Position numbers and translations under genes: made by a program. A DNA stretch of 62,493 bases, the filler included, from Dimorphilus gyrociliatus (lineage: Eukaryota > Animalia > Annelida), in the NCBI GenBank assembly GCA_904063045.1. It is 5 parts of 5 records of this genome, joined end to end, with 100 filler letters (N's around TTAATTAATTAA, not from the genome) between each part and the next. Parts side by side here need not be neighbours in the genome. Positions count along the whole stretch, not along the records: positions 1 to 23,517 come from CAJFCJ010000171.1; 4 more parts are not named here. One strand, written 5' to 3'. This document shows, in pieces, positions 1 through 62,493 of this stretch (positions within the stretch are counted from its first letter, which is position 1; every line of letters begins with the position of its first letter). The notes beneath the pieces were generated by a model. That model did not search any database, was not told where the DNA came from, and saw nothing but the letters and a program-made list of their open reading frames with translations.

Positions 1-460
1 TCTCTTCAGGATTGACTTGCTGTAAAACATGATAACTGGTTCTACTTGGAAAAGCAGGTTGTTCATGGTGACAAGTAAAAAATTGAGAACATTTGTTATT
101 CTTTTTTATCATGCTTAAGTCACAAACTACTTCTGTTGAGGCTATTGGTGAACATTGTTTAATTATAGCTAATTCTCCCATCTGACTACTGTGCATTCCC
201 AACTCATTTGTTAACACTGTGGTCAATTGAGGATCCAAATTTGCTAGTAATGCCATCATTCTGCTTCTTTGAACCAAATTGATTGCAGAGAAGACTTGAC
301 AGCTGTTGGGTAACTTTTTTAAATTCTTAAAATTTGAATCAATACCATGTAGTAAGGTAGATGTTTGGGCAGCTTCTCTCATTTCCAATGGGAATTTGTG
401 GTATGGGTTTTTACTTATCTTATGTTCAGTTTTGCTTCCTTCTTCATCTGCTTTTAGCCA
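1..460 (-). CDS. Env-like glycoprotein, gB-like domain III/IV segment (open to window edge)
   Basis: Hand translation: ..MALLANLDPQLTTVLTNELGMHSSQMGELAIIKQCSPIASTEVVCDLSMIKKNNKC.., resembling the herpes gB LNPNAIA..MLGDVMAVSTCVPV..NSM..C pattern. Confidence 0.65.
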
Positions 461-463
461 TTC

Positions 464-1060
464 TCATGTGTAGAGTAAAATAAATTCCTTCATAGTAATC
501 TTGAATTCTCTGGCTGGTGGTCCTTTATACCATATGCCCAATGTTGGTAATACCTTCTTTTTGATTCTTTTCTCACTGTATACATATTTTGAAATCGTGA
601 CAGATTGTCTTGTTGCCCTTGTCCAATTGACTGCTTGCAGCATTTCTTGGATATAATAGTTATCCAGCTCCCAGTAAGATGGACTAATGGGTTGTTGTAG
701 ATGATATATCACAACTTCCTTGAGTGTGCCTTTATTTCTCATTAGTTTATACTTTGTGTTTGTTTCTCTGTACCATTGGTTAAGACTTGGTAAGGGGTTG
801 TTTCGCTTGTATAGTATAATTTGTTCTTTAACTTTATTGGGATAGTTTAATAGTCGTTTTTCTTCATTCTTGCCAATCTTCTGATATTGTAGCAAATTGT
901 ATAGGTGTTCCTTGCTTGTTTCCTGTATTAAACTCTGTTCCTCCAGTGGTACTAGTACTTTTGTTCCAGGACCACCAATTCCATCAATAAACTTATCTTG
1001 ATAAGGGATGTCCAGAATAGAATACCCTGGACAAGAATAGTGACCAGCAATTTGATACAA
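464..1060 (-). CDS. Env-like glycoprotein, middle part (frameshifted continuation)
   Basis: Co-oriented ORF overlapping the end of the previous ORF and leading into the gB-like segment. Confidence 0.65.
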   Translation of the reverse strand: MYQIAGHYSCPGYSILDIPYQDKFIDGIGGPGTKVLVPLEEQSLIQETSKEHLYNLLQYQKIGKNEEKRLLNYPNKVKEQIILYKRNNPLPSLNQWYRETNTKYKLMRNKGTLKEVVIYHLQQPISPSYWELDNYYIQEMLQAVNWTRATRQSVTISKYVYSEKRIKKKVLPTLGIWYKGPPAREFKITMKEFILLYT

Positions 1061-4000
1061 CTAATTCTGTTGCTAATTTTTATCCATGGTGATTGTTGCC
1101 CAAGTGTGTAATTATTCTTGAGGTTCCTAAAGACAATAATTGCCTCTTCTGTTTCACAATAGGACTGCCCTGGTAAACAATCTTCCAGGTAGTCCAGATT
1201 AGTTGTAATTTTCATATTAGGAGGTTGCCAATATGCTTTGCCAAACTGGATAATTGTGGTGTATTCCAGCACCTTGGTCGTTGTTGGCCATGTGTAGGCA
1301 GCAGGAAACTGATCTTGGTGGATCCAAGTGTTTCTTTTCACCATTAAAGGTTTTCCTTGAAAAGATCGTTTGTCTTTTATCATCTGTCTGCATTGATCAT
1401 GAGTTACTTTGATAACTGAGTTAACAATCCTCCTCTTCTTTGCTCCAAAGAAATAGTAAGTGTAAAAATTAGTTCTTAGATACACTTGACATTTTACTGC
1501 TCTTGTTTCAATTTCTTCCAAGTTCAATTCATAGATATCAGCTGTAATTGTCTTGGTTTCTTGTGATTCTATATTACAAGTTGGCTCATCTGCTAGATCA
1601 AATGCCTGGCTTGGTAGTTGGTTAGAACAAAAGTATAACGGTGGTTTAAATGTTAAGGTAATGTTTGCACTTGTAACATGGGCACCTTGGTAGGATGGTT
1701 TTGGGACTGTTATTGAGTGGATGCAGCCACAGATCACCATTACAGTCATCACTAGTGGAAGCCACAACATCTGTTTCATGTTAGCTCTTCCTGTGTTGGC
1801 TATAGTTGAATGGTTGAAAATTTTGTGTTGTTGTTCCACTCTGATAGTTATTCCATCTTCTAACTCTATATATTGTGGTTCCACTTCTTGTTGGGAATCT
1901 AATTGTTCAGAGATGATTTTAGTCTCATCTAAAAATATGACTGACTCATTGTCTGTGTCACTTGTATTTTCTTTCTCATCTTGGGATGAATCTACCACTA
2001 TGAGGGACTCATTATCTGAATGGGTTATGTCAATAATTTCACCTTCAATAATTATTGACTCATTATCCGAATGGGTTATATCAATAATTTCGCTTTCAAT
2101 AATTATTGACTCATCGTCTGAACTAGATATTTCATCTTCTCTATCAGAGATAATGTTTGCCTCTGAATCTGTATTTTGATCCAGTTCATTATTTGTTTCT
2201 GTGTCATCACTTTCAGATGAGCTTGAAGGTTCATTGAGACTGTAATTACTGTCTGTTTTGAAAGTATTGCTTGTGTCATAACCAGTATCAGAATTAGTAA
2301 CTTCCATCTCTGAGTCATCACTATCTGAACTTTCTGATGAAGAGTCATGCTGTCCCATCATGGCTATAGTGACTTTGTTTAGTTGAGGTTGCCTTATTCT
2401 TTCAGCCAGGTTCCCTTTCCTTCTATCAAATTTGAGAGAACACTGTTTAGCTTCAAAATTGAGGTTTGCTCCCACAGTTTGTAGGAAATCACAACCAAGT
2501 ATTATTGCTATGTCTAGATTTTCCATAACTATAAATTCTTGTTCCATACTTTCTCCAGCAAATTGGATATTCAGCTTTACGCTTCCTTTTTGCTTTAAAG
2601 CTTTCCCATCAGCTGAAGTTATAATTGGTAAGCCAATTGTTTCTTTATCCATAATTGTAACATCCATTAACTTGATTTCTTTTTCAGTAATAAAGGATCT
2701 CAATGCTCCTGTGTCACACAAGGCAATGACTTCTTGGCCTTTTTGATTCTTCAAACGGAATTGGAAGTCATTTCTTCCTTCTACCTGAGAAAGATATTGG
2801 AGGTGTGTTATTTCCTTCTCCACAAGGTGAAAGATTGTTGTTGCTTCTTTCCCTGTTTCCAACTTATTAGATTCATTGGCTAGTCTTAATCTGCTACCAT
2901 GTACCAACTTGCATGTATTATCATCCATTTGTATTTCATATATCCACTTTTGATGATTGACTTTTGTTATTCGGTATGGGCCTAACCATTTTAAAGAAGG
3001 GATTTTTGTTATTGCAATTCTTGCAGCATCATTTCTTAAGAATACTTCATCATCAACCTCAAAATATTTTGGAAGATTGAGATTTCTATTCTTTCTTTCC
3101 CTATATTGTTCTTTTGCCATGATGGATTTACAGAAGGCTGTAGCTCTTAACTGTACTAATTGCTGCTGGTGATTGAATACAAATAGTACATTTGTTTCAG
3201 GAGAGGTAGTATGCATTGTTACATCAATCAGTGTTCTTGTGCTGGTGCCAAAAAGAAGTTCCTGGGGTGGTAGTCTTGTACTTCCTACAGGTGATTGATT
3301 CAAAAATGCTTGAATCAAGGGTAGGTTTGCAACCCAGTTATGCTGATTTTCTTCCACCACTAATTTATTGATTTCCTTCCTCACTTCTCTATTTCTTCGT
3401 TCAACTAGTCCATTGCTCTGGCTTCTATAAGCTGTTGTTTGGATTTTCTCAATACCTAATACCTTCATAAACTCTTTAAAAGCTTTACCAACAAAGTTTC
3501 TTCCTTGATCTGTCAACATTTGTTTTGGAATTCCAAAAATGGGAAAAAATCTGTTGAAAAGAAGGTTTGCAATTTCTTTACTGGTTTGCTGTTTGAGTGC
3601 ATATAAAACTGTGTATCTACTGAAATGATCCACTATCACAAGTATGAATCTGTATGACTTAACCATGGGTAAGGGTCCCATTATATCCATGGCTACCAAC
3701 TCCATTGGTGATGCAGGGTGAAAGGTTTCTACCAAAGGGTATACTCTACTCCTACCATTCATTTGTTCACACAAAGTGCAATCCTTTATTGAATTCTCAA
3801 TCATAATCTTTAATTTTGGGTGCCAAAAGGTCTTTGTAATTATTTGTAATGTCATTCTGGGTCCATGGTGATTGTGAATTTTATTTTTATGGAATTTAGG
3901 GAGCAGAGTTAGCATCAAATGGTCAGGTAAAACCAGAATGTTTCTTTCTTCAAGGATAATCCAGATCATTTCCTTGTGAACAAACATCTCCATTATGAAA

Positions 4001-4383
4001 GGTGTAAAAGTTCCAAAATAAGGAATAGGTAGCTGACCATCCAATGTTAAATATTCTTTAATTGATTTTAAATTCACATCTTTTTCTTGCTCTGACTGTA
4101 AGTCAACAGAAGACAAATCAATTTTCTCTTCACTGTTATCACTGGTAGCTACAAAAGTTAACTCTGGTGTATGTTCATACTGTTCCATTTTAACTGAAAT
4201 AGAGGGAGAATTCTCCTTTTTGATCTTTCCATGAATTAGCTCTTCAAATGTTACTTTCCTTGGGGGTGTATATTCTTCTAATCTTGTTAATGCATCTGCT
4301 CTATTTTTTCGTCCTGTCACATAGTTAATTGTAAATTTTAAATCCATTAAAGCCATGACCCATTTTGCTGTGCTGACATTCAA
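952..4383 (-). CDS. RNase H end - integrase - second aspartic protease - acidic spacer - signal peptide - Env N-terminal part, one frame
   Basis: NRADALTR; HNHHG..CTLC; DIMGP / TDQGRNF / NGLVERRN; WLGPY; ALCDTGALRSFI..LGCDFL; D/E/S-rich tract; MKQMLWLPLVMTVMVICGCIHS; Cys-patterned ectodomain. Confidence 0.9.
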   Translation of the reverse strand: MNVSTAKWVMALMDLKFTINYVTGRKNRADALTRLEEYTPPRKVTFEELIHGKIKKENSPSISVKMEQYEHTPELTFVATSDNSEEKIDLSSVDLQSEQEKDVNLKSIKEYLTLDGQLPIPYFGTFTPFIMEMFVHKEMIWIILEERNILVLPDHLMLTLLPKFHKNKIHNHHGPRMTLQIITKTFWHPKLKIMIENSIKDCTLCEQMNGRSRVYPLVETFHPASPMELVAMDIMGPLPMVKSYRFILVIVDHFSRYTVLYALKQQTSKEIANLLFNRFFPIFGIPKQMLTDQGRNFVGKAFKEFMKVLGIEKIQTTAYRSQSNGLVERRNREVRKEINKLVVEENQHNWVANLPLIQAFLNQSPVGSTRLPPQELLFGTSTRTLIDVTMHTTSPETNVLFVFNHQQQLVQLRATAFCKSIMAKEQYRERKNRNLNLPKYFEVDDEVFLRNDAARIAITKIPSLKWLGPYRITKVNHQKWIYEIQMDDNTCKLVHGSRLRLANESNKLETGKEATTIFHLVEKEITHLQYLSQVEGRNDFQFRLKNQKGQEVIALCDTGALRSFITEKEIKLMDVTIMDKETIGLPIITSADGKALKQKGSVKLNIQFAGESMEQEFIVMENLDIAIILGCDFLQTVGANLNFEAKQCSLKFDRRKGNLAERIRQPQLNKVTIAMMGQHDSSSESSDSDDSEMEVTNSDTGYDTSNTFKTDSNYSLNEPSSSSESDDTETNNELDQNTDSEANIISDREDEISSSDDESIIIESEIIDITHSDNESIIIEGEIIDITHSDNESLIVVDSSQDEKENTSDTDNESVIFLDETKIISEQLDSQQEVEPQYIELEDGITIRVEQQHKIFNHSTIANTGRANMKQMLWLPLVMTVMVICGCIHSITVPKPSYQGAHVTSANITLTFKPPLYFCSNQLPSQAFDLADEPTCNIESQETKTITADIYELNLEEIETRAVKCQVYLRTNFYTYYFFGAKKRRIVNSVIKVTHDQCRQMIKDKRSFQGKPLMVKRNTWIHQDQFPAAYTWPTTTKVLEYTTIIQFGKAYWQPPNMKITTNLDYLEDCLPGQSYCETEEAIIVFRNLKNNYTLGQQSPWIKISNRISCIKLLVTILVQGILFWTSLIKISLLMELVVLEQKY

Positions 4384-4469
4384 TTTGTTTTGCTTAAATG
4401 TTTGTACTAGACTCTGATGGTCAGTATATAAAAAGAATGGCTTGTCTTGAAGGTAATGTAAAAATTTCT

Positions 4470-7316
4470 TTACAACCCAGTAAACCCAAATGCTTCCTTT
4501 TGATAGGCTGCATATTTCATTTGATTATTGTTGAATTGTTTTGAAGCGTAGGCAATGGGTTTCATTGTTTTCTTCCCATTCTCATCTACATAAACTTGTT
4601 CAAGAACTCCTCCTACAGCTACATTCGATGCATCTGTTGTTAAGTGAAAATCTTTAGCAAAATCAGGTAGTTGTAATACAGGAGGGTTAACTACTGCATC
4701 TCTCAACTTGAAAAATGATTGCTTGGCTTCCTCAGTCCATTGCAATTTATCCTTTTTCCCATGTAGTTTCATTAACATATACAGAGGTTTAGCTACTCTT
4801 GCAAAATCTTGTATAAATTTTCTGTAATAGCCACAAAATGCAACAAAGCTTAGTAGTGAATTTGCAAACACTGGTGGCTGTAAATTATATAATTTATCTG
4901 TCTTGGACTTATCTGTTTCAATCCCCTTTTCTGATACAATGTGTCCCAAGAATTGAACTTGTTCTTTCAAAAACACACATTTACTTAGTTTAATCTTAAA
5001 ATTGTACTTTTGAATCTGTTGAAGAATGGTCTCCAATGCTTCCCAATGTTGGTCCAGCGACTTGGTAAATATTATTATGTCATCAAGGTAGTTTAGGCAC
5101 AAATGCTTTACATCCTTTAGCACAAATGAATTCATTACATAACTAAAATGAGGAGGGGCATTGGTTAATCCAAAAGGCATCTTAATAAATTCAAACAAGC
5201 CAAAAGGTGTAATAAATGCTGTTTTAGACCTATCTTCTTTCTTGATGTTAATGTGGTGGTATGCACTTGTCAAATCCATTGTAGAAAAGAATTTATTTCC
5301 TCCTCCCAAATGGTCAAAAAGATCATCTTGATTTGGCAGTGGATACTTGTTTTTAACTGTCATTTTGTTTAGTTTTCTATAATCTACACACATTCGTAGA
5401 CTACCTTCCTTCTTTCTTACGAAAACAATTGGTGAAGCCCAATTGCTCTTGCTTGGTTGAATAACTTTGCTTTTTACCAATTCAGCTATCTGTTGCTTAC
5501 ATTCTTCTTGTTTTTGAGGAGGCATTCTATATGGCCTTTGTCTATATGGTGTTGAACCTGGTTCAAGAGTTATTTCCAAGGGTGGTACCTCTGGATTGCC
5601 AATATCAAATCTGTCTTCTGCAATAGTTTCTTTATATTTTGCCAGAATTTGGGTAACTTTGTTCTTCATCTCGGGATTTTCTTGTTCAATTGTTGTCTGA
5701 AGGGTATGTATTTGACTCTCATTCTTTTTCATAATAAGAGGAACTGGGTAAAACCCTTTGAAAGATAAGTGTTGTGTTCCAACAGGGTAATTCTTTTCTG
5801 TACCTGGCTGGAGTATAATCTGTCTCTTGCCAAAGTCAAGGGTAGCTCCATTTTGTTGTAGAAAGTCACACCCAATAATACATTGTTGTGTAATGATTTT
5901 GTTGATCAGAAAGCGTTGTTTAATAATCTTTTCATTAAAATAAAGTCTGAGAATGATTTCTCCACATATCTCGATGCTATTTCCTGAAGCATCTCTAGCA
6001 TTTTTCACAGTTTGTTCTGGGAAGGATGCTTTTCCTTGAACTTGTCTTAATACCTTTTTTGAAATGAAAGATCTGTCACTACCAGAGTCTATCAAGGCAT
6101 CAAACTTAAAACCAGTATTAGTTTCAAATTGTCCAATAAATGTTGAAGCATTTCGCTCAGATTGTTTGCTTTGTAACAGCTGACAAGTGGATTCGTCACT
6201 ATCTGAAAAACAGAGAATATCTTGAACTTCGTCGTTTTCTGACATGCTTTCATTGTCTAATGTTTCTAATTTTTGTAGCTTAGGTTCCTCTTTCAGTATC
6301 GTCTTTGCTGGTTGATTTTTCTTATAATACCTATTTGTTGTAGTTGGTGCATACTTTTGGACTTTTTGGCTTGAAAACTTTTCTTTAGTAGCATTTTTGT
6401 TGTCAGGTACATGCTTTCTATTCCAGAAATTTGGGGTTTCTGTAGAAGCATCTTTTCTGATTACCTGGGTCTTTTTGGTCTCTTTTCTTTGTTGAGTTTC
6501 CAATTTTGACACCATTGTGATCGGTTTTCTTTGAGTTAGTTTTAATGAAGTTTCTGCTTGCTTAGCAGCCTCATATAGTTCTGCCAATGTTTGACATTTA
6601 GGATGTAAGGTGTACACTAAATGTAGAATATCCTGTTGTAATCCTCTTTGTAAAACTTCCATCAGTTTTATTTCTTTCATAGTTGCAAGCAATTGTGGTT
6701 CCATTGGTCTAGGTGGAGAAAACCTCTTTATCAATTTCTTTGCTCTATTAACAAACTGAACCACACTTTCGCCATTCATTTGCTTTAAGTTAAGCAATTT
6801 CTCCTGATACTCCAAAGGATCTAGATCAAATTCGTCATGGAGGGCTTTCCATATTTCCTCCACAGTAGGCTCTCCATCCAGAGCCAACACCAAATCCTTT
6901 GCAGGACCAGTTAAATAATCTAAAAGATTTGCTTTCACAACATCTTCTCCTATCCAACCATAAGCATAACATGCCTGATTAAAGTCTTCTTTGAATTTTG
7001 AACACTCCTTGCTTCCATCATACAACTTGAGAATAGTTCTTTGAGGGCGGTCCCAAGCAGCCCTTAATGCTTGAATTACTGTTGTGATATCAACATTTGG
7101 GTTCTGTGCTGGGTGATGTGTTCCATCTCCATGATCTGTTGGAATTGTGATTCGATTTCTTTTCATTTCACTCACCAATCTATCATAGTCTTCAATTAGT
7201 CTTTGTTGCCTTTCTGACATTCCTGCTGGCTGAATTGTAATTGTTGGAGTTGCTGGGGTTGAAGGGTTAGAGTCTGTAACTGCCCCAGTGGCGTTTCCAT
7301 TTCCTCCTTCTGCCAT
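4470..7316 (-). CDS. Gag-PR-RT-RNase H (N-part) polyprotein; likely start MAEGG at 7316
   Basis: Retrotransposon capsid-like Gag (LYDGSK..YLTGPAK..LKQMNGESV), ALIDSGSDRSFIS, LRMCVDYRKLN, YLDDII, LTTDASNVAVGGVL; frame ends inside RNase H. Confidence 0.93.
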   Translation of the reverse strand: MAEGGNGNATGAVTDSNPSTPATPTITIQPAGMSERQQRLIEDYDRLVSEMKRNRITIPTDHGDGTHHPAQNPNVDITTVIQALRAAWDRPQRTILKLYDGSKECSKFKEDFNQACYAYGWIGEDVVKANLLDYLTGPAKDLVLALDGEPTVEEIWKALHDEFDLDPLEYQEKLLNLKQMNGESVVQFVNRAKKLIKRFSPPRPMEPQLLATMKEIKLMEVLQRGLQQDILHLVYTLHPKCQTLAELYEAAKQAETSLKLTQRKPITMVSKLETQQRKETKKTQVIRKDASTETPNFWNRKHVPDNKNATKEKFSSQKVQKYAPTTTNRYYKKNQPAKTILKEEPKLQKLETLDNESMSENDEVQDILCFSDSDESTCQLLQSKQSERNASTFIGQFETNTGFKFDALIDSGSDRSFISKKVLRQVQGKASFPEQTVKNARDASGNSIEICGEIILRLYFNEKIIKQRFLINKIITQQCIIGCDFLQQNGATLDFGKRQIILQPGTEKNYPVGTQHLSFKGFYPVPLIMKKNESQIHTLQTTIEQENPEMKNKVTQILAKYKETIAEDRFDIGNPEVPPLEITLEPGSTPYRQRPYRMPPQKQEECKQQIAELVKSKVIQPSKSNWASPIVFVRKKEGSLRMCVDYRKLNKMTVKNKYPLPNQDDLFDHLGGGNKFFSTMDLTSAYHHINIKKEDRSKTAFITPFGLFEFIKMPFGLTNAPPHFSYVMNSFVLKDVKHLCLNYLDDIIIFTKSLDQHWEALETILQQIQKYNFKIKLSKCVFLKEQVQFLGHIVSEKGIETDKSKTDKLYNLQPPVFANSLLSFVAFCGYYRKFIQDFARVAKPLYMLMKLHGKKDKLQWTEEAKQSFFKLRDAVVNPPVLQLPDFAKDFHLTTDASNVAVGGVLEQVYVDENGKKTMKPIAYASKQFNNNQMKYAAYQKEAFGFTGL

Positions 7317-7354
7317 ATTTACTTTCTCAAAACTTTTGAATAAACCAAAAGAAT

Positions 7355-7372
7355 ATCCTGTCGACTGCGCCA
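7355..7372 (-). promoter_or_regulatory. Primer binding site TGGCGCAGTCGACAGGAT, probably tRNA-Ser
   Basis: Begins TGG just after the LTR; complementary to the metazoan tRNA-Ser type 3' end (TCCTG.CGACTGCGCCA), assigned from memory. Confidence 0.8.
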
Positions 7373-7376
7373 AATT

Positions 7377-8011
7377 TGTACTGCTCTTGCTGGCAAAATC
7401 TATGCGTTTGCAAGTTATAACAATACTGGTTCTACTCGAACCTTTAAACAAATGTTTAAATTAAAATGGTTTATTCGCAATAATAATACTTAAGCAAGTA
7501 ACAATATGAGAGTTCAATAGCAGAGTAGATAGTTTGTAATAGCAGGTTGCCAAATTACCAAACTGTCTTCCAATGTTGAGGAGTAGATGGATGGTTCCAG
7601 TGGAGGTTGTTTCCAGATGATTTTCCCAGGTCCTTGGGTCCAGATGGAAGCTGCATGCCAAATGAGAATAATGAGGATTTATATACTTTGAGGTTTGTCT
7701 CTGACATCCAATCATCACTTTACAGTTGCCAAAATGTGTAGTTCATATTTATCTTTAGTAACAGGATGTTACAAGGTTCAACATTTAGGAAGGTTAATTG
7801 AATTATAACTTGGCCACACCCTAGGCAAGTTAATTAAATTATAACTTGGCCAAACCTTTATTGGTAATTAAAGATGAACCTTCAAGCTGACTAATCAGAC
7901 TTATGTTTGGCCAATGTTATAGCATTTTCTTGCGTAGGTTTTAAGATGTACATGTATATGTTGCATAAAATAATAGAGTTCAAGCATGTAAAATATAACC
8001 AAAGTTGTACA
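7377..8011 (-). repeat. 5' LTR of copy A (635 bp, TGTAC...GTACA)
   Basis: Identity with copy B starts exactly at TGTACAAC with different flanks; ends GTACA 4 nt before the PBS; contains TATATAAA and AATAAA. Confidence 0.9.
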
Positions 8012-8018
8012 TTATTTT

Positions 8019-8845
8019 ACTTAAAACTATTTTGTAACTTTTCTCCAAAACTACTGGGCTGATTTTGTTCATTCTTTTTTTAAAATACTCATCTTTAAAT
8101 TTCTAATAAGATGGCATATATGCTGAAAGCTGAAAGCTAAATAGGTCATGTGACCTAGAAAAAAAATTTTAGGCGGAAAAGAAAAATACAAGTATTGGGT
8201 TGATTTTAAGATACAATAACTTTTTTATCTAACTCTAGAATCTTAAGCATCTTAATCTCAAGAAAATCCAATAAGTCATTTATGAAAAATGGCATGTTTT
8301 AGTTAACAAATGTTACAAAAGATATCATTAAGAATTATTATGAAATTACTTAAAATTGGAAATAAAGTAGCATAGTTACACCTACAAAATTGATATAAAA
8401 TTCTTTACATATTGGAACTTGACATTTAATACCTTCTTTCTGATCTTTTGACTTTATTAATTATACATCTGCATCTTAAAATCAACATAGACTTCAGATT
8501 AGAATGAAACATCTCAAGTTACACCTAAGAAATGGATAGTGAACTTCAATTTTAACAAACTTATATAACTACTATATTATCTTTATTTAATTTCTTTTTA
8601 TCTGTTTAATTTGCTAAAAATTTGCTAATGACCTAGTTAACTTGACCTACTTTCCCTCTGGGGTGCAGTGAAAATAGACGAAACAATAGTATTATCCTAC
8701 TTTTCCACTTATAACTATTTTGTCACTTTTCTCCAAAACTACTGGACCAATTTTATTCATTTTTTTAAAACAAGCGCCATTTAATTTCCAATAAGATGGT
8801 GCAAGCTCTGATAACTTAATAGGTCAAGTGACCTAGAAAAAATTT
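8019..8845. repeat. Two diverged copies (~8019-8165, ~8707-8845) of a ~145-bp dispersed repeat; LTR A lies beside the first
   Basis: Shared AACTATTTTGT.ACTTTTCTCCAAAACTACTGG...TAATAAGATGG...ATAGGTCA.GTGACCTAGAAAA. Confidence 0.75.
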
Positions 8846-9848
8846 TTACATGGAAGAGAGAACACTAACATTGTGTTAAAAATATGACACAATGCTATTT
8901 TGACACAGACATTGAGTATACCTTTTAATATTGATAGCTTGAACAGGTAGAAAAAGATGAAACTAATGTAGAAAGCTCTTTCTAGATTTTGAAGATAGGA
9001 TTGGATCTTGTTGAAAGGATAATTCTGGTGAAGATTCCTGAAAGCCTTTGGTAACTGTTGTAGAAAAAGGATTGCATTAGCATAAAGACACAATGTAATA
9101 ACTATTACTTACAAGATGATAGAAAAGAAGTAAGTTGTGATGGAAAATATCCAAAAAGTAGAGTCTAAAAGGATACAGATGGAAAGAATTACTCCAGTGG
9201 TTCAAGGTAGAATGAATCCTTACGAAATTTATGCAGGTATATATATATAAGAAACAACATTAAATTCAATTCTCTGATTGGTTATTCTTGTTTGAATTAA
9301 TTAACAGTTGTTTGAATATTATCTTGTGTTTTATCTTATATGTTTGGAATGCTAATTGGATCAATAGACAGGTAGATAAACAAAGGCATAGGAAAGTATA
9401 GCGTAGTAAGCAACTACAAAGCACAAACAATAGGACTAAAGTGTCTTTGAAGTCATATGAAAGGCGGAAACAAAAAATAATTTTTTTCTATATTTTGTAA
9501 AGTCTGATTGTAGATTCATAATCGGTGGAAAATTTCAATGAAAATTGATATATATAACATAGAATTGTGATGAAAAATAAGGACTTTAGAATTTTCACCA
9601 AAAAATGGTATAAATGATAAAGGAGTGTTGTCTATATCAAAGGTTGTGACGGAATAAATATCATTAATATGTGAATATATACATGAAAAAGAAGGTGTTT
9701 AAAAGAGTATCAAGGCTTAATTAATCTATTCATTTTTTACAATTTTTTAGCAAAAGAAAAATGGAACTTTTTTAATATTGAATACAAAGAAAAAAATCTT
9801 TTAACATCTTTTAATAAAAAATACTAAATACATTGCTACGAATTTATC

Positions 9849-10187
9849 AAAGGTGACAAGTTAATTGATATATTTAATTGACCTTTCCCACTCTGGACAG
9901 ATAATTTAAACAAGCACATTTTGGATGAATTGTTTGGCTTTTAACAATTGCCAAACTGTTTATAGAACTGTCATCCTTTGTGTCACATTTGATTTTCAAA
10001 CAAGCACTGCTGCCTTTATATACCTATCACTTCTCTAGTCTTTCATTCGTCACCATAGAGTGAACACCTTGCTATTGCCAATTATCTTTGGTAAGCTAAT
10101 CATATTTTCTTATTTTTCAGTCAGAAATACTTGGACAAATATAGACATATTATATATCATTAGAATCATCTTTTTACGCCCATTAAC
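9849..10187 (+). promoter_or_regulatory. Promoter/leader module P1 (TATATA 10017, Inr TCATT 10043, donor GTAAGC 10091)
   Basis: Canonical TATA-Inr spacing; 46/50 identical block with P2; shared AAAGGTGACAAGT. Confidence 0.6.
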
Positions 10188-10317
10188 CTTGTGCAATTGG
10201 CAAAAGAATTGGACCGAAAAAATTTTCATGCATAAACTTTAAACAACGAGTGTTTCCTCTTTTTTTCACTCTCTTTAACAATATTTTTCAATTATTTACA
10301 GATATTTTGACCATATC

Positions 10318-10416
10318 CAGTTGCCTTCTACCGGTTGCCTTCCACCTGTTGCCTTACCACAGTTGACCTTCCCCAGTTGAGCCTTCTACAGCTGCCTTAC
10401 TACAGTTGCCTTCTCA
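10318..10416 (+). repeat. Seven ~14-nt tandem units, consensus CAGTTGCCTTCYAC
   Basis: Read directly from the sequence. Confidence 0.9.
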
Positions 10417-11884
10417 AAAGATTCTTCACCATCATCCATCACTAACTTCTCTAGTCTGATCTTTCCAACACAACATTCTGTCTAATTTAAAGTAAGATAT
10501 CTATTGTGAATTTTGGTTGATTCCTTGGACTTTGTCCTGAATTGATCAAATGTCTTTTATATAAGGTTTTCTGGTTGATTCCTTTTCTTTTGAATCTGAA
10601 TTGACCTTGTTTTGTAGGGAACAGCTTTGTTAATGCTCTAATTTATAGTAAGGTTTCATTTCACAGAGAAATAATTCTCTTATTAAAAGTAACAATAACA
10701 TCCTTCTCTTTATATTAGAAACTTAAACTAAATGGGTTTTCCATTTTTCCACCATAGTTTCTCTAATTTACATGATAGAGATTTGATTTTTTTAACATTG
10801 GGAGTGTAGACTATGCCAAATTCAAATCCGTTTACAGAAATAATATAACACTTGTAGTTTTTCAGTTATTAGCTGTTGAAAAAGGTTTTTTAAAAGTTGC
10901 TTTTTGCATAGAAAACATTAAGATTTGACATATTTCTTTGGGTAGGATATTAAATAATATGCCAATTAATTAAAAACATTAAACTAGGTTAACATATTGA
11001 ATGTTTCTTTCTTAAAAAAATTAACTTTTTTAATTGAAAACATGTCAAAATGTTTCGGATGCTCTTAATTGATTAATACATAAGATTAGGTAGTTATTCC
11101 TTATCTATAGCTGTAAGTCTTTGCTCTTAAATTAAATAATTGATACAAATCTTACTTAAAGTTGTTAATCTTTAAAATATAGACTGTTCAAAAATTTATC
11201 GAATATTCAATTTTTGTCATAGAAAATCATGCTATTTTAATATTATTGTTAAATATATAACTGTAGAAGTAAATAAGCTTAACGTAGGTATAAACAGATT
11301 TAAATTCTGTTAGGTAATAGCTGAGAAAAGTTAATTTTTCGATTTTGAAAAAGGTGACTTAAAACAATGTATTTAAAAATAGATCAAACATCTACAGATG
11401 TATTAATTCTTTACAAATTTGATTGAATAATAAGATAAGCAACAATCTTATTTATAATTATCATTTTAGGAGAAGTCTGGGTTAATTTTTTATCATTTTC
11501 TTTAATTATTTCATGATTTATGTACACAAATAGGCCTATAGCTCCTTTAATATTAGAGCTAGAAACTTGATTTTTTGAACGTAGAAAGATATTACTAAAC
11601 CTAAATTAAATTTTGTAACAAATTCATCCTATCTGGTATAGTTTTTGCTCATTTGACAGTGGAACATAAACTTTTCAACTTAATTTTTATAGTAGAAAAT
11701 CCAAACTGTTAACCTTCATTCTTGTATAGGCTAATTAGAATTTAAATGGGCTAAACATAGATCAAAACAGATCTAAAATCAGTCAAGTAAATGCTGAGAA
11801 AAGTTAAATTAAAGATTGTAATATTTGTTAAAAAATAGCTATAATTATAATCAATAATGTTGTGTTTAATACTTTTTGCGCAGG

Positions 11885-13390
11885 ATGAATATCCAGTGGT
11901 TTATGCCCTTCAAAACTCTGCCTTATATGCATCCTCATGTTGATGTAAACATGAACAATTTAAAAGTCCAACTAAGATACATTCTACAATGCTATTTCAA
12001 AGCAGAGAATTGTAAAGTAGCAAATCATTGGAATCACCTTTTAGAAAATGAAATAAAGAGGACAGATCTTGGAGGCAAAAATAAGTTAGATTATTATAGA
12101 GATAATAGAGAGAATAACATATTTGAAGACATATTTGAAGGCAAAAAACAGCTGATAAATACTGTAGAAAGATGCTTTAAAGATTTTTATGAATTGCACA
12201 AGAAACTTAATCAATACTTCTACTTAAAAAGATTGTTAAATCTTTTAGAATCTAAGGAAGAGTTAATTAAAGTATTAAATTTTGTAAATGGGGAAGTGTT
12301 AAATACTAAGAGGAATATGAAGAATTTCTCCAAATCATATTTTGATGAATTTTATCAAGATGTTCTTAATTTTTATGACAATATGAAGAAAAGAAATAGA
12401 GATTTTCAGGAAAACGAAATTGTAAATCAAGCTTCTGCACCACAGCAAATAGAAAATACACAAGTTATTAAAGAGGTTGCTGTTCAAGTGGATAGGGCCC
12501 CTACCCATAACATTGCTGTTCAAGTAAAGAAGCCATTAACAATTGATATTGCTGTTCAAATATCTAAAACATTCAAACATGGAAGCACCCAAACTACTGT
12601 ATCAAGGTCAACTAACAAGAGAAAGATTCCAAAAGTGAAGGAGGTGAAGGATTCAGAAAGAGAAAATCAAGGAGGGGAACCACAAAGAAAGAAGCTAAGA
12701 GTTGAAAGAGCAACAGAGCAGGAGCAAGAGAAAGGAAAAGAACCAAAACAGCAAAAAGAGTCACTCAAGAGAAAGAAGTCTAGAGTTGAAGGAAGAAGAG
12801 AAGAAAAAGCGCAGCAAGCAGAGAAAGAAAAAGAGGAAGAACATCCAGAGGGAAAAAAGGAGGAAAGAGTTATGGAATTGAATAAATTTAAATACATAAA
12901 GAGAAAGAATGTGAAATTGGATAAAGCCTTTAAAGGAAAATGTAGACAGGAACATTATGACTGTATAATAATTAGTGATTGTTCCTTTGATAGACTGTCA
13001 GAGAAACAACTCTTCCAGATTAAAGATACAACTATGGGAATCAGCAAAAATGTTGTGTTTTTCCAAATAGAGAAATTGACATTTTTGGATATAATTGAAA
13101 TATGCCAGAAATGGAAATTTTCATTTACAAAAATATTTTTCTTCTCCAAACAGAAACCTAAAACTTCTGGAGAAATTCTCAATCAGTCAGTCAAACTTGA
13201 AAAGATATATCTCCCTGTCAACTATTTTACAACTTATACTGAGAGAAATATGAAGAGAACTGGATTGAACTTTATAGCACTTCCTCAACAATTGCAGAGC
13301 AAGTTAATCAATAAAAACGGTGGTTATAATCAGCTTTCTCAACAACAAGATCAATACCTCCTACTTAAACACTTCTTTAATGAATTGTAA
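11885..13390 (+). CDS. ORF1: unknown N-domain, charged linker, C-terminal SGNH/GDSL-like domain
   Basis: ~500-aa intact ORF; ATG just after acceptor TTTTGCGCAG; CIIISDCSF motif paralogous to ORF2 and ORF3. Confidence 0.75.
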   Translation: MNIQWFMPFKTLPYMHPHVDVNMNNLKVQLRYILQCYFKAENCKVANHWNHLLENEIKRTDLGGKNKLDYYRDNRENNIFEDIFEGKKQLINTVERCFKDFYELHKKLNQYFYLKRLLNLLESKEELIKVLNFVNGEVLNTKRNMKNFSKSYFDEFYQDVLNFYDNMKKRNRDFQENEIVNQASAPQQIENTQVIKEVAVQVDRAPTHNIAVQVKKPLTIDIAVQISKTFKHGSTQTTVSRSTNKRKIPKVKEVKDSERENQGGEPQRKKLRVERATEQEQEKGKEPKQQKESLKRKKSRVEGRREEKAQQAEKEKEEEHPEGKKEERVMELNKFKYIKRKNVKLDKAFKGKCRQEHYDCIIISDCSFDRLSEKQLFQIKDTTMGISKNVVFFQIEKLTFLDIIEICQKWKFSFTKIFFFSKQKPKTSGEILNQSVKLEKIYLPVNYFTTYTERNMKRTGLNFIALPQQLQSKLINKNGGYNQLSQQQDQYLLLKHFFNEL

Positions 13391-13584
13391 TTTACTTGTA
13401 TATTTCATATAGTAGTTGTCTTATAGAATAAAAGATTTTTAATGTATGGCATGCTCATTGCTATTCAATTTACACAGAATAAAGAAATTCGTTTTGAGGC
13501 CTTTAATTTGCTTTCAAAATAAATTAGTCAAATAGAAGCTGAGAAAACTTAATTTAAAGATATTGCTAATTTTGAGGTTTTAAA

Positions 13585-14150
13585 AAAATATTCATTCAAC
13601 TTTAAACACCTCGTCTAGCCTTATTTCTTATCCAAATTTGACAAATTTTTTTTAAATGATAGAGAATTCAATTTCCTTTTAGAATAAATTAACTCCGATA
13701 ATATACAACATAGTTTAAATGTTTTTTAAATAGCTTAAATGAGTGTACTGTCATAAAACAAAAGGATGTTGAAGAACATCTATTTTAGGATCAATTTACA
13801 GTTGCTTTAAATGTTTATATTTTGGATGTAATTAAATATATTAAAACTATCACTTTTATATATCATTTGATAAAATATTCATTCAACTTTAAGCTACCCT
13901 TCTACCCTTATTTCTTATCCAAATTTAACAAAATTTGTTTTGAATTGTAGAGAATTCATTTTCCTTCTAGAATAAATTAACTCCGATAATATACAATGTT
14001 ATTTTAACACTGATCAATTAGGTTAAACACATGTACTATCTAAATACGAAATTATGATGAAGAACATCAATTCTACCAATTGATTTACAGTTGTTTTAAA
14101 TATTTATAGTTAGATTGAATGATATATATTAAAAATGTCACTTTTATATA
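13585..14150. repeat. Two tandem ~287-bp diverged repeats (weaker third copy ~14410)
   Basis: AAAATATTCATTCAACTTTAA...CCTTATTTCTTATCCAAATTT...TAGAATAAATTAACTCCGATAATATACAA at 13585 and 13872. Confidence 0.85.
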
Positions 14151-15054
14151 ATATTTTCTTTTAAATTTGAAAGAAAATGATAGTCCCAATTGTTACATAG
14201 ACACTTGTACTAGTTTTTTGCATGGTTGCTTTAATTCTTAAATTTTGTTATAGTTTTTTTTAATGTAACCCATTCAAAAATATATTTCGTATATATGAAG
14301 TAGAAAAATTCAATTTCTACTGTTTTTTTTGGAACAAATTTCATTAAAATCTGTCCAGTAGGAGTCTAGAAAAGTTACTTTAAAAATATGCACTTTTATA
14401 GGTGTTTTAGAAAAATATTAGTTCATCTTCAGACAGCTCCTCCTCCCTTATTTCTCATTTGATTTTAGTCAAATTTCTTGCAAAATACTCCAAATTCAAT
14501 TGCCTTTTCAAATATCCAAACTGCCATAGCAGAAATGATTTCATTCATTCCGTTTGAATAGTTTAAACAAGGTAACAGTCAGTAAGAAAAATTGTAATTT
14601 TTTGAATTGTTGGATGGTGATTGGATAATAGATTCAATGACCTACTTAATGAATGGCACATTATGACTTGACTTTTCTAGGTCAACTATCTGGTGACTGA
14701 ATAAGATTTTCATTGACCTACATTAAAAATATTGCTTAAAGAATATATATATATATGTGTATTATTGTTTCTATTTACACATTCTTCAATATCCATTCTC
14801 ATATAATTCTACAAATTAAGTACATAAAATTAATCAGTAATTCACCAGTTATTAATTTATTGAATGATAAAGAGTATAATTAATTAATCATTTGATTGCA
14901 ATGATTCTTCCTTATTGTAAAAGCATTTTTTCAAAAAGATAAATAAATAAAATATATTAATATCTATACATTATGACATACAAAGGTCAAGAGGTGATGG
15001 CTAGAGTGACACTTTCTTCACAAGAACACCCTTATCTTAAGTGATATAATCTGA

Positions 15055-15321
15055 AAAGGTGACAAGTGATATGTTTTGATAGTGTCTTATCAAGGGCTTT
15101 GTTGCCATTGAGGGGGGAAGGGGAGGGGCTTCTCTGCTAAAGTATATATAGTCCTTGCTATTGCCCACTCTTTCATTTGCTACCACAGAGGAAAGACTGT
15201 TCACCAGACTTGTCTCTGTTACAAGTAAGCTTTACACTTTTTTTAACTTTTTTGGTATAAAGAGTTGACGGAATATAGACTTATTATATATCATTAGAAT
15301 CAGCTTTTCAAGCCCATTAAC
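15055..15321 (+). promoter_or_regulatory. Promoter/leader module P2 (TATATATA 15143, Inr 15173, donor GTAAGC 15225)
   Basis: Same layout and conserved 50-bp block as P1. Confidence 0.6.
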
Positions 15322-16451
15322 GTCATTTAAAAATCAATTTGATCAGGCGAAAAAAAATTTTACACGTAAAAACAAATGTTTGACAAGTAAAAAATAAAGA
15401 AATGTTAAATCTTTAACTATAACAGTTTAATTCATAGAAGCATTTAATTACTATATTTGGTTGATGATTTCTCATAATAATCTTTCTATATTCTTTATAC
15501 AGAGCCAACTTTTTGCTGATTGATTTGCTATTTGCTGCTCTTTTTTTTCAACATTTTTCTTGGATTACAGAGTTAGTTATATGTTACATTGTAATATGAA
15601 TTTTTATTATTATTATATATTTTTTCTTACAGCATCTCAACCTTAAATCTGATTGACCACATTTGAAGTTCTACAAGATCAAAACCTACTAACTGTTCCC
15701 TTCTTCTTCTTGAGTCTTACAAGAATCTAGCTATAAATGTAAGTAGTTTATGTTTTGTTTTGAAGAGTTTTGTCTCCATAAATAAATTTACAGCCCTTGG
15801 TATGAATTTATTTTTGTTTTAAATATTTCTTTATGTTAATATATTGAGATATTCCACCTTTCTTATAAATTTAAAAGGATTACTTTTATGTAAAAAGAAA
15901 TACAAAGAAACACTTTTTTGAAACTTTTTAATTTATTATAAAAACTTGTATATTCCCAATGAAAAAAAGTTCACCTTTTAGGTTCTTCATTTCAATGGAA
16001 TATATATGCAAAGTTTAGGACTGCAAAATTCTACATTTTTCTTTACAGAATAACTCTAAATGAAATGGCTTTTTTTGCTTTTAAATTTACAATTATTCTT
16101 TTCCTAAATTTTAACTATTTTTCATGAGAAACACTTTTTGCTTTCCAGTTTTTTTAATGTGAAAGGTTGTTGATTCTCCATGAAACAAGTTTGCCTTTTA
16201 GGCTCTTTATTTCAAAGGAGTAAATATGCAACATAATTTAATTTCAGATCCAAAATTTTTCTCTACAGAATATCATTAAAAAAAATTATTTTTTTGGTTC
16301 TATGAGGAGGAATATCACAAATATGATCAGAAATATATTTATATATATGGTTAGGCTACTTATATTTATGTTCATGTTGAGTTACAAACTATGTTATTGA
16401 ATAGATATTTATGTTTTGTTTCTTTTTTGTTATTCATTTAAGAAAGGAATA

Positions 16452-19040
16452 ATGAATTGTAAACTGAAAATGAAAGGAAATAAAGAAAAAACAAAGCTAC
16501 AAATCCATCCATGGTTTTATCCTGATATCTTTAAAGAAAAGGAATGCCTTAAATTCAATTTCAATACAGCACAATCTGATATTTACAAACAACTTAAGTT
16601 CATCATTGAAAAGCATATTGAAAAATATATTGGTGTCCCATTCAAAAAAATTTGTAGTTCATCAGAATTCTTATACTTTGTCAATAGATTTAATATTACA
16701 AAAGCTTTTCAAGAATCAATGAAAAATGAATATAAGAAGTTTAAAGATCTAATTGAAAAAATGTATTTGGAAAATCTGGAACATTACCTTGTATTTGAAA
16801 ATTATGCTAATAATCTTGGTATTCTATGCAGACACTTTGATGAAAATGATATCAAAAGATGGATTTCAAAAATCTTTTTGGAAAAATCTGCCAGATTGGA
16901 CAAGGACTTTGTTGATGAAACAAAAGAGAGTTTGATGGAATTTTGTGTAAGATGTAAAAGTAATGATAAAAACAGGAAAAAGAACAAACCTAACCCTGAG
17001 TCATCTAGAAGAGAAAATGGTGTAAGTGACATGGCTGCTATAATAGATATTGGTACAAATGGTGAAAAAATTAAAGAAATCACAATAATGAAAAAGGTTA
17101 CAACTGATAGTATAATTAAAGAAATACAAGAAGATAAGAAAGATACAAGTCATGGCACAATTAAGGAAATGAAAGGAAATAGGAAATATACAAGTGACAA
17201 GGAAATAGAAAAATCATCAGTTGTTGAAAAAGATGAAAGTCATAAGAAATTGAAAGCAACATCTATAATAGAGACACATACAAGTGATAATATTGTAAAA
17301 GAAACACTTGTAACAGAGAAGGATGCAAATTATAAGGAAATAGAAGAAACAACTATTCTACAGAAAAATTATGATACTAATATCAAAGATAAAGGGGATA
17401 GTCTGAAAGAACATCAACAAATTTTTAATGAATTGGAAAGAGAAAATGAACAAAGTATTCTAACAACAATTGATTCTCCAAGTGATAACAAGCCAGAACA
17501 AGTGAAAGATGATGAGTTTATTGCAGAAAAGAGAGACTCTGTTAGTATAACCAATGAAGAAAACAATCAACAAACCAAATCAACTGAATCTAGTATAGAA
17601 AGAAATAATGAACAAATAGTAAATACAGCTGAGGAAACCAAGAATAAAACAGCAACTGAAGAAAAGGATAAAAATGAGGAAGAAAGGTTTACAGATCAAA
17701 TCAGTGTTGAAAATGATCTTACTGAAATGATGGAAACAGCTACAAATGAAAATGATAACAAATTTTGTTCAAGAGACATTTCAAATGAGACAATCATGGG
17801 TGCTTGTGATAAAGAATCTGTTGTTACAAAATTACATTTGTCAAAAAATTTTGAATTAGGATCACCATTAAAAACATCTTCACCAATAGAAACTACTAAC
17901 AATATCTCCATTGATTCTAGTGAACTGGATTTGTTTGATGAAAAAGCCTGGTTGGCATTGGAAGAGATGAGGTCTCAAGATCACTGCAAAGAAGCAAAAA
18001 AAATGGGTATAGATGGAGCCAATGCACTTGTTTTGAGTATGACAGATTGCATCAAAAAATATAAGGGATGGAAAATGATATTGAGGAACAATTATAGAAA
18101 AGATAAAAAGCTGATTGATATTTATAGAGAATGGGGAAAGAATTTCTTGTCAGACAAGGAGGCAAAAAACTTTTCAAAGTTATTGCCACCAAATATACAA
18201 ATGAAAACAGAATTTTTTATGATATCTGACAGTTCATTTAGAGATATTCAAGTCAAAACTATCTCAATATTAGCCTCCAAATATAAAATTGCTAAAAATG
18301 GAATATTAATCAACATTAGCCAATTAAACTATGAAGATATTTTACCCATTTTAATAAACTGGAATATTCAATGTCAATATATATTCATACATACAAATTT
18401 AAATTCTCCTAAAGAAACATATGGATTAGCAAAATTTCTAAAGAACAAGTATGGAACTTGCAAGAATGTGATCATAGCCATTCCATTTGGCACAAAACTA
18501 TTTTCTGCATACAAAGATATTCAAATGGCAACTAAGAACCAAGCCACTGTTCTTGATATGACTGATATGAGAAAATTGGGATTTACAGATAATCCAACTG
18601 GAAATTCGAAATGTAAACACCTGACAAAGAAGGCACAAGAATTTTCAATTGATTTAGTAATGAAAACTTTGCAGAGAATTATCAAAGATCAGAAAGAGGA
18701 AACAATGGACATAGATACATCAACTAACAAGGTAATATTAATGTCTGGATTTAATTTCTATAAACAATTAAATACTCAATATGTTGTTAATTTGAGCAAA
18801 TATCAGATTCCAAATGATGTCAATAGTTTTTTTAATCTTGGTTTAAAGTTTGTACATGAAAGTATAAAACCAGACAAATGGAAGCAATACACATTGTTCA
18901 ATTTAGAGAGATTCTTTAAAAAAGTATCAATCATTAAAAAACAAAATAAATCAACAAATCTGGAAAATCTTAGATGTATTAACTATCAATGGATACCAAA
19001 AGAAGGATTTGAAAGAAATATAACATCTGTTGAAAACTAG
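16452..19040 (+). CDS. ORF2 N-half: N-domain, acidic linker, helical segment, SGNH-like domain, start of the PLE pol (VVNLS..LGLKF)
   Basis: Intact ORF; FFMISDSSFRDI..KHLTKKA; PLE N-terminal motif YVVNLSKYQIPNDVNSFFNLGLKF at ~18783. Confidence 0.8.
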   Translation: MNCKLKMKGNKEKTKLQIHPWFYPDIFKEKECLKFNFNTAQSDIYKQLKFIIEKHIEKYIGVPFKKICSSSEFLYFVNRFNITKAFQESMKNEYKKFKDLIEKMYLENLEHYLVFENYANNLGILCRHFDENDIKRWISKIFLEKSARLDKDFVDETKESLMEFCVRCKSNDKNRKKNKPNPESSRRENGVSDMAAIIDIGTNGEKIKEITIMKKVTTDSIIKEIQEDKKDTSHGTIKEMKGNRKYTSDKEIEKSSVVEKDESHKKLKATSIIETHTSDNIVKETLVTEKDANYKEIEETTILQKNYDTNIKDKGDSLKEHQQIFNELERENEQSILTTIDSPSDNKPEQVKDDEFIAEKRDSVSITNEENNQQTKSTESSIERNNEQIVNTAEETKNKTATEEKDKNEEERFTDQISVENDLTEMMETATNENDNKFCSRDISNETIMGACDKESVVTKLHLSKNFELGSPLKTSSPIETTNNISIDSSELDLFDEKAWLALEEMRSQDHCKEAKKMGIDGANALVLSMTDCIKKYKGWKMILRNNYRKDKKLIDIYREWGKNFLSDKEAKNFSKLLPPNIQMKTEFFMISDSSFRDIQVKTISILASKYKIAKNGILINISQLNYEDILPILINWNIQCQYIFIHTNLNSPKETYGLAKFLKNKYGTCKNVIIAIPFGTKLFSAYKDIQMATKNQATVLDMTDMRKLGFTDNPTGNSKCKHLTKKAQEFSIDLVMKTLQRIIKDQKEETMDIDTSTNKVILMSGFNFYKQLNTQYVVNLSKYQIPNDVNSFFNLGLKFVHESIKPDKWKQYTLFNLERFFKKVSIIKKQNKSTNLENLRCINYQWIPKEGFERNITSVEN

Positions 19041-21418
19041 ATGATACTGATGATGATGATGGTGGTGATGGTGACAGTGATGAAATGTTACAATTTTTCA
19101 AAGGATGCAGAAAGGCAATTCAAAGTAATATTTTTAAAGAGAATTCTAATCAAAAACTTGGAAAATTTGACAAAGATTTCTTTAAATCTCTGAGAAAGTT
19201 TTTATCATTAGACATTGTGATTAAGCCAGCTGACAAGGGATCTTGTGTTGTGATACAAAATACTGAAGATTATATCTACATGTGCAATCAATTACTTTCT
19301 GATAATAAACAATATTGTAAACTATCAACAACTTCTAATATAAATATTTCTGGTAATAAATTTTTAGAAAAGTCAATTTTCTATTATAAAGACCTAATTA
19401 AAACATTTAAAGTTACCTTGGATGAAAAAGAATATAAACATTTGTTGGATTCTCTGTGTACAAAGAAGCATTCTTTTGAGAATAGAATATTTTATGGCTT
19501 ACCTAAAATACATAAGGAACCAGAACAATGGTTGGTTGATGGTAAAATTCCTAAAGGAAGGCCTGTTGTTAGCAATTTAAGGACAGAATCTTATGAAATA
19601 TCAAGATATATCTCACATCACCTCAAACCAATTAGTATACTACATTCTTCATATATTGGTAATTCTAAACAACTGTTGGATGAACTTAATAGAATAACAA
19701 TTCCAGATGATGCTCTTTTGGTGACTCTGGACATAAAAAGTATGTATACAAACATTGATACTTACACTGGATTGAAAGCTGTAAAATATTTTTTTGAAAA
19801 GTATTCCTACAAGCACAGACCTGATGATTTTCTTATTCAACTTCTCAAATTCAACTTGCATAAGAATCATTTTAAATTTTTAGATACAATATACTTACAA
19901 AAGAGTGGTTGTGCTATGGGTCAAAGTTATGCTCCTGCTTATGCAAACTTATGGATGGCTTGGGTGGAAGAAGTGTACCTCTTCAACATTAGACCTAAAC
20001 CTCTATTTTATAAAAGATATTTGGATGATATTTTCCTAATTTGGACAGGTAGCATTGATACATTTCATAGCTATCTTCAAAAAGTCAATAATATATTAAA
20101 AAATTTAAAGTTTGAGGGAACAACTAGTTTTCAATCAATCAACTTTTTAGATTTAATTCTATTTAAAGGAACAAGATTTCTCTCAACAAATCAATTGGAT
20201 CATCTAACTTTCTTCAAAAATTGTGAAACATTTCATCAACTTCATAGAACTTCTTTTCATCCTAAACATATCTTTAAAGGACTTTTAAAATCTCAATTCA
20301 AAAGATTTCTTAATAACAGCTCCTCTCCATTTCTATTCTTTCAAACTTGTCAAACTGTGATGAAACCACTTTCCAGTCAAGGCTACAGTGCTAAAGAAAT
20401 AAGAAAAGCAATACAGTCTGCAATTAAAGACCAAATGAAGAAAGAAAACTATGAAAGAGTGTTGGAAGAAAATAGAAAGACACAGTGGAATATTCCAAAG
20501 GAATTAAGAATATATTTTAACATAAGAAAAAAGATATTCTGCCCTCTAAACATGAATTTCATTTATAGGAAAAACTGTGTAGATTTAATTACAGATAACT
20601 CAAAAGTATTTCTATTACAATGTAAAGAATGTGGACAAATGATGTACTTTTCTATACAACAACATAAAAAAATCAGCATCTTACAAACACTTAAATACCT
20701 TCTATCAAGAAAATATTTGGAATTGAATAATATTGACCTAGTAGAAAACTATATCCAGCATCAACATTTTGCAGAAAATCAATTTAATATAACAATATTT
20801 CCTTATGAACAATTGCAAAGAGATAAATCAACAATTGAAATGAACAGATATATTTATCACTTGAATATGAAAAATGTCATGTATTATCCCTTTGGCTTAG
20901 CCAGATATACCAGTTGTCCAGTATATTCAAAGCTACCATTAATTATGCCTTATAGAAATGATCATGGACCAGTGTTAAAAAAATTAACAAAAACCTATAA
21001 ATTATTAAGTGATAAGAATTCCATATTTAAAAACATTCCTCTGATATTTGCTTTTACAAACAACATAAATAGTTATTTTCAATTAATTCATAAAAACATT
21101 TATTTTAAACAGGAACAAAATATGTCTACTTCCTTATTTCATAAAAGAAATACAACTAGTACAGATTCATCAGAAAAATGTCATTTTTCACTAAATAAAA
21201 CAGGAACATCAACAATTAAACATTTTTATAAAAAGAAGAATGCAGAAGAAACATCTTCACTTAGTGCACCACCTCAACCAGGAAAAAAACCAAAGTTTGA
21301 TACAATTACAAGAAAATTCACTATGAAGAGGAAGATGGAGAAGGAAACAGACGAACATAAACCAGTAGTTGCAGAGAAGATGGTTAGAACTGGAAGAAGA
21401 ATTAAGAAGAAACTTTAA
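19034..21418 (+). CDS. ORF2 C-half: Penelope-like reverse transcriptase with thumb and degenerate GIY-YIG-like domain
   Basis: VIKPADKG, FYGLPKIHK, GRPVVS, TLDIKSMYTNI, GCAMGQSYAP, YKRYLDDIF, INFLDL, HPKHIFKG; CKECG..QHF..YPFGL. Confidence 0.93.
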   Translation, partial: KLDDTDDDDGGDGDSDEMLQFFKGCRKAIQSNIFKENSNQKLGKFDKDFFKSLRKFLSLDIVIKPADKGSCVVIQNTEDYIYMCNQLLSDNKQYCKLSTTSNINISGNKFLEKSIFYYKDLIKTFKVTLDEKEYKHLLDSLCTKKHSFENRIFYGLPKIHKEPEQWLVDGKIPKGRPVVSNLRTESYEISRYISHHLKPISILHSSYIGNSKQLLDELNRITIPDDALLVTLDIKSMYTNIDTYTGLKAVKYFFEKYSYKHRPDDFLIQLLKFNLHKNHFKFLDTIYLQKSGCAMGQSYAPAYANLWMAWVEEVYLFNIRPKPLFYKRYLDDIFLIWTGSIDTFHSYLQKVNNILKNLKFEGTTSFQSINFLDLILFKGTRFLSTNQLDHLTFFKNCETFHQLHRTSFHPKHIFKGLLKSQFKRFLNNSSSPFLFFQTCQTVMKPLSSQGYSAKEIRKAIQSAIKDQMKKENYERVLEENRKTQWNIPKELRIYFNIRKKIFCPLNMNFIYRKNCVDLITDNSKVFLLQCKECGQMMYFSIQQHKKISILQTLKYLLSRKYLELNNIDLVENYIQHQHFAENQFNITIFPYEQLQRDKSTIEMNRYIYHLNMKNVMYYPFGLARYTSCPVYSKLPLIMPYRNDHGPVLKKLTKTYKLLSDKNSIFKNIPLIFAFTNNINSYFQLIHKNIYFKQEQNMSTSLFHKRNTTSTDSSEKCHFSLNKTGTSTIKHFYKKKNAEETSSLSAPPQPGKKPKFDTITRKFTMKRKMEKETDEHKPVVAEKMVRTGRRIKKKL

Positions 21419-21508
21419 ACTTTCAATATTTTTTAATTAGTTGTTTTCCTTTGAATATTTGTTTTGTTTGCTTCATAATAATTTGCTTTTCACTGCATAT
21501 ATCTGTAC

Positions 21509-21511
<3 letters not shown>

Positions 21512-21553
<42 letters not shown>
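21512..21553. repeat. (TA)21 microsatellite
   Basis: Read directly. Confidence 0.97.
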
Positions 21554-21555
<2 letters not shown>

Positions 21556-21660
21556 TATTCTATGTATTCTTAGATTTGTTCAGTTCATATCTATAATATT
21601 CTTTTTGTGTAGAATATACTAAATTTTACTAAATTATTTTGTTTTTATAGATTTTCTATA

Positions 21661-22584
21661 ATGGCAAATAATACTCCACAAAATCAAATTGAAAGAATAG
21701 AAAATGATGCAATTCTTATCAATCAAATAATTGATATTGAACATTTTTTACCACCATCTTTTCAACAATTTTTTAACTTTGGAACATTTTATAATCATCT
21801 TCAAAGATTTAGAAGAGATGACAGAAATCATCCTCCAATTTTTGATGCAAGTAAATTTGAAAAAGATACTGTAGACAAACTGATGAAATTTAAACAATTT
21901 TGTGATGAAAAAATGTGGCTTGTTGAACAACACCAAGTAAATAATATAAATAAACAACAACTTGGAGAAGTGATATTAAGATATTTGAATGGTACTGACC
22001 AGCTTGTAAGATTTAATAATACAATCAAAGTTAATAGAAGAAAAACATTTCAATGTTGGTGAACTACTAGCATCTTTTGCAGATATTGGAGTGAATTTAA
22101 CAGAAGGGGAAATGGAAAATCTTATGAAAATTCAACAACCAGCAGTGAAATTTACTACCAACTGTAATTTGCTTCTCTTAACAGATGCTAGTTTGAGTGA
22201 TTTGGATTTGTTTCAAATAGAAGATGTTAAGAGGAATATCAATTTTCATGGAAATATTTTGATTGTAAATATTTGTGGATTAACATTTGAAAATTGCAAA
22301 GAAATTTTATCAAAATGGAAGATAAAAACTAACATTGTAGCTCTACATATTCCTTTTGACACCATTAATGATATTGATGATAATTTTCCAGCTATTTATC
22401 AAAGTAATGGAAATATTAAGGAATGTATGCTGTTTATATCATACAAAGTTCAGATAATTTTAATAATCAACAATTTCTACCAGAAAGGTTAAAAAAAATG
22501 TTTACAAATATTGTTTATATCAATGGCATTATAAGAGGAGATCCTTTTCATAGAAGACTCCAACAGACAAGATATCTCCTTTAA
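21661..22584 (+). pseudogene. ORF3: helical segment plus SGNH-like domain, two frameshifts (~22045 and ~22430); may be intact if these are assembly errors
   Basis: FCDEKMWL / GEVILRYL and LLLLTDASL resemble ORF2 FDEKAWL / KMILRNNY and FFMISDSSF; the three pieces join with single-base shifts. Confidence 0.65.
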
Positions 22585-22859
22585 GAAATATTGTTCAACA
22601 TTTAATTTTTAATGAGATATTAGTAAACACTAAAGATGTGATAGAACAAACAACAAAGAAGAACTGGAAGAAGAAGATTAAACAGACAAGATATTCAGGC
22701 TATAGAGGAACAACACAATGAGTGAAATTAACAGACCTATCAAAACTAAATTTCAATCTCTGTATATTTTATATAAACACTTTGATATTTCTCTAGTTTA
22801 AAATAGTAATATTAGCATAATATAACTATGTATTTATATCAATGCAAAATTGATTAGGT

Positions 22860-23180
22860 GTGTGACACACTGGAATGCCAGAGGCTGACATATCACTTCT
22901 TATATAATACCAAATGTGTCTAGGCTTGGGATACTAAAACTTTTATGTAATACCAGATACTTGTCAAGATAAACTGACATATCTTAGGATATGTCAATTA
23001 CATAACACTCCTCTATATAAGCTACAAGGTCTATCAAACATCATCACTTCAAGAAAATTCTCAGAACAAGAAGGACTGCTCTCTACAAAAACTCTGTTTA
23101 GTGATTCAACATCTACATACTACAAAAGATCATTTTTCTACATCAAACAACTCTGAAAGAAAAAACAAAGTAAGCTATAT
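22860..23180 (+). promoter_or_regulatory. Promoter/leader module P3 (TATATAA 23014, Inr ~23043, donor GTAAGC 23170); its ORF lies beyond the linker
   Basis: Same TATA-Inr-donor layout and TGACA/GATA motifs as P1 and P2. Confidence 0.5.
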
Positions 23181-23517
23181 GTTTGTTTGTTCATTTGAGA
23201 AATTAAAGATACTATAATGTTTTACATTTATGTATCTATTTGTTTATATATGTTCAGGTGACTTTAAGATGTTATAGTTGATTTTCATCAATTTCATTTC
23301 TTTCATTAACACTATAAGACCTGTCAGACAACTTGGATTATATATCTTGCTGTTTAACAGTTCAAAAATTGTTCAATGAGGAACAGGAACAAATGAAAAT
23401 TATAAACTCTGGCATCTTTTGTAAACATTATATACACATTGTACCTACATTATATCTAAACATACCAATAGGACAACAAAAAAAACCATTAGGCAAATAA
23501 CTATATATCAGACCAAA

Positions 23518-23617
23518 NNNNNNNNNNNNNNNNNNNNNNNNNNNNNNNNNNNNNNNNNNNNTTAATTAATTAANNNNNNNNNNNNNNNNNNNNNNNNNNN
23601 NNNNNNNNNNNNNNNNN
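23518..23617. other. Artificial gap/linker N44-TTAATTAATTAA-N44
   Basis: Identical 100-bp pattern four times; six-frame stop linker. Confidence 0.97.
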
Positions 23618-25710
23618 TTGTCTGAAACCATTTTAAAAGATATTAAATCTGTCAATGAAATTGCATATTTAATTAGAAGAGTGTATAAATATTTGAGACC
23701 TTATCTGGAAGATGGTAAATTTCATTCAGCATTTAAATATTTGAATGGATTATTGAAATATATTTGTGAAAATATCATTGATGAAAATGTGTCAAGAAAA
23801 TCCGAATTTATAAAGAAATTTACTCAAGTAATGAATGAAATGTCTTTAAAATATGGTCCAAAATGGTGGAATGATAGAGAATCTTTGCGTTTAATTAATC
23901 ATTTGTTTAGATCATTAAATTTATGGAAGTTTAATGACAATTCTAAAGGAGCTATTTCAGAAGTTATAGGTACTATATATTAGTAATTTAATCAACTATT
24001 TGTCTTCTCATTCATTCCAATCATTCAGCAAAATATTTTAATGTCACTGACAATTCTAATGTCAAACTGGATCAGTATCTGCTAATTGATGCTCTGAATT
24101 TAGTAAGAACAAAATCAGATGATGAAATTAGCAAAATATTACAATCATACAAAGCTGGTTTTGAAATCATTGAATTCTTCTATTTAAACAATGTGTTTAC
24201 TCTTCCAGAATGTTCTTATGATAAAATTATTGATAAATTTGTTAACTCTTTCATTAAAAACAAACAATTAATAAAGACACTAATTCCTCTGAAGAGTTAT
24301 TCATTTTTCATGAATGCTATATCAGAAATTGAATTGTTCAAGAATAACATGTGCCATATACTTTATTCAAAAGATAAAACTGAATTTAATAATAATTTGG
24401 CAATGTATTTGGGAATTTCAAGACAATATATTGAACATTATGAAAGATCAATTTCCCCATTTCTTCATTCCTCTAATTTCTTTTTAAATACTATAGAAAT
24501 TTGTGAAAAATTAGTAACATTCATAAATAAAACAAACATAATTTTAGAATGGCCAATCAAAATTCAAATATTTGAAATTAAAAAATTTCTTGATGATATA
24601 TTAAATAGTTATGGTGAAAACTGGTTAAAATATGTTGATGTTTTCTATCAACTGGTTCCTAATGATTTTAGAATGGCTAAATCAAGGAATACTGAATTGG
24701 CTAAAAATTTTATTTGGGTTGACAACAATTGTCAGTTACTCATTAATCTGGGCTTGTTGAAGAATTGCAAATTGAGTTATTTCATTGAAGGACTTCAATA
24801 TTTTGTGCTTAATGAAAGAGTGTCTGTAAATATTTTAAAACTAAGTAAAATTTTTTGGAATATCTATAGAGATCTTGAAGAAATTGGTATAATTGAACTA
24901 ATAAAAGCACCAGCTGAGAAGTGTGATGCAAGCAAACATGAAATTATAGGAAATGTATTGCAATTTTTTAATAAGAATAGATATATACTTTCCAAAACCA
25001 TATATCCCATCTTGGAAAAGAATATGCAAACTAAGATTTCTCATTTCACTTTTTCTATATGGATTGCAAAATTTTTATGCATCTTGATAGAATCTTCAGA
25101 AGAAGATTTTCAATCAAATTTTTTTGGTTATACTGGTTCTTTTGATTATTTTTATTATGGAGGTTTCATTAATACTATTATTAAAATTGGTACAGGAAAC
25201 CTGACTAATGATTTCAATGAATCTATGGAAGTTTGGGTTAAAGTATTAGATGGATATGAAAAGTTTCATAAAATGATAGCCAATGGAGAGAGGACTGAAG
25301 ACATTATATCTTTTGTTAAAAATCAACTAAAGAATATAACTAAATTATATGGAACATATTGGACAACGAAATTAAATCCAAATGATGATGGGAGATATGA
25401 CCTCCATTACAGCTTTTCAGATCATTACTATTTCACAAAAGTTGCCAGAGCCCTCGTAGAGACTCACTGTATAGAAGAGTTTAATTACAAGATGAACTTT
25501 AGTTACCAAACACAAATAGAATCAAGCGAAAGGATATTTGAAATTGTTGAAACTCTGGTCAAGAATAATTGGAAAAAAATAGTACCTGTGTTTAAAGATT
25601 TTCATAATCTTATAATTCAGTTTAGCCATACAAGAGCCATGAGTAATATGATAAAAATTTTTCATGTATATGCACCTAGATATAATAATACATCAATATT
25701 AAGACTTTAA
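23618..25710 (+). CDS. Uncharacterised protein with three YGxxW helical repeats; 5' truncated; intron 23970-24028
   Basis: A 59-nt GT..AG intron joins the 121-aa and 505-aa ORFs in frame. Confidence 0.6.
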
Positions 25711-25999
25711 ATATAAAGGTACATTAGAAAGACTTCTATATTATAGGAATTAGAATGGTGCAACTATAGATATACTTCTATTTCATAGGGTTCACTTTTA
25801 GTACTTTAGAAAGAACTCTATTATGTAGGAAATAGCTTTAGTTTACAGTGGCACATGTTGGCCACATGGGCCTAATCTGAACATTATATTTGAGCAATTG
25901 AACCCAAATCTGGGAAATGTATAAAAGGAAATGCATTTCCCCAGCTTGTTAGTTCAATTCTTTAAACGAAATACTAGCATTTTGTTGATTAATTTCTAT

Positions 26000-28191
26000 T
26001 AAAAGTACATTTATTAAGACTATTTGTGGACAAACTTGGAAGATACTATTGGTGTGAGTACTTTGGTGAGTTGATAAATGATTGGAAAGGACGAATACTG
26101 TTCTGAAGAAGCAGAAATACCTACAATTACAATACAACAAAGTGCATTATTTAAAGCTTTTTTTGGTTCTATATACAAAGTTACAAAGAAAAATGATAGA
26201 AATTTAAGATTCAATCTATAAAATCTCATTTATACATTATGTAATTAGAAAATATAAAAGAAATACTTGTATACACAAGTTGTATACAACACTTTAAACC
26301 CATAAAAAAGGCGAAATTTTTTCAACTAGATGATTCAAAAGTCAATTGAAAATATCTTAAAAAATTCCTTCTTTGAAAATTCATTTCCTCTATGTGCTGA
26401 AGAAAACGTCAACTAGCTCACTCTTTAATTTAACTGTTTAACCTATCCTTTAATAAAAGTTTTATATAAACTACAAAGTCTCATTTGTAAGTTTATTCCC
26501 AGCACAATCTCAAAATAATGGAATTTTCATTTTCCCAACTCAATAAATCCCAACCCTGAACTTTAACCTTTTGTGGAAGTTTTCTTCTTCATATGGGAGC
26601 TGGATTCTTAGAAATTTGTGATGGAATTCCTTTATATAACATATAGATTTTGATCATTTCTATTATAATTCGTGTTGAATGTACAAAAATAGGACATTTG
26701 GTAAAAAAATTACCCTAAATTTGAGGTAGTCAAGATACTGGGGAATGGATCAGATAGCCTAAAACACAGTGATCCTGCAATGTTCTGTTTATGTGACCTT
26801 GAATGTATAAAACTTGAAAATATATTGAACAATTATTCAAAAATCAAAATAATCATGTGAAGGTAACATTTGATGGAACAAGTGTATCAGCAGCAATATT
26901 GCCAGAAAGGTTGAAGAATTAAACCAAAGTTTAAAATTTGTTAATCACTTATTTGAAGATTATTTTTTAGCAGAATATATTGTTACATATTTTCAGAGAA
27001 TGAAAAATGGAGATTTAAATAAGGATTCAAAGCCTCATTTTAATAAAAATGCTATTGAACTTGGCGATTTAATCAGGAAAAATATTCATCAATCAAAAAT
27101 TTTGAGAGTTTTTAGAATTCTCCAACATTTAGAATTAATGGAAAATTTAAATGATACTCAACACAAAGTTGTCAAGAGAAAAACAAAAACATTGGTACAA
27201 AATGGTGGCTCATTAACAACAACTGCTTGGAAGGTTATTGTTTCAACTTTAGGAAGACAAATTACAAAATTATCGCTGAAAAATGTAAAATTCAATTTTC
27301 AAGGGATTTTTCAAATTACAAAATTATCAATTAAAGATTGTCTTCAAGATTTGCATATTGATAATGGAGTACATTGTCAATTATCATTTTCCATAATTCC
27401 CGAGATATTACTCACTTTTAACAAGCTCAATAAACTTTGCCTAAAAAACATGAATTTTAGCAAAAAAAAAGAAGAGATTGAAAATTATTATCAGAAATTA
27501 GAGAATAATCAGTCATTAGAAAAACTGAAATTAGAAGATTGATGTTTAACATTTACATCTAAAAATGTTGTCTTTTTTAAATATCTTAAGAATATTATCA
27601 AATTAAATTTATCTTATAGCAAATTCTCTGGTAAGGTACAAAATAGAATAAAAAACAATGTAAATTGAATAAGATGTACATTAAAGATGATAACAATTTA
27701 TCATTTTTCAAAGGCCTATTTGCAAATTGGTTAATATGAGAAAAGATAGACTTTTATCTATCAAATTAGATAAGATAGTTAATTGTGGTTATCAAATTGA
27801 AACATTACCAGAAATTTTTGGCAGTTGTAAAAATTTAAGAAATATTACAATCAATAATATCAATTTAAATGAGAAAACAGTTACAAACTTGTTGAGTTAT
27901 ATCAAATCAAAAACTGATAAGGATTTTTCAATTACATTACGCAATTGTGACCTTACAGGTCATTTATTTCCAAAGAACTTTATTATTATTGAAAGTTTAG
28001 ACTATTCAAAAAATGATTTAAGTAAACTTAGTCTAAAAGGTAAGTCATTTTCTTCCAATTGCCTGAAAGATTTGATACTATCATCTTGCAAATTGAAAGA
28101 CGAATTGAGAGACGAATTGAAAGAAAAATGTATACCAATAGTTCAAATGGAGGAATTTAAAGCTGACTGCTCAAGTGGTGAAGATGAATAG
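26000..28191 (+). pseudogene. Decayed NLR/RNI-type leucine-rich-repeat gene
   Basis: LxxLxLxN repeats (ITKLSLKNV, LNKLCLKNM, LEKLKLED, LRNITINNI, LDYSKNDL, LKDLILSSC) broken by stops and frameshifts. Confidence 0.5.
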
Positions 28192-28458
28192 TATGACATT
28201 TGCTCAGATACTAGAGAGGAAATTGAATTGCTGACATTTGATAATGTCACTTATAAAGTACATTTTAAGTTTTTTGGAAAAATTATACAAGTCTTACTAT
28301 AAGTTATGAAAATATGATGTTAAATCTTTTGGAAAATTTATTCAACATATAATATATTTAAGAACAATTGCTTTTGATGTAAAGGATACTATTTGAATTG
28401 TTTCTATTTTCTTCAGACAGCTTTAAAAAAGATATTTTTGTGTTGGAAAGTTTTTAAA

Positions 28459-29295
28459 ATGAATTGTAGTATATTCGCTCAACAACAGTTTGCAACATCA
28501 AACAATCTGGCTGGAGTTTTTTCAACTAGTCAGCAAAATGATAGCAACCCGCCATTTGAAAATAACACAAGACTTGACCAAAATCATCAAGATATGATAA
28601 GCATGCAAAAATTAGTTACAAAAATTGAGTATAAATTAGACAATCTCAATAAAAGGGTTGATAAACTTTCAGAATTGACTTTATTTCATGCGCCTTCTTG
28701 GGCTCACCATGTCTCTGAACCACTGCTTGATCAGAGTGATAATGATTGGAGATTACTTGCAGTAAAGCTACAATACTCTGTTGATGAAATTCAAAATTTT
28801 GCTTCAAAAGCAGATCCATGTCTTGTAATGCTTAATGATTGGTTTGCTGAAAAGAATTCAGAACAAGCAACAAATATTTTATGCGAAATTTTGAAAGACA
28901 TTAAACGATTGGATGCTGCTAAAGTAGTAAAAACAGCTATTTCTTCTATTAATGGTGTTAAAACTAGTTGTGTTGATGACAGAACATATGAAAAACCTGA
29001 AATATATCTCAGTTATCAATGGAGTAAGCAAGCTGAAATTAAAGAATTATATAAAAAGTTGAAAGGAATTGGATACAATTGTTGGTTGGATATCATGGAA
29101 ATGGGTGGAGGTGATTCATTGTATGAAAAAATTGATAGTGGAATTAGAAGATCAAAAGTGATATTGAATTGTGTAACTAGAAAATACGCTTTAAGTAAGA
29201 ATTGCAAAAGGGAAGTGTCCTTATCAGATTCTTTAGAGAGACCAATAATTCCCTTGTTATTAGAAGATATGAAATGGCCCCCAAAGGGTCCTTAA
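28459..29295 (+). CDS. Intronless Death-domain plus TIR_2-type protein, TIR apparently C-terminally short
   Basis: NDWRLLAVKLQY..MLNDW..LKDIKRLDA (Death); IYLSYQW..CWLDI..GGGDSLYEKIDSGIR..KYALSKNCKREV..IIPLLL..WPP (TIR). Confidence 0.8.
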   Translation: MNCSIFAQQQFATSNNLAGVFSTSQQNDSNPPFENNTRLDQNHQDMISMQKLVTKIEYKLDNLNKRVDKLSELTLFHAPSWAHHVSEPLLDQSDNDWRLLAVKLQYSVDEIQNFASKADPCLVMLNDWFAEKNSEQATNILCEILKDIKRLDAAKVVKTAISSINGVKTSCVDDRTYEKPEIYLSYQWSKQAEIKELYKKLKGIGYNCWLDIMEMGGGDSLYEKIDSGIRRSKVILNCVTRKYALSKNCKREVSLSDSLERPIIPLLLEDMKWPPKGP

Positions 29296-29310
29296 AATTT
29301 ACAGGCATGT

Positions 29311-29945
29311 TGTACAACTTTGGTTATATTTTACATGCTTGAACTCTATTATTTTATGCAACATATACATGTACATCTTAAAACCTACGCAAGAAAATGC
29401 TATAACATTGGCCAAACATAAGTCTGATTAGTCAGCTTGAAGGCTCATCTTTAATTACCAATAAAGGTTTGGCCAAGTTATAATTTAATTAACTTGCCTA
29501 GGGTGTGGCCAAGTTATAATTCAATTAACCTTCCTAAATGTTGAACCTTGTAACATCCTGTTACTAAAGATAAATATGAACTACACATTTCGGCAACTGT
29601 AAAGTGATGATTGGATGTCAGAGACAAACCTCAAAGTATATAAATCCTCATTATTCTCATTTGGCATGCAGCTTCCATCTGGACCCAAGGACCTGGGAAA
29701 ATCATCTGGAAACAACCTCCACTGGAACCTTCCATCTACTCCTCAACATTGGAAGACAGTTTGGTAATTTGGCAACCTGCTATTACAAACTATCTACTCT
29801 GCTATTGAACTCTCATATTGTTACTTGCTTAAGTATTATTATTGCGAATAAACCATTTTAATTTAAACATTTGTTTAAAGGTTCGAGTAGAACCAGTATT
29901 GTTATAACTTGCAAACGCATAGATTTTGCCAGCAAGAGCAGTACA
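29311..29945 (+). repeat. 5' LTR of copy B (635 bp)
   Basis: TGTAC..GTACA; about 3 substitutions versus LTR A by eye. Confidence 0.9.
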
Positions 29946-29949
29946 AATT

Positions 29950-29967
29950 TGGCGCAGTCGACAGGAT
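29950..29967 (+). promoter_or_regulatory. PBS of copy B (tRNA-Ser type)
   Basis: TGGCGCAGTCGACAGGAT, 4 nt after the LTR. Confidence 0.8.
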
Positions 29968-32900
29968 ATTCTTTTGGTTTATTCAAAAGTTTTGAGAAAG
30001 TAAATATGGCAGAAGGAGGAAATGGAAACGCCACTGGGGCAGTTACAGACTCTAACCCTTCAACCCCAGCAACTCCAACAATTACAATTCAGCCAGCAGG
30101 AATGTCAGAAAGGCAACAAAGACTAATTGAAGACTATGATAGATTGGTGAGTGAAATGAAAAGAAATCGAATCACAATTCCAACAGATCATGGAGATGGA
30201 ACACATCACCCAGCACAGAACCCAAATGTTGATATCACAACAGTAATTCAAGCATTAAGGGCTGCTTGGGACCGCCCTCAAAGAACTATTCTCAAGTTGT
30301 ATGATGGAAGCAAGGAGTGTTCAAAATTCAAAGAAGACTTTAATCAGGCATGTTATGCTTATGGTTGGATAGGAGAAGATGTTGTGAAAGCAAATCTTTT
30401 AGATTATTTAACTGGTCCTGCAAAGGATTTGGTGTTGGCTCTGGATGGAGAGCCTACTGTGGAGGAAATATGGAAAGCCCTCCATGACGAATTTGATCTA
30501 GATCCTTTGGAGTATCAGGAGAAATTGCTTAACTTAAAGCAAATGAATGGCGAAAGTGTGGTTCAGTTTGTTAATAGAGCAAAGAAATTGATAAAGAGGT
30601 TTTCTCCACCTAGACCAATGGAACCACAATTGCTTGCAACTATGAAAGAAATAAAACTGATGGAAGTTTTACAAAGAGGATTACAACAGGATATTCTACA
30701 TTTAGTGTACACCTTACATCCTAAATGTCAAACATTGGCAGAACTATATGAGGCTGCTAAGCAAGCAGAAACTTCATTAAAACTAACTCAAAGAAAACCG
30801 ATCACAATGGTGTCAAAATTGGAAACTCAACAAAGAAAAGAGACCAAAAAGACCCAGGTAATCAGAAAAGATGCTTCTACAGAAACCCCAAATTTCTGGA
30901 ATAGAAAGCATGTACCTGACAACAAAAATGCTACTAAAGAAAAGTTTTCAAGCCAAAAAGTCCAAAAGTATGCACCAACTACAACAAATAGGTATTATAA
31001 GAAAAATCAACCAGCAAAGACGATACTGAAAGAGGAACCTAAGCTACAAAAATTAGAAACATTAGACAATGAAAGCATGTCAGAAAACGACGAAGTTCAA
31101 GATATTCTCTGTTTTTCAGATAGTGACGAATCCACTTGTCAGCTGTTACAAAGCAAACAATCTGAGCGAAATGCTTCAACATTTATTGGACAATTTGAAA
31201 CTAATACTGGTTTTAAGTTTGATGCCTTGATAGACTCTGGTAGTGACAGATCTTTCATTTCAAAAAAGGTATTAAGACAAGTTCAAGGAAAAGCATCCTT
31301 CCCAGAACAAACTGTGAAAAATGCTAGAGATGCTTCAGGAAATAGCATCGAGATATGTGGAGAAATCATTCTCAGACTTTATTTTAATGAAAAGATTATT
31401 AAACAACGCTTTCTGATCAACAAAATCATTACACAACAATGTATTATTGGGTGTGACTTTCTACAACAAAATGGAGCTACCCTTGACTTTGGCAAGAGAC
31501 AGATTATACTCCAGCCAGGTACAGAAAAGAAATTACCCTGTTGGAACACAACACTTATCTTTCAAAGGGTTTTACCCAGTTCCTCTTATTATGAAAAGAA
31601 TGAGAGTCAAATACATACCCTTCAGACAACAATTGAACAAGAAAATCCGAGATGAAGAACAAAGTTACCCAAATTCTGGCAAAATATAAAGAAACTATTG
31701 CAGAAGACAGATTTGATATTGGCAATCCAGAGGTACCACCCTTGGAAATAACTCTTGAACCAGGTTCAACACCATATAGACAAAGGCCATATAGAATGCC
31801 TCCTCAAAAACAAGAAGAATGTAAGCAACAGATAGCTGAATTGGTAAAAAGCAAAGTTATTCAACCAAGCAAGAGCAATTGGGCTTCACCAATTGTTTTC
31901 GTAAGAAAGAAGGAAGGTAGTCTACGAATGTGTGTAGATTATAGAAAACTAAACAAAATGACAGTTAAAAACAAGTATCCACTGCCAAATCAAGATGATC
32001 TTTTTGACCATTTGGGAGGAGGAAATAAATTCTTTTCTACAATGGATTTGACAAGTGCATACCACCACATTAACATCAAGAAAGAAGATAGGTCTAAAAC
32101 AGCATTTATTACACCTTTTGGCTTGTTTGAATTTATTAAGATGCCTTTTGGATTAACCAATGCCCCTCCTCATTTTAGTTATGTAATGAATTCATTTGTG
32201 CTAAAGGATGTAAAGCATTTGTGCCTAAACTACCTTGATGACATAATAATATTTACCAAGTCGCTGGACCAACATTGGGAAGCATTGGAGACCATTCTTC
32301 AACAGATTCAAAAGTACAATTTTAAGATTAAACTAAGTAAATGTGTGTTTTTGAAAGAACAAGTTCAATTCTTGGGACACATTGTATCAGAAAAGGGATT
32401 GAAACAGATAAGTCCAAGACAGATAAATTATATAATTTACAGCCACCAGTGTTTGCAAATTCACTACTAAGCTTTGTTGCATTTTGTGGCTATTACAGAA
32501 AATTTATACAAGATTTTGCAAGAGTAGCTAAACCTCTGTATATGTTAATGAAACTACATGGGAAAAAGGATAAATTGCAATGGACTGAGGAAGCCAAGCA
32601 ATCATTTTTCAAGTTGAGAGATGCAGTAGTTAACCCTCCTGTATTACAACTACCTGATTTTGCTAAAGATTTTCACTTAACAACAGATGCATCGAATGTA
32701 GCTGTAGGAGGAGTTCTTGAACAAGTTTATGTAGATGAGAATGGGAAGAAAACAATGAAACCCATTGCCTACGCTTCAAAACAATTCAACAATAATCAAA
32801 TGAAATATGCAGCCTATCAAAAGGAAGCATTTGGGTTTACTGGGTTGTAAAGAAATTTTTACATTACCTTCAAGACAAGCCATTCTTTTTATATACTGAC

Positions 32901-35097
32901 CATCAGAGTCTAGTACAAACATTTAAGCAAAACAAATTGAATGTCAGCACAGCAAAATGGGTCATGGCTTTAATGGATTTAAAATTTACAATTAACTATG
33001 TGACAGGACGAAAAAATAGAGCAGATGCATTAACAAGATTAGAAGAATATACACCCCCAAGGAAAGTAACATTTGAAGAGCTAATTCATGGAAAGATCAA
33101 AAAGGAGAATTCTCCCTCTATTTCAGTTAAAATGGAACAGTATGAACATACACCAGATTAACTTTTGTAGCTACCAGTGATAACAGTGAAGAGAAAATTG
33201 ATTTGTCTTCTGTTGACTTACAGTCAGAGCAAGAAAAAGATGTGAATTTAAAATCAATTAAAGAATATTTAACATTGGATGGTCAGCTACCTATTCCTTA
33301 TTTTGGAACTTTTACACCTTTCATAATGGAGATGTTTGTTCACAAGGAAATGATCTGGATTATCCTTGAAGAAAGAAACATTCTGGTTTTACCTGACCAT
33401 TTGATGCTAACTCTGCTCCCTAAATTCCATAAAAATAAAATTCACAATCACCATGGACCCAGAATGACATTACAAATAATTACAAAGACCTTTTGGCACC
33501 CAAAATTAAAGATTATGATTGAGAATTCAATAAAGGATTGCACTTTGTGTGAACAAATGAATGGTAGGAGTAGAGTATACCCTTTGGTAGAAACCTTTCA
33601 CCCTGCATCACCAATGGAGTTGGTAGCCATGGATATAATGGGACCCTTACCCATGGTTAAGTCATACAGATTCATACTTGTGATAGTGGATCATTTCAGT
33701 AGATACACAGTTTTATATGCACTCAAACAGCAAACCAGTAAAGAAATTGCAAACCTTCTTTTCAACAGATTTTTTCCCATTTTTGGAATTCCAAAACAAA
33801 TGTTGACAGATCAAGGAAGAAACTTTGTTGGTAAAGCTTTTAAAGAGTTTATGAAGGTATTAGGTATTGAGAAAATCCAAACAACAGCTTATAGAAGCCA
33901 GAGCAATGGACTAGTTGAACGAAGAAATAGAGAAGTGAGGAAGGAAATCAATAAATTAGTGGTGGAAGAAAATCAGCATAACTGGGTTGCAAACCTACCC
34001 TTGATTCAAGCATTTTGAATCAATCACCTGTAGGAAGTACAAGACTACCACCCCAGGAACTTCTTTTTGGCACCAGCACAAGAACACTGATTGATGTAAC
34101 AATGCATACTACCTCTCCTGAAACAAATGTACTATTTGTATTCAATCACCAGCAGCAATTAGTACAGTTAAGAGCTACAGCCTTCTGTAAATCCATCATG
34201 GCAAAAGAACAATATAGGGAAAGAAAGAATAGAAATCTCAATCTTCCAAAATATTTTGAGGTTGATGATGAAGTATTCTTAAGAAATGATGCTGCAAGAA
34301 TTGCAATAACAAAAATCCCTTCTTTAAAATGGTTAGGCCCATACCGAATAACAAAAGTCAATCATCAAAAGTGGATATATGAAATACAAATGGATGATAA
34401 TACATGCAAGTTGGTACATGGTAGCAGATTAAGACTAGCCAATGAATCTAATAAGTTGGAAACAGGGAAAGAAGCAACAACAATCTTTCACCTTGTGGAG
34501 AAGGAAATAACACACCTCCAATATCTTTCTCAGGTAGAAGGAAGAAATGACTTCCAATTCCGTTTGAAGAATCAAAAAGGCCAAGAAGTCATTGCCTTGT
34601 GTGACACAGGAGCATTGAGATCCTTTATTACTGAAAAAGAAATCAAGTTAAGGATGTTACAATTATGGATAAAGAAACAATTGGCTTACCAATTATAACT
34701 TCAGCTGATGGGAAAGCTTTAAAGCAAAAAGGAAGCGTAAAGCTGAATATCCAATTTGCTGGAGAAAGTATGGAACAAGAATTTATAGTTATGGAAAATC
34801 TAGACATAGCAATAATACTTGGTTGTGATTTCCTACAAACTTGGGAGCAAACCTCAATTTTGAAGCTAAACAGTGTTCTCTCAAATTTGATAGAAGGAAA
34901 GGGAACCTGGCTGAAAGAATAAGGCAACCTCAACTAAACAAAGTCACTATAGCCATGAGGGACAGCATGACTCTTCATCAGAAATCAGATAGTGATGACT
35001 CAGAGATGGAAGTTACTAATTCTGATACTGGTTATGACACAAGCAATACTTCAAAACAGACAGTAATTACAGTCTCAATGAACCTTCAAGCTCATCT

Positions 35098-35197
35098 NNN
35101 NNNNNNNNNNNNNNNNNNNNNNNNNNNNNNNNNNNNNNNNNTTAATTAATTAANNNNNNNNNNNNNNNNNNNNNNNNNNNNNNNNNNNNNNNNNNNN
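35098..35197. other. Artificial gap/linker
   Basis: N44-TTAATTAATTAA-N44. Confidence 0.97.
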
Positions 35198-38100
35198 TTT
35201 GATTGTTATAGTCAAAAGTTTTTGCAGGGCTGCTGTCTTCACACAATGGATTAGCAGCTGTTGAAGATGGCAGAGTGATTTGTGATGTTGTGGTCACTGA
35301 AATGTAATTTATCATAAAGAAATGCATTTAATTACTGAAAATGTGTAAATGCTTGGTTTACTGAGTTCATTGAAGCACATTTCAGAAGAAAACTCAAATA
35401 GATCTACATCATTATTTATTCCAGGTCTTTTTGTGAAATATATATTTATATGATTTATTTCAACACCATGTCCTATTTCATCAAAACTTCCTTCAACTCC
35501 AAAAACCTCAATCTAAATTTTAATTTGGTTTTTTAATAGCTCCTTCTAAAAATTACCTATACCTACATTATGGCTTCTAACAATTGAATTATTGTTTGTA
35601 TAAAGTTCAATTTGATAATAAGCAACATTTCTAAATTTTACTCTCAGTCTCTTTACCATATAAGACCCATCTCTATCTTTTGGTGTTATAGTTAGTTGCA
35701 CTTGATAACCCTCTTCTGTATAACTTTTATTTGACCCTTTCAATACTGAAGACAAATCTCTTTTTGGGTAACTGGAACTTTGAAGTACCATCTTTTGTTG
35801 ATTATAGTAATCAAAAACTATATTGGTGCCACCCTGACACTCTATTGTAAATTATTTAGAATTGGTTATTAGTACGTATGAGTGAAATAGTTTACAGTAC
35901 AACCTGTTGATGCTGTGGTTTCTTGTACCATTGTAGTTGCTACAAAAAACTGATAATTAATATTTATTTTTTGCATTTACTTAATGTCTATTACCACTTA
36001 GAGTGGAAGCTGTTGATGATACTGTTAAAACATTGTTATATAATCAACAATAGTTTCTAAATTTTCTTTTTACTGTACTCACAAATTTCTGAACAGAGTA
36101 TTAAATTAAGATCCTTTATTTCTAGTGGTGAACTTTCTTCTACCTCAAAATATAATTCAATTTTATCATATTTATAACCAGGGTGATCAAAATTTTTATA
36201 GAATCTTGTAAATTCTGAACTAATTTCAGGAATCTAAAAGTTCACATAATATATTTTTTATTAGATTGTCTATTTAATCTTGTATTATGATTACCACAGG
36301 ATCTGTTTCTTCAACTTTTTCATCAGGGCAATAAAATTTTACTTTGACACTTTTCACATTCTTAACTGCAAATTCAATTCTAAGTAGTATATTGAAGGTT
36401 GGTTCCTTTGGTGTGATAGTAAATGTATGTTTTTTCAAATTCATTAAATCTACCCATGTTGCTCCTGATCCTAACAAACCACTTTCAACATCATGCTTTC
36501 CCTCTGGGTCTCTTATAATATTCATAATTTTATTATTGTAATTGTAGCTAACAGGATTTTCTCCTGATTGACAGAGAGGAGAGAATGTTGTAGCATTGAA
36601 AGTTGAGGTGTGTGTTGGCGCTGGGGTTGTAGTTATTACTTCTGTAACATTGGGCAGACTAGTTGTCCAACAATCTTTTTCATCACTTCCATCTCCACAA
36701 TCACTATGCAAATCGCATCTAGCAATGGAAGGTATGCATTCTCCATTATCACACAGAAAATGCTTATCACCCTTGCATTGATTAGTACAGTTGACTTCGT
36801 CAGATTTGTCACCTAAACCACAATCTGGATATCCATCACATCTAAAAGTTTCATCAATACACCTGCCATTTGCACACTGAAATTCTGTCTTTTCACATTT
36901 TGGGGGTTCTGCAAAGCATAGTTTATTAAAATACCACTTAAGTTAACATCATGGAAAGAGGAAATCTTACTGCATCCAGTTTCATCACTATTGTCTAAGC
37001 AATCGTTTTTTCCATCACATATGTAATTCATGGAAATGCATTTTTTACCCATGAAACATGAAAATTCCGTAGGAAGACATTTTTTTTTACCTATATATAA
37101 AATATGTAAAAATGAACAATTTGAGCATTCGGAATTTGTTAAAACACTTACAATTCGACTCATCACTGAGATCTGGACAATCATACATACCATCACAAAC
37201 AAAATCTTTTAAAATGCACTTCTCTGCTGTTTTGCATTTTTGCTCATTTGCTTTGCAAGTGATATTACACATATCTCCAACACAATTAAATAGCCCATTT
37301 ATACAAGTACAGTTTTGGCAGTTTTTTCTTAAGAGAGATCCCTTTGGATAAGCTGTTTCCTTATAGTAACATGAGCAATCTGCAGCAGGTATGCATTTTG
37401 CATTATGAAGTATATAACCTTCCTTACAGTAACATCCCTCTACACATGGACCATGATCACAATATTTATCCTTTTCATCACCTATATTTTTACATGTTTG
37501 CGGACAAGATGGACCACATTCTCGATATTCTGAATTTCCAGTACACATAATAGGACATAAATGTTGGCTTCTCCATTTGGAAGGGATTGCTCTTCTATTA
37601 CACTCATCAGCAAAGTTGGCTATTGATGCACAAACACATTCATAGTCTCCTCCTGTATTGCATCCACAAGCATCCCAGAGGCAATCCTTATAGAAAAGTT
37701 CATAATTTGGAACAGATTGGCGACATTTTGCAAAGACAGGTCCTTCCTTTATCACTCTACATATGCTCTTGGCCCATTCAAATCTCTCGGGATGCAATTT
37801 ACAGGGATGAGCTTCTGGAGGTGATCCACTACAGGTTCCGCTAACCTCCCATGTGCTTCCAAACTCAAATGAATTTTGACTTTCACCAAAATCATTTTCT
37901 GAATCATCATCATAATTTCCACATAAACCTTTGACTTGGCCTTTGTACATTTGATTCATGTATATGTAAACTCTAGTATGCTTATCCCACAGTATTGTCA
38001 CTTTCAACTTTGAAAAATAAATACTTGTAAATGATCCAATCTCACCAATTTTTAAATTGTCAAAAGCAATTGGATTTGTAACATCAACTGTTACATTATT

Positions 38101-41100
38101 AATATATACATCAGCACCATGTATCAAATGAATTATCATTCTTCCTGTAATAACTTTAATGCTTTTAGTGCATGTAGCCCCTGTAGTCCCACAAGGTACA
38201 TTTTCCCCAATAATTGATATTTCTTTATGCTGTACAAGATAATAAGTGCAAGGACCCTGGAAACTGTACCATTTACCATCAAAAGTTAAATAGTGAGGAT
38301 CACCGCTGGCTTTGCATATACCTTGACAATCTTCATCATCAGTTGCTGTTTTTTTCCATAATCCACCAATGCATGCATAATAACTACAGCCATCATGTAG
38401 GATATCAGTTTTGTTGTATAACTGCCCATTATGAAGACAGGGACAAGTTTCTGGTTTAACACAACTTTTATCGGGGCTGAGAAGAAGACCATCTGGACAT
38501 GCGCAACCTGTATAATATTCAAGATCACCACATTGGTCTTTAAAGGAGTAATCAGAGCAAGAAACACCACATGTTACAGCATTTTCCTTCCAGATTTGAT
38601 TTTTTTCACAATTTTTAAAAGAGCAATCTGCCTCCTTACACTCCCAAGAGCCATTTACACAGATACAATCCTTACAGTGCTTTTTAATAACTGTACCAGA
38701 TTTCTTATAAGGGGATGATTTGTCACTCTCATCATAGCATGTACACTTTTCTATGCTGACACATCTATTTTCAGCATCCATCCTCTGCCCACTTGGACAT
38801 GAACATCCTGCATAGCAACGTTCTTCATTATGTGCCAAAGGATTTTTGCCATCTCGGCAATTTACAGCTGATGAAGAACATTCCCTGTATAATTTATCAT
38901 TTGAGCATTTATAAGAAGAGTCTGAGCATTTTGTGGCTAGAAGATCATTTCGTTTCCATTCTATTTTTATTCCTTTTTCTAAGCATTTTTTTGCCATTGC
39001 AGTTACCACAACACACAATGATTTGTAACCAAAGGCTGCATCACTAGCACACAAGTCATATTCACACATCTCTTGATAGTAACTGCCATCTATATAATCC
39101 AAGCATGGTGCAAAAACATCTTTCTCATCAACTAAAATTTTACATATCTTTTGTGCTGAGTCAGCTCTCTTAAATAACAAAAAATAATAAAAAAGAATTC
39201 TTTTTCAATAACTTTACTAAAACTTACTCTTGATTGAGTAGTACAGGGATCTATAACCTCTCCTGCCTTCTTTCTCTTAAGAGATTTACAAGATAGTTGT
39301 CTATAAGATTCAGAAAATTCGATTAGATTTGAGTGTGGACCATTTGCTTTACTTTGACGATCATCTTTTGGTGAGCCATTCATATTACCACATAGCCCTT
39401 TCACTTTACCAATAAAATATGGTGAAAGGTAAATATACACTCGCCCATTGGCATCAAAATCAATTGAAAAACCAAATCCCTGAAGAACTGTAAACAGGCT
39501 TGTCACTTGTTTAACAACAAAACTCTCCATCATAATTGGATTCCTTTCCAAGTTGGACATAACTTTATTATTAAATATAAGTTTCAGTGGTCTAATTGTT
39601 TAAAATATTCATTATAATAGTTATTAAATTTTCAATTAATTTTATACCTATCTCTCTCTTTTTGTACTTTTACAGTATTATTTTGATACTCAACAATAAT
39701 AGCAGTGGTACAGAGAACAACCATATCTGTACAATCTTCAATTTCATATTTTACTTTAATATTGTGCTTGCCACTTTCACCAGTTTCAGTCTCAACTAAA
39801 GTATATTCACAATCATCTCCTCGTAAATCATAGAGATCTCCATCAAAAGTTTGGAAATGCTGATAGCCAATAACTGAACACTCTTTAGGACATGGATTTT
39901 GTTCACATATCCACCTTCCATTCTCACATTGACATTCATTGCAGTCAACTTTGACTTTATCTCCAGGATGGTAACGTTTAGCTTGAAAGTGACAAGAACA
40001 ATTTTCAGGTTTCACACACTTTTCAGATTCTGCATCAAAGTAAGTGCCATCTTCACATTGGCAACCAGGAACACATTCATTCTGACACATTTTATCTGAT
40101 GTGAAGGTGTAAAGACTTTTGCAAGTTTTCTGACATTGTGGAACACATGATTTATAAGTCATATTTGCTGGACATTTTCTTGCTGTACAGAAAAGTTTTC
40201 TTAAAATTCGAACTAAATATTTTGATATTATTTATAATTACGGCAAATATTTTGCTTCACATTGTCAATTATTACACCATGAATAGCACATTCATAAGTG
40301 TACATTTCCATATAAAAGCAGAGCATTTTTTCAACACTTATTTCTTTCTTGGATTTTTTTGATAATTTACAAAAATCATGAATGCACAAGCTTATGTAAA
40401 TACGCGCATCCACACTTTCTTGACAAACTGACATTGGAAATTTTTTGAAGCTATTGCACTTTTCTTTAGCTTCCTCCAGTATACCATCATTTTTACATTC
40501 AAATGTTGTACTTGGAGCATCAGGACACTAAAATAATTTGAATGAAAAATTTAAAGTAAAGAATTCAGAAAAAAACTTACAACTTCTCCCTAGAGATAAA
40601 AATAAAAGTTTATTGTAAAGTACATTGTATTTAACTCTTTATCTTACTTTACTAGACAAATCCCTAATTGAAAATGAATTGGCCATGGCAGCAGGATATA
40701 CAGCTATTTGACCATTTTTTTGTCTCATATCATTCAATGCGTCACCATCAAAATTACCACATATTCCCTGAATTTGCGAATTTCTTGGACTCTTGGCATC
40801 ATCTATAGAGATAAACCAGGTAGATGAGCCATCAATCAACCATTTTGCCCTTAGCTCAGCATATTCCAAGAAGATATAATCACCAATCCACTCAAACTTA
40901 ACATCTAATTTAGAAGATATTAAAAAATGCATAATGTATTAAATTTTTACTGACTTGATAATGATTGTTTCCCAGAATGAGAAATAGAAATCTGCTTCCC
41001 ATTGACAAAGATATTATGACCAGATGCCTCCACAGTGGTTCTGGTATTTAAAATAAATGTTAAATTTTGATGACAAGTTTCAAGTTCGTCACAGTCAATG

Positions 41101-41974
41101 ATTTTAGTTGTAACAGTTTTGGTTGCATCACTGTAAACTGTATACTCGCAGAAACCTTCAAAGAGATATTGTAGTCCATCAAAAGTTCTGAAAACTTTTC
41201 CTGCATAATTCATGCAAGTGTGAAATCCAATATTATATTTTTGCTTTACAATTGCTGGTTTAGTTGGATCAGAACTGGACACTATATCTCCATTACAGCT
41301 TAAACAAGCACCACCAGTGATACCCCATGTAGAACCAGAGGCCCCACAACAGCTTTCTTTATTTATTGGGTCTGTAGATGAAACTTTTCCAGAACAATCT
41401 AGTGTTGAAAAGCAGTATTTCATATTCTCTGTAATAAGGTCTTTTTGTTGATCACAAGCAATGCCACTATATCCTTGCTCACATTGGCATGTTTTAGGTG
41501 CTGTACATATACCATTAAGACATGGTGGATTGCAAAGTGGCATAGAGCAATCATCCCCTTTCCAACCTTGGCAACACTTCTCAATGGGTTCCCGATATTC
41601 TCTGTAAATATAATTTTTGGCTACTCACTCTTTAAGTAATTACAATTAAACCTGTTGTATTGACACATTCTTGTTTTATCTGGAGAGTTACTCCATTCAT
41701 TAATTTTAGATTGAGCCTCTTTAGCAGTTAAATTGCCAAGGTTACTCCCATTCTGATCTAAAATCCATCTTTTTAGAACTCGATCAAAGAAATCAGAACA
41801 AGGTGCTGTTTCTGTTTTCTTAGTAGTTTTAAAATCAGGACAAAAATGTTTCTCTCTATTTAAGTCAAACTCATTAGTAAAAATAAAAAAAAATTGAACA
41901 TCTTACCCCTTAACAATATTGAAAAGAATAATCAGAGTACAGATGATCAATTTTAAATGAAGAATATCCAACAT
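35198..41974 (-). CDS. Multi-exon secreted VWD/C8/TIL mucin / SCO-spondin-like gene B (5' part): signal peptide, EGF, 3x VWD-C8-TIL, LDLa repeats, discoidin-like domains
   Basis: Exon 1 MLDILHLKLIICTLIILFNIVKG (41907-41974) with GTAAGA donor splices in frame to exon 2; GDPHYLTFDG, GLCGNYD, CLWDACGC and CDGMYDCPDLSDE motifs. Confidence 0.88.
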
Positions 41975-42870
41975 ATTCTAACCTTAATAAGGAATCTTAT
42001 TTAAGTAATATAAATAGTCTAATAAGAGCCAGAGACGCAGAAGTCTCTAGTTCTGAAATTATTGAGGTTTACAGCTTGAAGTTTTATATTTAAAAGTGCT
42101 TTAAAAGATTTTTCCATTCAAAAGCACCTGCTATCCATGTAGTGCCGCCTTGCATATATTTTAATCATTTTTAATCTATTGTTTGCTGTTTTTGCCTTTC
42201 AAGTTTTATGACACATCTGTAATTTATGTATTTCTTTGTTGTTTATAGAGTATCTTTCATAAAAATTTTAGTTAAAAATAAACTATTATGCTCTTTATAA
42301 TATTGGAGAATTTTTAAATTTGTTCTATTTATTCTATTTACCATTTTATTGAATGATATAGTTAAGTACTTGTAATATTTACCCAAAGTGTCTTAGCTAG
42401 AAAAGAATGGATGAGAAATGTTTTCTTTTTTTTGTATTGTATTCTTGGGAAAAAGAGAACTTGTTTCTGTTCAGGCAACAAGTGTTTTGGCTGGCACATA
42501 TTTTTAAGTTATAAAATTAGAGTAGCTATTGAGAACAGGAAATTAAACAAAGCAAGTTTCTTTACATTGAGCCTATAAATATGTACAACATTAATTCATT
42601 TCATTTGAGGTTAAACTTGCCAAAACTTCACAAGCTCATTAGTAGTTCGAAGATAATTAAAATTTAATATTTTTAAAAAAGTTATTTATCCAAATAGTTT
42701 ATTTGCAAAAGTTGATTAATTAATCAACAATTTAGCATAGACCACTCAAAAACCTTATTCAGTCCTAATCAAAATCCATGTGAAATTAAATAAAATAAAA
42801 CATATAACAAAAAAATGTTTGCTTTTTATCCCAAAGAATCCCATAGTTAATTTTCAAAAGTGACCAAAAT

Positions 42871-45800
42871 TTATTTAAAAAGTGCGCCAGGAAGTTCTAA
42901 TCCTCCTGTATCATCACCAGGAAGTGGGGGTAGTTCGTTACCATTACCAGGTAGACCTAAATCTCCACCAGGAATGGTGTTGTCTCCCTCATTGTTAACA
43001 ATATTGTTTTCATTTGTATTACCTTCAGTAGTTCCTTTATCATAAATTTAATTAGTAAAACACAAAAGAAATAATTTATATTTATGCTTACCTGCACAAT
43101 TATTGCACTGACAATTGTTGAAATATATAATCTCAAACTCTCTAGGTGTACCTTGACAATCAAATGTGATTTTTTTACGCTCCCCTTCACCAGAGCAACA
43201 TTTACAGTGTTTCTCATGATAAAGCTCTTTGTTTTGATAGAAAAATGTAGGTCGGTCATTAGAATCACAGGATCCTTCACAATAACTTAGAGTTACTTCT
43301 CCAGGTGTTTTGCATTGGATATTTTCATTTTCTGGGTCATTTACTTCTAATACTTTTGTTTCTTTCTTTTGCTGACACTGTGAACCTGGGACTACAACAA
43401 GTCAATTAATAACTCAATTGACAACTGTATATTAATCTTACTTGGTTTAGGTTCGCACAAGCAACAATGTGTGGAATTAATGATCTTTGTTTCATCCTAA
43501 AGATAAAAAAAACTTAGCTAAAAGAAGCAGATATCATAATTTAGGATATTTACAGGTTTACAATAGCATTCATCTGATCTATTGTATGTCACAGCTTCAT
43601 TTGCCACGCATTTGTAATATATACATTTGTCTTCTGCATCTGGCCATTGATCTTTGATCTTTAATTAGTAAAGAGATTGTATTAATAATTTTTAATAATT
43701 TGACAACATTGCTTACCTCTCCATCTACTATACAGTTGCTGCAGTTTGAATATTTGACACATCTTCCAAGGCTATCTCTATAAAATCCATCAGCACAAAC
43801 ACATGTGTATGGGTCAACAACATATGGGCAGGTTCCATTTACTAAACCTGGAGCAGTACAAGAGAATTCGCACTTATTGGTAGTGGCTATTTCCTCATTT
43901 TCTCCACATACAACTGTTGTTGATGGTGGGGTTGGTGTGGTTGTAGTATGAGAAGTACATGTGATATCCTCATTGCAACTTTCAGTTTCTGAATGTTTTC
44001 CTTCGCAATCCTTTCCATTACATTGTGGTGCAGGATTATTGCAAGATCTTGTTCTATGTCTTATACCACCATCACAATCTTTTGTACAGGCAGTCCAATC
44101 TCCCCAGTCTCCCCATTTACCCTCAACTATAAACATTTTCAATAGTTTTTTAATTATATTGAAAAATCAAAATTTATGGAGAAACTTTAAAAACTTACTA
44201 ATTTTGTCTTCCTTTAATGTACAAACAATCTTATCATAATCACATTGGCATTCTTCACAAAGAGTGGAATTCACAATTTCTTTATCATAATAGAGTTTAC
44301 CAGTGAAATCTTTACAATTATAGCATGGAGGTTTATTACAGTCCTCATATTCTGTGTCATCTCCACTACAACCAGGCTTGTCAGGATTAATCTTACCTCT
44401 TGTTCGGTATCTCTTACCACTTCCACATGTTACACTGCATTCACTCCATTCAGACCAATCTTTCCATACACAGTGACAGTCTCTGGGAGTACATTTAAGC
44501 TGTCCTTCCTTACATTCACTAGAGCAAAAGTTATAAATTACATCATAACATATGGAGATCTAAAAAAACATTCTCACCATGTCTCACAATCATTTCCTGT
44601 GTCAACAATTTCTCCAGGCATGTAGACTTGACCATTTACTGTACATCCACATTCAGAGTGTTCCACACATTGTCCTTCATCATTCATGACAGTTCCATTA
44701 ATGCATCTACAACTTGGTGTACAGATCTCAGGTTCAACACAGGCACTGGGATTAGCTAAATCAGAACAAGTTAGCGGGCAATGAGGATAGGCTTCACAAT
44801 CATCAACCCAAACTTTTCCATTTGTGCATTCTTCACCACATTTATCTTCATTACATCCTTTCACTTCAAAATCTGAGCCTTGACATTCTTTACCTCCATT
44901 ACTTGCAGGTGGATTGTTAGGTTTCCTTTCTCTTCTACTTTCACCTCCATCACAATCAACAGTACAGTTTGACCAGGGGCTCCATAAAGACCAATTACAG
45001 TCAACAGGGCATCCATCAGTATTACACCATTCAACCTCTGTACTATTTCCATAACATTCTGCACCTTTGCCAGTTTGAGGAATCATAGATCTAGTTCTCT
45101 GTCTTGTGCCACCACCACATGTCTTTGAGCAAACAGTCCATTCTTCCCAGTTTTTCCATGAACAATCTGTTGAGCACTCTTCAACATTACAAACAATGTT
45201 AGAGTTTTCATCGCAAGAACTGGATTGTGATAAAAAAAATGTTAAACAAAAAAAATTCCATCAACTCAACACTCACCAGTTACTACACTTCACATGAACT
45301 ACAACACCTGATGCAATTGTGTCTCCAACATAAACTTTTTCACTCTCTAAAGACAAACCTGAAAGACAAAACAATGGAAAAAATTTCACACAAAAAATAC
45401 TAGCAAACCAGTAATATCGTCTTTTTCAATCCATCCAATAGCAATACCATCAACAGGGCTGATTTTTAACTGCTCTATCACATCTTGCGAAGTGAACACA
45501 CAAACTCCTGAAAATTAAAAAAAACAAAAAAATCAGTCGGCACCCAAAAATTCCAAATCTTATTAACAAACATTCTACCTGTTGTTGTTCCTGTAGTAGT
45601 ACCAGTAGTAGTACCAGTGGTAGTACCAGTAGTGGTTCCTGTGGTTGTTCCAGTTGTTGTTCCAGTAGTAGTACCAGTAGTAGTTCCTGTGGTTGTTCCA
45701 GTAGTAGTACCAGTAGTAGTTCCTGTTGTTGTTCCAGTAGTTGTACCAGTAGTGGTTCCTGTTGTTGTGCCTGTTGTTGTTCCAGTGGTAGTACCAGTGG

Positions 45801-48800
45801 TAGTACCAGTAGTGGTTCCTGTGGTTGTTCCAGTTGTTGTTCCTGTGGTTGTTCCAGTTGTAGTACCAGTAGTAGTTCCTGTGGTTGTTCCAGTAGTAGT
45901 ACCAGTAGTAGTTCCTGTGGTTGTGCCTGTTGTTGTTCCAGTAGTAGTACCAGTAGTAGTTCCTGTGGGTTGTGGTTCCTGTTGTGTTCCAGTAGTTGTT
46001 CCAGTAGTGGTTCCTGTTGTTGTGCCTGTTGTTGTTCCAGTGGTAGTACCAGTGGTAGTACCAGTAGTGGTTCCTGTGGTTGTTCCAGTTGTTGTTCCAG
46101 TAGTAGTACCAGTAGTAGTTCCTGTGGTTGTGCCTGTTGTGGTTCCAGTAGTGGTACCAGTAGTAGTACCAGTAGTAGTTCCTGTTGTTGTGCCTGTTGT
46201 TGTTGTTTCTAATAACAAATACATTTTTTAAACAAATTGAAAAAAGATATGCTTTAATTACCTTTCTCAACACAAGCAAGAACTTTAACCTTTGTTGAAA
46301 CAGCATTTTCTAAATTTTCTTTGTAGAAGGTTAAAGTAATTTTTGTTCCAAATGTTAAAGCAAACTTGTCTGGTAAAGTATCTGGTGTATAGCCATTAGC
46401 AGGTTGTATTTCTCCAGCAATATTTTTGACAATTAGGTTGTTGTTGTCCTTGTCAAAAATAGAAACTAATACTCTAGCAATATTGGTTGGTGAAACTAAT
46501 GAAACTCTGTCAATTTGAACATTTTCATCTTCAGAAACAGTAATAGAAACTGAAGGATTTGTGTCTGCTACACTTGTCCAGGGTGTTGCTGCACTAGGTA
46601 GAATATTTGTGGGAATGCCACTGGATGTTAGAATATCATCAGGTTGAATAATATTACTGTCATCCATGATTTCAGCACAGTATGTAGGTGTTGTTGTTGT
46701 TCCTGTTGTGGTTGCTGTTGTAGATGTTGTTGTTCCAGTAGTGGTTCCTGTGGTTGTTCCAGTTGTTGTTCCAGTTGTTGTTCCAGTAGTGGTTCCTGTG
46801 GTTGTTCCAGTTGTTGTTCCAGTAGTAGTACCCGTTGTTGTTCCAGTAGTTGTACCAGTAGTGGTTCCTGTTGTTGTGCCTGTTGTTGTTCCAGTGGTGG
46901 TACCAGTGGTAGTACCAGTAGTGGTTCCTGTGGTTGTTCCAGTTGTAGTACCAGTAGTAGTTCCTGTGGTTGTTCCAGTAGTAGTACCAGTAGTAGTTCC
47001 TGTGGTTGTGCCTGTTGTGGTTCCAGTAGTAGTACCAGTAGTAGTACCAGTAGTAGTACCAGTAGTGGTTCCTGTTGTTGTGCCTGTTGTTGTTCCAGTG
47101 GTAGTACCAGTGGTAGTACCAGTAGTGGTTCCTGTGGTTGTTCCAGTTGTAGTACCAGTAGTAGTTCCTGTTGTTGTTCCAGTAGTTGTACCAGTAGTGG
47201 TTCCTGTTGTGGTGCCTGTTGTTGTTCCAGTGGTAGTACCAGTAGTTGTACCAGTAGTAGTTCCTGTTGTTGTTCCTGTGGTAGTACCAGTAGTAGTTCC
47301 TGTGGTTGTTCCAGTAGTAGTACCAGTAGTGGTTCCTGTTGTGGTGCCTGATGTTGTGCCTGTTGTTGTGCCAGTAGTTGTACCAGTAGTGGTTCCGGTT
47401 GTTGTGCCTGTTGTTGTTCCAGTAGTTGTAGCAGTAGTGGTTCCTGTGGTTGTTCCAGTAGTAGTACCAGTAGTAGTTCTTGTTGTTGTTCCAGTACTAG
47501 TACCAGTTGTTGTTCCAGTTGTGGTGGTTTTTTCAAAGCATCCAAAAACTTCAAAATTCTTAATTGATAATGCTGATGATGTTTTTATTATTTTGATTAT
47601 GATAGAAGCTGTTTTTGATTCATCCATATCAAAGTTTATTATTTGTTGTCCTTCAGTGTCAAGAGTATATGTCTGAAATAAAGGATTAATTATTTGGAAA
47701 GTAAATTTTTTGTTTATACCTTTTGAATGCCTGTATCTATGAATGTTATTTCGACTTTTTGAGTTGTTGGTGATGTATAGCTAATGCTGTGATATATGAC
47801 ATTTTGTCCATTTGTTGTGAAAGTTAATTGTATATCATCTTCAGTTGTTAGGCCAACTTCATTGAAAAGGTTAGATGAGCTTTGGGAGGATGGCAATGTT
47901 AAGATTGCATTGTAGTTTTCCTGTTGCAGTGTTATTTCTTGGGGTATTTCGCAGACTGTAAAGAAAGAGGCTGTTTGTAAGTCTTTTGTTTTTAAAAAAG
48001 TTTACCCTTTTCTGTTGTGGTACTTGTTGTACTAGTTGTTGTTCCAGATGTTGTAGTTGTTGTTGTTGATGTTGTAGTTGCTGTTAAAAAGTATTTTTTT
48101 AAAGTTTACATGAAGGTTTCAATGTTTATATACACACTTATGATCTCATAGCAGGCTTTTACTGAAACTTCTTTTATTTCTTGTAATCCTCGATTATTAA
48201 CATTTGGATCTTGTTTAAAAAGAACACCAACTTTGGACACTTTGTATACATTTGATTGTATAAAGTCAATTGTAGTCAAAGCAAATTGGTCAGGAGATGT
48301 TGACATAACTTCTACAGTCTGAAAAACATTTCTCTTCATGTCTTTCAAGCAAAAACAATGTTAAATAGTAAATAATACCCTTTCATAGCCATTTGTGAAA
48401 GAAAATTTTATTTCCTTAACATATTTTGTTTGTAAGCTTATTTTTGAATAGGTAACTTTCTCCCCAAAAATTTCAAACACCATTTGAGTATTATCAGAAT
48501 TTTCAGCTACATACCCTAAGCCTCCTTTAATTATTTCATTTGAAGGTGATGATGAAAAGAAATTTGTTGCAGAAACTTCATGATTTGTTGAATCGTCACA
48601 AACTAAAAACAAAAACATTACCAATTGACTTTTTAGTATAAAAATCTAACCTTTAACTTTAAAACAAGCTTCAGGCCTCAGATCAATAATTTCTTGAACA
48701 CCTTTAACTACATCATCTTGCACAAGAGTAATTTCTACAGTGTCAATATTCTCAACCAAATACATATCAAAAAAGAATTGGGTTTCTGAAAAGCTATCTA

Positions 48801-51800
48801 GTGACTCTGCCACAACTTTTTCAAAGCTAATATTGTCACCAAATCTTACAATTACTTTTTTTGCATATTTTGTTTTTAACTTTATACTGCCAAAGGTAAC
48901 ATCATCTCCCACTACCATGAATGAGAAAGCTGTATCACTGCCAGAAGAACTAGCAACAAAACCATTTTCAGAATACACACTTCTTGTGATAGGATGCCCA
49001 TTTTCAGCAAATGATCCACCAGCTAATCGGACATTATAAAATCCAAGAGAAACAACTTCTCTCAAACTCGAACAAACTGAAATAAAACAAAATTAATCAA
49101 TCAAAACACACAAAACAAATTGTTCTCACCATTAACAACAGAGGTTGTTCCTGAAGTTGACCCTTCTGAGACAACAAAAAACAATCACGATATCAGATAC
49201 CATATAAAAAAACTTACCAGTAAACTGAGGGAATGTTGGTGTATATTCTTTTACTCTTGTCGTAGTAGAAACTGTTGTTGTTCCTGTTGTTGTACCAGTA
49301 GTAGTACCAGTAGTTGTTCCAGTTGTTGTTCCAGTTGTTGTACCAGTAGTTGTTCCAGTTGTAGTACCAGTAGTTGTACCAGTGGTTGTTCCAGTTGTTG
49401 TTCCTGTTGTTGTTCCTGTAGTAGTACCTGTAGTTGTACCAGTAGTTGTTCCTGTTGTTGTACCACTTGTGGTACCTGTTGTTGTTCCAGTAGTTGTACC
49501 TGTTGTTGTACCTGTAGTTGTACCAGTAGTAGTACCAGTAGTTGTACCAGTAGTTGTTCCAGTTGTAGTTCCTGTAGTTGTTCCTGTTGTTGTTGTCTCT
49601 GAATAAGGGTAGAAAAAAATTGAATATTTGTGCATAAATTTTTTGGTTTTTTTTAGGTTTAAACAAAATTAATTTACAAACCTTCCTCAGAACAAGCCAA
49701 TATTGTTACTTGTGTTTTTACTGGTTCATTTGGAATGACCTTTGTGAATGTTAAAGTGACTGTGGTAGCAAGTGTGAGACTGAATTTTTGTGGTAAATTG
49801 TCTGGTGAATAGCCTGTATCTGGTTGTTCAATTCCTTGTGAATCCTTAACAATTACATCATTGCCATCCTTATCAGTGAATCTGATTGTAACTTTTTCTA
49901 CATTGTCTGGTGATTTCAATGTAACTCTATCAATTTCAACATTATCTCCTTCAGATACTCTGATTGTGACTGTTGGGTTTTCATCATTTACACTTTCCCA
50001 TAATGTTGGAGAAGTTGGGATAATGTCTTGTGGATTTCCGCTTGATACTGTAATATCATCAGGTTGAATGACCTTGTCATCATCCATGATTTCTTGACAA
50101 TAAGTGACTGTTGTTGTTGATGGAGAGGTGGTTGTACCACTTGTTGTTCCAGTTGTTGTTCCAGTTGTTGTTCCAGTTGTTGTACCAGTGGTTGTTCCAG
50201 TGGTTGTTCCTGTTGTTGTTGTTTCTAAAAAGTAAGAATAGAGCACAAGTAGAAAATTTTACATTTTAAGAAAAAAATTTATATGCTGATTGATTAATGT
50301 AAAAATATATATAAATATATACATATCTATATATGTAAAATAAAAAACAAAAAGACAATTACCTGGTTTAACACAAGCAAGAATTTCCACTTTGGTTGTG
50401 ACTGGTGTATCTTTGTCAGTTTTGGTGAAGGTCAATGTTACTTTAGTGCCCTTTGTCAATGCTAGATTATCTGGTATATCATCTGGAGAATATCCATCTT
50501 CTGGTTGATCATTTCCATCAGAATCTTTAACAGGAACATCATTGCCATCCTTATCTGTGATAGTGATCTTCACTTTGTCAACATTTTCAGGATTTATCAA
50601 TGTTACTCTATCAATTTCTTCATCATCATTTTCAGATATTGTTACTGTGACAGTTGGGGTATCGTCATTATCACCACTTGTCCATGGTGTATTAGATTTT
50701 GGAATAATATCTGTTGGTGTTCCACTGCTAGTTTCAATATCATCAGGTTGAATAATGCTCTCTTCATCCATGATTTCTTGACAAAGTGTTGGTGTTGTTG
50801 TTGATGGTGTTGAAGTTGTACCACTTGTAGTTTTGGTTGTTGTACCAGTAGTTGTACCAGTAGTAGTACCAGTAGTAGTACCAGTAGTTGTTCCAGTAGT
50901 TGTACCAGTAGTTGTTCCAGTTGTAGTTCCTGTAGTTGTTCCTGTTGTTGTTGTCTCTGAATAAGGGTAGAAAAAAATTGAATATTTGTGCATAAATTTT
51001 TTGGTTTTTTTTAGGTTTAAACAAAATTAATTTACAAACCTTCCTCAGAACAAGCCAATATTGTTACTTGTGTTTTTACTGGTTCATTTGGAATGACCTT
51101 TGTGAATGTTAAAGTGACTGTGGTAGCAAGTGTGAGACTGAATTTTTGTGGTAAATTGTCTGGTGAATAGCCTGTATCTGGTTGTTCAATTCCTTGTGAA
51201 TCCTTAACAATTACATCATTGCCATCCTTATCAGTGAATCTGATTGTAACTTTTTCTACATTGTCTGGTGATTTCAATGTAACTCTATCAATTTCAACAT
51301 TATCTCCTTCAGATACTCTGATTGTGACTGTTGGGTTTTCGTCATTTACACTTTCCCATAATGTTGGAGAAGTTGGGATAATGTCTTGTGGATTTCCGCT
51401 TGATACTGTAATATCATCAGGTTGAATGACCTTGTCATCATCCATGATTTCTTGACAATAAGTGACTGTTGTTGTTGATGGAGAGGTGGTTGTACCACTT
51501 GTTGTTCCAGTTGTTGTTCCAGTTGTTGTTCCAGTTGTTGTACCAGTGGTTGTTCCAGTGGTTGTTCCTGTTGTTGTTGTTTCTAAAAAGTAAGAATAGA
51601 GCACAAGTAGAAAATTTTACATTTTAAGAAAAAAATTTATATGCTGATTGATTAATGTAAAAATATATATAAATATATACATATCTATATATGTAAAATA
51701 AAAAACAAAAAGACAATTTACCTGGTTTAACACAAGCAAGAATTTCCACTTTGGTTGTGACTGGTGTATCTTTGTCAGTTTTGGTGAAGGTCAATGTTAC

Positions 51801-52925
51801 TTTAGTGCCCTTTGTCAATGCTAGATTATCTGGTATATCATCTGGAGAATATCCATCTTCTGGTTGATCATTTCCATCAGAATCTTTAACAGGAACATCA
51901 TTGCCATCCTTATCTGTGATAGTGATCTTCACTTTGTCAACATTTTCAGGATTTATCAATGTTACTCTATCAATTTCTTCATCATCATTTTCAGATATTG
52001 TTACTGTGACAGTTGGGGTATCGTCATTATCACCACTTGTCCATGGTGTATTAGATTTTGGAATAATATCTGTTGGTGTTCCACTGCTAGTTTCAATATC
52101 ATCAGGTTGAATAATGCTCTCTTCATCCATGATTTCTTGACAAAGTGTTGGTGTTGTTGTTGATGGTGTTGAAGTTGTACCACTTGTAGTTTTGGTTGTT
52201 GTACCAGTAGTTGTACCAGTAGTAGTACCAGTAGTAGTACCAGTAGTTGTTCCAGTAGTTGTACCAGTAGTTGTTCCAGTTGTAGTTCCTGTAGTTGTTC
52301 CTGTTGTTGTTGTCTCTGAATAAGGGTAGAAAAAAATTGAATATTTGTGCATAAATTTTTTGGTTTTTTTTAGGTTTAAACAAAATTAATTTACAAACCT
52401 TCCTCAGAACAAGCCAATATTGTTACTTGTGTTTTTACTGGTTCATTTGGAATGACCTTTGTGAATGTTAAAGTGACTGTGGTAGCAAGTGTGAGACTGA
52501 ATTTTTGTGGTAAATTGTCTGGTGAATAGCCTGTATCTGGTTGTTCAATTCCTTGTGAATCCTTAACAATTACATCATTGCCATCCTTATCAGTGAATCT
52601 GATTGTAACTTTTTCTACATTGTCTGGTGATTTCAATGTAACTCTATCAATTTCAACATTATCTCCTTCAGATACTCTGATTGTGACTGTTGGGTTTTCG
52701 TCATTTACACTTTCCCATAATGTTGGAGAAGTTGGGATAATGTCTTGTGGATTTCCGCTTGATACTGTAATATCATCAGGTTGAATGACCTTGTCATCAT
52801 CCATGATTTCTTGACAATAAGTGACTGTTGTTGTTGATGGAGAGGTGGTTGTACCACTTGTTGTTCCAGTTGTTGTTCCAGTTGTTGTTCCAGTTGTTGT
52901 ACCAGTGGTTGTCCAGTGGTTGTTC
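42871..52925 (-). CDS. Multi-exon mucin-like gene A (3' part): (TTTG)n tracts alternating with discoidin-like domains, TSP1 repeats, TIL, cystine knot, Gly/Pro tail
   Basis: WSxWSxC..CxGG TSP1 motifs, TIL Cys patterns, cystine-knot exon ~43084-43360, stop at 42871-42873. Confidence 0.88.
45575..47520 (-). repeat. Coding (Thr-Thr-Thr-Gly)n 12-nt repeats in two exons (~45575-46205, ~46685-47530)
   Basis: Read directly; further shorter tracts at 49270-49600, 50130-50220, 50820-50955 and paralogues. Confidence 0.95.
49611..52925 (-). repeat. Tandem ~1358-bp exon-pair duplication, >=2.4 copies, introns included
   Basis: 190-aa ORFs at 49674 and 51032 identical; 137-aa part at 52391 identical; introns match bar a 1-bp indel. 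Confidence 0.95.
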
Positions 52926-53025
52926 NNNNNNNNNNNNNNNNNNNNNNNNNNNNNNNNNNNNNNNNNNNNTTAATTAATTAANNNNNNNNNNNNNNNNNNN
53001 NNNNNNNNNNNNNNNNNNNNNNNNN
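52926..53025. other. Artificial gap/linker
   Basis: N44-TTAATTAATTAA-N44. Confidence 0.97.
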
Positions 53026-55023
53026 AACTTGCGAATATGGATATTATCAGTGTAGGAAAGTAAACTATTGCATTTCTATAGAGAAAGTATGCGATAACGT
53101 TCCGCACTGTCCCTTGAATGACGATGAATACGATTGTGGTTGGTTGAACAATTGAATGACCTGCTTGAAAAAATCTATAAACCTATTTAAATATAAATTG
53201 TTATTTTGTAGTTAATTTCCATCCAAAAAACTACTTTAAATGCAGAAATGAAAGTTATTTTATCATGATTACAAAAGTTTGCGATGGAATCGTTAACTGT
53301 TTCCATGGAAATGATGAACTATTTTGTAAATATTCTCTGAAATGTCCAAACAAATGCGTCTGTCGACCAAAGTACTCAATGAACTGTTCTCAAAATCATT
53401 TCGATTTAAATAGCATTGATGGACATAAGAGATTGTTTATAGGCAAAATTGACAAACTAAGCATTGATTTTAAATTTGAATTAACTATAACAGTATTACA
53501 AATAGTTGATAGTAAATTGGAAATAACTCCAAATATTTCCAATCTTCCAAACGTTTTCCATCTGGATTTGAGAAATAATCGATTAAAGGCGATAAACTTT
53601 GAGAAGAGCAGTAAAAATTTGAATTTACAAAAGCTCTATTTGGCAAACAATCCAATTAAAATTTCTGATAAAAAGGCATTTAATCCTCTAATTCATTTAA
53701 TATATTTGGATATATCAAATACTAGAATCTTTCATATTACCAATTCTCCATTTTGGCATTTAAAGTCTTTAACTATTTTAAAAATGGCGAAATGTTATAT
53801 TAAATCAACTCCAAAAGCATTTTTAAATATGATTAATTTGAGAGAAATTCATTGGAATTCCACTAAAATTTCACCGGAACTGGTAACTGTTGAATTTGTT
53901 AAAACTTTGAAAAATGTTGAAAAAATCTATAGTGCAACTTTCAAATTATGCTGCCTTGCGAAAATTTACGTTATTAATTTGAAATACTGTTCACCTCGGC
54001 AATCTGATGTTCATTCTTGCAGTGACCTAATTCCGTCTGTCCTTTATAAATCTCTAGTTTGGATATGTGGAATTGTTGGCATTGCAGGGAATATTTTTGC
54101 AATATACTTTCATATTAAGGGAAATGTTGGGACTAATCAATTCTTCTATATACTCCTATCACTGGGAGATTTGTGCACTGGAACGTATTTCATTATAATC
54201 GGATCGGTTGATGAATTCTTTAGGAATAGATATATTCAGGAAGATTATCACTGGAGACACAGTATCATTTGCAGGATTACTGGATGTTTTATAAGTTTTG
54301 CAATTCTCCTCTCAAGTGTCAGTCTACTTGCCATTTCAATTGAAAGATACGTAACAATAGTGAAACCTTTTAACACTTATTTTCAAAAAAAAAAAGATAC
54401 TGCAATGTTTACTTTTGGCAATTATAGCGTTTTGCCTAGCGATCAGTCCACTAGCCCTCCATACTGTAAGTCATTCAATCATTCAATCATTCAATCATTG
54501 TAAAATTTTTAATGGTAGAATTTCTATTCAACTTCTTCCTTATGCTATTCCCTTCATATCAGAACAGAGAAATATGATGGATGGCTATATTCATTTCTAA
54601 TTTATGGAATCTTCATGATAGCAATTTCAATGACAGTAATTTTATTCTATATTCTTATTCTTATCTTTATAATTAGGACAAAAAGTATAACATCTGAAAA
54701 GAATTTCACTAAAAGATTGAGGAAGATTACTCAAACTTCATTCCTGATTGTGATAACAAATTTGAGTTGTTGGCTTCCTATATCAGTTTTAGGTCTATTT
54801 GGCAATGTTTTCTTATCTATTTAATCTTTAATTTTCTTATTATTTTCCATTTGAAGGCATTTTATCAAATGTAATTACAATAGAGATGACCAATGATATT
54901 TATACAATGTTCATTGTTAGTGTTTTGCCCTTGAATTGTATAGCAAATCCATTTATCTATTGTCTAGCGCATGTGAAATTGTATTTCAAAAAAAGAGCAA
55001 AAGAAATTTTGAAACCAATGTAA
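53026..55023 (+). CDS. GRL101/RXFP-like LDLa-LRR-7TM GPCR (5' truncated; frameshift at poly-A ~54385)
   Basis: CDGIVNCFHGNDE, LRRs, hinge CC..C..C.DL, GNIF, LSLGDLCTG.Y, IERY, CWLP, NPFIY. Confidence 0.88.
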
Positions 55024-56130
55024 GAATTGTTTTGACCTTCACCTTCCTCAATCATCTTTTCTTTTAGAGTAGTCCAACTAAATGAATTATTAAGGAAACA
55101 ATTTCCCAAAGGTAATCAAAGATGCTGAATTTTTTCAGATTTCTTACAGCTGTTTTTAGGTTTTTTGCTCTATACGAATCATTATCAATTTGGGATATAC
55201 TGCAATTCTGTAAAACGAGCTAGACGGCAACTAAAAGCTGATGCTCAATTTTTTGCAAAATGGCGGTTCTTATATTGTATTAAAAACATAGCTACAGCCA
55301 TATACTTTTGCCATTTTAATAATGTCTATCTTAAAGGCCATATCAATCAAAATCTGATATACTTCAAGATGGTAAAGGTTAGGGTAATATTTAAATGGAA
55401 AAATCATTTTTTTTAAATTTCTCAAATGTTTCAGGTAGGAGATAAGAAAGTCATTAGATATTATTTAAAGTTAGTTACAGTGGATGTATACAATAAATCG
55501 TCTATGAGCAAAGATATAGAAGCATTTGGATCTTTAATTAAAAAATTTCTAATTCAGAGAAATATTATCATTCAATAATATTTTTTTTTCTTGTTTATCA
55601 TCTTTAAAAGATAAATCTCTATTCAATTTGAATAAAAAAACAACAAATTATAGTATAATTACACTAGAAATATCTTCTGTAACATTTTTAAATTTGCAGT
55701 TGTAATACTGCAATAAGAAAACTAGTCGTAAAAGACATTTGTTAAAAAATGCAACACAACACGATTGATTGTTTATTCTTGATAATTCTATAAATAGCCC
55801 AGCTTCTTTAACATCTTTAGTTCTACAGTCATTTCCAACATCTAAAATAATGTTGTTGTTGTAAATTCTTATTTCAAGGACAATGGTTGTCTTTCTAAGA
55901 AATGGAAAGATTAAAAAGTTGAACAGTAATTGGTCCTACTAAATTATTATTAAAATCTTCCTCTCACCAACACTTACTTTCACAAGTATAAAGCTATTTT
56001 TTAAATTTTTAAATGAAATAAAAAGTTTCTGGCATTTGTCTAAAGAATGAAAAAAGTGAAAATTCAACATTAATAATCATAAATTAACCTCATTAGGTTA
56101 ATTTTGCCATGTAAAATTATATATGATGTT

Positions 56131-56400
56131 TCACAAATCATCTATCCTACAGAAAAAAATATTCACAACCATACACTCTATTTGCAGACAGAAACTTTTT
56201 CTCCTCTTGCAATTGTTCCCTTTAAGATCAGGTCTTTGTCTCACTCTCTTATACCTTAGATTTTGCCTTTTCAGCTCCCTCTGAATTGTTGCTAAGCTAA
56301 CATCTACTTCTAGTTCTTTTAAAACTTTTCCTGCTATCACCCTTTCCTTATTTCTTTTCAATTTCTTTATGATCCTATTCATCCTGTCTCTATCTCTCTC
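56131..56400 (-). mobile_element. Tc1/IS630 transposase N-terminal HTH relic
   Basis: VSLATIQRELKRQNLRYKRVRQRPDL..KRRKSFC. Confidence 0.65.
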
Positions 56401-56887
56401 AGTAACATTCTATCAAAAATTGATGGTCATACCTAAAAGGAAACCGTAATATACTTAATAAGAGATCAAAGATAGGATATAAGAATGAGTTTATTGACCG
56501 CTAACATATGCAAGTAGTAATATTTATATCTGTATTCGAGATTATAATAGTTATCAAATATTTAAAAAGTCTTTGTACACAATTAATTATTCATTAATCT
56601 ACTATTCTTTCTCTTTTACTAAAATAGTAAAATAGGTCAAATGAATGGAAAAGAATGGCATTTATAATAAATGGATTTAAGTTATGTAGATTCCAGTCGA
56701 AACTAAGTTCTCGCTTTGTAGTTGAAAAGACAAGTAATTTGAAATGTTAAGAAGAATATTTTTCCCAACTTTTTTCTTCATTCTACTAAATCAAATATCT
56801 TCGAATAGAATTTATATTGATAGAATGTGTAATAATGGAATTTATTATCTATCTAAAGTTTTGTAACTTTAATTTCATTTTTTTCCA

Positions 56888-57887
56888 GTTTGCGATACAT
56901 TTATTGGTCAGAAGAATGTAAGATTGGTTAATATGGAAGCTATTTCGGTAACGCAAAATTTGGAATTGAATGATTGTATTCAATCTTTCCTCGCCAGTAA
57001 TGTTCACACGAGTGTTGAATACAATGAAATATCGAAAGAGTGTCGCAAAAAGGAATTTGGTTCTTATGGATATAACTTAACAGTTGAAGAAGGAACTTTA
57101 TATTATACTAAAATTGTCAATAAAGGTAAAATTATAAGTGAAATATTTGTGAAAATCTAGATAAAAACTCTTTTAAAAAGGTTCCGAGACTTGGAAAGAT
57201 TTACCCGGAAAAATGATAAGTTCTTGTCAGCCTTGCGTTATACTAGATAATTTTCATTCCACCGATTTAGCGACATGTAAAGAAGAATGTCTAAAACATA
57301 AAGATTGCCTTTCAATAAACAAAGAAAGCTCAACTGAAAGTTGTACTTTTTTCTCTTTAGTTGCAATCCCTGGTGGTTTACTCGGTTACGATGGTAGATC
57401 TCATCATCAAAAACGAAATCCCCTAAGTAAACCGGAAATACTTTTCTAATAAAATATAATTTATTAAATTGTGTTTTGTTTTCTAGCATTATTCAATATT
57501 TCTACGGAGAATATCTGCCCCGAATCACAAACAGAGTTTATTAAATCAATTGGTGATGGAATTATTGAATGTCCATTAAAAAAAATCTCTATCCCAGCAA
57601 ATTTTCAAATCAAATATACATCTGACAAAATGATTAATGGAAAAATACAAATTTCTATCTATATAATGGAAAATGACGATGATAAATGTTCAAATATTGT
57701 CGTTTTAAACAATCCAAATATTCAAATTCAAATGTGTAATACGGAAATGAATGAAAAGAGTTTCTGTAAATTTGTGTGTGAAGGAGATGATTATAATGAA
57801 ATTATTATTAAAAGTTTATCACCTGCAAATATTTTTTGTGAAATTCAAATTTTGTCCGAAGATGGAATGAATAATGTTTGTATGTAA
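56888..57887 (+). CDS. Small multi-exon PAN/Apple-domain protein (approximate exon structure)
   Basis: CKEECLKHKDCLSINKESSTESCTFF PAN-like Cys spacing; short GT-AG introns link three ORFs. Confidence 0.5.
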
Positions 57888-59134
57888 AAGAATCTTTCTT
57901 GAAATACATTTTCAATGAATTTATTAGAAATTTCAAGACTAGATTTTAGATTGAGAAATTGTTAGGGTGCAGAAGACAGCAACCAATTTGTACTTAGGTA
58001 GGGCTAATGGAATAGGTTTTACCCGCTCCAGAGTTATGCAATCAGTAATAAAACACAAATAACAAAGCTAAAATGTATGTATAAGAGACGATTTCAGCAG
58101 AATAGCCAGACAGATAATACCTTATGTCTGAATAATTTAAAAACAATTCCAGAACTAGCTCATTTCTATTTTCTAATGCTCGTAATAGAAAAAAACAATT
58201 ATTTAGGCCTAGTAAAGAATAATTTTACACAGCCTGATTATTTCGTCTTTGCAGTTGTCTATTAATAATAAATAGTACATTGGAACAATTACATTTTTAA
58301 AATTTAACCAGTTGATAAGGTCCCCAGGCTAATTGAAAGGGTCCGCAAACCAGTTGAGAGTGTCTGCATATCGATTAGATATCTCTGACAGAAAAATGGA
58401 TTATATATTAAAATTGAATACGTTTTTGCAGCTGACTTTTCAGAGTTAATTTTGAAACTGCAATAAGATCAATTTCTCCAATTGTTTGGAAATTATTAGA
58501 TATAACTTTTATTTGTTCTGTCAATAGAAAGCGAGAACTTAATTTCCATACGTTTCCTTTATATTTACATAAACATGACGTAACAATTGGTCTTTAAGGA
58601 TTTACTTTTACATTCTGAAGATTTACTAAACGTATTTTACTTTAATTTTTGAATACTACTCTGTCTTTAGGGAATGTTTTAGAGAGTACGCTTAATTTGA
58701 AACTAAAAAAATTTTCAAGTCTTTGAAATGGTTTTGCCTTAGCTATTTTTCGCTTCACTTCCGCTTAGACGTTTTTCCGTCGATCCTCCGTATGACGCAA
58801 AGTTTAATTAAACTCATATAACAAAAGTCAATTAAGCAACTCAACATTTTGAGTCAATAAATTTAGTACAGAAATTTTATTATAAAAGAAACAAACTATC
58901 TTAATCTGATAAAAAAGAAACTTGCACAATTATGCTGAAATATTAATTTATCACTAAAAATCAAAGACTATGGTAGCTTGGATATAGGATTATAATTCAG
59001 ATAAGATAAACAGTAGTTAAGATTTGTTTTCTATCAAGCATACTATTCTTTAAAGATAAGGGAATTGATAAAAAACTTTATATAAACAGCTAACAAAATC
59101 AACAAATCTAGTTAGCTGTAAACTTAGATATAAT

Positions 59135-61006
59135 ATGTATTCAACAATTCAAATCATCATTCTTCTTATATTCCTTTCTTTTATTTGTTCCACTTTTCAA
59201 AATGATATGAAAATTTGTCAACATTTTCCAAATGTTTACTACAAAACTTCTCTAATTGGCGAACCTAGTGACAATTTAAAATGTTTAAGAATAGCTAAAG
59301 CTATCAGGAAACCGGCTTCAAAGAGTCCATTTTCGTCCCGTATTGCTCCTATTTTGATGCAAAACATCCTTACGAATATTTTAAATTGTTCATCGAATAC
59401 AAAGTTCAAAAATTTAGCTGCAAACTGTTTAACAGAAAGAGAAAAGATACTAACAGAATTGGAAAATGGAGAGACGTGGGCCTATAAATGTTAGTAATCA
59501 TCTATTCTATTCTTATTGTAATCATATATTATAAATAATGACAACTAGTTGAGGATTCTCATGGAATTGACTTATCAGGAACTGCAGTAGGAAGAAAGCA
59601 ATCGTATGGGGAATACGATCAATGTAAAAGTATTTCCGCAAATGTAAAGATTAATGGAGTTGATGAAAAATGGGAAGGATCCTATGCTAGAATATCTTTT
59701 ATGGGACTAAGGCCAGATATCTTTATCCCAGATTCATTTATAATAGCATTTTGTGTCGCTCCAAATTGTAGGGAATTTATGGAGAATGTCAAAGATTGTA
59801 AATTTACTTTCTTAATTCTCTTAAAAATTCTAATTAAATGAATATTTTTAGTTAGAATTTTAAATGAAAATTGTTCAGTAATTGTTGGAGAAGGAGATTT
59901 AAAAGTTGAAAAAAAATTAGTACCACTTAAATCCGATAAATCATCAATTGGAGGAATGTAAACGTCTCTTTTTTTCCTTATCATTTCTCTGATAGACTCC
60001 TAAAATATCCCTTTTATCGTTTTAGCGTATTCTTTTCAATATTTGGATTTTTCATGGCAGTTGGAAGTATCTTGGATTATTATATTAGTTTCTATAACAA
60101 AGGAAATAGAAATTGGGCAAAAGGTTTTTTTCTATTTCTTCTATTTACATTAAAGTTTTTATTCTTCATTCTTCTTTTCATAGGAAATGTTGCAAGATTC
60201 TTTTTACCATTTTCCTTGTATACAAACATTCCAAAACTACTCAAAGGTAGACATTCACCTGGAAGTTTTACAGCAATTCATGGTGTGAGGGCAATAACTG
60301 TTTCATGGATTGTACTAACACATGTCTATTTGATTTATCCACAAATTGGAAGTGAGTAGTTTTCTCAATTGTTACAATTCGTCTATTCATTCAAGTAAAA
60401 AAATCACGTGATTAAATAAATATAGCTGATATAAATCGATTTGGCGATATGATGAGAACGTTTACCTTCCAAGCTGTTGTTAATGGACAAATGGGTGTTG
60501 ATACATTTCTCGTTTTAAGTGGTTTCCTATCAGTTCATGCTTTTATTAGAGACATGAAAAAGACAAACAACAATTTACCAATAAAGAAGATAATTAATCA
60601 TTTTGTTCATAGATTTTGGAGAATATTACCAATGTATGCAGCTGTCATATGTTTTTATTCAACATTCTATGAAAGAATTAGGCAAGGACCTCGTAACATG
60701 GTTATGAAGGATATTCATTTTTGTAAAAAGTACTGGTGGAGAAATATTCTTTTCATCAATAATCTCTTTCCTTTCAACGATATAGTAAGTTTTTCCTAGT
60801 GACATTTTGTCCAACTTAGTAATAATACTAATTATTATTCAAGTGTATGGGACATACATGGTATTTAGGTGTAGATATGCAATTGTATGTTGTTGCTGCA
60901 TTTGGCCTATTTCTCTATGTAATGTAAGTTTTAAAAAGAATGAATTTTCTTTTTGTTTTTTATTTTCCCTAATCTAAAAATAGAATTATTATTTAGACGT
61001 CCAATT
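59135..61006 (+). CDS. NRF-6-like (NRF domain plus acyltransferase-3), multi-exon, 3' truncated
   Basis: Signal peptide, GETWAYK, YGEYDQC, IHGVRAITVSWIVLTH, VDTFLVLSGFL, HRFWRILPMY, WWRNILFINN, HTWYLGVDMQLY. Confidence 0.9.
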
Positions 61007-61106
61007 NNNNNNNNNNNNNNNNNNNNNNNNNNNNNNNNNNNNNNNNNNNNTTAATTAATTAANNNNNNNNNNNNNNNNNNNNNNNNNNNNNNNNNNNNNN
61101 NNNNNN
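61007..61106. other. Artificial gap/linker
   Basis: N44-TTAATTAATTAA-N44. Confidence 0.97.
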
Positions 61107-61731
61107 TGATAGCTGTAAGGAAAAACAAAAAGACTATGTTAGAAGTTATCGTGAGATGGAACCACAAAATGAAGATAAAAACTTCATTTTCATAGATGAA
61201 GTGGGATTTTCTGTGGTCACAAGAACAAAAAAAGGGTGGGCAAAAAATGACCAATCGCCTATGATGACGGTTCCTTCTGCAAGAAGCAGAGGGATTTCTA
61301 TTCTTGGTGCCATGAATAAGTATGGTGCGATTTATCACAAGATTTATGAAAGATCTGTAAAAGGGGAAGATTTCAAAGGGTGTATTTTGGAAACTGAAGC
61401 AGCATGTGTAAGAAAAGAAGTTGACCCTCCTCTTTTTATAATGGATAATGCTCGAATCCATCATTATAGGGGACTAAAGGACGAAATAAGTAGAAGAAAT
61501 CTGGCTATAAAATACCTTCCTCCGTATTCACCGTTTTTTAATCCTATAGAGAACATTTTTTCTGCTTGGAAGAATTTAGTAAAAAAAGATAAGCCAGCGA
61601 GTGAATCACAGCTACGAGACTCTATAAACAAATCTTTCGATAAAATACTACCAACTCATTGTGACTCATTCTACAGGAAAATGATAGGTGTAATAGTAAA
61701 AATAGAAAATGATGAAAGAATTCTTAATTAA
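61107..61731 (+). mobile_element. IS630/Tc1-superfamily DDE transposase, catalytic domain, DD34E (5' truncated)
   Basis: FIDEVGF, MDNARIHH, YLPPYSPFFNPIE; 34 residues between second D and E. Confidence 0.9.
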
Positions 61732-61988
61732 AAATTATAAGTTTTTGATTATTTTTAAAATTTTATCTAATTTTATTTTAATTCGACGTATAAATGAACT
61801 TCCAATTTTATCTCAAGTTGATCGATCCCCCCCTATATATAGTTTTCTCTAAGTTGTTATGGCTCTGTATAAATAACTGTACTTTAAAGCAAATTATAGG
61901 CCTTACAAATATAGATAAAAAACGTTATATAAATACATGAAAAGGGGATTTCCATTAGCAGAGAAGTTCTATTTTAGAAAATTTTGAG

Positions 61989-62320
61989 AAATTGGAGGTG
62001 AAAATATAGAAATCGAAGTCGATGTATCTAAACCTGGGGAAATACAGAAAAGGTCGTTTTATAGAAGGTGTTTAAATAATTGGCAGTTTTCAAAGAACAC
62101 TAGCTCCTAGAATTATACCATTTCCTGTTATAAACAAGATAACTCCACTATGAATAATATTCTTCAAACATACGTTAAAGATAGTTCAATTATGAATAGT
62201 GATATTTAGAAAGCATATTCTGGTATAAACTTTACCTGAAGTATCTAAAAGTTAAATATACAACTAATTACAAATATTGGTAAAAGGTCGTATCGAGGGT
62301 AACTATAGAGAAATTAAGTA
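61989..62320 (+). pseudogene. Merlin/IS1595 (ISXO2-like) transposase relic
   Basis: Hand translation with stops and shifts: IGGENIEIEVDVSK..KYRKGRFIEGV*IIG..IMNSDI*KAY..IEGNYREIK. Confidence 0.7.
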
Positions 62321-62493
62321 AATAGTACCTAACGGGATGGAAACGATGACTGATATCCCCCATGTTTAACTAAATTTTTATAATAAAAATGTGGTTTCCT
62401 GTTGATTATTTTAAAATTTTTATAAATCTCGTCTAAATTATTTATTTTTTTAATATGCTCTGAAGGTCTGCATAGGAATTGTATTTTGGACAA

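Follow-up and report, generated by a model that had tools for sequence, protein, structure and literature searches.

A retrotransposon at the left edge of the window (by which we mean the whole stretch of DNA analysed, 62,493 nucleotides of Dimorphilus gyrociliatus, filler included) carries an envelope gene resembling class III viral fusion proteins, and this raises the question of where the gene comes from and how it is expressed. The earlier note on this DNA read the locus as a possible independent capture of such an env by a Ty3/gypsy lineage. Our data speak for a young, multi-copy Ty3/gypsy LTR element, and we hold with considerable confidence that it is the already catalogued Dgyr_errantivirus_1 family and that its env is of class III.

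The element lies on the minus strand in the order LTR-PBS-gag-PR-RT-RNaseH-IN-env (Table 1). A Pfam scan found RVT_1, RT_RNaseH_2, Integrase_H2C2 and rve in PR-RT-RH-IN order, the integrase scoring E 1.1e-8 for Integrase_H2C2, E 6.6e-13 for rve and E 0.02 for Integrase_p58_C. The closest solved relatives of the RT/RNase H region are 4OL8 (E 1e-76) and the Ty3-G Gag-Pol 7Q5B (E 1.2e-75); by similarity, the Ty3 chains (E 1e-76) are far ahead of caulimovirus (8e-40) and retroviral RTs, in a PDB that may lack a BEL/Pao RT. Domain order and Ty3 chains together bear out the Ty3/gypsy lineage proposed earlier. A BEL/Pao identity was considered and ruled out, since Ty3 chains are closest and no BEL/Pao-type Pfam family was listed. 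Gag and pol share one frame (7460..4470), and many contigs part from the window at 8011 and close to 7377, matching the bounds of the 5' LTR. The PBS is one that we take to be of tRNA-Ser type; no tRNA gene was found in the window. Of the Metaviridae features listed in PMC7879559, the element has two LTRs, a PBS and a polypurine tract, gag followed by PR-RT-RH-IN, and a Ty3/gypsy-like RT, and it would be expected to replicate as other Metaviridae do.

Table 1. Features of the element and of its second copy, in window coordinates.
Feature	Position	Strand	Remarks
5' LTR	7377..8011	-	635 bp; ends TGTA...TACA
Primer-binding site (PBS)	7355..7372	-	4 nt past LTR
gag	6200..7316	-	same frame as pol; first Met 7316; Pfam PNMA E 1.8e-4, under its cut-off
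Protease 1	5829..6164	-	DSG motif at 6089; Pfam RVP E 0.002, below cut-off
RT + RNase H	4345..5699	-	RVT_1 E 9.6e-34; RT_RNaseH_2 E 2.1e-21
Integrase	2884..3927	-	HHCC, catalytic core, GPY/F-type C-terminal module
Second retropepsin domain (predicted)	2431..2766	-	DTG motif 2715; ILGCDFL 2502; in frame after integrase
Acidic Ser/Thr-rich spacer	1780..2361	-	194 residues; 27% D+E, 26% S+T, 4% K+R
Signal-peptide-like hydrophobic segment, env start	1714..1779	-	hydropathy scan; similar segment opens homologues
env N-part	1051..1713	-	class III fusion domain (predicted) and the domain beside it
Candidate fusion loops in env N-part	YYFFG 1458, YTWP 1296	-	
env middle piece	467..1060	-	first ~80 aa match homologue P0002; remainder without match
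env distal piece	2..355	-	gB-like central helix end + following strands; runs off window edge
Second copy of element	29311..35097	+	LTR to spacer; LTR begins at 29311, same start as copy 1; 99.7% identical; stops at assembly gap before env

Class III env genes in Ty3/gypsy elements are already known. Chary & Hayashi (eLife 2026, PMC13524379; bioRxiv 10.1101/2023.10.26.564294) report 221 HSV/gB-type entries among 1,512, with Ty3/gypsy elements of many animal phyla represented. The earlier note's suggestions that this env is new, and that gB-like env is mainly a trait of BEL/Pao elements, are not supported. One of their entries, Annelida_Polychaeta_Dgyr_errantivirus_1, is given as ENV_HSV with 7 near-identical copies (PMC13524379), and our element very likely belongs to this family, a match set by four features rather than by sequence comparison. 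The PBS 12-mer is identical and stands 4 nt after the LTR in both; the LTR measures 635 bp here and 630-636 there; and the LTR start-to-start distance is 8,011+668 nt here and 8,679 nt in the entry, whose PBS type is given as "others" (PMC13524379). Because the family is very likely already catalogued, the element does not, as the evidence stands, count as a new capture event. The term "errantivirus" applies to it only in the operational sense of PMC13524379, since its env is not F-type. The entry is labelled GAG-POL with a chromodomain, from HHpred and AlphaFold (PMC13524379); our Pfam scan listed no chromodomain family at E<=10 for 2380-3090, and the gap from the GPY/F module to the second protease is only about 40 residues long.

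All env features named in the earlier note were found where it had placed them on the minus strand. The ATG is at 1779, and the 19-residue segments directly after it reach 2.07 on the Kyte-Doolittle scale. The N-part motifs are at 1635 (YFCS), 1494 (KC), 1458 (YYFFGAK), near 1398 (QC) and 1296 (YTWPTTT), and the distal ones at 247 (LANLDPQ), 181 (MGELAIIKQCSPI) and 118 (LSM). Met 1779 is not a separate ORF start; it lies inside a stop-free frame of 1,190 codons (4524..952), which also holds the end of RNase H, the integrase, the second protease and the acidic spacer. No furin site was found in the element's env, and such a site is not always present in HSV/gB-type errantiviruses (PMC13524379).

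HSV/gB-type errantiviruses have, beside pol and within the LTRs, an ORF that resembles env and bears a signal peptide, and so does the element. We place env inside the LTRs because one short-read contig, from one run (X2), has 668 letters separating the LTR end (8011) from position 1, which puts the 3' LTR 668 nt past the window edge and speaks against the earlier note's proviso that the segment might lie outside the LTRs. The loose ends after 8011 in the X1 and X3 contigs read as a purine tract on the element strand, adjoining the LTR. A transmembrane anchor would, like the 3' LTR, fall beyond the window edge, where there is room for about 220 codons, and the env homologues P0007 and P0009-P0011 possess a C-terminal transmembrane anchor. 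The hydrophobic residues that the pol frame encodes at 1068-1020 were considered as the anchor and rejected, as the P0002 match runs on there in another frame.

For the element's env we predict a class III fusion protein. A search of 1.84 billion representatives with its N-piece gave 7 relatives at E<=0.001. The distal piece is collinear with two of five tested relatives, P0003 (z 11.6) and P0005 (z 16.1), 0/200 shuffles reaching the score, and gave no collinear alignment to the other three. At 25.6 bits, P0003 clears the cut-off of 22 for the Pfam family Rhabdo_glycop_FD. The match to class III domains I-II comes from homologues and from profiles that include the window piece: profile A1 of the N-part had 4 PDB matches at E<=10, all lyssavirus-type G, natural homologues of the env match the rabies G fusion domain at E 9e-4, and the aromatic loop positions of env align with rabies G. 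Profile A3 of the distal part had 5 matches, all herpesvirus gB, among them EBV gB at E 0.007 (aligned to its residues 449-531), and a further weak profile match of this part to gB stands at E 0.017. In a fold search with a model of P0003, a homologue 27% identical to the element's env, the 11 best of 48,161 chains all came from class III fusogens, with Z falling from 9.2 to 5.0 and the following row at 4.1; the closest viral-model matches were rhabdo-like virus glycoproteins (E 1.2e-11), and identity to viral proteins in the fold searches was 6-16%. The mean pLDDT of the model is 52, and because residues 269-469 are below 50, the gB-like distal part rests on the weak profile matches. Atlas neighbours of P0007 are clusters of rhabdovirus G, Monjiviricetes fusion proteins, gB and gp64, at a low recognition value (1450).

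Direct searches with single sequences yielded little. The element's own N-piece matched no Pfam family and no usable Atlas cluster, and its model, folded alone from the single sequence, had a pLDDT of 32 and was set aside. Searched against the PDB with phmmer, the env pieces gave 0 matches and 1 irrelevant one (E 0.78), and P0003 alone gave 2 irrelevant ones. A word-based protein search found the env N-piece in none of the longer proteins, and with alignment A1 it returned one new relative. No env homologue loci were found in viral contigs and metagenome contigs; the homologues may stem from retroelements or from viruses. Taken together, the rhabdovirus-G-like N-part proposed in the earlier note is upheld by the Pfam family of P0003 and by profile A1, its gB-like distal part (domains III-V) gains some support from the weak profile matches, and the structural match to class III fusogens that it called for appears in the fold searches on P0003.

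Between integrase and env lies a second retropepsin domain, which scores at or above the cut-offs of 4 Pfam protease families (top RVP_2, 30.1 bits vs 20.3), shares 31% identity with protease 1 across 90 aa (E 1e-11) and has the marks of a retropepsin (D[TS]G motif, flap region, C-terminal hydrophobic-Gly motif). Integrase, second protease, spacer and env signal segment form one stop-free frame. The spacer has 0 stops in the pol frame and 13 and 35 in the other two, and 0/2000 shuffles were stop-free. The integrase-to-env stretch shows no length difference in X1 contig 358-5931 and X3 contig 774-3526. Positions 2627-2686, 20 residues just after the catalytic motif of the second protease, are absent in frame from the main contigs of X4 and X5, that is, in 2 of 5 informative runs. 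Among the 25 variants listed (from 40 of 73 rows), 7 are non-synonymous and 5 synonymous in the second-protease frame, vs 2 and 9 in gag-RT. A word-based search, weak and covering proteins of 654-2,083 aa, found no relative with the same integrase-protease junction. Literature searches, at the level of search results, brought up nothing relevant on a second protease in LTR elements, and the accessible text of PMC13524379 mentions no second protease, acidic spacer or in-frame pol-env junction, the word "protease" occurring once in its main text. We have thus not found a layout described in which a second protease and an open spacer join Pol to Env. Second protease and in-frame junction are also absent from the earlier note.

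How might env be expressed from such a frame? One route is a single Gag-Pol-PR2-spacer-Env polyprotein. The hydrophobic segment inside it would enter the ER membrane, where signal peptidase would release the env ectodomain on the lumen side. On the cytosolic side the cut would fall to a retropepsin, most naturally the second one, and the integrase would then not stay tied to the membrane. Flavivirus and alphavirus polyproteins are processed by a comparable scheme; our literature searches did not find one for LTR elements. This is the route we favour, at a chance just short of even. A dedicated role for the predicted second protease is doubtful: the deletion in X4 and X5, the failure of the weak word-based search to find a relative with the junction and the non-synonymous excess among the variants listed speak against a need for it. 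Equally tentative is the fuller picture of one frame of up to about 2,650 codons with two working retropepsins, the usual one acting on Gag-Pol and the second freeing Pol from the membrane-bound env signal by a cut at or beside the spacer, and an env that may have been captured separately from a rhabdovirus-like donor. On particles, env would presumably form a trimer, and its two aromatic loops would fuse them to a neighbouring (germ-line) cell, as in gB and rhabdovirus G.

Alternatively, env could come from a subgenomic RNA, produced by splicing and beginning at or close to Met 1779, as in Drosophila gypsy, and the second protease and spacer would be a C-terminal tail of Pol, possibly decaying. 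Met 1779 with its hydrophobic segment does resemble an ordinary N-terminal signal peptide, the homologues are called as free-standing proteins with such starts, and both the GAG-POL label (PMC13524379) and the in-frame deletion in the second protease point the same way. However, neither the window nor the X1 and X3 contigs have a stop between Pol and env, the open spacer was not reproduced by any shuffle, and a simple, crude scan for a pyrimidine tract with AG detected no acceptor within 150 nt upstream of Met 1779. Splicing is thus a serious contender, somewhat below an even chance.

As for the origin of env, descent from the old HSV/gB-type errantivirus stock has to be weighed against a separate, lineage-specific capture from a rhabdovirus-like (Monjiviricetes) virus. 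The N-part scores with rhabdovirus G by sequence, rhabdo-like glycoproteins are the closest viral-model matches, and the catalogue entry is the only HSV-type one among table rows 2-87, annelid rows included, and is absent from the 32 HSV-type ectodomains modelled there (PMC13524379). Yet herpesvirus gB alone scores with the distal part, and such a mixture is what any old class III protein should show; the fold-search identities are low, and PMC13524379 argues for an ancient acquisition of HSV/gB-type env, these proteins aligning too poorly for a global tree. We therefore regard a separate capture as improbable.

Far less credible is a dead, frameshifted env in a defective element. It is true that the window env has a break near 1050 and several more in positions 1 to 500, and that there is one break inside RNase H. 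The RNase H break is contradicted by the X1, X4, X5 and X3 contigs; in 4/4 runs the same 8 listed places in env have another length than in the window, and X3 shows 7 of these 8 in its listed rows (run X6, with short, diverged pieces only, was left out). Because the five contig sets agree with one another against the window, its env breaks are likely errors of this assembly, the integrity of the env frame being read from contigs that merge copies. Between copies 1 and 2 there are 3 substitutions but 11 gap openings, a pattern such as errors leave, and the near-identical copies counted in PMC13524379 also speak against a relic. That the element is a sister family of Dgyr_errantivirus_1, as the match by features and the chromodomain label unlike our Pfam scan might suggest, is hardly to be believed when four independent features agree, including the exact PBS 12-mer and the 8.68-kb span (PMC13524379).

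Our analysis adds profile and fold support for a class III env from an element outside the 32 modelled ectodomains, and the finding that the frameshifts in the window are likely assembly errors. If the second protease works, it would offer LTR elements a splicing-free way of expressing env. How gB-type errantiviruses enter cells is called unknown in PMC13524379; being young and multi-copy, in a small genome, the family is a convenient place to seek expression and particles.

With Dgyr_errantivirus_1 the element shares its Ty3/gypsy nature, the ENV_HSV type, PBS, LTR size, the 8,679 span and multiple copies, the chromodomain and GAG-POL label listed for the entry being points of difference (PMC13524379). 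Like HSV/gB-type errantiviruses in general, it has the gag-pol-env order, a signal peptide and a Cys-patterned class III ectodomain with fusion loops (PMC13524379), to which it adds the second protease and spacer. Compared with its homologues P0003 and P0005, its env has about 130-170 more residues between N-part and distal part. The class III fusogens, namely herpesvirus gB (2GUM, 5CXF, 3FVC), rhabdovirus G (7U9G, 4D6W), thogotovirus Gp and baculovirus gp64, have the same predicted fold of fusion domain and PH-like domain, whereas the env here is encoded by a retroelement and shares little sequence identity with them. BEL/Pao elements with a chuvirus-type glycoprotein (Anakin) and Drosophila gypsy errantiviruses with F-type env are likewise LTR elements with a captured viral fusogen, but the Pol here is Ty3/gypsy, unlike that of Anakin, and the env is of class III, unlike the F-type env of the Drosophila elements.

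Profile searches and a structural model of a homologue support the view that the env of this element, whose 3' portion on the minus strand is the feature studied here, is a class III fusion protein, which, judged from the fold, would act in membrane fusion. All motifs named earlier from the sequence alone were found at their places. Direct searches with the env pieces (PDB, proteins, viral contigs, metagenome contigs, Atlas) gave nothing. For the N-terminal piece, seven relatives came from an exhaustive search (E 2e-55 to 5e-5) and an eighth from a search with an alignment. Of five relatives tested, two align to the N-terminal and distal pieces in order (0 of 200 shuffles), and both halves therefore belong to one protein family; in the other three the distal piece was unmatched.

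The proposed likeness of the N-terminal part to rhabdovirus G is supported: one homologue (P0003) scores above Pfam's threshold for the rhabdovirus G fusion domain, another (P0006) falls narrowly below it and the other five relatives have no match to it, and a nine-sequence profile that includes the window piece matches four PDB sequences at E<=10, every one a lyssavirus-type G (best 9e-4). This profile aligns the YYFFG and YTWP sites, both of which are conserved throughout its nine rows (two of them 98% identical), with two rabies G segments that we take to be fusion loops. The distal part appears gB-like, as had been suggested: a five-sequence profile, window piece included, gives five matches, all herpesvirus gB (EBV gB 449-531, best E 0.007), and homologue P0012 has a weak Pfam gB match over the distal region (E 0.017). 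The env pieces showed no furin motif. The stretch between the two parts possibly holds an extra domain. The homologues (P0002-P0012) form a small unnamed family, class III fusogen-like, without Pfam matches or with weak ones; P0007 and P0003 are encoded on contigs of 7-9.6 kb.

The earlier note had called for a structural comparison, and a match to class III fusogens was obtained on P0003, a homologue 27% identical to the element's env. Its AlphaFold2 model, from an 11-row alignment, has a mean pLDDT of 52 and is confident solely over about residues 66-244, with the distal domains unresolved. Among 48,161 chains, the top 11 are HSV-1 gB (Z 9.2, rmsd 6.2, 183 aligned), HCMV gB, Chandipura G (Z 8.1, rmsd 5.3, 166 aligned), MHV68 gB, thogotovirus Gp, gp64 and rabies G; the first row below them has Z 4.1. 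With Foldseek, gB or rhabdovirus G accounts for all 36 among the PDB matches listed, and rhabdo-like glycoproteins lead in the viral library. The Atlas neighbours of P0007 are class III clusters throughout, with a low recognition value.

The assignment of the backbone to Ty3/Gypsy is upheld by its Pfam domain set, which is the Ty3/gypsy set, and by Ty3 chains as the closest solved relatives of its RT (E 1e-76 and 1.2e-75). As a family member, the element would replicate by tRNA-primed reverse transcription and then integration (PMC7879559). The env lies within the LTRs, since in one contig of a public sequencing run (X2) 668 letters separate the LTR end from position 1, and loose ends adjoining the LTR in runs X1 and X3 form a purine tract when read on the element's strand. 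Of the 3' end, the LTR junction and the purine tract were recovered; the transmembrane anchor would fall in the unseen 668 letters. Met 1779 and the 3' LTR are at most 815 codons apart; P0005 has 208 residues past its last aligned position, which fits the space before the 3' LTR, and P0007, 631 residues long, has a hydrophobic anchor at 571.

Features of the element and of the remaining window
Feature	Position	Strand	Content
5' LTR	8011 to 7377	-	635 bp, TGTA...TACA
Primer-binding site	4 nt past 5' LTR; 12-mer at 7361-7372	-	
Frame 1	7460..4470	-	gag, protease with DSG motif, RT, most of RNase H
Frame 2	4524..952	-	RNase H remainder, integrase, second protease, 194-residue acidic spacer, env signal segment and N-part
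Remaining env	onward to window edge	-	fragmented
Between env N-part and distal part	355-1050	-	about 130-170 residues longer than in P0003, P0005
Tandem repeat in acidic spacer	2006-2107		two 51-nt copies, 92% alike
Copy 2	29311-35097	+	99.7% identical; ends at assembly gap ahead of env
Death-TIR ORF	28378-29295	+	Death (E 1.5e-14) then TIR (E 2.5e-18); ends 15 nt before copy 2 LTR
Two long adjoining ORFs	16401-21418	+	879 and 794 aa
Single ORF	11870-13390		seems akin, by eye, to first of the adjoining ORFs
Mucin or SCO-spondin-like gene	36274-52969	-	large, gel-forming type; VWD, C8, TIL, LDLa; TSP1-like pieces by eye; long TTGT peptide repeats
Receptor exon	53181-54503	+	LDLa-LRR-7TM
ORF piece	61063-61731	-	resembles Tc1/IS630-type DDE transposase by eye; interrupted by assembly gap

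The breaks in env and RNase H are likely errors of this assembly, given that contigs of the public runs disagree with the window there and that its two copies differ mostly by gaps (11 gap openings, 3 substitutions). Five of the six listed runs contain the stretch, none recorded as RNA. The same eight listed env places differ in length from the window in all four runs of the first contig comparison, and the RNase H break is contradicted by three, the fourth having a contig end at that point; the rows listed for X3 hold seven of the env differences and the RNase H one. As these contigs merge copies, no single copy is thereby proven intact.

The element's remaining interest lies mostly in its second protease and single-frame layout. 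The second retropepsin, after the integrase, matches four Pfam protease families at or above their cut-offs and carries the motifs DTG and ILGCDFL. It shares 31% identity with the first protease and, on this sequence comparison, is therefore either an ancient duplicate or a separate acquisition. Searches of the open-licence literature found no LTR element of this kind described with a second protease. The acidic spacer has no stops in the pol frame, against 13 and 35 in the others (stop-free in 0 of 2000 shuffles), and X1 and X3 contigs span the integrase-to-env stretch with no length difference. The spacer grew through in-frame duplication.

For env expression we tentatively prefer a predicted single polyprotein, to which we give slightly less than an even chance: the internal hydrophobic segment would enter the ER, signal peptidase would free the env ectodomain, and a retropepsin would cut on the cytosolic side, releasing Pol. 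A little less probable is the prediction that env comes from a spliced RNA, with the second protease a decaying tail. Against a needed function of this protease count a deletion, the lack of a junction-sharing relative and a non-synonymous lean. The deletion (60 nt, in frame, 2627-2686; 20 residues directly past the catalytic motif) predominates among the X4 and X5 contigs and does not occur in X1, X2 and X3, so that two family variants, with and without these residues, segregate. A weak search found no relative sharing the integrase-protease junction. Variants in the second-protease frame are 7 non-synonymous to 5 synonymous, and 2 to 9 in gag-RT, in a tally of 25 variants from the 40 of 73 rows listed.

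Elsewhere in the window, the Death-TIR ORF is MyD88-like by layout, and the insertion of copy 2 may interrupt this immune gene or sit in its intron. The second adjoining ORF has RT-like motifs by eye, YLDD among them, of presumably Penelope-like type; neither of the pair has a Pfam match at E<=0.01. The receptor exon we take to be relaxin-receptor or GRL101-like.

A class III env in a Ty3/gypsy element is already known, so the novelty claimed for it is not supported, and the view that gB-like env belongs chiefly to BEL/Pao elements is outdated: a published catalogue has 221 'HSV' (gB-type) entries among 1,512 elements (Chary & Hayashi, PMC13524379). Row 15, Annelida_Polychaeta_Dgyr_errantivirus_1 (ENV_HSV, 7 copies), is the sole HSV-type entry in rows 2-87, with F-type env in 14 of the 15 polychaete rows examined, and stands outside the 32 HSV-type ectodomains modelled there. 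The paper assigns a chromodomain to it, and 'protease' occurs once in its main text; after the integrase of the window element no Pfam match to a chromodomain family was found. The window element is very likely this catalogued one, matched by features, as the supplement gives coordinates rather than sequence. The PBS 12-mer is identical and begins 4 nt past the LTR in both; the LTR is 635 bp here and spans 1669-2299 and 10348-10983 there; and the two LTR starts lie 8,679 apart in each element (8,011+668 here), an exact tie that is partly luck because the window has small errors.

Follow-up and report, generated by a model that had tools for sequence, protein, structure and literature searches.

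An intact second retropepsin between integrase and Env in a Ty3/gypsy element of Dimorphilus gyrociliatus, and its possible part in releasing Gag-Pol

Introduction

To our knowledge, retroviruses and LTR elements have been described with one protease, placed upstream of the reverse transcriptase (RT). The question raised by the present locus, from the annelid Dimorphilus gyrociliatus, is whether a gypsy-type element carries a further retropepsin (PR2) between its integrase (IN) and its Env, and, if so, what such an enzyme would do there. A first-pass annotation of the same DNA had proposed this second domain, and had viewed it as an old, retained duplication that may release Env or IN from the polyprotein by an unusual processing strategy. 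In this study, the presence, retention, rarity, origin and possible role of PR2 were investigated in the window, by which we mean the whole stretch of 62,493 nucleotides analysed, filler included. The layout proved to be real, conserved, rare and carried by a known element, and from it we infer a role for PR2.

Layout of the element and its family

Copy A of the LTR element lies on the minus strand, from 8011 down to the window start, and consists of an LTR (635 bp), primer site, Gag, the ordinary protease (PR1), RT, RNase H, integrase, PR2, an acidic spacer, a signal-like stretch and Env, in that order. The features, in window positions, are as follows.

7377..8011, minus strand: 5' LTR of copy A, 635 bp, with short inverted ends TG...CA; the similarity between copies A and B stops at 8011
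7361..7372, minus strand: primer-binding site, 4 nt past the LTR, 12 of 12 nt as in the site listed for Dgyr_errantivirus_1
6261..7316, minus strand: Gag, capsid-like by a weak PNMA match (E 1.7e-4, below cut-off)
5793..6122, minus strand: PR1, the ordinary retropepsin upstream of RT, with a DSG motif and profile matches
4935..5420, minus strand: reverse transcriptase core (Pfam RVT_1, E 1e-33)
4345..4739, minus strand: RNase H, inside which the window's frame breaks, a probable read error
2860..3927, minus strand: integrase, with zinc finger, core and C-terminal domain; homology to relatives stops near residue 550 of P0001
2434..2772, minus strand: PR2, the second retropepsin, by Pfam, BLASTP and profile scan, with the catalytic DTG codons at 2707-2715
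2628..2687, plus strand: 60-nt stretch skipped in sequencing run X5, with intron-like ends opposite to the element strand
1840..2349, minus strand: acidic spacer of 170 residues, open in frame (31% D/E, 28% S/T, 3% K/R)
1690..1779, minus strand: internal Met and hydrophobic stretch (KD19 peak 2.07, residues 922-940 of P0001), a putative signal
1..1689, minus strand: Env ectodomain, class III fusogen-like, running off the window start; frame breaks below about 1050 are probably read errors
29311..35097, plus strand: copy B, with another 5' flank, cut by the contig end at 35097
34546..34882, plus strand: PR2 of copy B, with two single-base gaps

The Ty3/gypsy domain order PR-RT-RNase H-IN is present, as are the LTR hallmarks of TG...CA ends and a primer site in the 5' LTR region; a purine run before the LTR start was seen in the loose end of a contig from run X1, the 3' LTR lying outside the window. 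The best relatives of the RT and IN are gypsy polyproteins with 23-38% identity, and the RT forms a long isolated branch among 103 rows in a tree without an outgroup.

An open frame of 1190 codons (952-4524) runs without a stop from the end of RNase H through integrase, PR2 and acidic spacer into the N-terminal part of Env. The IN-PR2-spacer-Env part is thus open in the window itself, and the element as a whole probably encodes a single Gag-Pol-PR2-Env polyprotein. Since short-read contigs differ from the window by single-base indels at the frame breaks in RNase H and Env, these breaks are probably long-read errors, and the same probably holds for the dozen breaks in copy B; we rejected the window's frame breaks as proof that the element has decayed. 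Copy B is a second insertion, with a 5' flank different from that of copy A, and its truncation is not biological, because it stops at the contig end and spacer. Across 5798 columns the two copies are 99.7% identical, with 3 substitutions and 12 gap letters. PR2 is found in copy B, as the first-pass annotation had noted, but broken by its two gaps, and at such identity this copy was rejected as independent support for conservation.

Seven sequencing runs from two studies were considered, five of which (X1-X5) hold most of the element, whereas X6 (share 0.08) and X7 provide no evidence. X1 to X4 come from one study, possibly the window's own source, and X5 is the only well-covered run from the other; no RNA holder was found among the runs listed. 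In X3, the window start is joined to an LTR by a contig of 854 nt, which gives an LTR-to-LTR distance of 8679, the same as that of Annelida_Polychaeta_Dgyr_errantivirus_1 (Chary and Hayashi, PMC13524379), whose listed primer site (12 of 12 nt), 4-nt gap between LTR and primer site and LTR of about 635 bp also match. On primer site, LTR length and spacing, the element very likely belongs to this published family, which is catalogued with seven copies, an Env of HSV/gB type, a GAG-POL listing and a chromodomain after integrase called by HHpred (PMC13524379). The word "protease" appears once in the main text of that article and in none of its seven supplements, and no second protease is mentioned in its text, figures aside. 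In our hands, no chromodomain was found after integrase by Pfam, by solved chains or by a profile from two to three relatives, and the gap from the end of integrase to PR2 is only about 35 residues long. This suggests that the published chromodomain annotation missed or mis-called the region after integrase.

PR2 is a retropepsin by sequence and a putative homodimer by model

The proposed second retropepsin was borne out as a complete domain in one frame that passes the Pfam cut-offs. The range first given for it, 2435..2770, covers the domain, though its end at 2770 is out of frame and the in-frame extent is 2434-2772 on the minus strand. The bit scores against the respective cut-offs were 30.9/20.3 for RVP_2, 28.2/20.7 for RVP, 30.7/28.2 for gag-asp_proteas and 27.6/24.3 for Asp_protease_2, and PR2 outscores PR1 in the Pfam retropepsin families. 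When a retropepsin profile was run over all six frames of the whole window, it was significant at only four places, namely PR1 and PR2 of each copy. PR2 aligns with PR1 at 29 of 95 identical positions (31%; BLASTP E 2e-10 in a single comparison), which agrees with the earlier description of a diverged second copy, and the DTG catalytic motif is kept at residues 20-22 of P0005. Compared with 43 other proteases, the family residues D20, T21, G22, G56, G63, I91, L92, G93, D95, F96 and L97 are retained, so the conserved columns include the DTG, two glycines of the flap region and ILG.DFL. The base make-up of PR2 is that of the rest of the element (GC 0.348, GC3 0.283).

Retropepsins work as dimers and need a partner, and the usual retropepsin is activated at capsid assembly. 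The homodimer model of PR2 scored 0.42 against 0.00 for the best of three controls, a result that may reflect memory of solved retropepsins; 21 of 30 solved homodimers came up to the mark used, against 0 of 23 single chains (17 of 29 and 0 of 30 for eukaryotes). The model runs share at least 70% of their contacts, with partner pLDDT of 76-77 and contacts of D20 with D20' and T21 with T21'. By sequence, PR2 is an intact retropepsin, for which the model suggests a canonical homodimer, and its proteolytic activity is predicted. Single-sequence fold models were poor (pLDDT 33 and 36); the one for PR2, put through a fold search, matched nothing at E 0.001, with Ddi1 and retroviral proteases in the top rows, and this search was not used as evidence. 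An Atlas feature look-up of the integrase end plus PR2 gave leads only, at 0.76. In common with solved retropepsins (Pfam RVP and RVP_2; ASPRV1, Ddi1), PR2 has the DTG motif and the ILG.D motif, it may form the homodimer predicted by the model, and ASPRV1 gives a weak full-length match to it (E 0.31); unlike other retropepsins, it sits after integrase and is extra to the usual copy.

Retention of PR2 in the family

We observed that PR2 is a retained and integral part of the family, as judged from contigs of several runs, the shared base make-up and the conserved residues. Single contigs span it at even depth in X1, X2, X3 and X4; one short-read contig of X1 extends over 358-5931 (2 other letters, 5 gaps) and one of X3 over 103-4485, and over 2380-2900 neither X2 nor X4 departs from the window. 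In one of the five runs covering PR2, X3, the main contig shows a one-base gap within the domain. As to whether other family members lack the domain, it turned up in all the close contigs looked at, less 60 nt in the main one of X5.

These contigs also bear on whether PR2 could be an artefact of assembly or a piece of some unrelated element nested in this one. Some other gypsy proteases are indeed as close to PR2 as PR1 is, and the window is error-prone; against this, PR2 is in frame on both sides, occurs in both copies, is spanned by the contigs of four runs, shares the base make-up of its surroundings and sits in an element whose LTR-to-LTR distance equals the published one. Nested insertion was rejected on these grounds, and we regard either form of this explanation as scarcely credible.

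Parts of PR2 are also covered, in X3, X4 and X5, by diverged sibling contigs with a likeness of about 82-87%. The 33 changes listed comprise 16 silent and 17 replacing ones, an excess of silent changes (silent-site fraction 0.19; binomial p 1.2e-4), and 17 of 30 changed places are third positions (p 0.007). The first-pass annotation had pointed to neutral evolution as evidence against its view; the crude pN/pS is 0.25, a value from incomplete tables (which for one contig list 14 of its 23 differences), from stretches selected for likeness and from several pooled lineages. These siblings may hold PR2 between IN and Env, as the element does, and the DTG is untouched among the 33 changes listed.

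The main contig of X5 skips 60 nt (20 codons) of PR2 in frame, and 2632-2649 are covered by no contig of that run. The ends of the skipped stretch, read on the other strand from that of the element, are a GTAAG donor and a pyrimidine-rich CAG acceptor. The same run also skips 66 nt at 7693-7758 in the LTR, with GT..AG ends and a pyrimidine tract, again on the opposite (plus) strand. The host median intron is 66 bp (PMC7854359). Given the intron-like ends opposite to the element, the further 66-nt skip and this host intron length, antisense splicing in an RNA run is the likelier account, and we consider it quite probable that the 60-nt skip reflects such splicing and not loss. The element is then likely covered by an antisense transcript that undergoes splicing and may be a silencing precursor, the alternative being genomic deletions; if X5 is DNA, there is a lineage without 20 codons of PR2, that is, without an intact PR2. 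No large splice joint from leader to Env was seen among the 15 of 44 joints listed.

The X5 contig would be an argument for seeing PR2 as a dispensable relic of an old recombination or duplication, held open only because the Env downstream needs the frame, and frame-keeping by itself would purge stops. Nevertheless, frame-keeping would neither preserve the DTG, the glycines of the flap and ILG.D in a domain that has diverged by 69% from PR1 nor yield an excess of silent changes, and the skip itself is better explained by antisense splicing. We hold the relic explanation to be unlikely.

Rarity of the layout among relatives

The order of a protease after integrase is unusual, as had been supposed: it was found in none of the 120 gypsy relatives listed of 133 found, all of which have an integrase and 87 a protease. 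Two proteases occur in one of the 120 listed (P0122), and a membrane-like segment (KD19 at least 2.3) in one as well, again P0122. This gypsy polyprotein has a membrane segment at 92-121, tandem intact retropepsins at 176-302 and 331-448, about 30 residues apart and upstream of RT, and then RT, RNase H and IN; it was spotted by eye before the membrane scan, and the parallel comprises two cases and one contrast. The N-terminal part of P0122 gave no match to the Env alignment (probability 0.1%), and by analogy its layout looks like that of the GAG-ENV-POL elements set out in PMC13524379.

Neither the PR2 region nor the Env region matched anything at E 0.001 among proteins of 654-2083 residues (121 and 257 candidates), and no close relative of the element was present in the protein collections searched. 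Likewise, no related locus came up for PR2 or P0001 among viral contigs, metagenome contigs or phage records, or for P0013 among viral contigs. A literature search by title and the start of abstracts, with most subscription papers outside it, showed nothing on a second or duplicated protease in LTR elements. The top match to the integrase region, P0017, is an annotated protein that lacks RT and reaches this rank through having two integrase-like halves.

Env and its relatives

Env is in frame with IN and PR2, and not in a separate third frame as in insect errantiviruses. Its N-terminal part matched Monjiviricetes_fusion in the Atlas feature look-up (0.91, with 162 shared features), and eight relatives were obtained at E 0.001 among 1.84 billion representatives, one of which passes the cut-off of Rhabdo_glycop_FD and one that of Monjiviricetes_fusion. 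The Env profile matches four solved "Glycoprotein" chains (E 0.004-0.007), the window's Env piece alone had no Pfam match, and the diversity of the Env alignment precluded a pattern search. On this homology, the Env after Pol appears to be a class III, rhabdovirus-G-like fusogen. The likeness seen here is to the rhabdovirus/Monjiviricetes G type, and the matched published element is filed under the HSV/gB type (PMC13524379).

One Env relative whose surroundings were examined, L001, is a gypsy element with its Env, of Monjiviricetes type, in its own frame after a stop and with a single protease. An unclassified region of about 280 residues plus an acidic spacer follows its integrase, and a further frame of 476 codons, with no clear Pfam match, comes after Env; the stretches concerned are L001:4998-6227 and L001:8694-10124. 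L002 is a sibling with 63% identity.

Proposed role of PR2

With no stop from integrase through PR2 and the acidic spacer to Env, translation of unspliced RNA always yields an integrase joined to the signal-like hydrophobic stretch. As Env has its own signal-like stretch after the spacer, it would be freed by the host signal peptidase and not by a cytosolic PR2. The earlier suggestion that PR2 releases Env or IN is thus kept for IN, together with the rest of Gag-Pol, and set aside for Env, whose cleavage would fall on the lumenal side. We put at roughly 0.5 the probability that PR2 frees Gag-Pol from a membrane-tethered Env leader while host signal peptidase frees Env, the cleavage being predicted. 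According to this model, the hydrophobic stretch would send Env into the ER, as established membrane topology suggests, where host signal peptidase would cut it free on the lumenal side and leave Gag-Pol-PR2-spacer tied to the cytosolic face of the membrane. Crowded together at the membrane, PR2 domains would pair up there and cleave the linkers that flank them, so that Gag-Pol would be released before capsid assembly and PR1 would be left for late maturation in the particle.

The model is supported by P0122, the sole two-protease relative among the 120 listed of 133, which is also the sole membrane-bearing one, and by the contrast with L001, which has its related Env behind a stop, in a frame of its own, and only one protease. 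Glycoprotein precursors of the Atlas type are cut by cellular proteases (PMC9094657). As counterpoints, PR1 is intact and could cut the same linkers as PR2; the proteases of P0122 lie in tandem upstream of RT, unlike PR2 after integrase; and Atlas virus has a Gag-Pol-Env polyprotein of 2828 residues with no second viral protease mentioned in the text covered of PMC9094657. A cleavage-like pattern derived from the element's own junctions is present in both PR2 linkers; being post hoc and occurring about once per 100 residues (20 matches in 2103), it is a prediction only.

Alternatively, PR2 may be accessory cargo after integrase that cuts host proteins, such as defence factors, or serves as a dimerisation module without processing. 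The slot after a gypsy-like integrase is a receptive one, taking OTU or Ulp1 cysteine proteases in Ginger1 (PMC2836005), a dUTPase in ERV3 (PMC4299795), chromodomains in other elements (PMC13524379) and, in L001, the unclassified region of about 280 residues with its acidic spacer. Cargo would also fit the conservation data equally well as Gag-Pol release. It leaves unexplained, however, why the sole other protein with two proteases among the 120 listed is also alone in bearing a membrane segment. Nothing points to a host substrate either, and we judge cargo rather unlikely.

A further possibility is that PR2 pairs with the PR1 of the same chain, forming a concentration-independent, pepsin-like site once PR2 has been translated, just before the signal stretch emerges, and thereby timing or restraining processing. 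Both domains are intact and 31% identical, they are each other's top phmmer match (by a thin margin for PR2), retropepsins need a partner, and P0122 shows two intact proteases about 30 residues apart. On the other hand, the PR2 homodimer model passed its mark, and about 1000 residues of RT, RNase H and IN separate PR1 from PR2; such pairing seems improbable to us.

Returning to the release of Gag-Pol by PR2, a broader and more tentative proposal, which we think doubtful though worth stating, is that retroelements with Env in the Pol polyprotein have repeatedly gained a second retropepsin beside the Env membrane boundary, combining early release at the membrane with late maturation in the capsid, and that PR2 may even pair with the PR1 of its own chain as a self-activating switch. 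No switch of this kind between PR1 and PR2 is described for any LTR element in the parts of the literature covered here.

Origin of PR2

The view of PR2 as an old, retained duplication stands as far as retention is concerned, and the protease ranking and trees neither support nor refute duplication of PR1. By BLASTP, PR1 ranks fourth of 85 other gypsy proteases against PR2, and by phmmer it ties for first (39.1 vs 39.0 bits). In a quick tree of 86 rows, PR1 and PR2 are unresolved and apart, whereas a tree of 36 hand-picked rows joins them with support of 63 and a long-branch warning. Going by sequence, PR2 is possibly a duplicate of PR1; it is old, and the odds are about even between a copy of PR1 and a capture from another gypsy element.

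Comparison with known systems and significance

The most abundant LTR class of the host, the Dingle elements (Dinophilidae Gypsy-like; PMC7854359), are Ty3/gypsy elements with a gB-like Env downstream of integrase, a likeness to our element drawn from their description. The text and supplements of that article, as covered here, hold no second protease, and its domain figure (Extended Data Fig. 3d) may draw PR2. Atlas virus (Belpaoviridae; PMC9094657) resembles the element in having Env in the same polyprotein as Pol, but differs in being of BEL/Pao type with a class II Env, with no second protease mentioned in the same text. In the GAG-ENV-POL gypsy elements of nematodes, bryozoans and flatworms, Env also adjoins Pol, in another order (PMC13524379). 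Ginger1 transposases (PMC2836005) share with PR2 the placement of a protease domain C-terminal to a gypsy-type integrase; they are, however, DNA transposons whose OTU or Ulp1 cysteine proteases are aimed at ubiquitin or SUMO, with no retropepsin and no Env.

An element with two proteases would illustrate one way for a retrotransposon to take in a captured fusion protein with no need of a spliced gene apart, which is a step in the emergence of infectious retroelements, and it offers a small, testable system for the timing of retropepsin activation. The 1512 catalogued enveloped elements could be screened for a second protease.

Other features of the window

The window is AT-rich animal DNA in five pieces, with N-linker-N spacers at 23518-23617, 35098-35197, 52926-53025 and 61007-61106, and its genes include Death-TIR, mucin and LGR-like ones; no tRNA genes were found in it. 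A frame with Death domain and TIR lies at 28378-29295, its TIR match reaching position 93 of the 122 in the profile and ending 15 nt short of copy B, and the insertion of copy B may interrupt this innate-immunity gene. Long AT-rich open frames of 222-879 codons at 11870-13390, 16401-21418, 23992-25710 and 26874-27542 have no Pfam match above cut-off. A mucin-like gene (VWD, C8, TIL, LDLa) with long 12-nt tandem repeats of Thr/Gly type and larger repeats of 1358 nt occupies 36274-52969, and an LGR-like receptor frame with LDLa-LRR-7TM order is found at 53181-54503.

Follow-up and report, generated by a model that had tools for sequence, protein, structure and literature searches.

The DNA from about 8019 to 23517 of the window (the whole stretch analysed, 62,493 nucleotides) comes from the annelid Dimorphilus gyrociliatus. 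It is probably one copy, possibly a damaged one, of a giant (at least 16.4 kb), multi-copy family of Penelope-like retrotransposons (PLEs), and we put the probability of this reading at about 0.72. The results supported a Terminon-like PLE outside rotifers, where 'Terminon-like' refers to parts and layout and not to the reverse transcriptase (RT) clade (Athena). A comparable design, with related esterase-fold ORFs, a dead endonuclease, a hammerhead and telomere repeats, has so far been reported from the 'Terminons' of bdelloid rotifers only. An earlier note on this DNA had offered two readings: a domesticated, PLE-derived gene cluster, or a multi-gene PLE from outside rotifers, as yet undescribed, that recalls Terminons. 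Recurrent ORF order, the SGNH fold and purifying selection now back the second, and the parallel was strengthened by an apparently dead GIY-YIG domain, the hammerhead, reverse-complement telomeric repeats at the 3′ end and clustering at contig ends. The observations behind it held in part: the ORFs, the shared domain and the RT stood, and a common N-domain and a fourth unit did not.

Organization of the element

Positions 1–8011 (minus strand) belong to the Ty3/gypsy LTR retrotransposon 'Dingle', named in the genome paper (PMC7854359). It had Pfam matches to RVT_1, RNase H, protease and integrase and is cut by the contig start; its LTR (7376–8011, minus strand) has many copies elsewhere with 98–100% identity. 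Dingle lies inside or adjoins the 5′ leader of the PLE and is no part of it. The PLE itself begins 5′ of position 9849, with a conserved leader reaching back to about 8019. Its layout, all on the plus strand, is a non-coding leader, ORF1, a 3-kb spacer, ORF2, ORF3 and a 3′ UTR of tandem units. The leader (8019–11875) was collinear, at about 80% identity, with C101:15308–19225, C283 and C76:160526–161209 (another subfamily), and had no ORF longer than 80 aa in either subfamily compared.

ORF1 (11876–13390, first ATG at 11885) encodes 504 aa and was intact in four subfamilies. It consists of a helical N-part, a K/E-rich linker and a C-terminal SGNH-like domain (12956–13387, IIISDCSF...), the layout also found in the first half of ORF2. 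A word search of 5.8 billion proteins returned no homologue of ORF1. The N-domain (WFxP..QL+xI) that ORF1 and ORF2 were thought to share reached a profile–profile probability of 0.1–0.3%, and they have a short motif in common and nothing more. The non-coding spacer (13391–16415) was collinear with C76:162703–165335 at 75–87% identity and contains a 288-bp tandem duplication (13585–14150, TRF).

ORF2 joins four parts in one protein: an N-terminal module, an SGNH-fold domain, the PLE RT and a GIY-YIG domain without catalytic residues. Its N-terminal half (16416–19040) comprises a helical N-part, an acidic/low-complexity linker and the SGNH-fold domain. The RT half lies in a second frame (19085–21418), and a 1-base deletion near 19035, relative to the C70 copy, splits the two. 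ORF2 is a single uninterrupted frame of 1540–1707 aa in C76, C3, C51 and C50. ORF3 (21661–22694) is broken into 21661–22062, 22091–22492 and an out-of-frame remnant to 22694; in C76 and C51 it has 346–353 aa counted from the first Met. The splits in ORF2 and ORF3 are single-base indels against the C70 copy, which is 99.5% identical, and are possibly assembly errors. Translations of the C-terminal tail of ORF2 (20903–21418) end in a basic RTGRRIKKKL, and intact ORF3 copies terminate in this motif too. Three co-oriented ORFs had been claimed earlier, and all three are indeed on the plus strand. They are all under purifying selection (dN/dS 0.14–0.42; ORF1 0.14–0.28 in four subfamilies, ORF3 0.16–0.40), and their divergence moves together.

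The ORF order and collinear DNA recurred in C76, C51, C3 and C101. The order leader–ORF1–spacer–ORF2–ORF3 is found in at least four diverged subfamilies of one genome; this is a single giant element and not an array made up of three units. The other genomic copies, proposed in the earlier note as a way to define the ends, gave the shared ORF order and a 3′ end with telomeric repeats; the true 5′ end was looked for in them and not found. The search for a target-site signature of the element also returned none.

An SGNH-like domain common to the three ORFs

ORF1, ORF2 and ORF3 contain one homologous domain of about 200 aa, which was collinear in a joint alignment of 17 sequences. Subfamily alignments were compared with hhalign. 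ORF2 matched ORF3 with a probability of 95% (E 1.8e-8, 124 columns), ORF1 matched ORF2 with 69% (4.6e-5, 63 columns), and ORF1 matched ORF3 with 62% (7.6e-5), all in the identical register. In a HMMER search of the genome, the ORF3 query hit the ORF2 domain directly (E 9e-8). The strand plus [S/T]DxS segment and the following I..L.F....I...W pattern, noticed earlier, were present in all three ORFs, and the FxDE..WL / ILR likeness of ORF2 and ORF3 fell within their 124-column match. ORF3 also has in common with ORF2 the segment just 5′ of the domain. The SGNH-fold part of ORF2 thus has paralogues in ORF1 and ORF3.

The ORF2 domain (18027–18701, plus strand; 225 aa modelled) was predicted confidently by AF2 (pLDDT 92.1, pTM 0.89), with an SGNH core at residues 60–222 (18204–18692). 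The best Foldseek matches were TesA, GDSL lipases and PAF-AH; the best 50 VIA-align matches were all SGNH (Z 8–11.3), and Atlas features gave SGNH at 0.92. The profile and structure comparisons that had been recommended thus found the three domains homologous and the ORF2 model to have an SGNH fold. A plausible Ser/Asn/His set is kept in ORF2 only (Ser of FMISDSS, Asn of HTNLN and His of SKCKHLT); in the joint alignment, the block II Gly and the triad Asp are not conserved. Esterase activity may persist in the ORF2 domain. The ORF1 domain has no counterparts of the three candidate residues and is probably non-catalytic. In the ORF3 domain (22160–22694, LLLTDASL ... GDPFH), the residue at the nucleophile position varies with the subfamily (Ala, Gly, Glu or His). 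The domain is almost absent elsewhere: a profile search of 1.84 billion proteins found 3 relatives.

Reverse transcriptase and GIY-YIG remnant

The earlier statement that only ORF2 carries an RT was confirmed (RVT_1, E 5.5e-7, at 19700–20200). The Penelope-type RT (19085–20581) has a DKG motif at about 19220, a YLDD palm and a thumb. It had 1059 PLE-type homologues; the best HMMER matches were endonuclease-containing (EN+) PLEs with 31–43% identity, and a canonical PLE from D. gyrociliatus itself was 27% identical over 659 aa. The GIY-YIG-derived domain (20582–20902) was aligned with nine canonical EN+ PLEs. It keeps two Cys and two His, its YIG motif has an insertion, and in all members of the family other residues stand in place of the catalytic Arg, Glu and Asn. 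Pfam GIY-YIG did not match it even at E 10. From these residues, the domain is predicted to be catalytically dead.

Hammerhead and telomeric repeats at the 3′ end

What had been taken for a 'fourth unit' at P3 (22695–23517) is the start of the element's own 3′ UTR, cut by the contig end; 23218–23345 is conserved with other subfamilies. In C70, the 3′ UTR runs on for about 1.4 kb through two 837-bp tandem units, each containing a hammerhead, to (CCCTAA)n at C70:258393–258267; a different PLE follows as the next element, beginning about 1.4 kb past the point matching 23517. Near-identical and diverged copies alike have tandem 3′ units of 600–840 bp, with a minimal hammerhead ribozyme in each and (CCCTAA)n after the last.

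Rfam hammerhead models gave no score on this ribozyme. Its CUGAUGA and GAAA are invariant, 92% of cells were paired (23–60% in slid controls), and there were two compensatory double changes. It lies about 260 nt 5′ of the telomeric repeats. In the subfamilies of this copy and C70 and of C51, (CCCTAA)n directly follows a conserved 3′ terminus of about 100 nt. In C3, the 3′-unit match stops at 9255, about 60 bp ahead of (CCCTAA)n at 9318–9359. The repeats follow one conserved 3′ terminus, always in sense orientation. TTAGGG is the telomere-type repeat of this genome (339 matches, 0 for the control). Among readable 5′-truncated copies, none had a telomeric cap.

Copies in the genome and a relative in another genome

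The genome contained 62 RT, 24 ORF1 and 46 ORF3 matches, many of them fragments, and these counts are not copy numbers. All copies either sat in small contigs or were no more than about 40 kb from the end of a contig, and in most determinable copies the 5′ end pointed toward the nearer contig end. The high-identity copies C171, C70, C195 and C166 may be haplotigs or segmental duplicates and not fresh insertions. The annotated proteome contains one copy only. Dingle and a MULE were inserted into copies. A relative in another genome has this domain fused to its RT, contains it in two further ORFs and carries a covarying hammerhead. It also lacks the GIY-YIG Arg, Glu and Asn, and its ORF1-like gene is on the strand opposite to ORF2. 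Its identity to anything in the D. gyrociliatus genome was only 28–35%.

Proposed mechanism and alternative explanations

We infer that the element multiplies via RNA. A G-rich TTAGGG 3′ end, at a telomere or a break, would prime reverse transcription by base-pairing to the RNA's (CCCUAA)n tail. Priming from a chromosome or break end is proposed because the element has no working endonuclease, as for Athena and Terminons. The outcome would be subtelomeric, head-to-tail, 5′-truncated arrays. The hammerheads, presumably dimerisation-dependent, would serve to process multimeric 3′ transcripts or to give the 3′ end its shape. In ORF1 and ORF3, the domain is probably a non-catalytic binding module of an ORF1p-like accessory protein; such proteins might, for example, associate with membranes or lipids or help to assemble RNPs.

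Telomeric flanks alone do not prove endonuclease-independent insertion, because an adjoining canonical EN+ PLE (Pfam GIY-YIG 4e-6) is also flanked by (CCCTAA)n. The element could be an ordinary endonuclease-dependent PLE that targets TTAGGG-like repeats, with the flanks a target and not a priming device; PLEs are known to favour microsatellite targets (PMC8557442). We regard this as very improbable: the catalytic residues are lost family-wide, even in the foreign relative, and every time the repeats come, in sense orientation, after one and the same conserved 3′ terminus. The PLE proper might also be ORF2–ORF3 alone, with ORF1 and the leader a separate, co-duplicated element or gene. The 2–3 kb non-coding spacer, the fewer matches to ORF1 than to ORF3 and the opposite strand of the ORF1-like gene in the relative would fit such a composite. 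However, ORF1 lies 5′ of ORF2 and co-oriented in four subfamilies, its divergence tracks that of ORF2 (83/56/44% and 78/72/67% identity), and it contains the rare domain that ORF2 and ORF3 have. Scarcer 5′ parts are what 5′ truncation predicts, and the composite appears unlikely.

We also give little credence to a domesticated, PLE-derived cluster of subtelomeric host genes, for example in chromosome-end maintenance, spread by segmental duplication and not by retrotransposition. Selection on all ORFs, confinement to contig ends, the long conserved non-coding leader and spacer, and an upstream flank common to two truncated copies, which marks these as segmental duplicates, speak for it. On the other side, one genome holds five or more subfamilies that have diverged deeply (dS above 1), each with its own ORF1–3 set. 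Hallmarks of retroelements are present: many 3′-biased fragments, the hammerhead, and a defined 3′ terminus to which telomeric repeats are joined. The single copy in the annotated proteome and the Dingle and MULE insertions within copies also argue against domestication.

Comparison with known systems

Like canonical EN+ PLEs (Neptune, Penelope/Poseidon, Nematis, Hydra; PMC8557442), the D. gyrociliatus element has an RT with DKG motif and thumb, a C-terminal GIY-YIG-type domain with CCHH residues, a minimal dimer-type hammerhead and terminal tandem repeats. Unlike them, it has three ORFs in at least 16 kb (2–6 kb in canonical PLEs), a telomeric 3′ tail, and neither endonuclease catalytic residues nor the upstream CX2-5CxxC linker. 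The esterase domain of LINE ORF1 proteins (CR1, L2, RTEX; ZfL2-1 structure, PMC3905857) is likewise an SGNH fold after a helical part in an accessory protein. The profile search of 1.84 billion proteins detected no sequence relationship to it, and the domain here is triplicated, is also fused to an RT and lacks the nucleophile in two of three copies. The Drosophila telomeric LINEs HeT-A/TART/TAHRE (PMC5537684) are also added head to tail at chromosome ends with 5′ truncation, but they have another RT class and replace telomerase, whereas TTAGGG repeats coexist with the D. gyrociliatus element and would be used by it.

The Terminons and Athena, telomere-associated, endonuclease-deficient PLEs of bdelloids (PMC6431247, PMC5408684), differ in several features. 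The D. gyrociliatus element has an annelid host and a CCCTAA telomeric unit, keeps a seemingly dead GIY-YIG fused to its RT, and has three SGNH-fold domains, one of them in the RT protein. About 260 nt separate its hammerhead from the repeats, whereas that of Terminons is directly beside them, and its 3′ end is a tandem array of 600–840 bp units. It showed no DEDDy, Rep or TM ORFs, and the 5′ truncations examined had no telomeric caps. Both are giant, multi-ORF elements without a working endonuclease. Each has accessory ORFs of GDSL/SGNH type, some of which lack catalytic residues, a hammerhead in its 3′ part and, at the 3′ end itself, short telomeric repeats in reverse complement. Near chromosome ends, both form head-to-tail arrays together with other elements.

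Organization of the element and its genomic copies

Positions 1–23517 are one entire contig (C171) of the 77.9-Mb Dimorphilus gyrociliatus assembly, whose other contigs are numbered likewise here. A Ty3/gypsy element with reverse transcriptase (RT), RNase H, protease and integrase occupies 1–8011 on the minus strand. Its LTR (7376–8011, minus strand) has dozens of copies at 98–100% identity in the genome, indicating recent activity. This element is Dingle, a Ty3/gypsy family named in the Dimorphilus genome paper (PMC7854359). Dingle also interrupts the copy of the Penelope-like element (PLE) on C76/C283, at the site equivalent to 11218.

The features from about 8019 to the contig end are all on the plus strand. 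First comes a non-coding leader, conserved among subfamilies, which runs from about 8019 to ORF1 (11876–13390). A 3-kb spacer follows, which contains a 288-bp tandem duplication (13585–14150, two copies, 80% identical). ORF2 is split in this contig (16416–19040 and 19085–21418), and ORF3 is broken (21661–22062, 22091–22492 and a remnant to 22694). The 3' UTR begins after ORF3, and the contig stops inside it.

Five other genomic loci, on C76, C51, C3, C50 and C101, carry the same genes. The earlier note had proposed that other copies be used to define a shared ORF order, and such an order was found: ORF1, spacer and ORF2 recur in the same order and orientation on C76, C51 and C3. Intact ORF3 is also present on C76 and C51. 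C50 has ORF2 and ORF3, and C101 has ORF1 with the leader and, about 70 kb off, an ORF2-type copy that is separate. In these loci ORF2 is a single frame of 1536–1707 aa, and ORF3 has 324–404 aa as an open frame, or 319–353 aa counted from the first Met. The stretch 11218–22694 was collinear with C76 DNA at 75–87% identity, and the leader was collinear to about 8545–8019 with C101 and C283 at about 80% identity. With its 3' part included, the element unit is at least 16.4 kb long. The 5' terminus of the element was sought in the copies and not found.

The near-identical copy on C70 (99.5% identity) was used to judge the broken frames. Relative to C70, ORF2 is broken by a single-base indel at 19035, and ORF3 by single-base indels at 22041, 22453, 22471, 22566 and 22648. 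In total, 26 of the 38 difference events between the two copies (13283–13406 included) were single-base indels, and nearly all indel differences were of a single base. This excess looks like long-read consensus error, so frameshifts in either copy should not be trusted without reads. The breaks in ORF2 and ORF3 may be assembly errors of a small contig. In the C70 copy, ORF2 is itself interrupted by 2.7 kb of inserted DNA (C70:264907–267637, equivalent to window 18394–18403), probably a DNA transposon of the MULE type. Its inverted ends measure 129 bp (93%), a 10-bp overlap may represent target duplication, and a FLYWCH zinc finger is encoded in an ORF of 338 aa.

Three ORFs with a common SGNH-like domain

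Profile–profile comparisons, using alignments made from diverged genomic copies, matched the three ORFs to one another, always anchored on the [S/T]DxS strand. ORF2 and ORF3 matched with a probability of 95% (E = 1.8e-8, 124 columns), ORF1 and ORF2 with 69% (E = 4.6e-5), and ORF1 and ORF3 with 62% (E = 7.6e-5). An ORF3 HMMER search of the genome also reached the ORF2 domain (E = 9e-8), and a joint alignment of 17 sequences was collinear across about 200 residues. The paralogy of the three ORFs, stated in the earlier note, therefore held for this domain. An N-domain common to ORF1 and ORF2, also claimed there, was not supported, its profile–profile probability being just 0.1–0.3%. The two proteins have the same layout, with a helical N-part, a charged linker and the domain.

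Sequence databases gave little. Pfam searches with all ORFs and sub-pieces assigned neither the shared domain nor the N-parts nor ORF3 to a family; in particular, the domain had no sequence-level match to Lipase_GDSL. It had no sequence match in PDB, and among 1.84 billion representative proteins a profile search returned only three true relatives.

The fold was assigned by structure prediction, as the earlier note had suggested. With five close sequences, AlphaFold 2 modeled the ORF2 domain at a pLDDT of 45. After ORF1, ORF3 and the paralogues from a related foreign element were added, the 17-sequence alignment gave a pLDDT of 92.1 and a pTM of 0.89. The best PDB matches of this model in Foldseek were E. 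coli thioesterase I/TAP, GDSL-like lipases and PAF acetylhydrolase, with E values from 6e-5. When the model was aligned with 48,161 chains, the top 50 were all SGNH/GDSL hydrolases (Z 8–11.3, 141–176 residues aligned, rmsd about 3.3 Å). Protein-language-model features agreed with the assignment. Together, these results indicated that the shared domain has the five-stranded α/β/α SGNH fold, as modeled for ORF2.

SGNH hydrolases are defined by Ser (block I), Gly (block II), Asn (block III) and Asp-x-x-His (block V). Invariant in ORF2 of five subfamilies are the Ser of SDSS after strand 1, the Asn of (T/A)NLN after strand 3 and the His of SK.KH before the last helix. Neither the block II Gly nor the triad Asp is conserved. 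The nucleophile position is lacking in ORF1 (D-C/N/D-S/T) and also in ORF3 (D-A/G/E/H-S), which nevertheless has GDPFH. The foreign element's domain has the canonical GDSS. From these residues, we infer one possibly active esterase (ORF2) and two pseudo-enzymes (ORF1 and ORF3).

ORF2 (21389–21418) and intact ORF3 (C76:171650–171693) end alike, with a basic motif RTGRR(I/R)(K/L)..., which may be a nuclear-localization or RNA-binding tail common to both. ORF1 has ...MKRTGLNF inside the domain.

A PLE-type RT with a degenerate GIY-YIG endonuclease

The RT in ORF2 is of PLE type, with a DKG motif, an RT core (RVT_1, E = 5.5e-7) and a thumb/HTH_animal region. The C-terminal half of ORF2 matched a canonical PLE of the Dimorphilus genome, which has Pfam RVT_1 and GIY-YIG domains, over 659 aa (BLASTP, 2e-60). 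The Atlas score was 0.95, and 1059 PLE homologues with PF28514, PF26215 and PF00078 were found.

The region after the thumb had no Pfam match. Its derivation from the GIY-YIG endonuclease (EN) is clear, because it retains both Cys and both His residues of the zinc motif of PLEs. All subfamilies and the foreign element have Phe, Tyr, Leu or Cys at the position of the first Tyr, an insertion within the YIG motif, and other residues in place of the catalytic Arg, Glu and Asn. We read the remnant as a putative inactive endonuclease that has been structurally kept. Judged by these residue losses, the RT protein is predicted to be EN-deficient.

Most of the RT's best homologues have GIY-YIG, and the top HMMER matches were endonuclease-bearing (EN+) PLEs; in a language-model search, the nearest Atlas clusters were mostly rotifer RTs without GIY-YIG. 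The RT may be either related to Athena or derived independently from EN+ PLEs.

Tandem 3' units with a hammerhead and telomeric repeats

C70, C195 and C53 were 98–100% identical to 22400–23517 and ran on through tandem units of 837–839 bp, two in C70 and five in C195. The 3' units of other subfamilies were 605–698 bp long, and C3 has as many as 11 of them in succession. The unit junction is conserved across subfamilies (...AAAACCTAA|TCAsAAGTAAG...). No copy of the 3' unit and no flanking pseudo-LTRs were found upstream of the leader.

In the final unit, the last 100 nt or so are conserved and pass directly into (CCCTAA)n with CCTAA variants. The tract is about 127 bp in C70 (C70:258393–258267) and shorter in C51 (C51:52450–52433); in C3 (C3:9318–9359) it lies about 60 bp past the last matched 3' unit. 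TTAGGG is the telomere-type repeat of this genome; it matched 339 times, and the reversed control not once. C70, C51 and C3 thus all have reverse-complement telomeric repeats at the sense-strand 3' end.

Every 3' unit contains CUGAUGA–helix II–GAAA–helix III–GUA, with a helix I of 5–6 bp at the flanks. This hammerhead sits just past the contig end, in copies 99.5% identical to C171, about 260 nt upstream of the telomeric repeats; the sequence that adjoins them is a different one, the conserved stretch of about 100 nt. The motif was found by eye and pattern and then tested by pair counts. Across seven aligned copies, 92% of cells were paired; when the partners were slid, pairing dropped to 23–60%. 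The foreign element added two pairs with compensatory double changes. Rfam searches of C171 and five loci scored no hammerhead at E up to 1. The helix III loop is a palindrome, ACCAUGGU, which fits the dimer-type minimal hammerheads of PLEs and explains why the Rfam models missed it.

The 3' units also form satellite-like arrays at C3:36620–44000 (period 698 bp), C59:123381–127809 (about 675 bp) and C195:6351–9900 (839 bp). In the arrays whose sequence was examined (C3, C70 and C51), each unit had an intact hammerhead motif. Such arrays could give self-cleaving, retrozyme-like RNAs, and reiterative, telomerase-like copying by the RT could have made the tandem units.

Position at contig ends

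Every copy of the family was either on a small contig or no more than about 40 kb from the end of a contig. On C3 (3.2 Mb), they were confined to the first 36 kb. In most cases that could be judged, the 5' end pointed toward the nearer contig end, as priming of cDNA from a G-strand 3' end would predict; this is a trend rather than a test. Readable truncated copies had no telomeric cap at the 5' truncation.

On C70, another, canonical EN+ PLE (C70:253918–258306; ORF1 of 276 aa, RT/GIY-YIG of 791 aa) has its start codon 6 nt past the telomeric tract. This PLE has a CX4CX2C linker and about 270 bp of (CCCTAA)n after its 3' end. The locus is a head-to-tail PLE array with telomeric repeats between elements. 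This EN+ family has many tandem copies on C162, C254, C41, C46 and C257. An EN-bearing PLE resident in telomeric repeats is odd in itself.

A probable long-lived transposon family

The earlier note had considered that ORF1 and ORF3 might be ordinary single-copy host genes. They were found to belong to a multi-locus family, with 24 genome matches for ORF1, 46 for ORF3 and 62 for the RT. Pairwise dN/dS among subfamilies was 0.14–0.28 for ORF1, 0.20–0.42 for the N-terminal half of ORF2, 0.14–0.21 for the RT half and 0.16–0.40 for ORF3, in pairs whose dS was often above 1. Subfamily divergences of ORF1 and ORF2 increased in the same order. In a word-based search of 5.8 billion proteins, ORF1 had no detectable homologue. 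The recurrent gene order, dN/dS, co-divergence, match numbers and homologue-less ORF1 all argue for a long-lived transposon family and against single-copy host genes. A word-based protein search with the domain and RT matched only Dimorphilus' own copy, DgyrCDS14925. One sequencing run contained 23% of the searched words.

A related element from another genome

A related element was present in Logan contigs of runs ERR14224704-06. Its ORF2-type protein (1327 aa, 42% identical) has the N-part, domain, RT and dead GIY-YIG, and a hammerhead lies downstream. A second protein (472 aa) has an N-part and a GDSS-type domain, and a third (225 aa) has a third domain copy. The Dimorphilus assembly matches the 472-aa protein at 28–35% identity at most, indicating that the element comes from another genome. 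Both accessory genes are on the strand opposite to ORF2, within 8 kb of sequence. Two independent assemblies show them diverging from the RT gene, at a distance of about 790 bp, a layout that is either a head-to-head element pair or a truly bidirectional unit.

Comparison with Terminons

To our knowledge, giant multi-gene telomere-attaching PLEs have been described only in bdelloid rotifers, where they are linked to the odd biology of the group. The Dimorphilus genome is among the smallest of animals. A second, annelid case suggests that the design is either older or recurrent. An independent Terminon-like chromosome-end lineage may have arisen in annelids from an EN-bearing PLE, a reading to which we give a little over one chance in three. 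By this account, the GIY-YIG domain would have been inactivated yet kept, the (CCCTAA)n tail acquired, and a highly diverged SGNH module triplicated, with one copy fused to the RT. If so, giant telomere-priming PLEs evolved more than once.

The dead GIY-YIG would represent a natural intermediate between EN+ and EN-deficient PLEs, and the recurrent pairing of retroelements with the SGNH fold becomes testable in a tractable animal. The genome paper does not mention PLEs (PMC7854359), and the annotated proteome contains one copy of the family, pointing to an annotation gap at the subtelomeres of a reference genome.

Terminons, reported from bdelloid rotifers, belong to the Athena PLEs, are EN-deficient and reach 40 kb. 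Their ORFs include GDSL esterases; at the 3' end a hammerhead precedes reverse-complement telomeric repeats, 5' truncations occur, and the elements form head-to-tail arrays at telomeres (PMC6431247; PMC5408684). The Dimorphilus family resembles them in size class (16.4 kb or more, including three SGNH-fold modules), in its SGNH-type accessory proteins, catalytically degenerate ones included, in the apparent lack, judged from residues, of a working endonuclease, and in its hammerhead and telomeric 3' tail. It differs in its host, an annelid and thus of another phylum than rotifers, and in keeping a dead GIY-YIG domain. Its SGNH fold occurs in three copies, one of them part of the RT protein by fusion, and its 3' units are tandem. 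A gap of 260 nt separates the ribozyme from the repeats, whereas in Terminons the hammerhead is immediately upstream of them.
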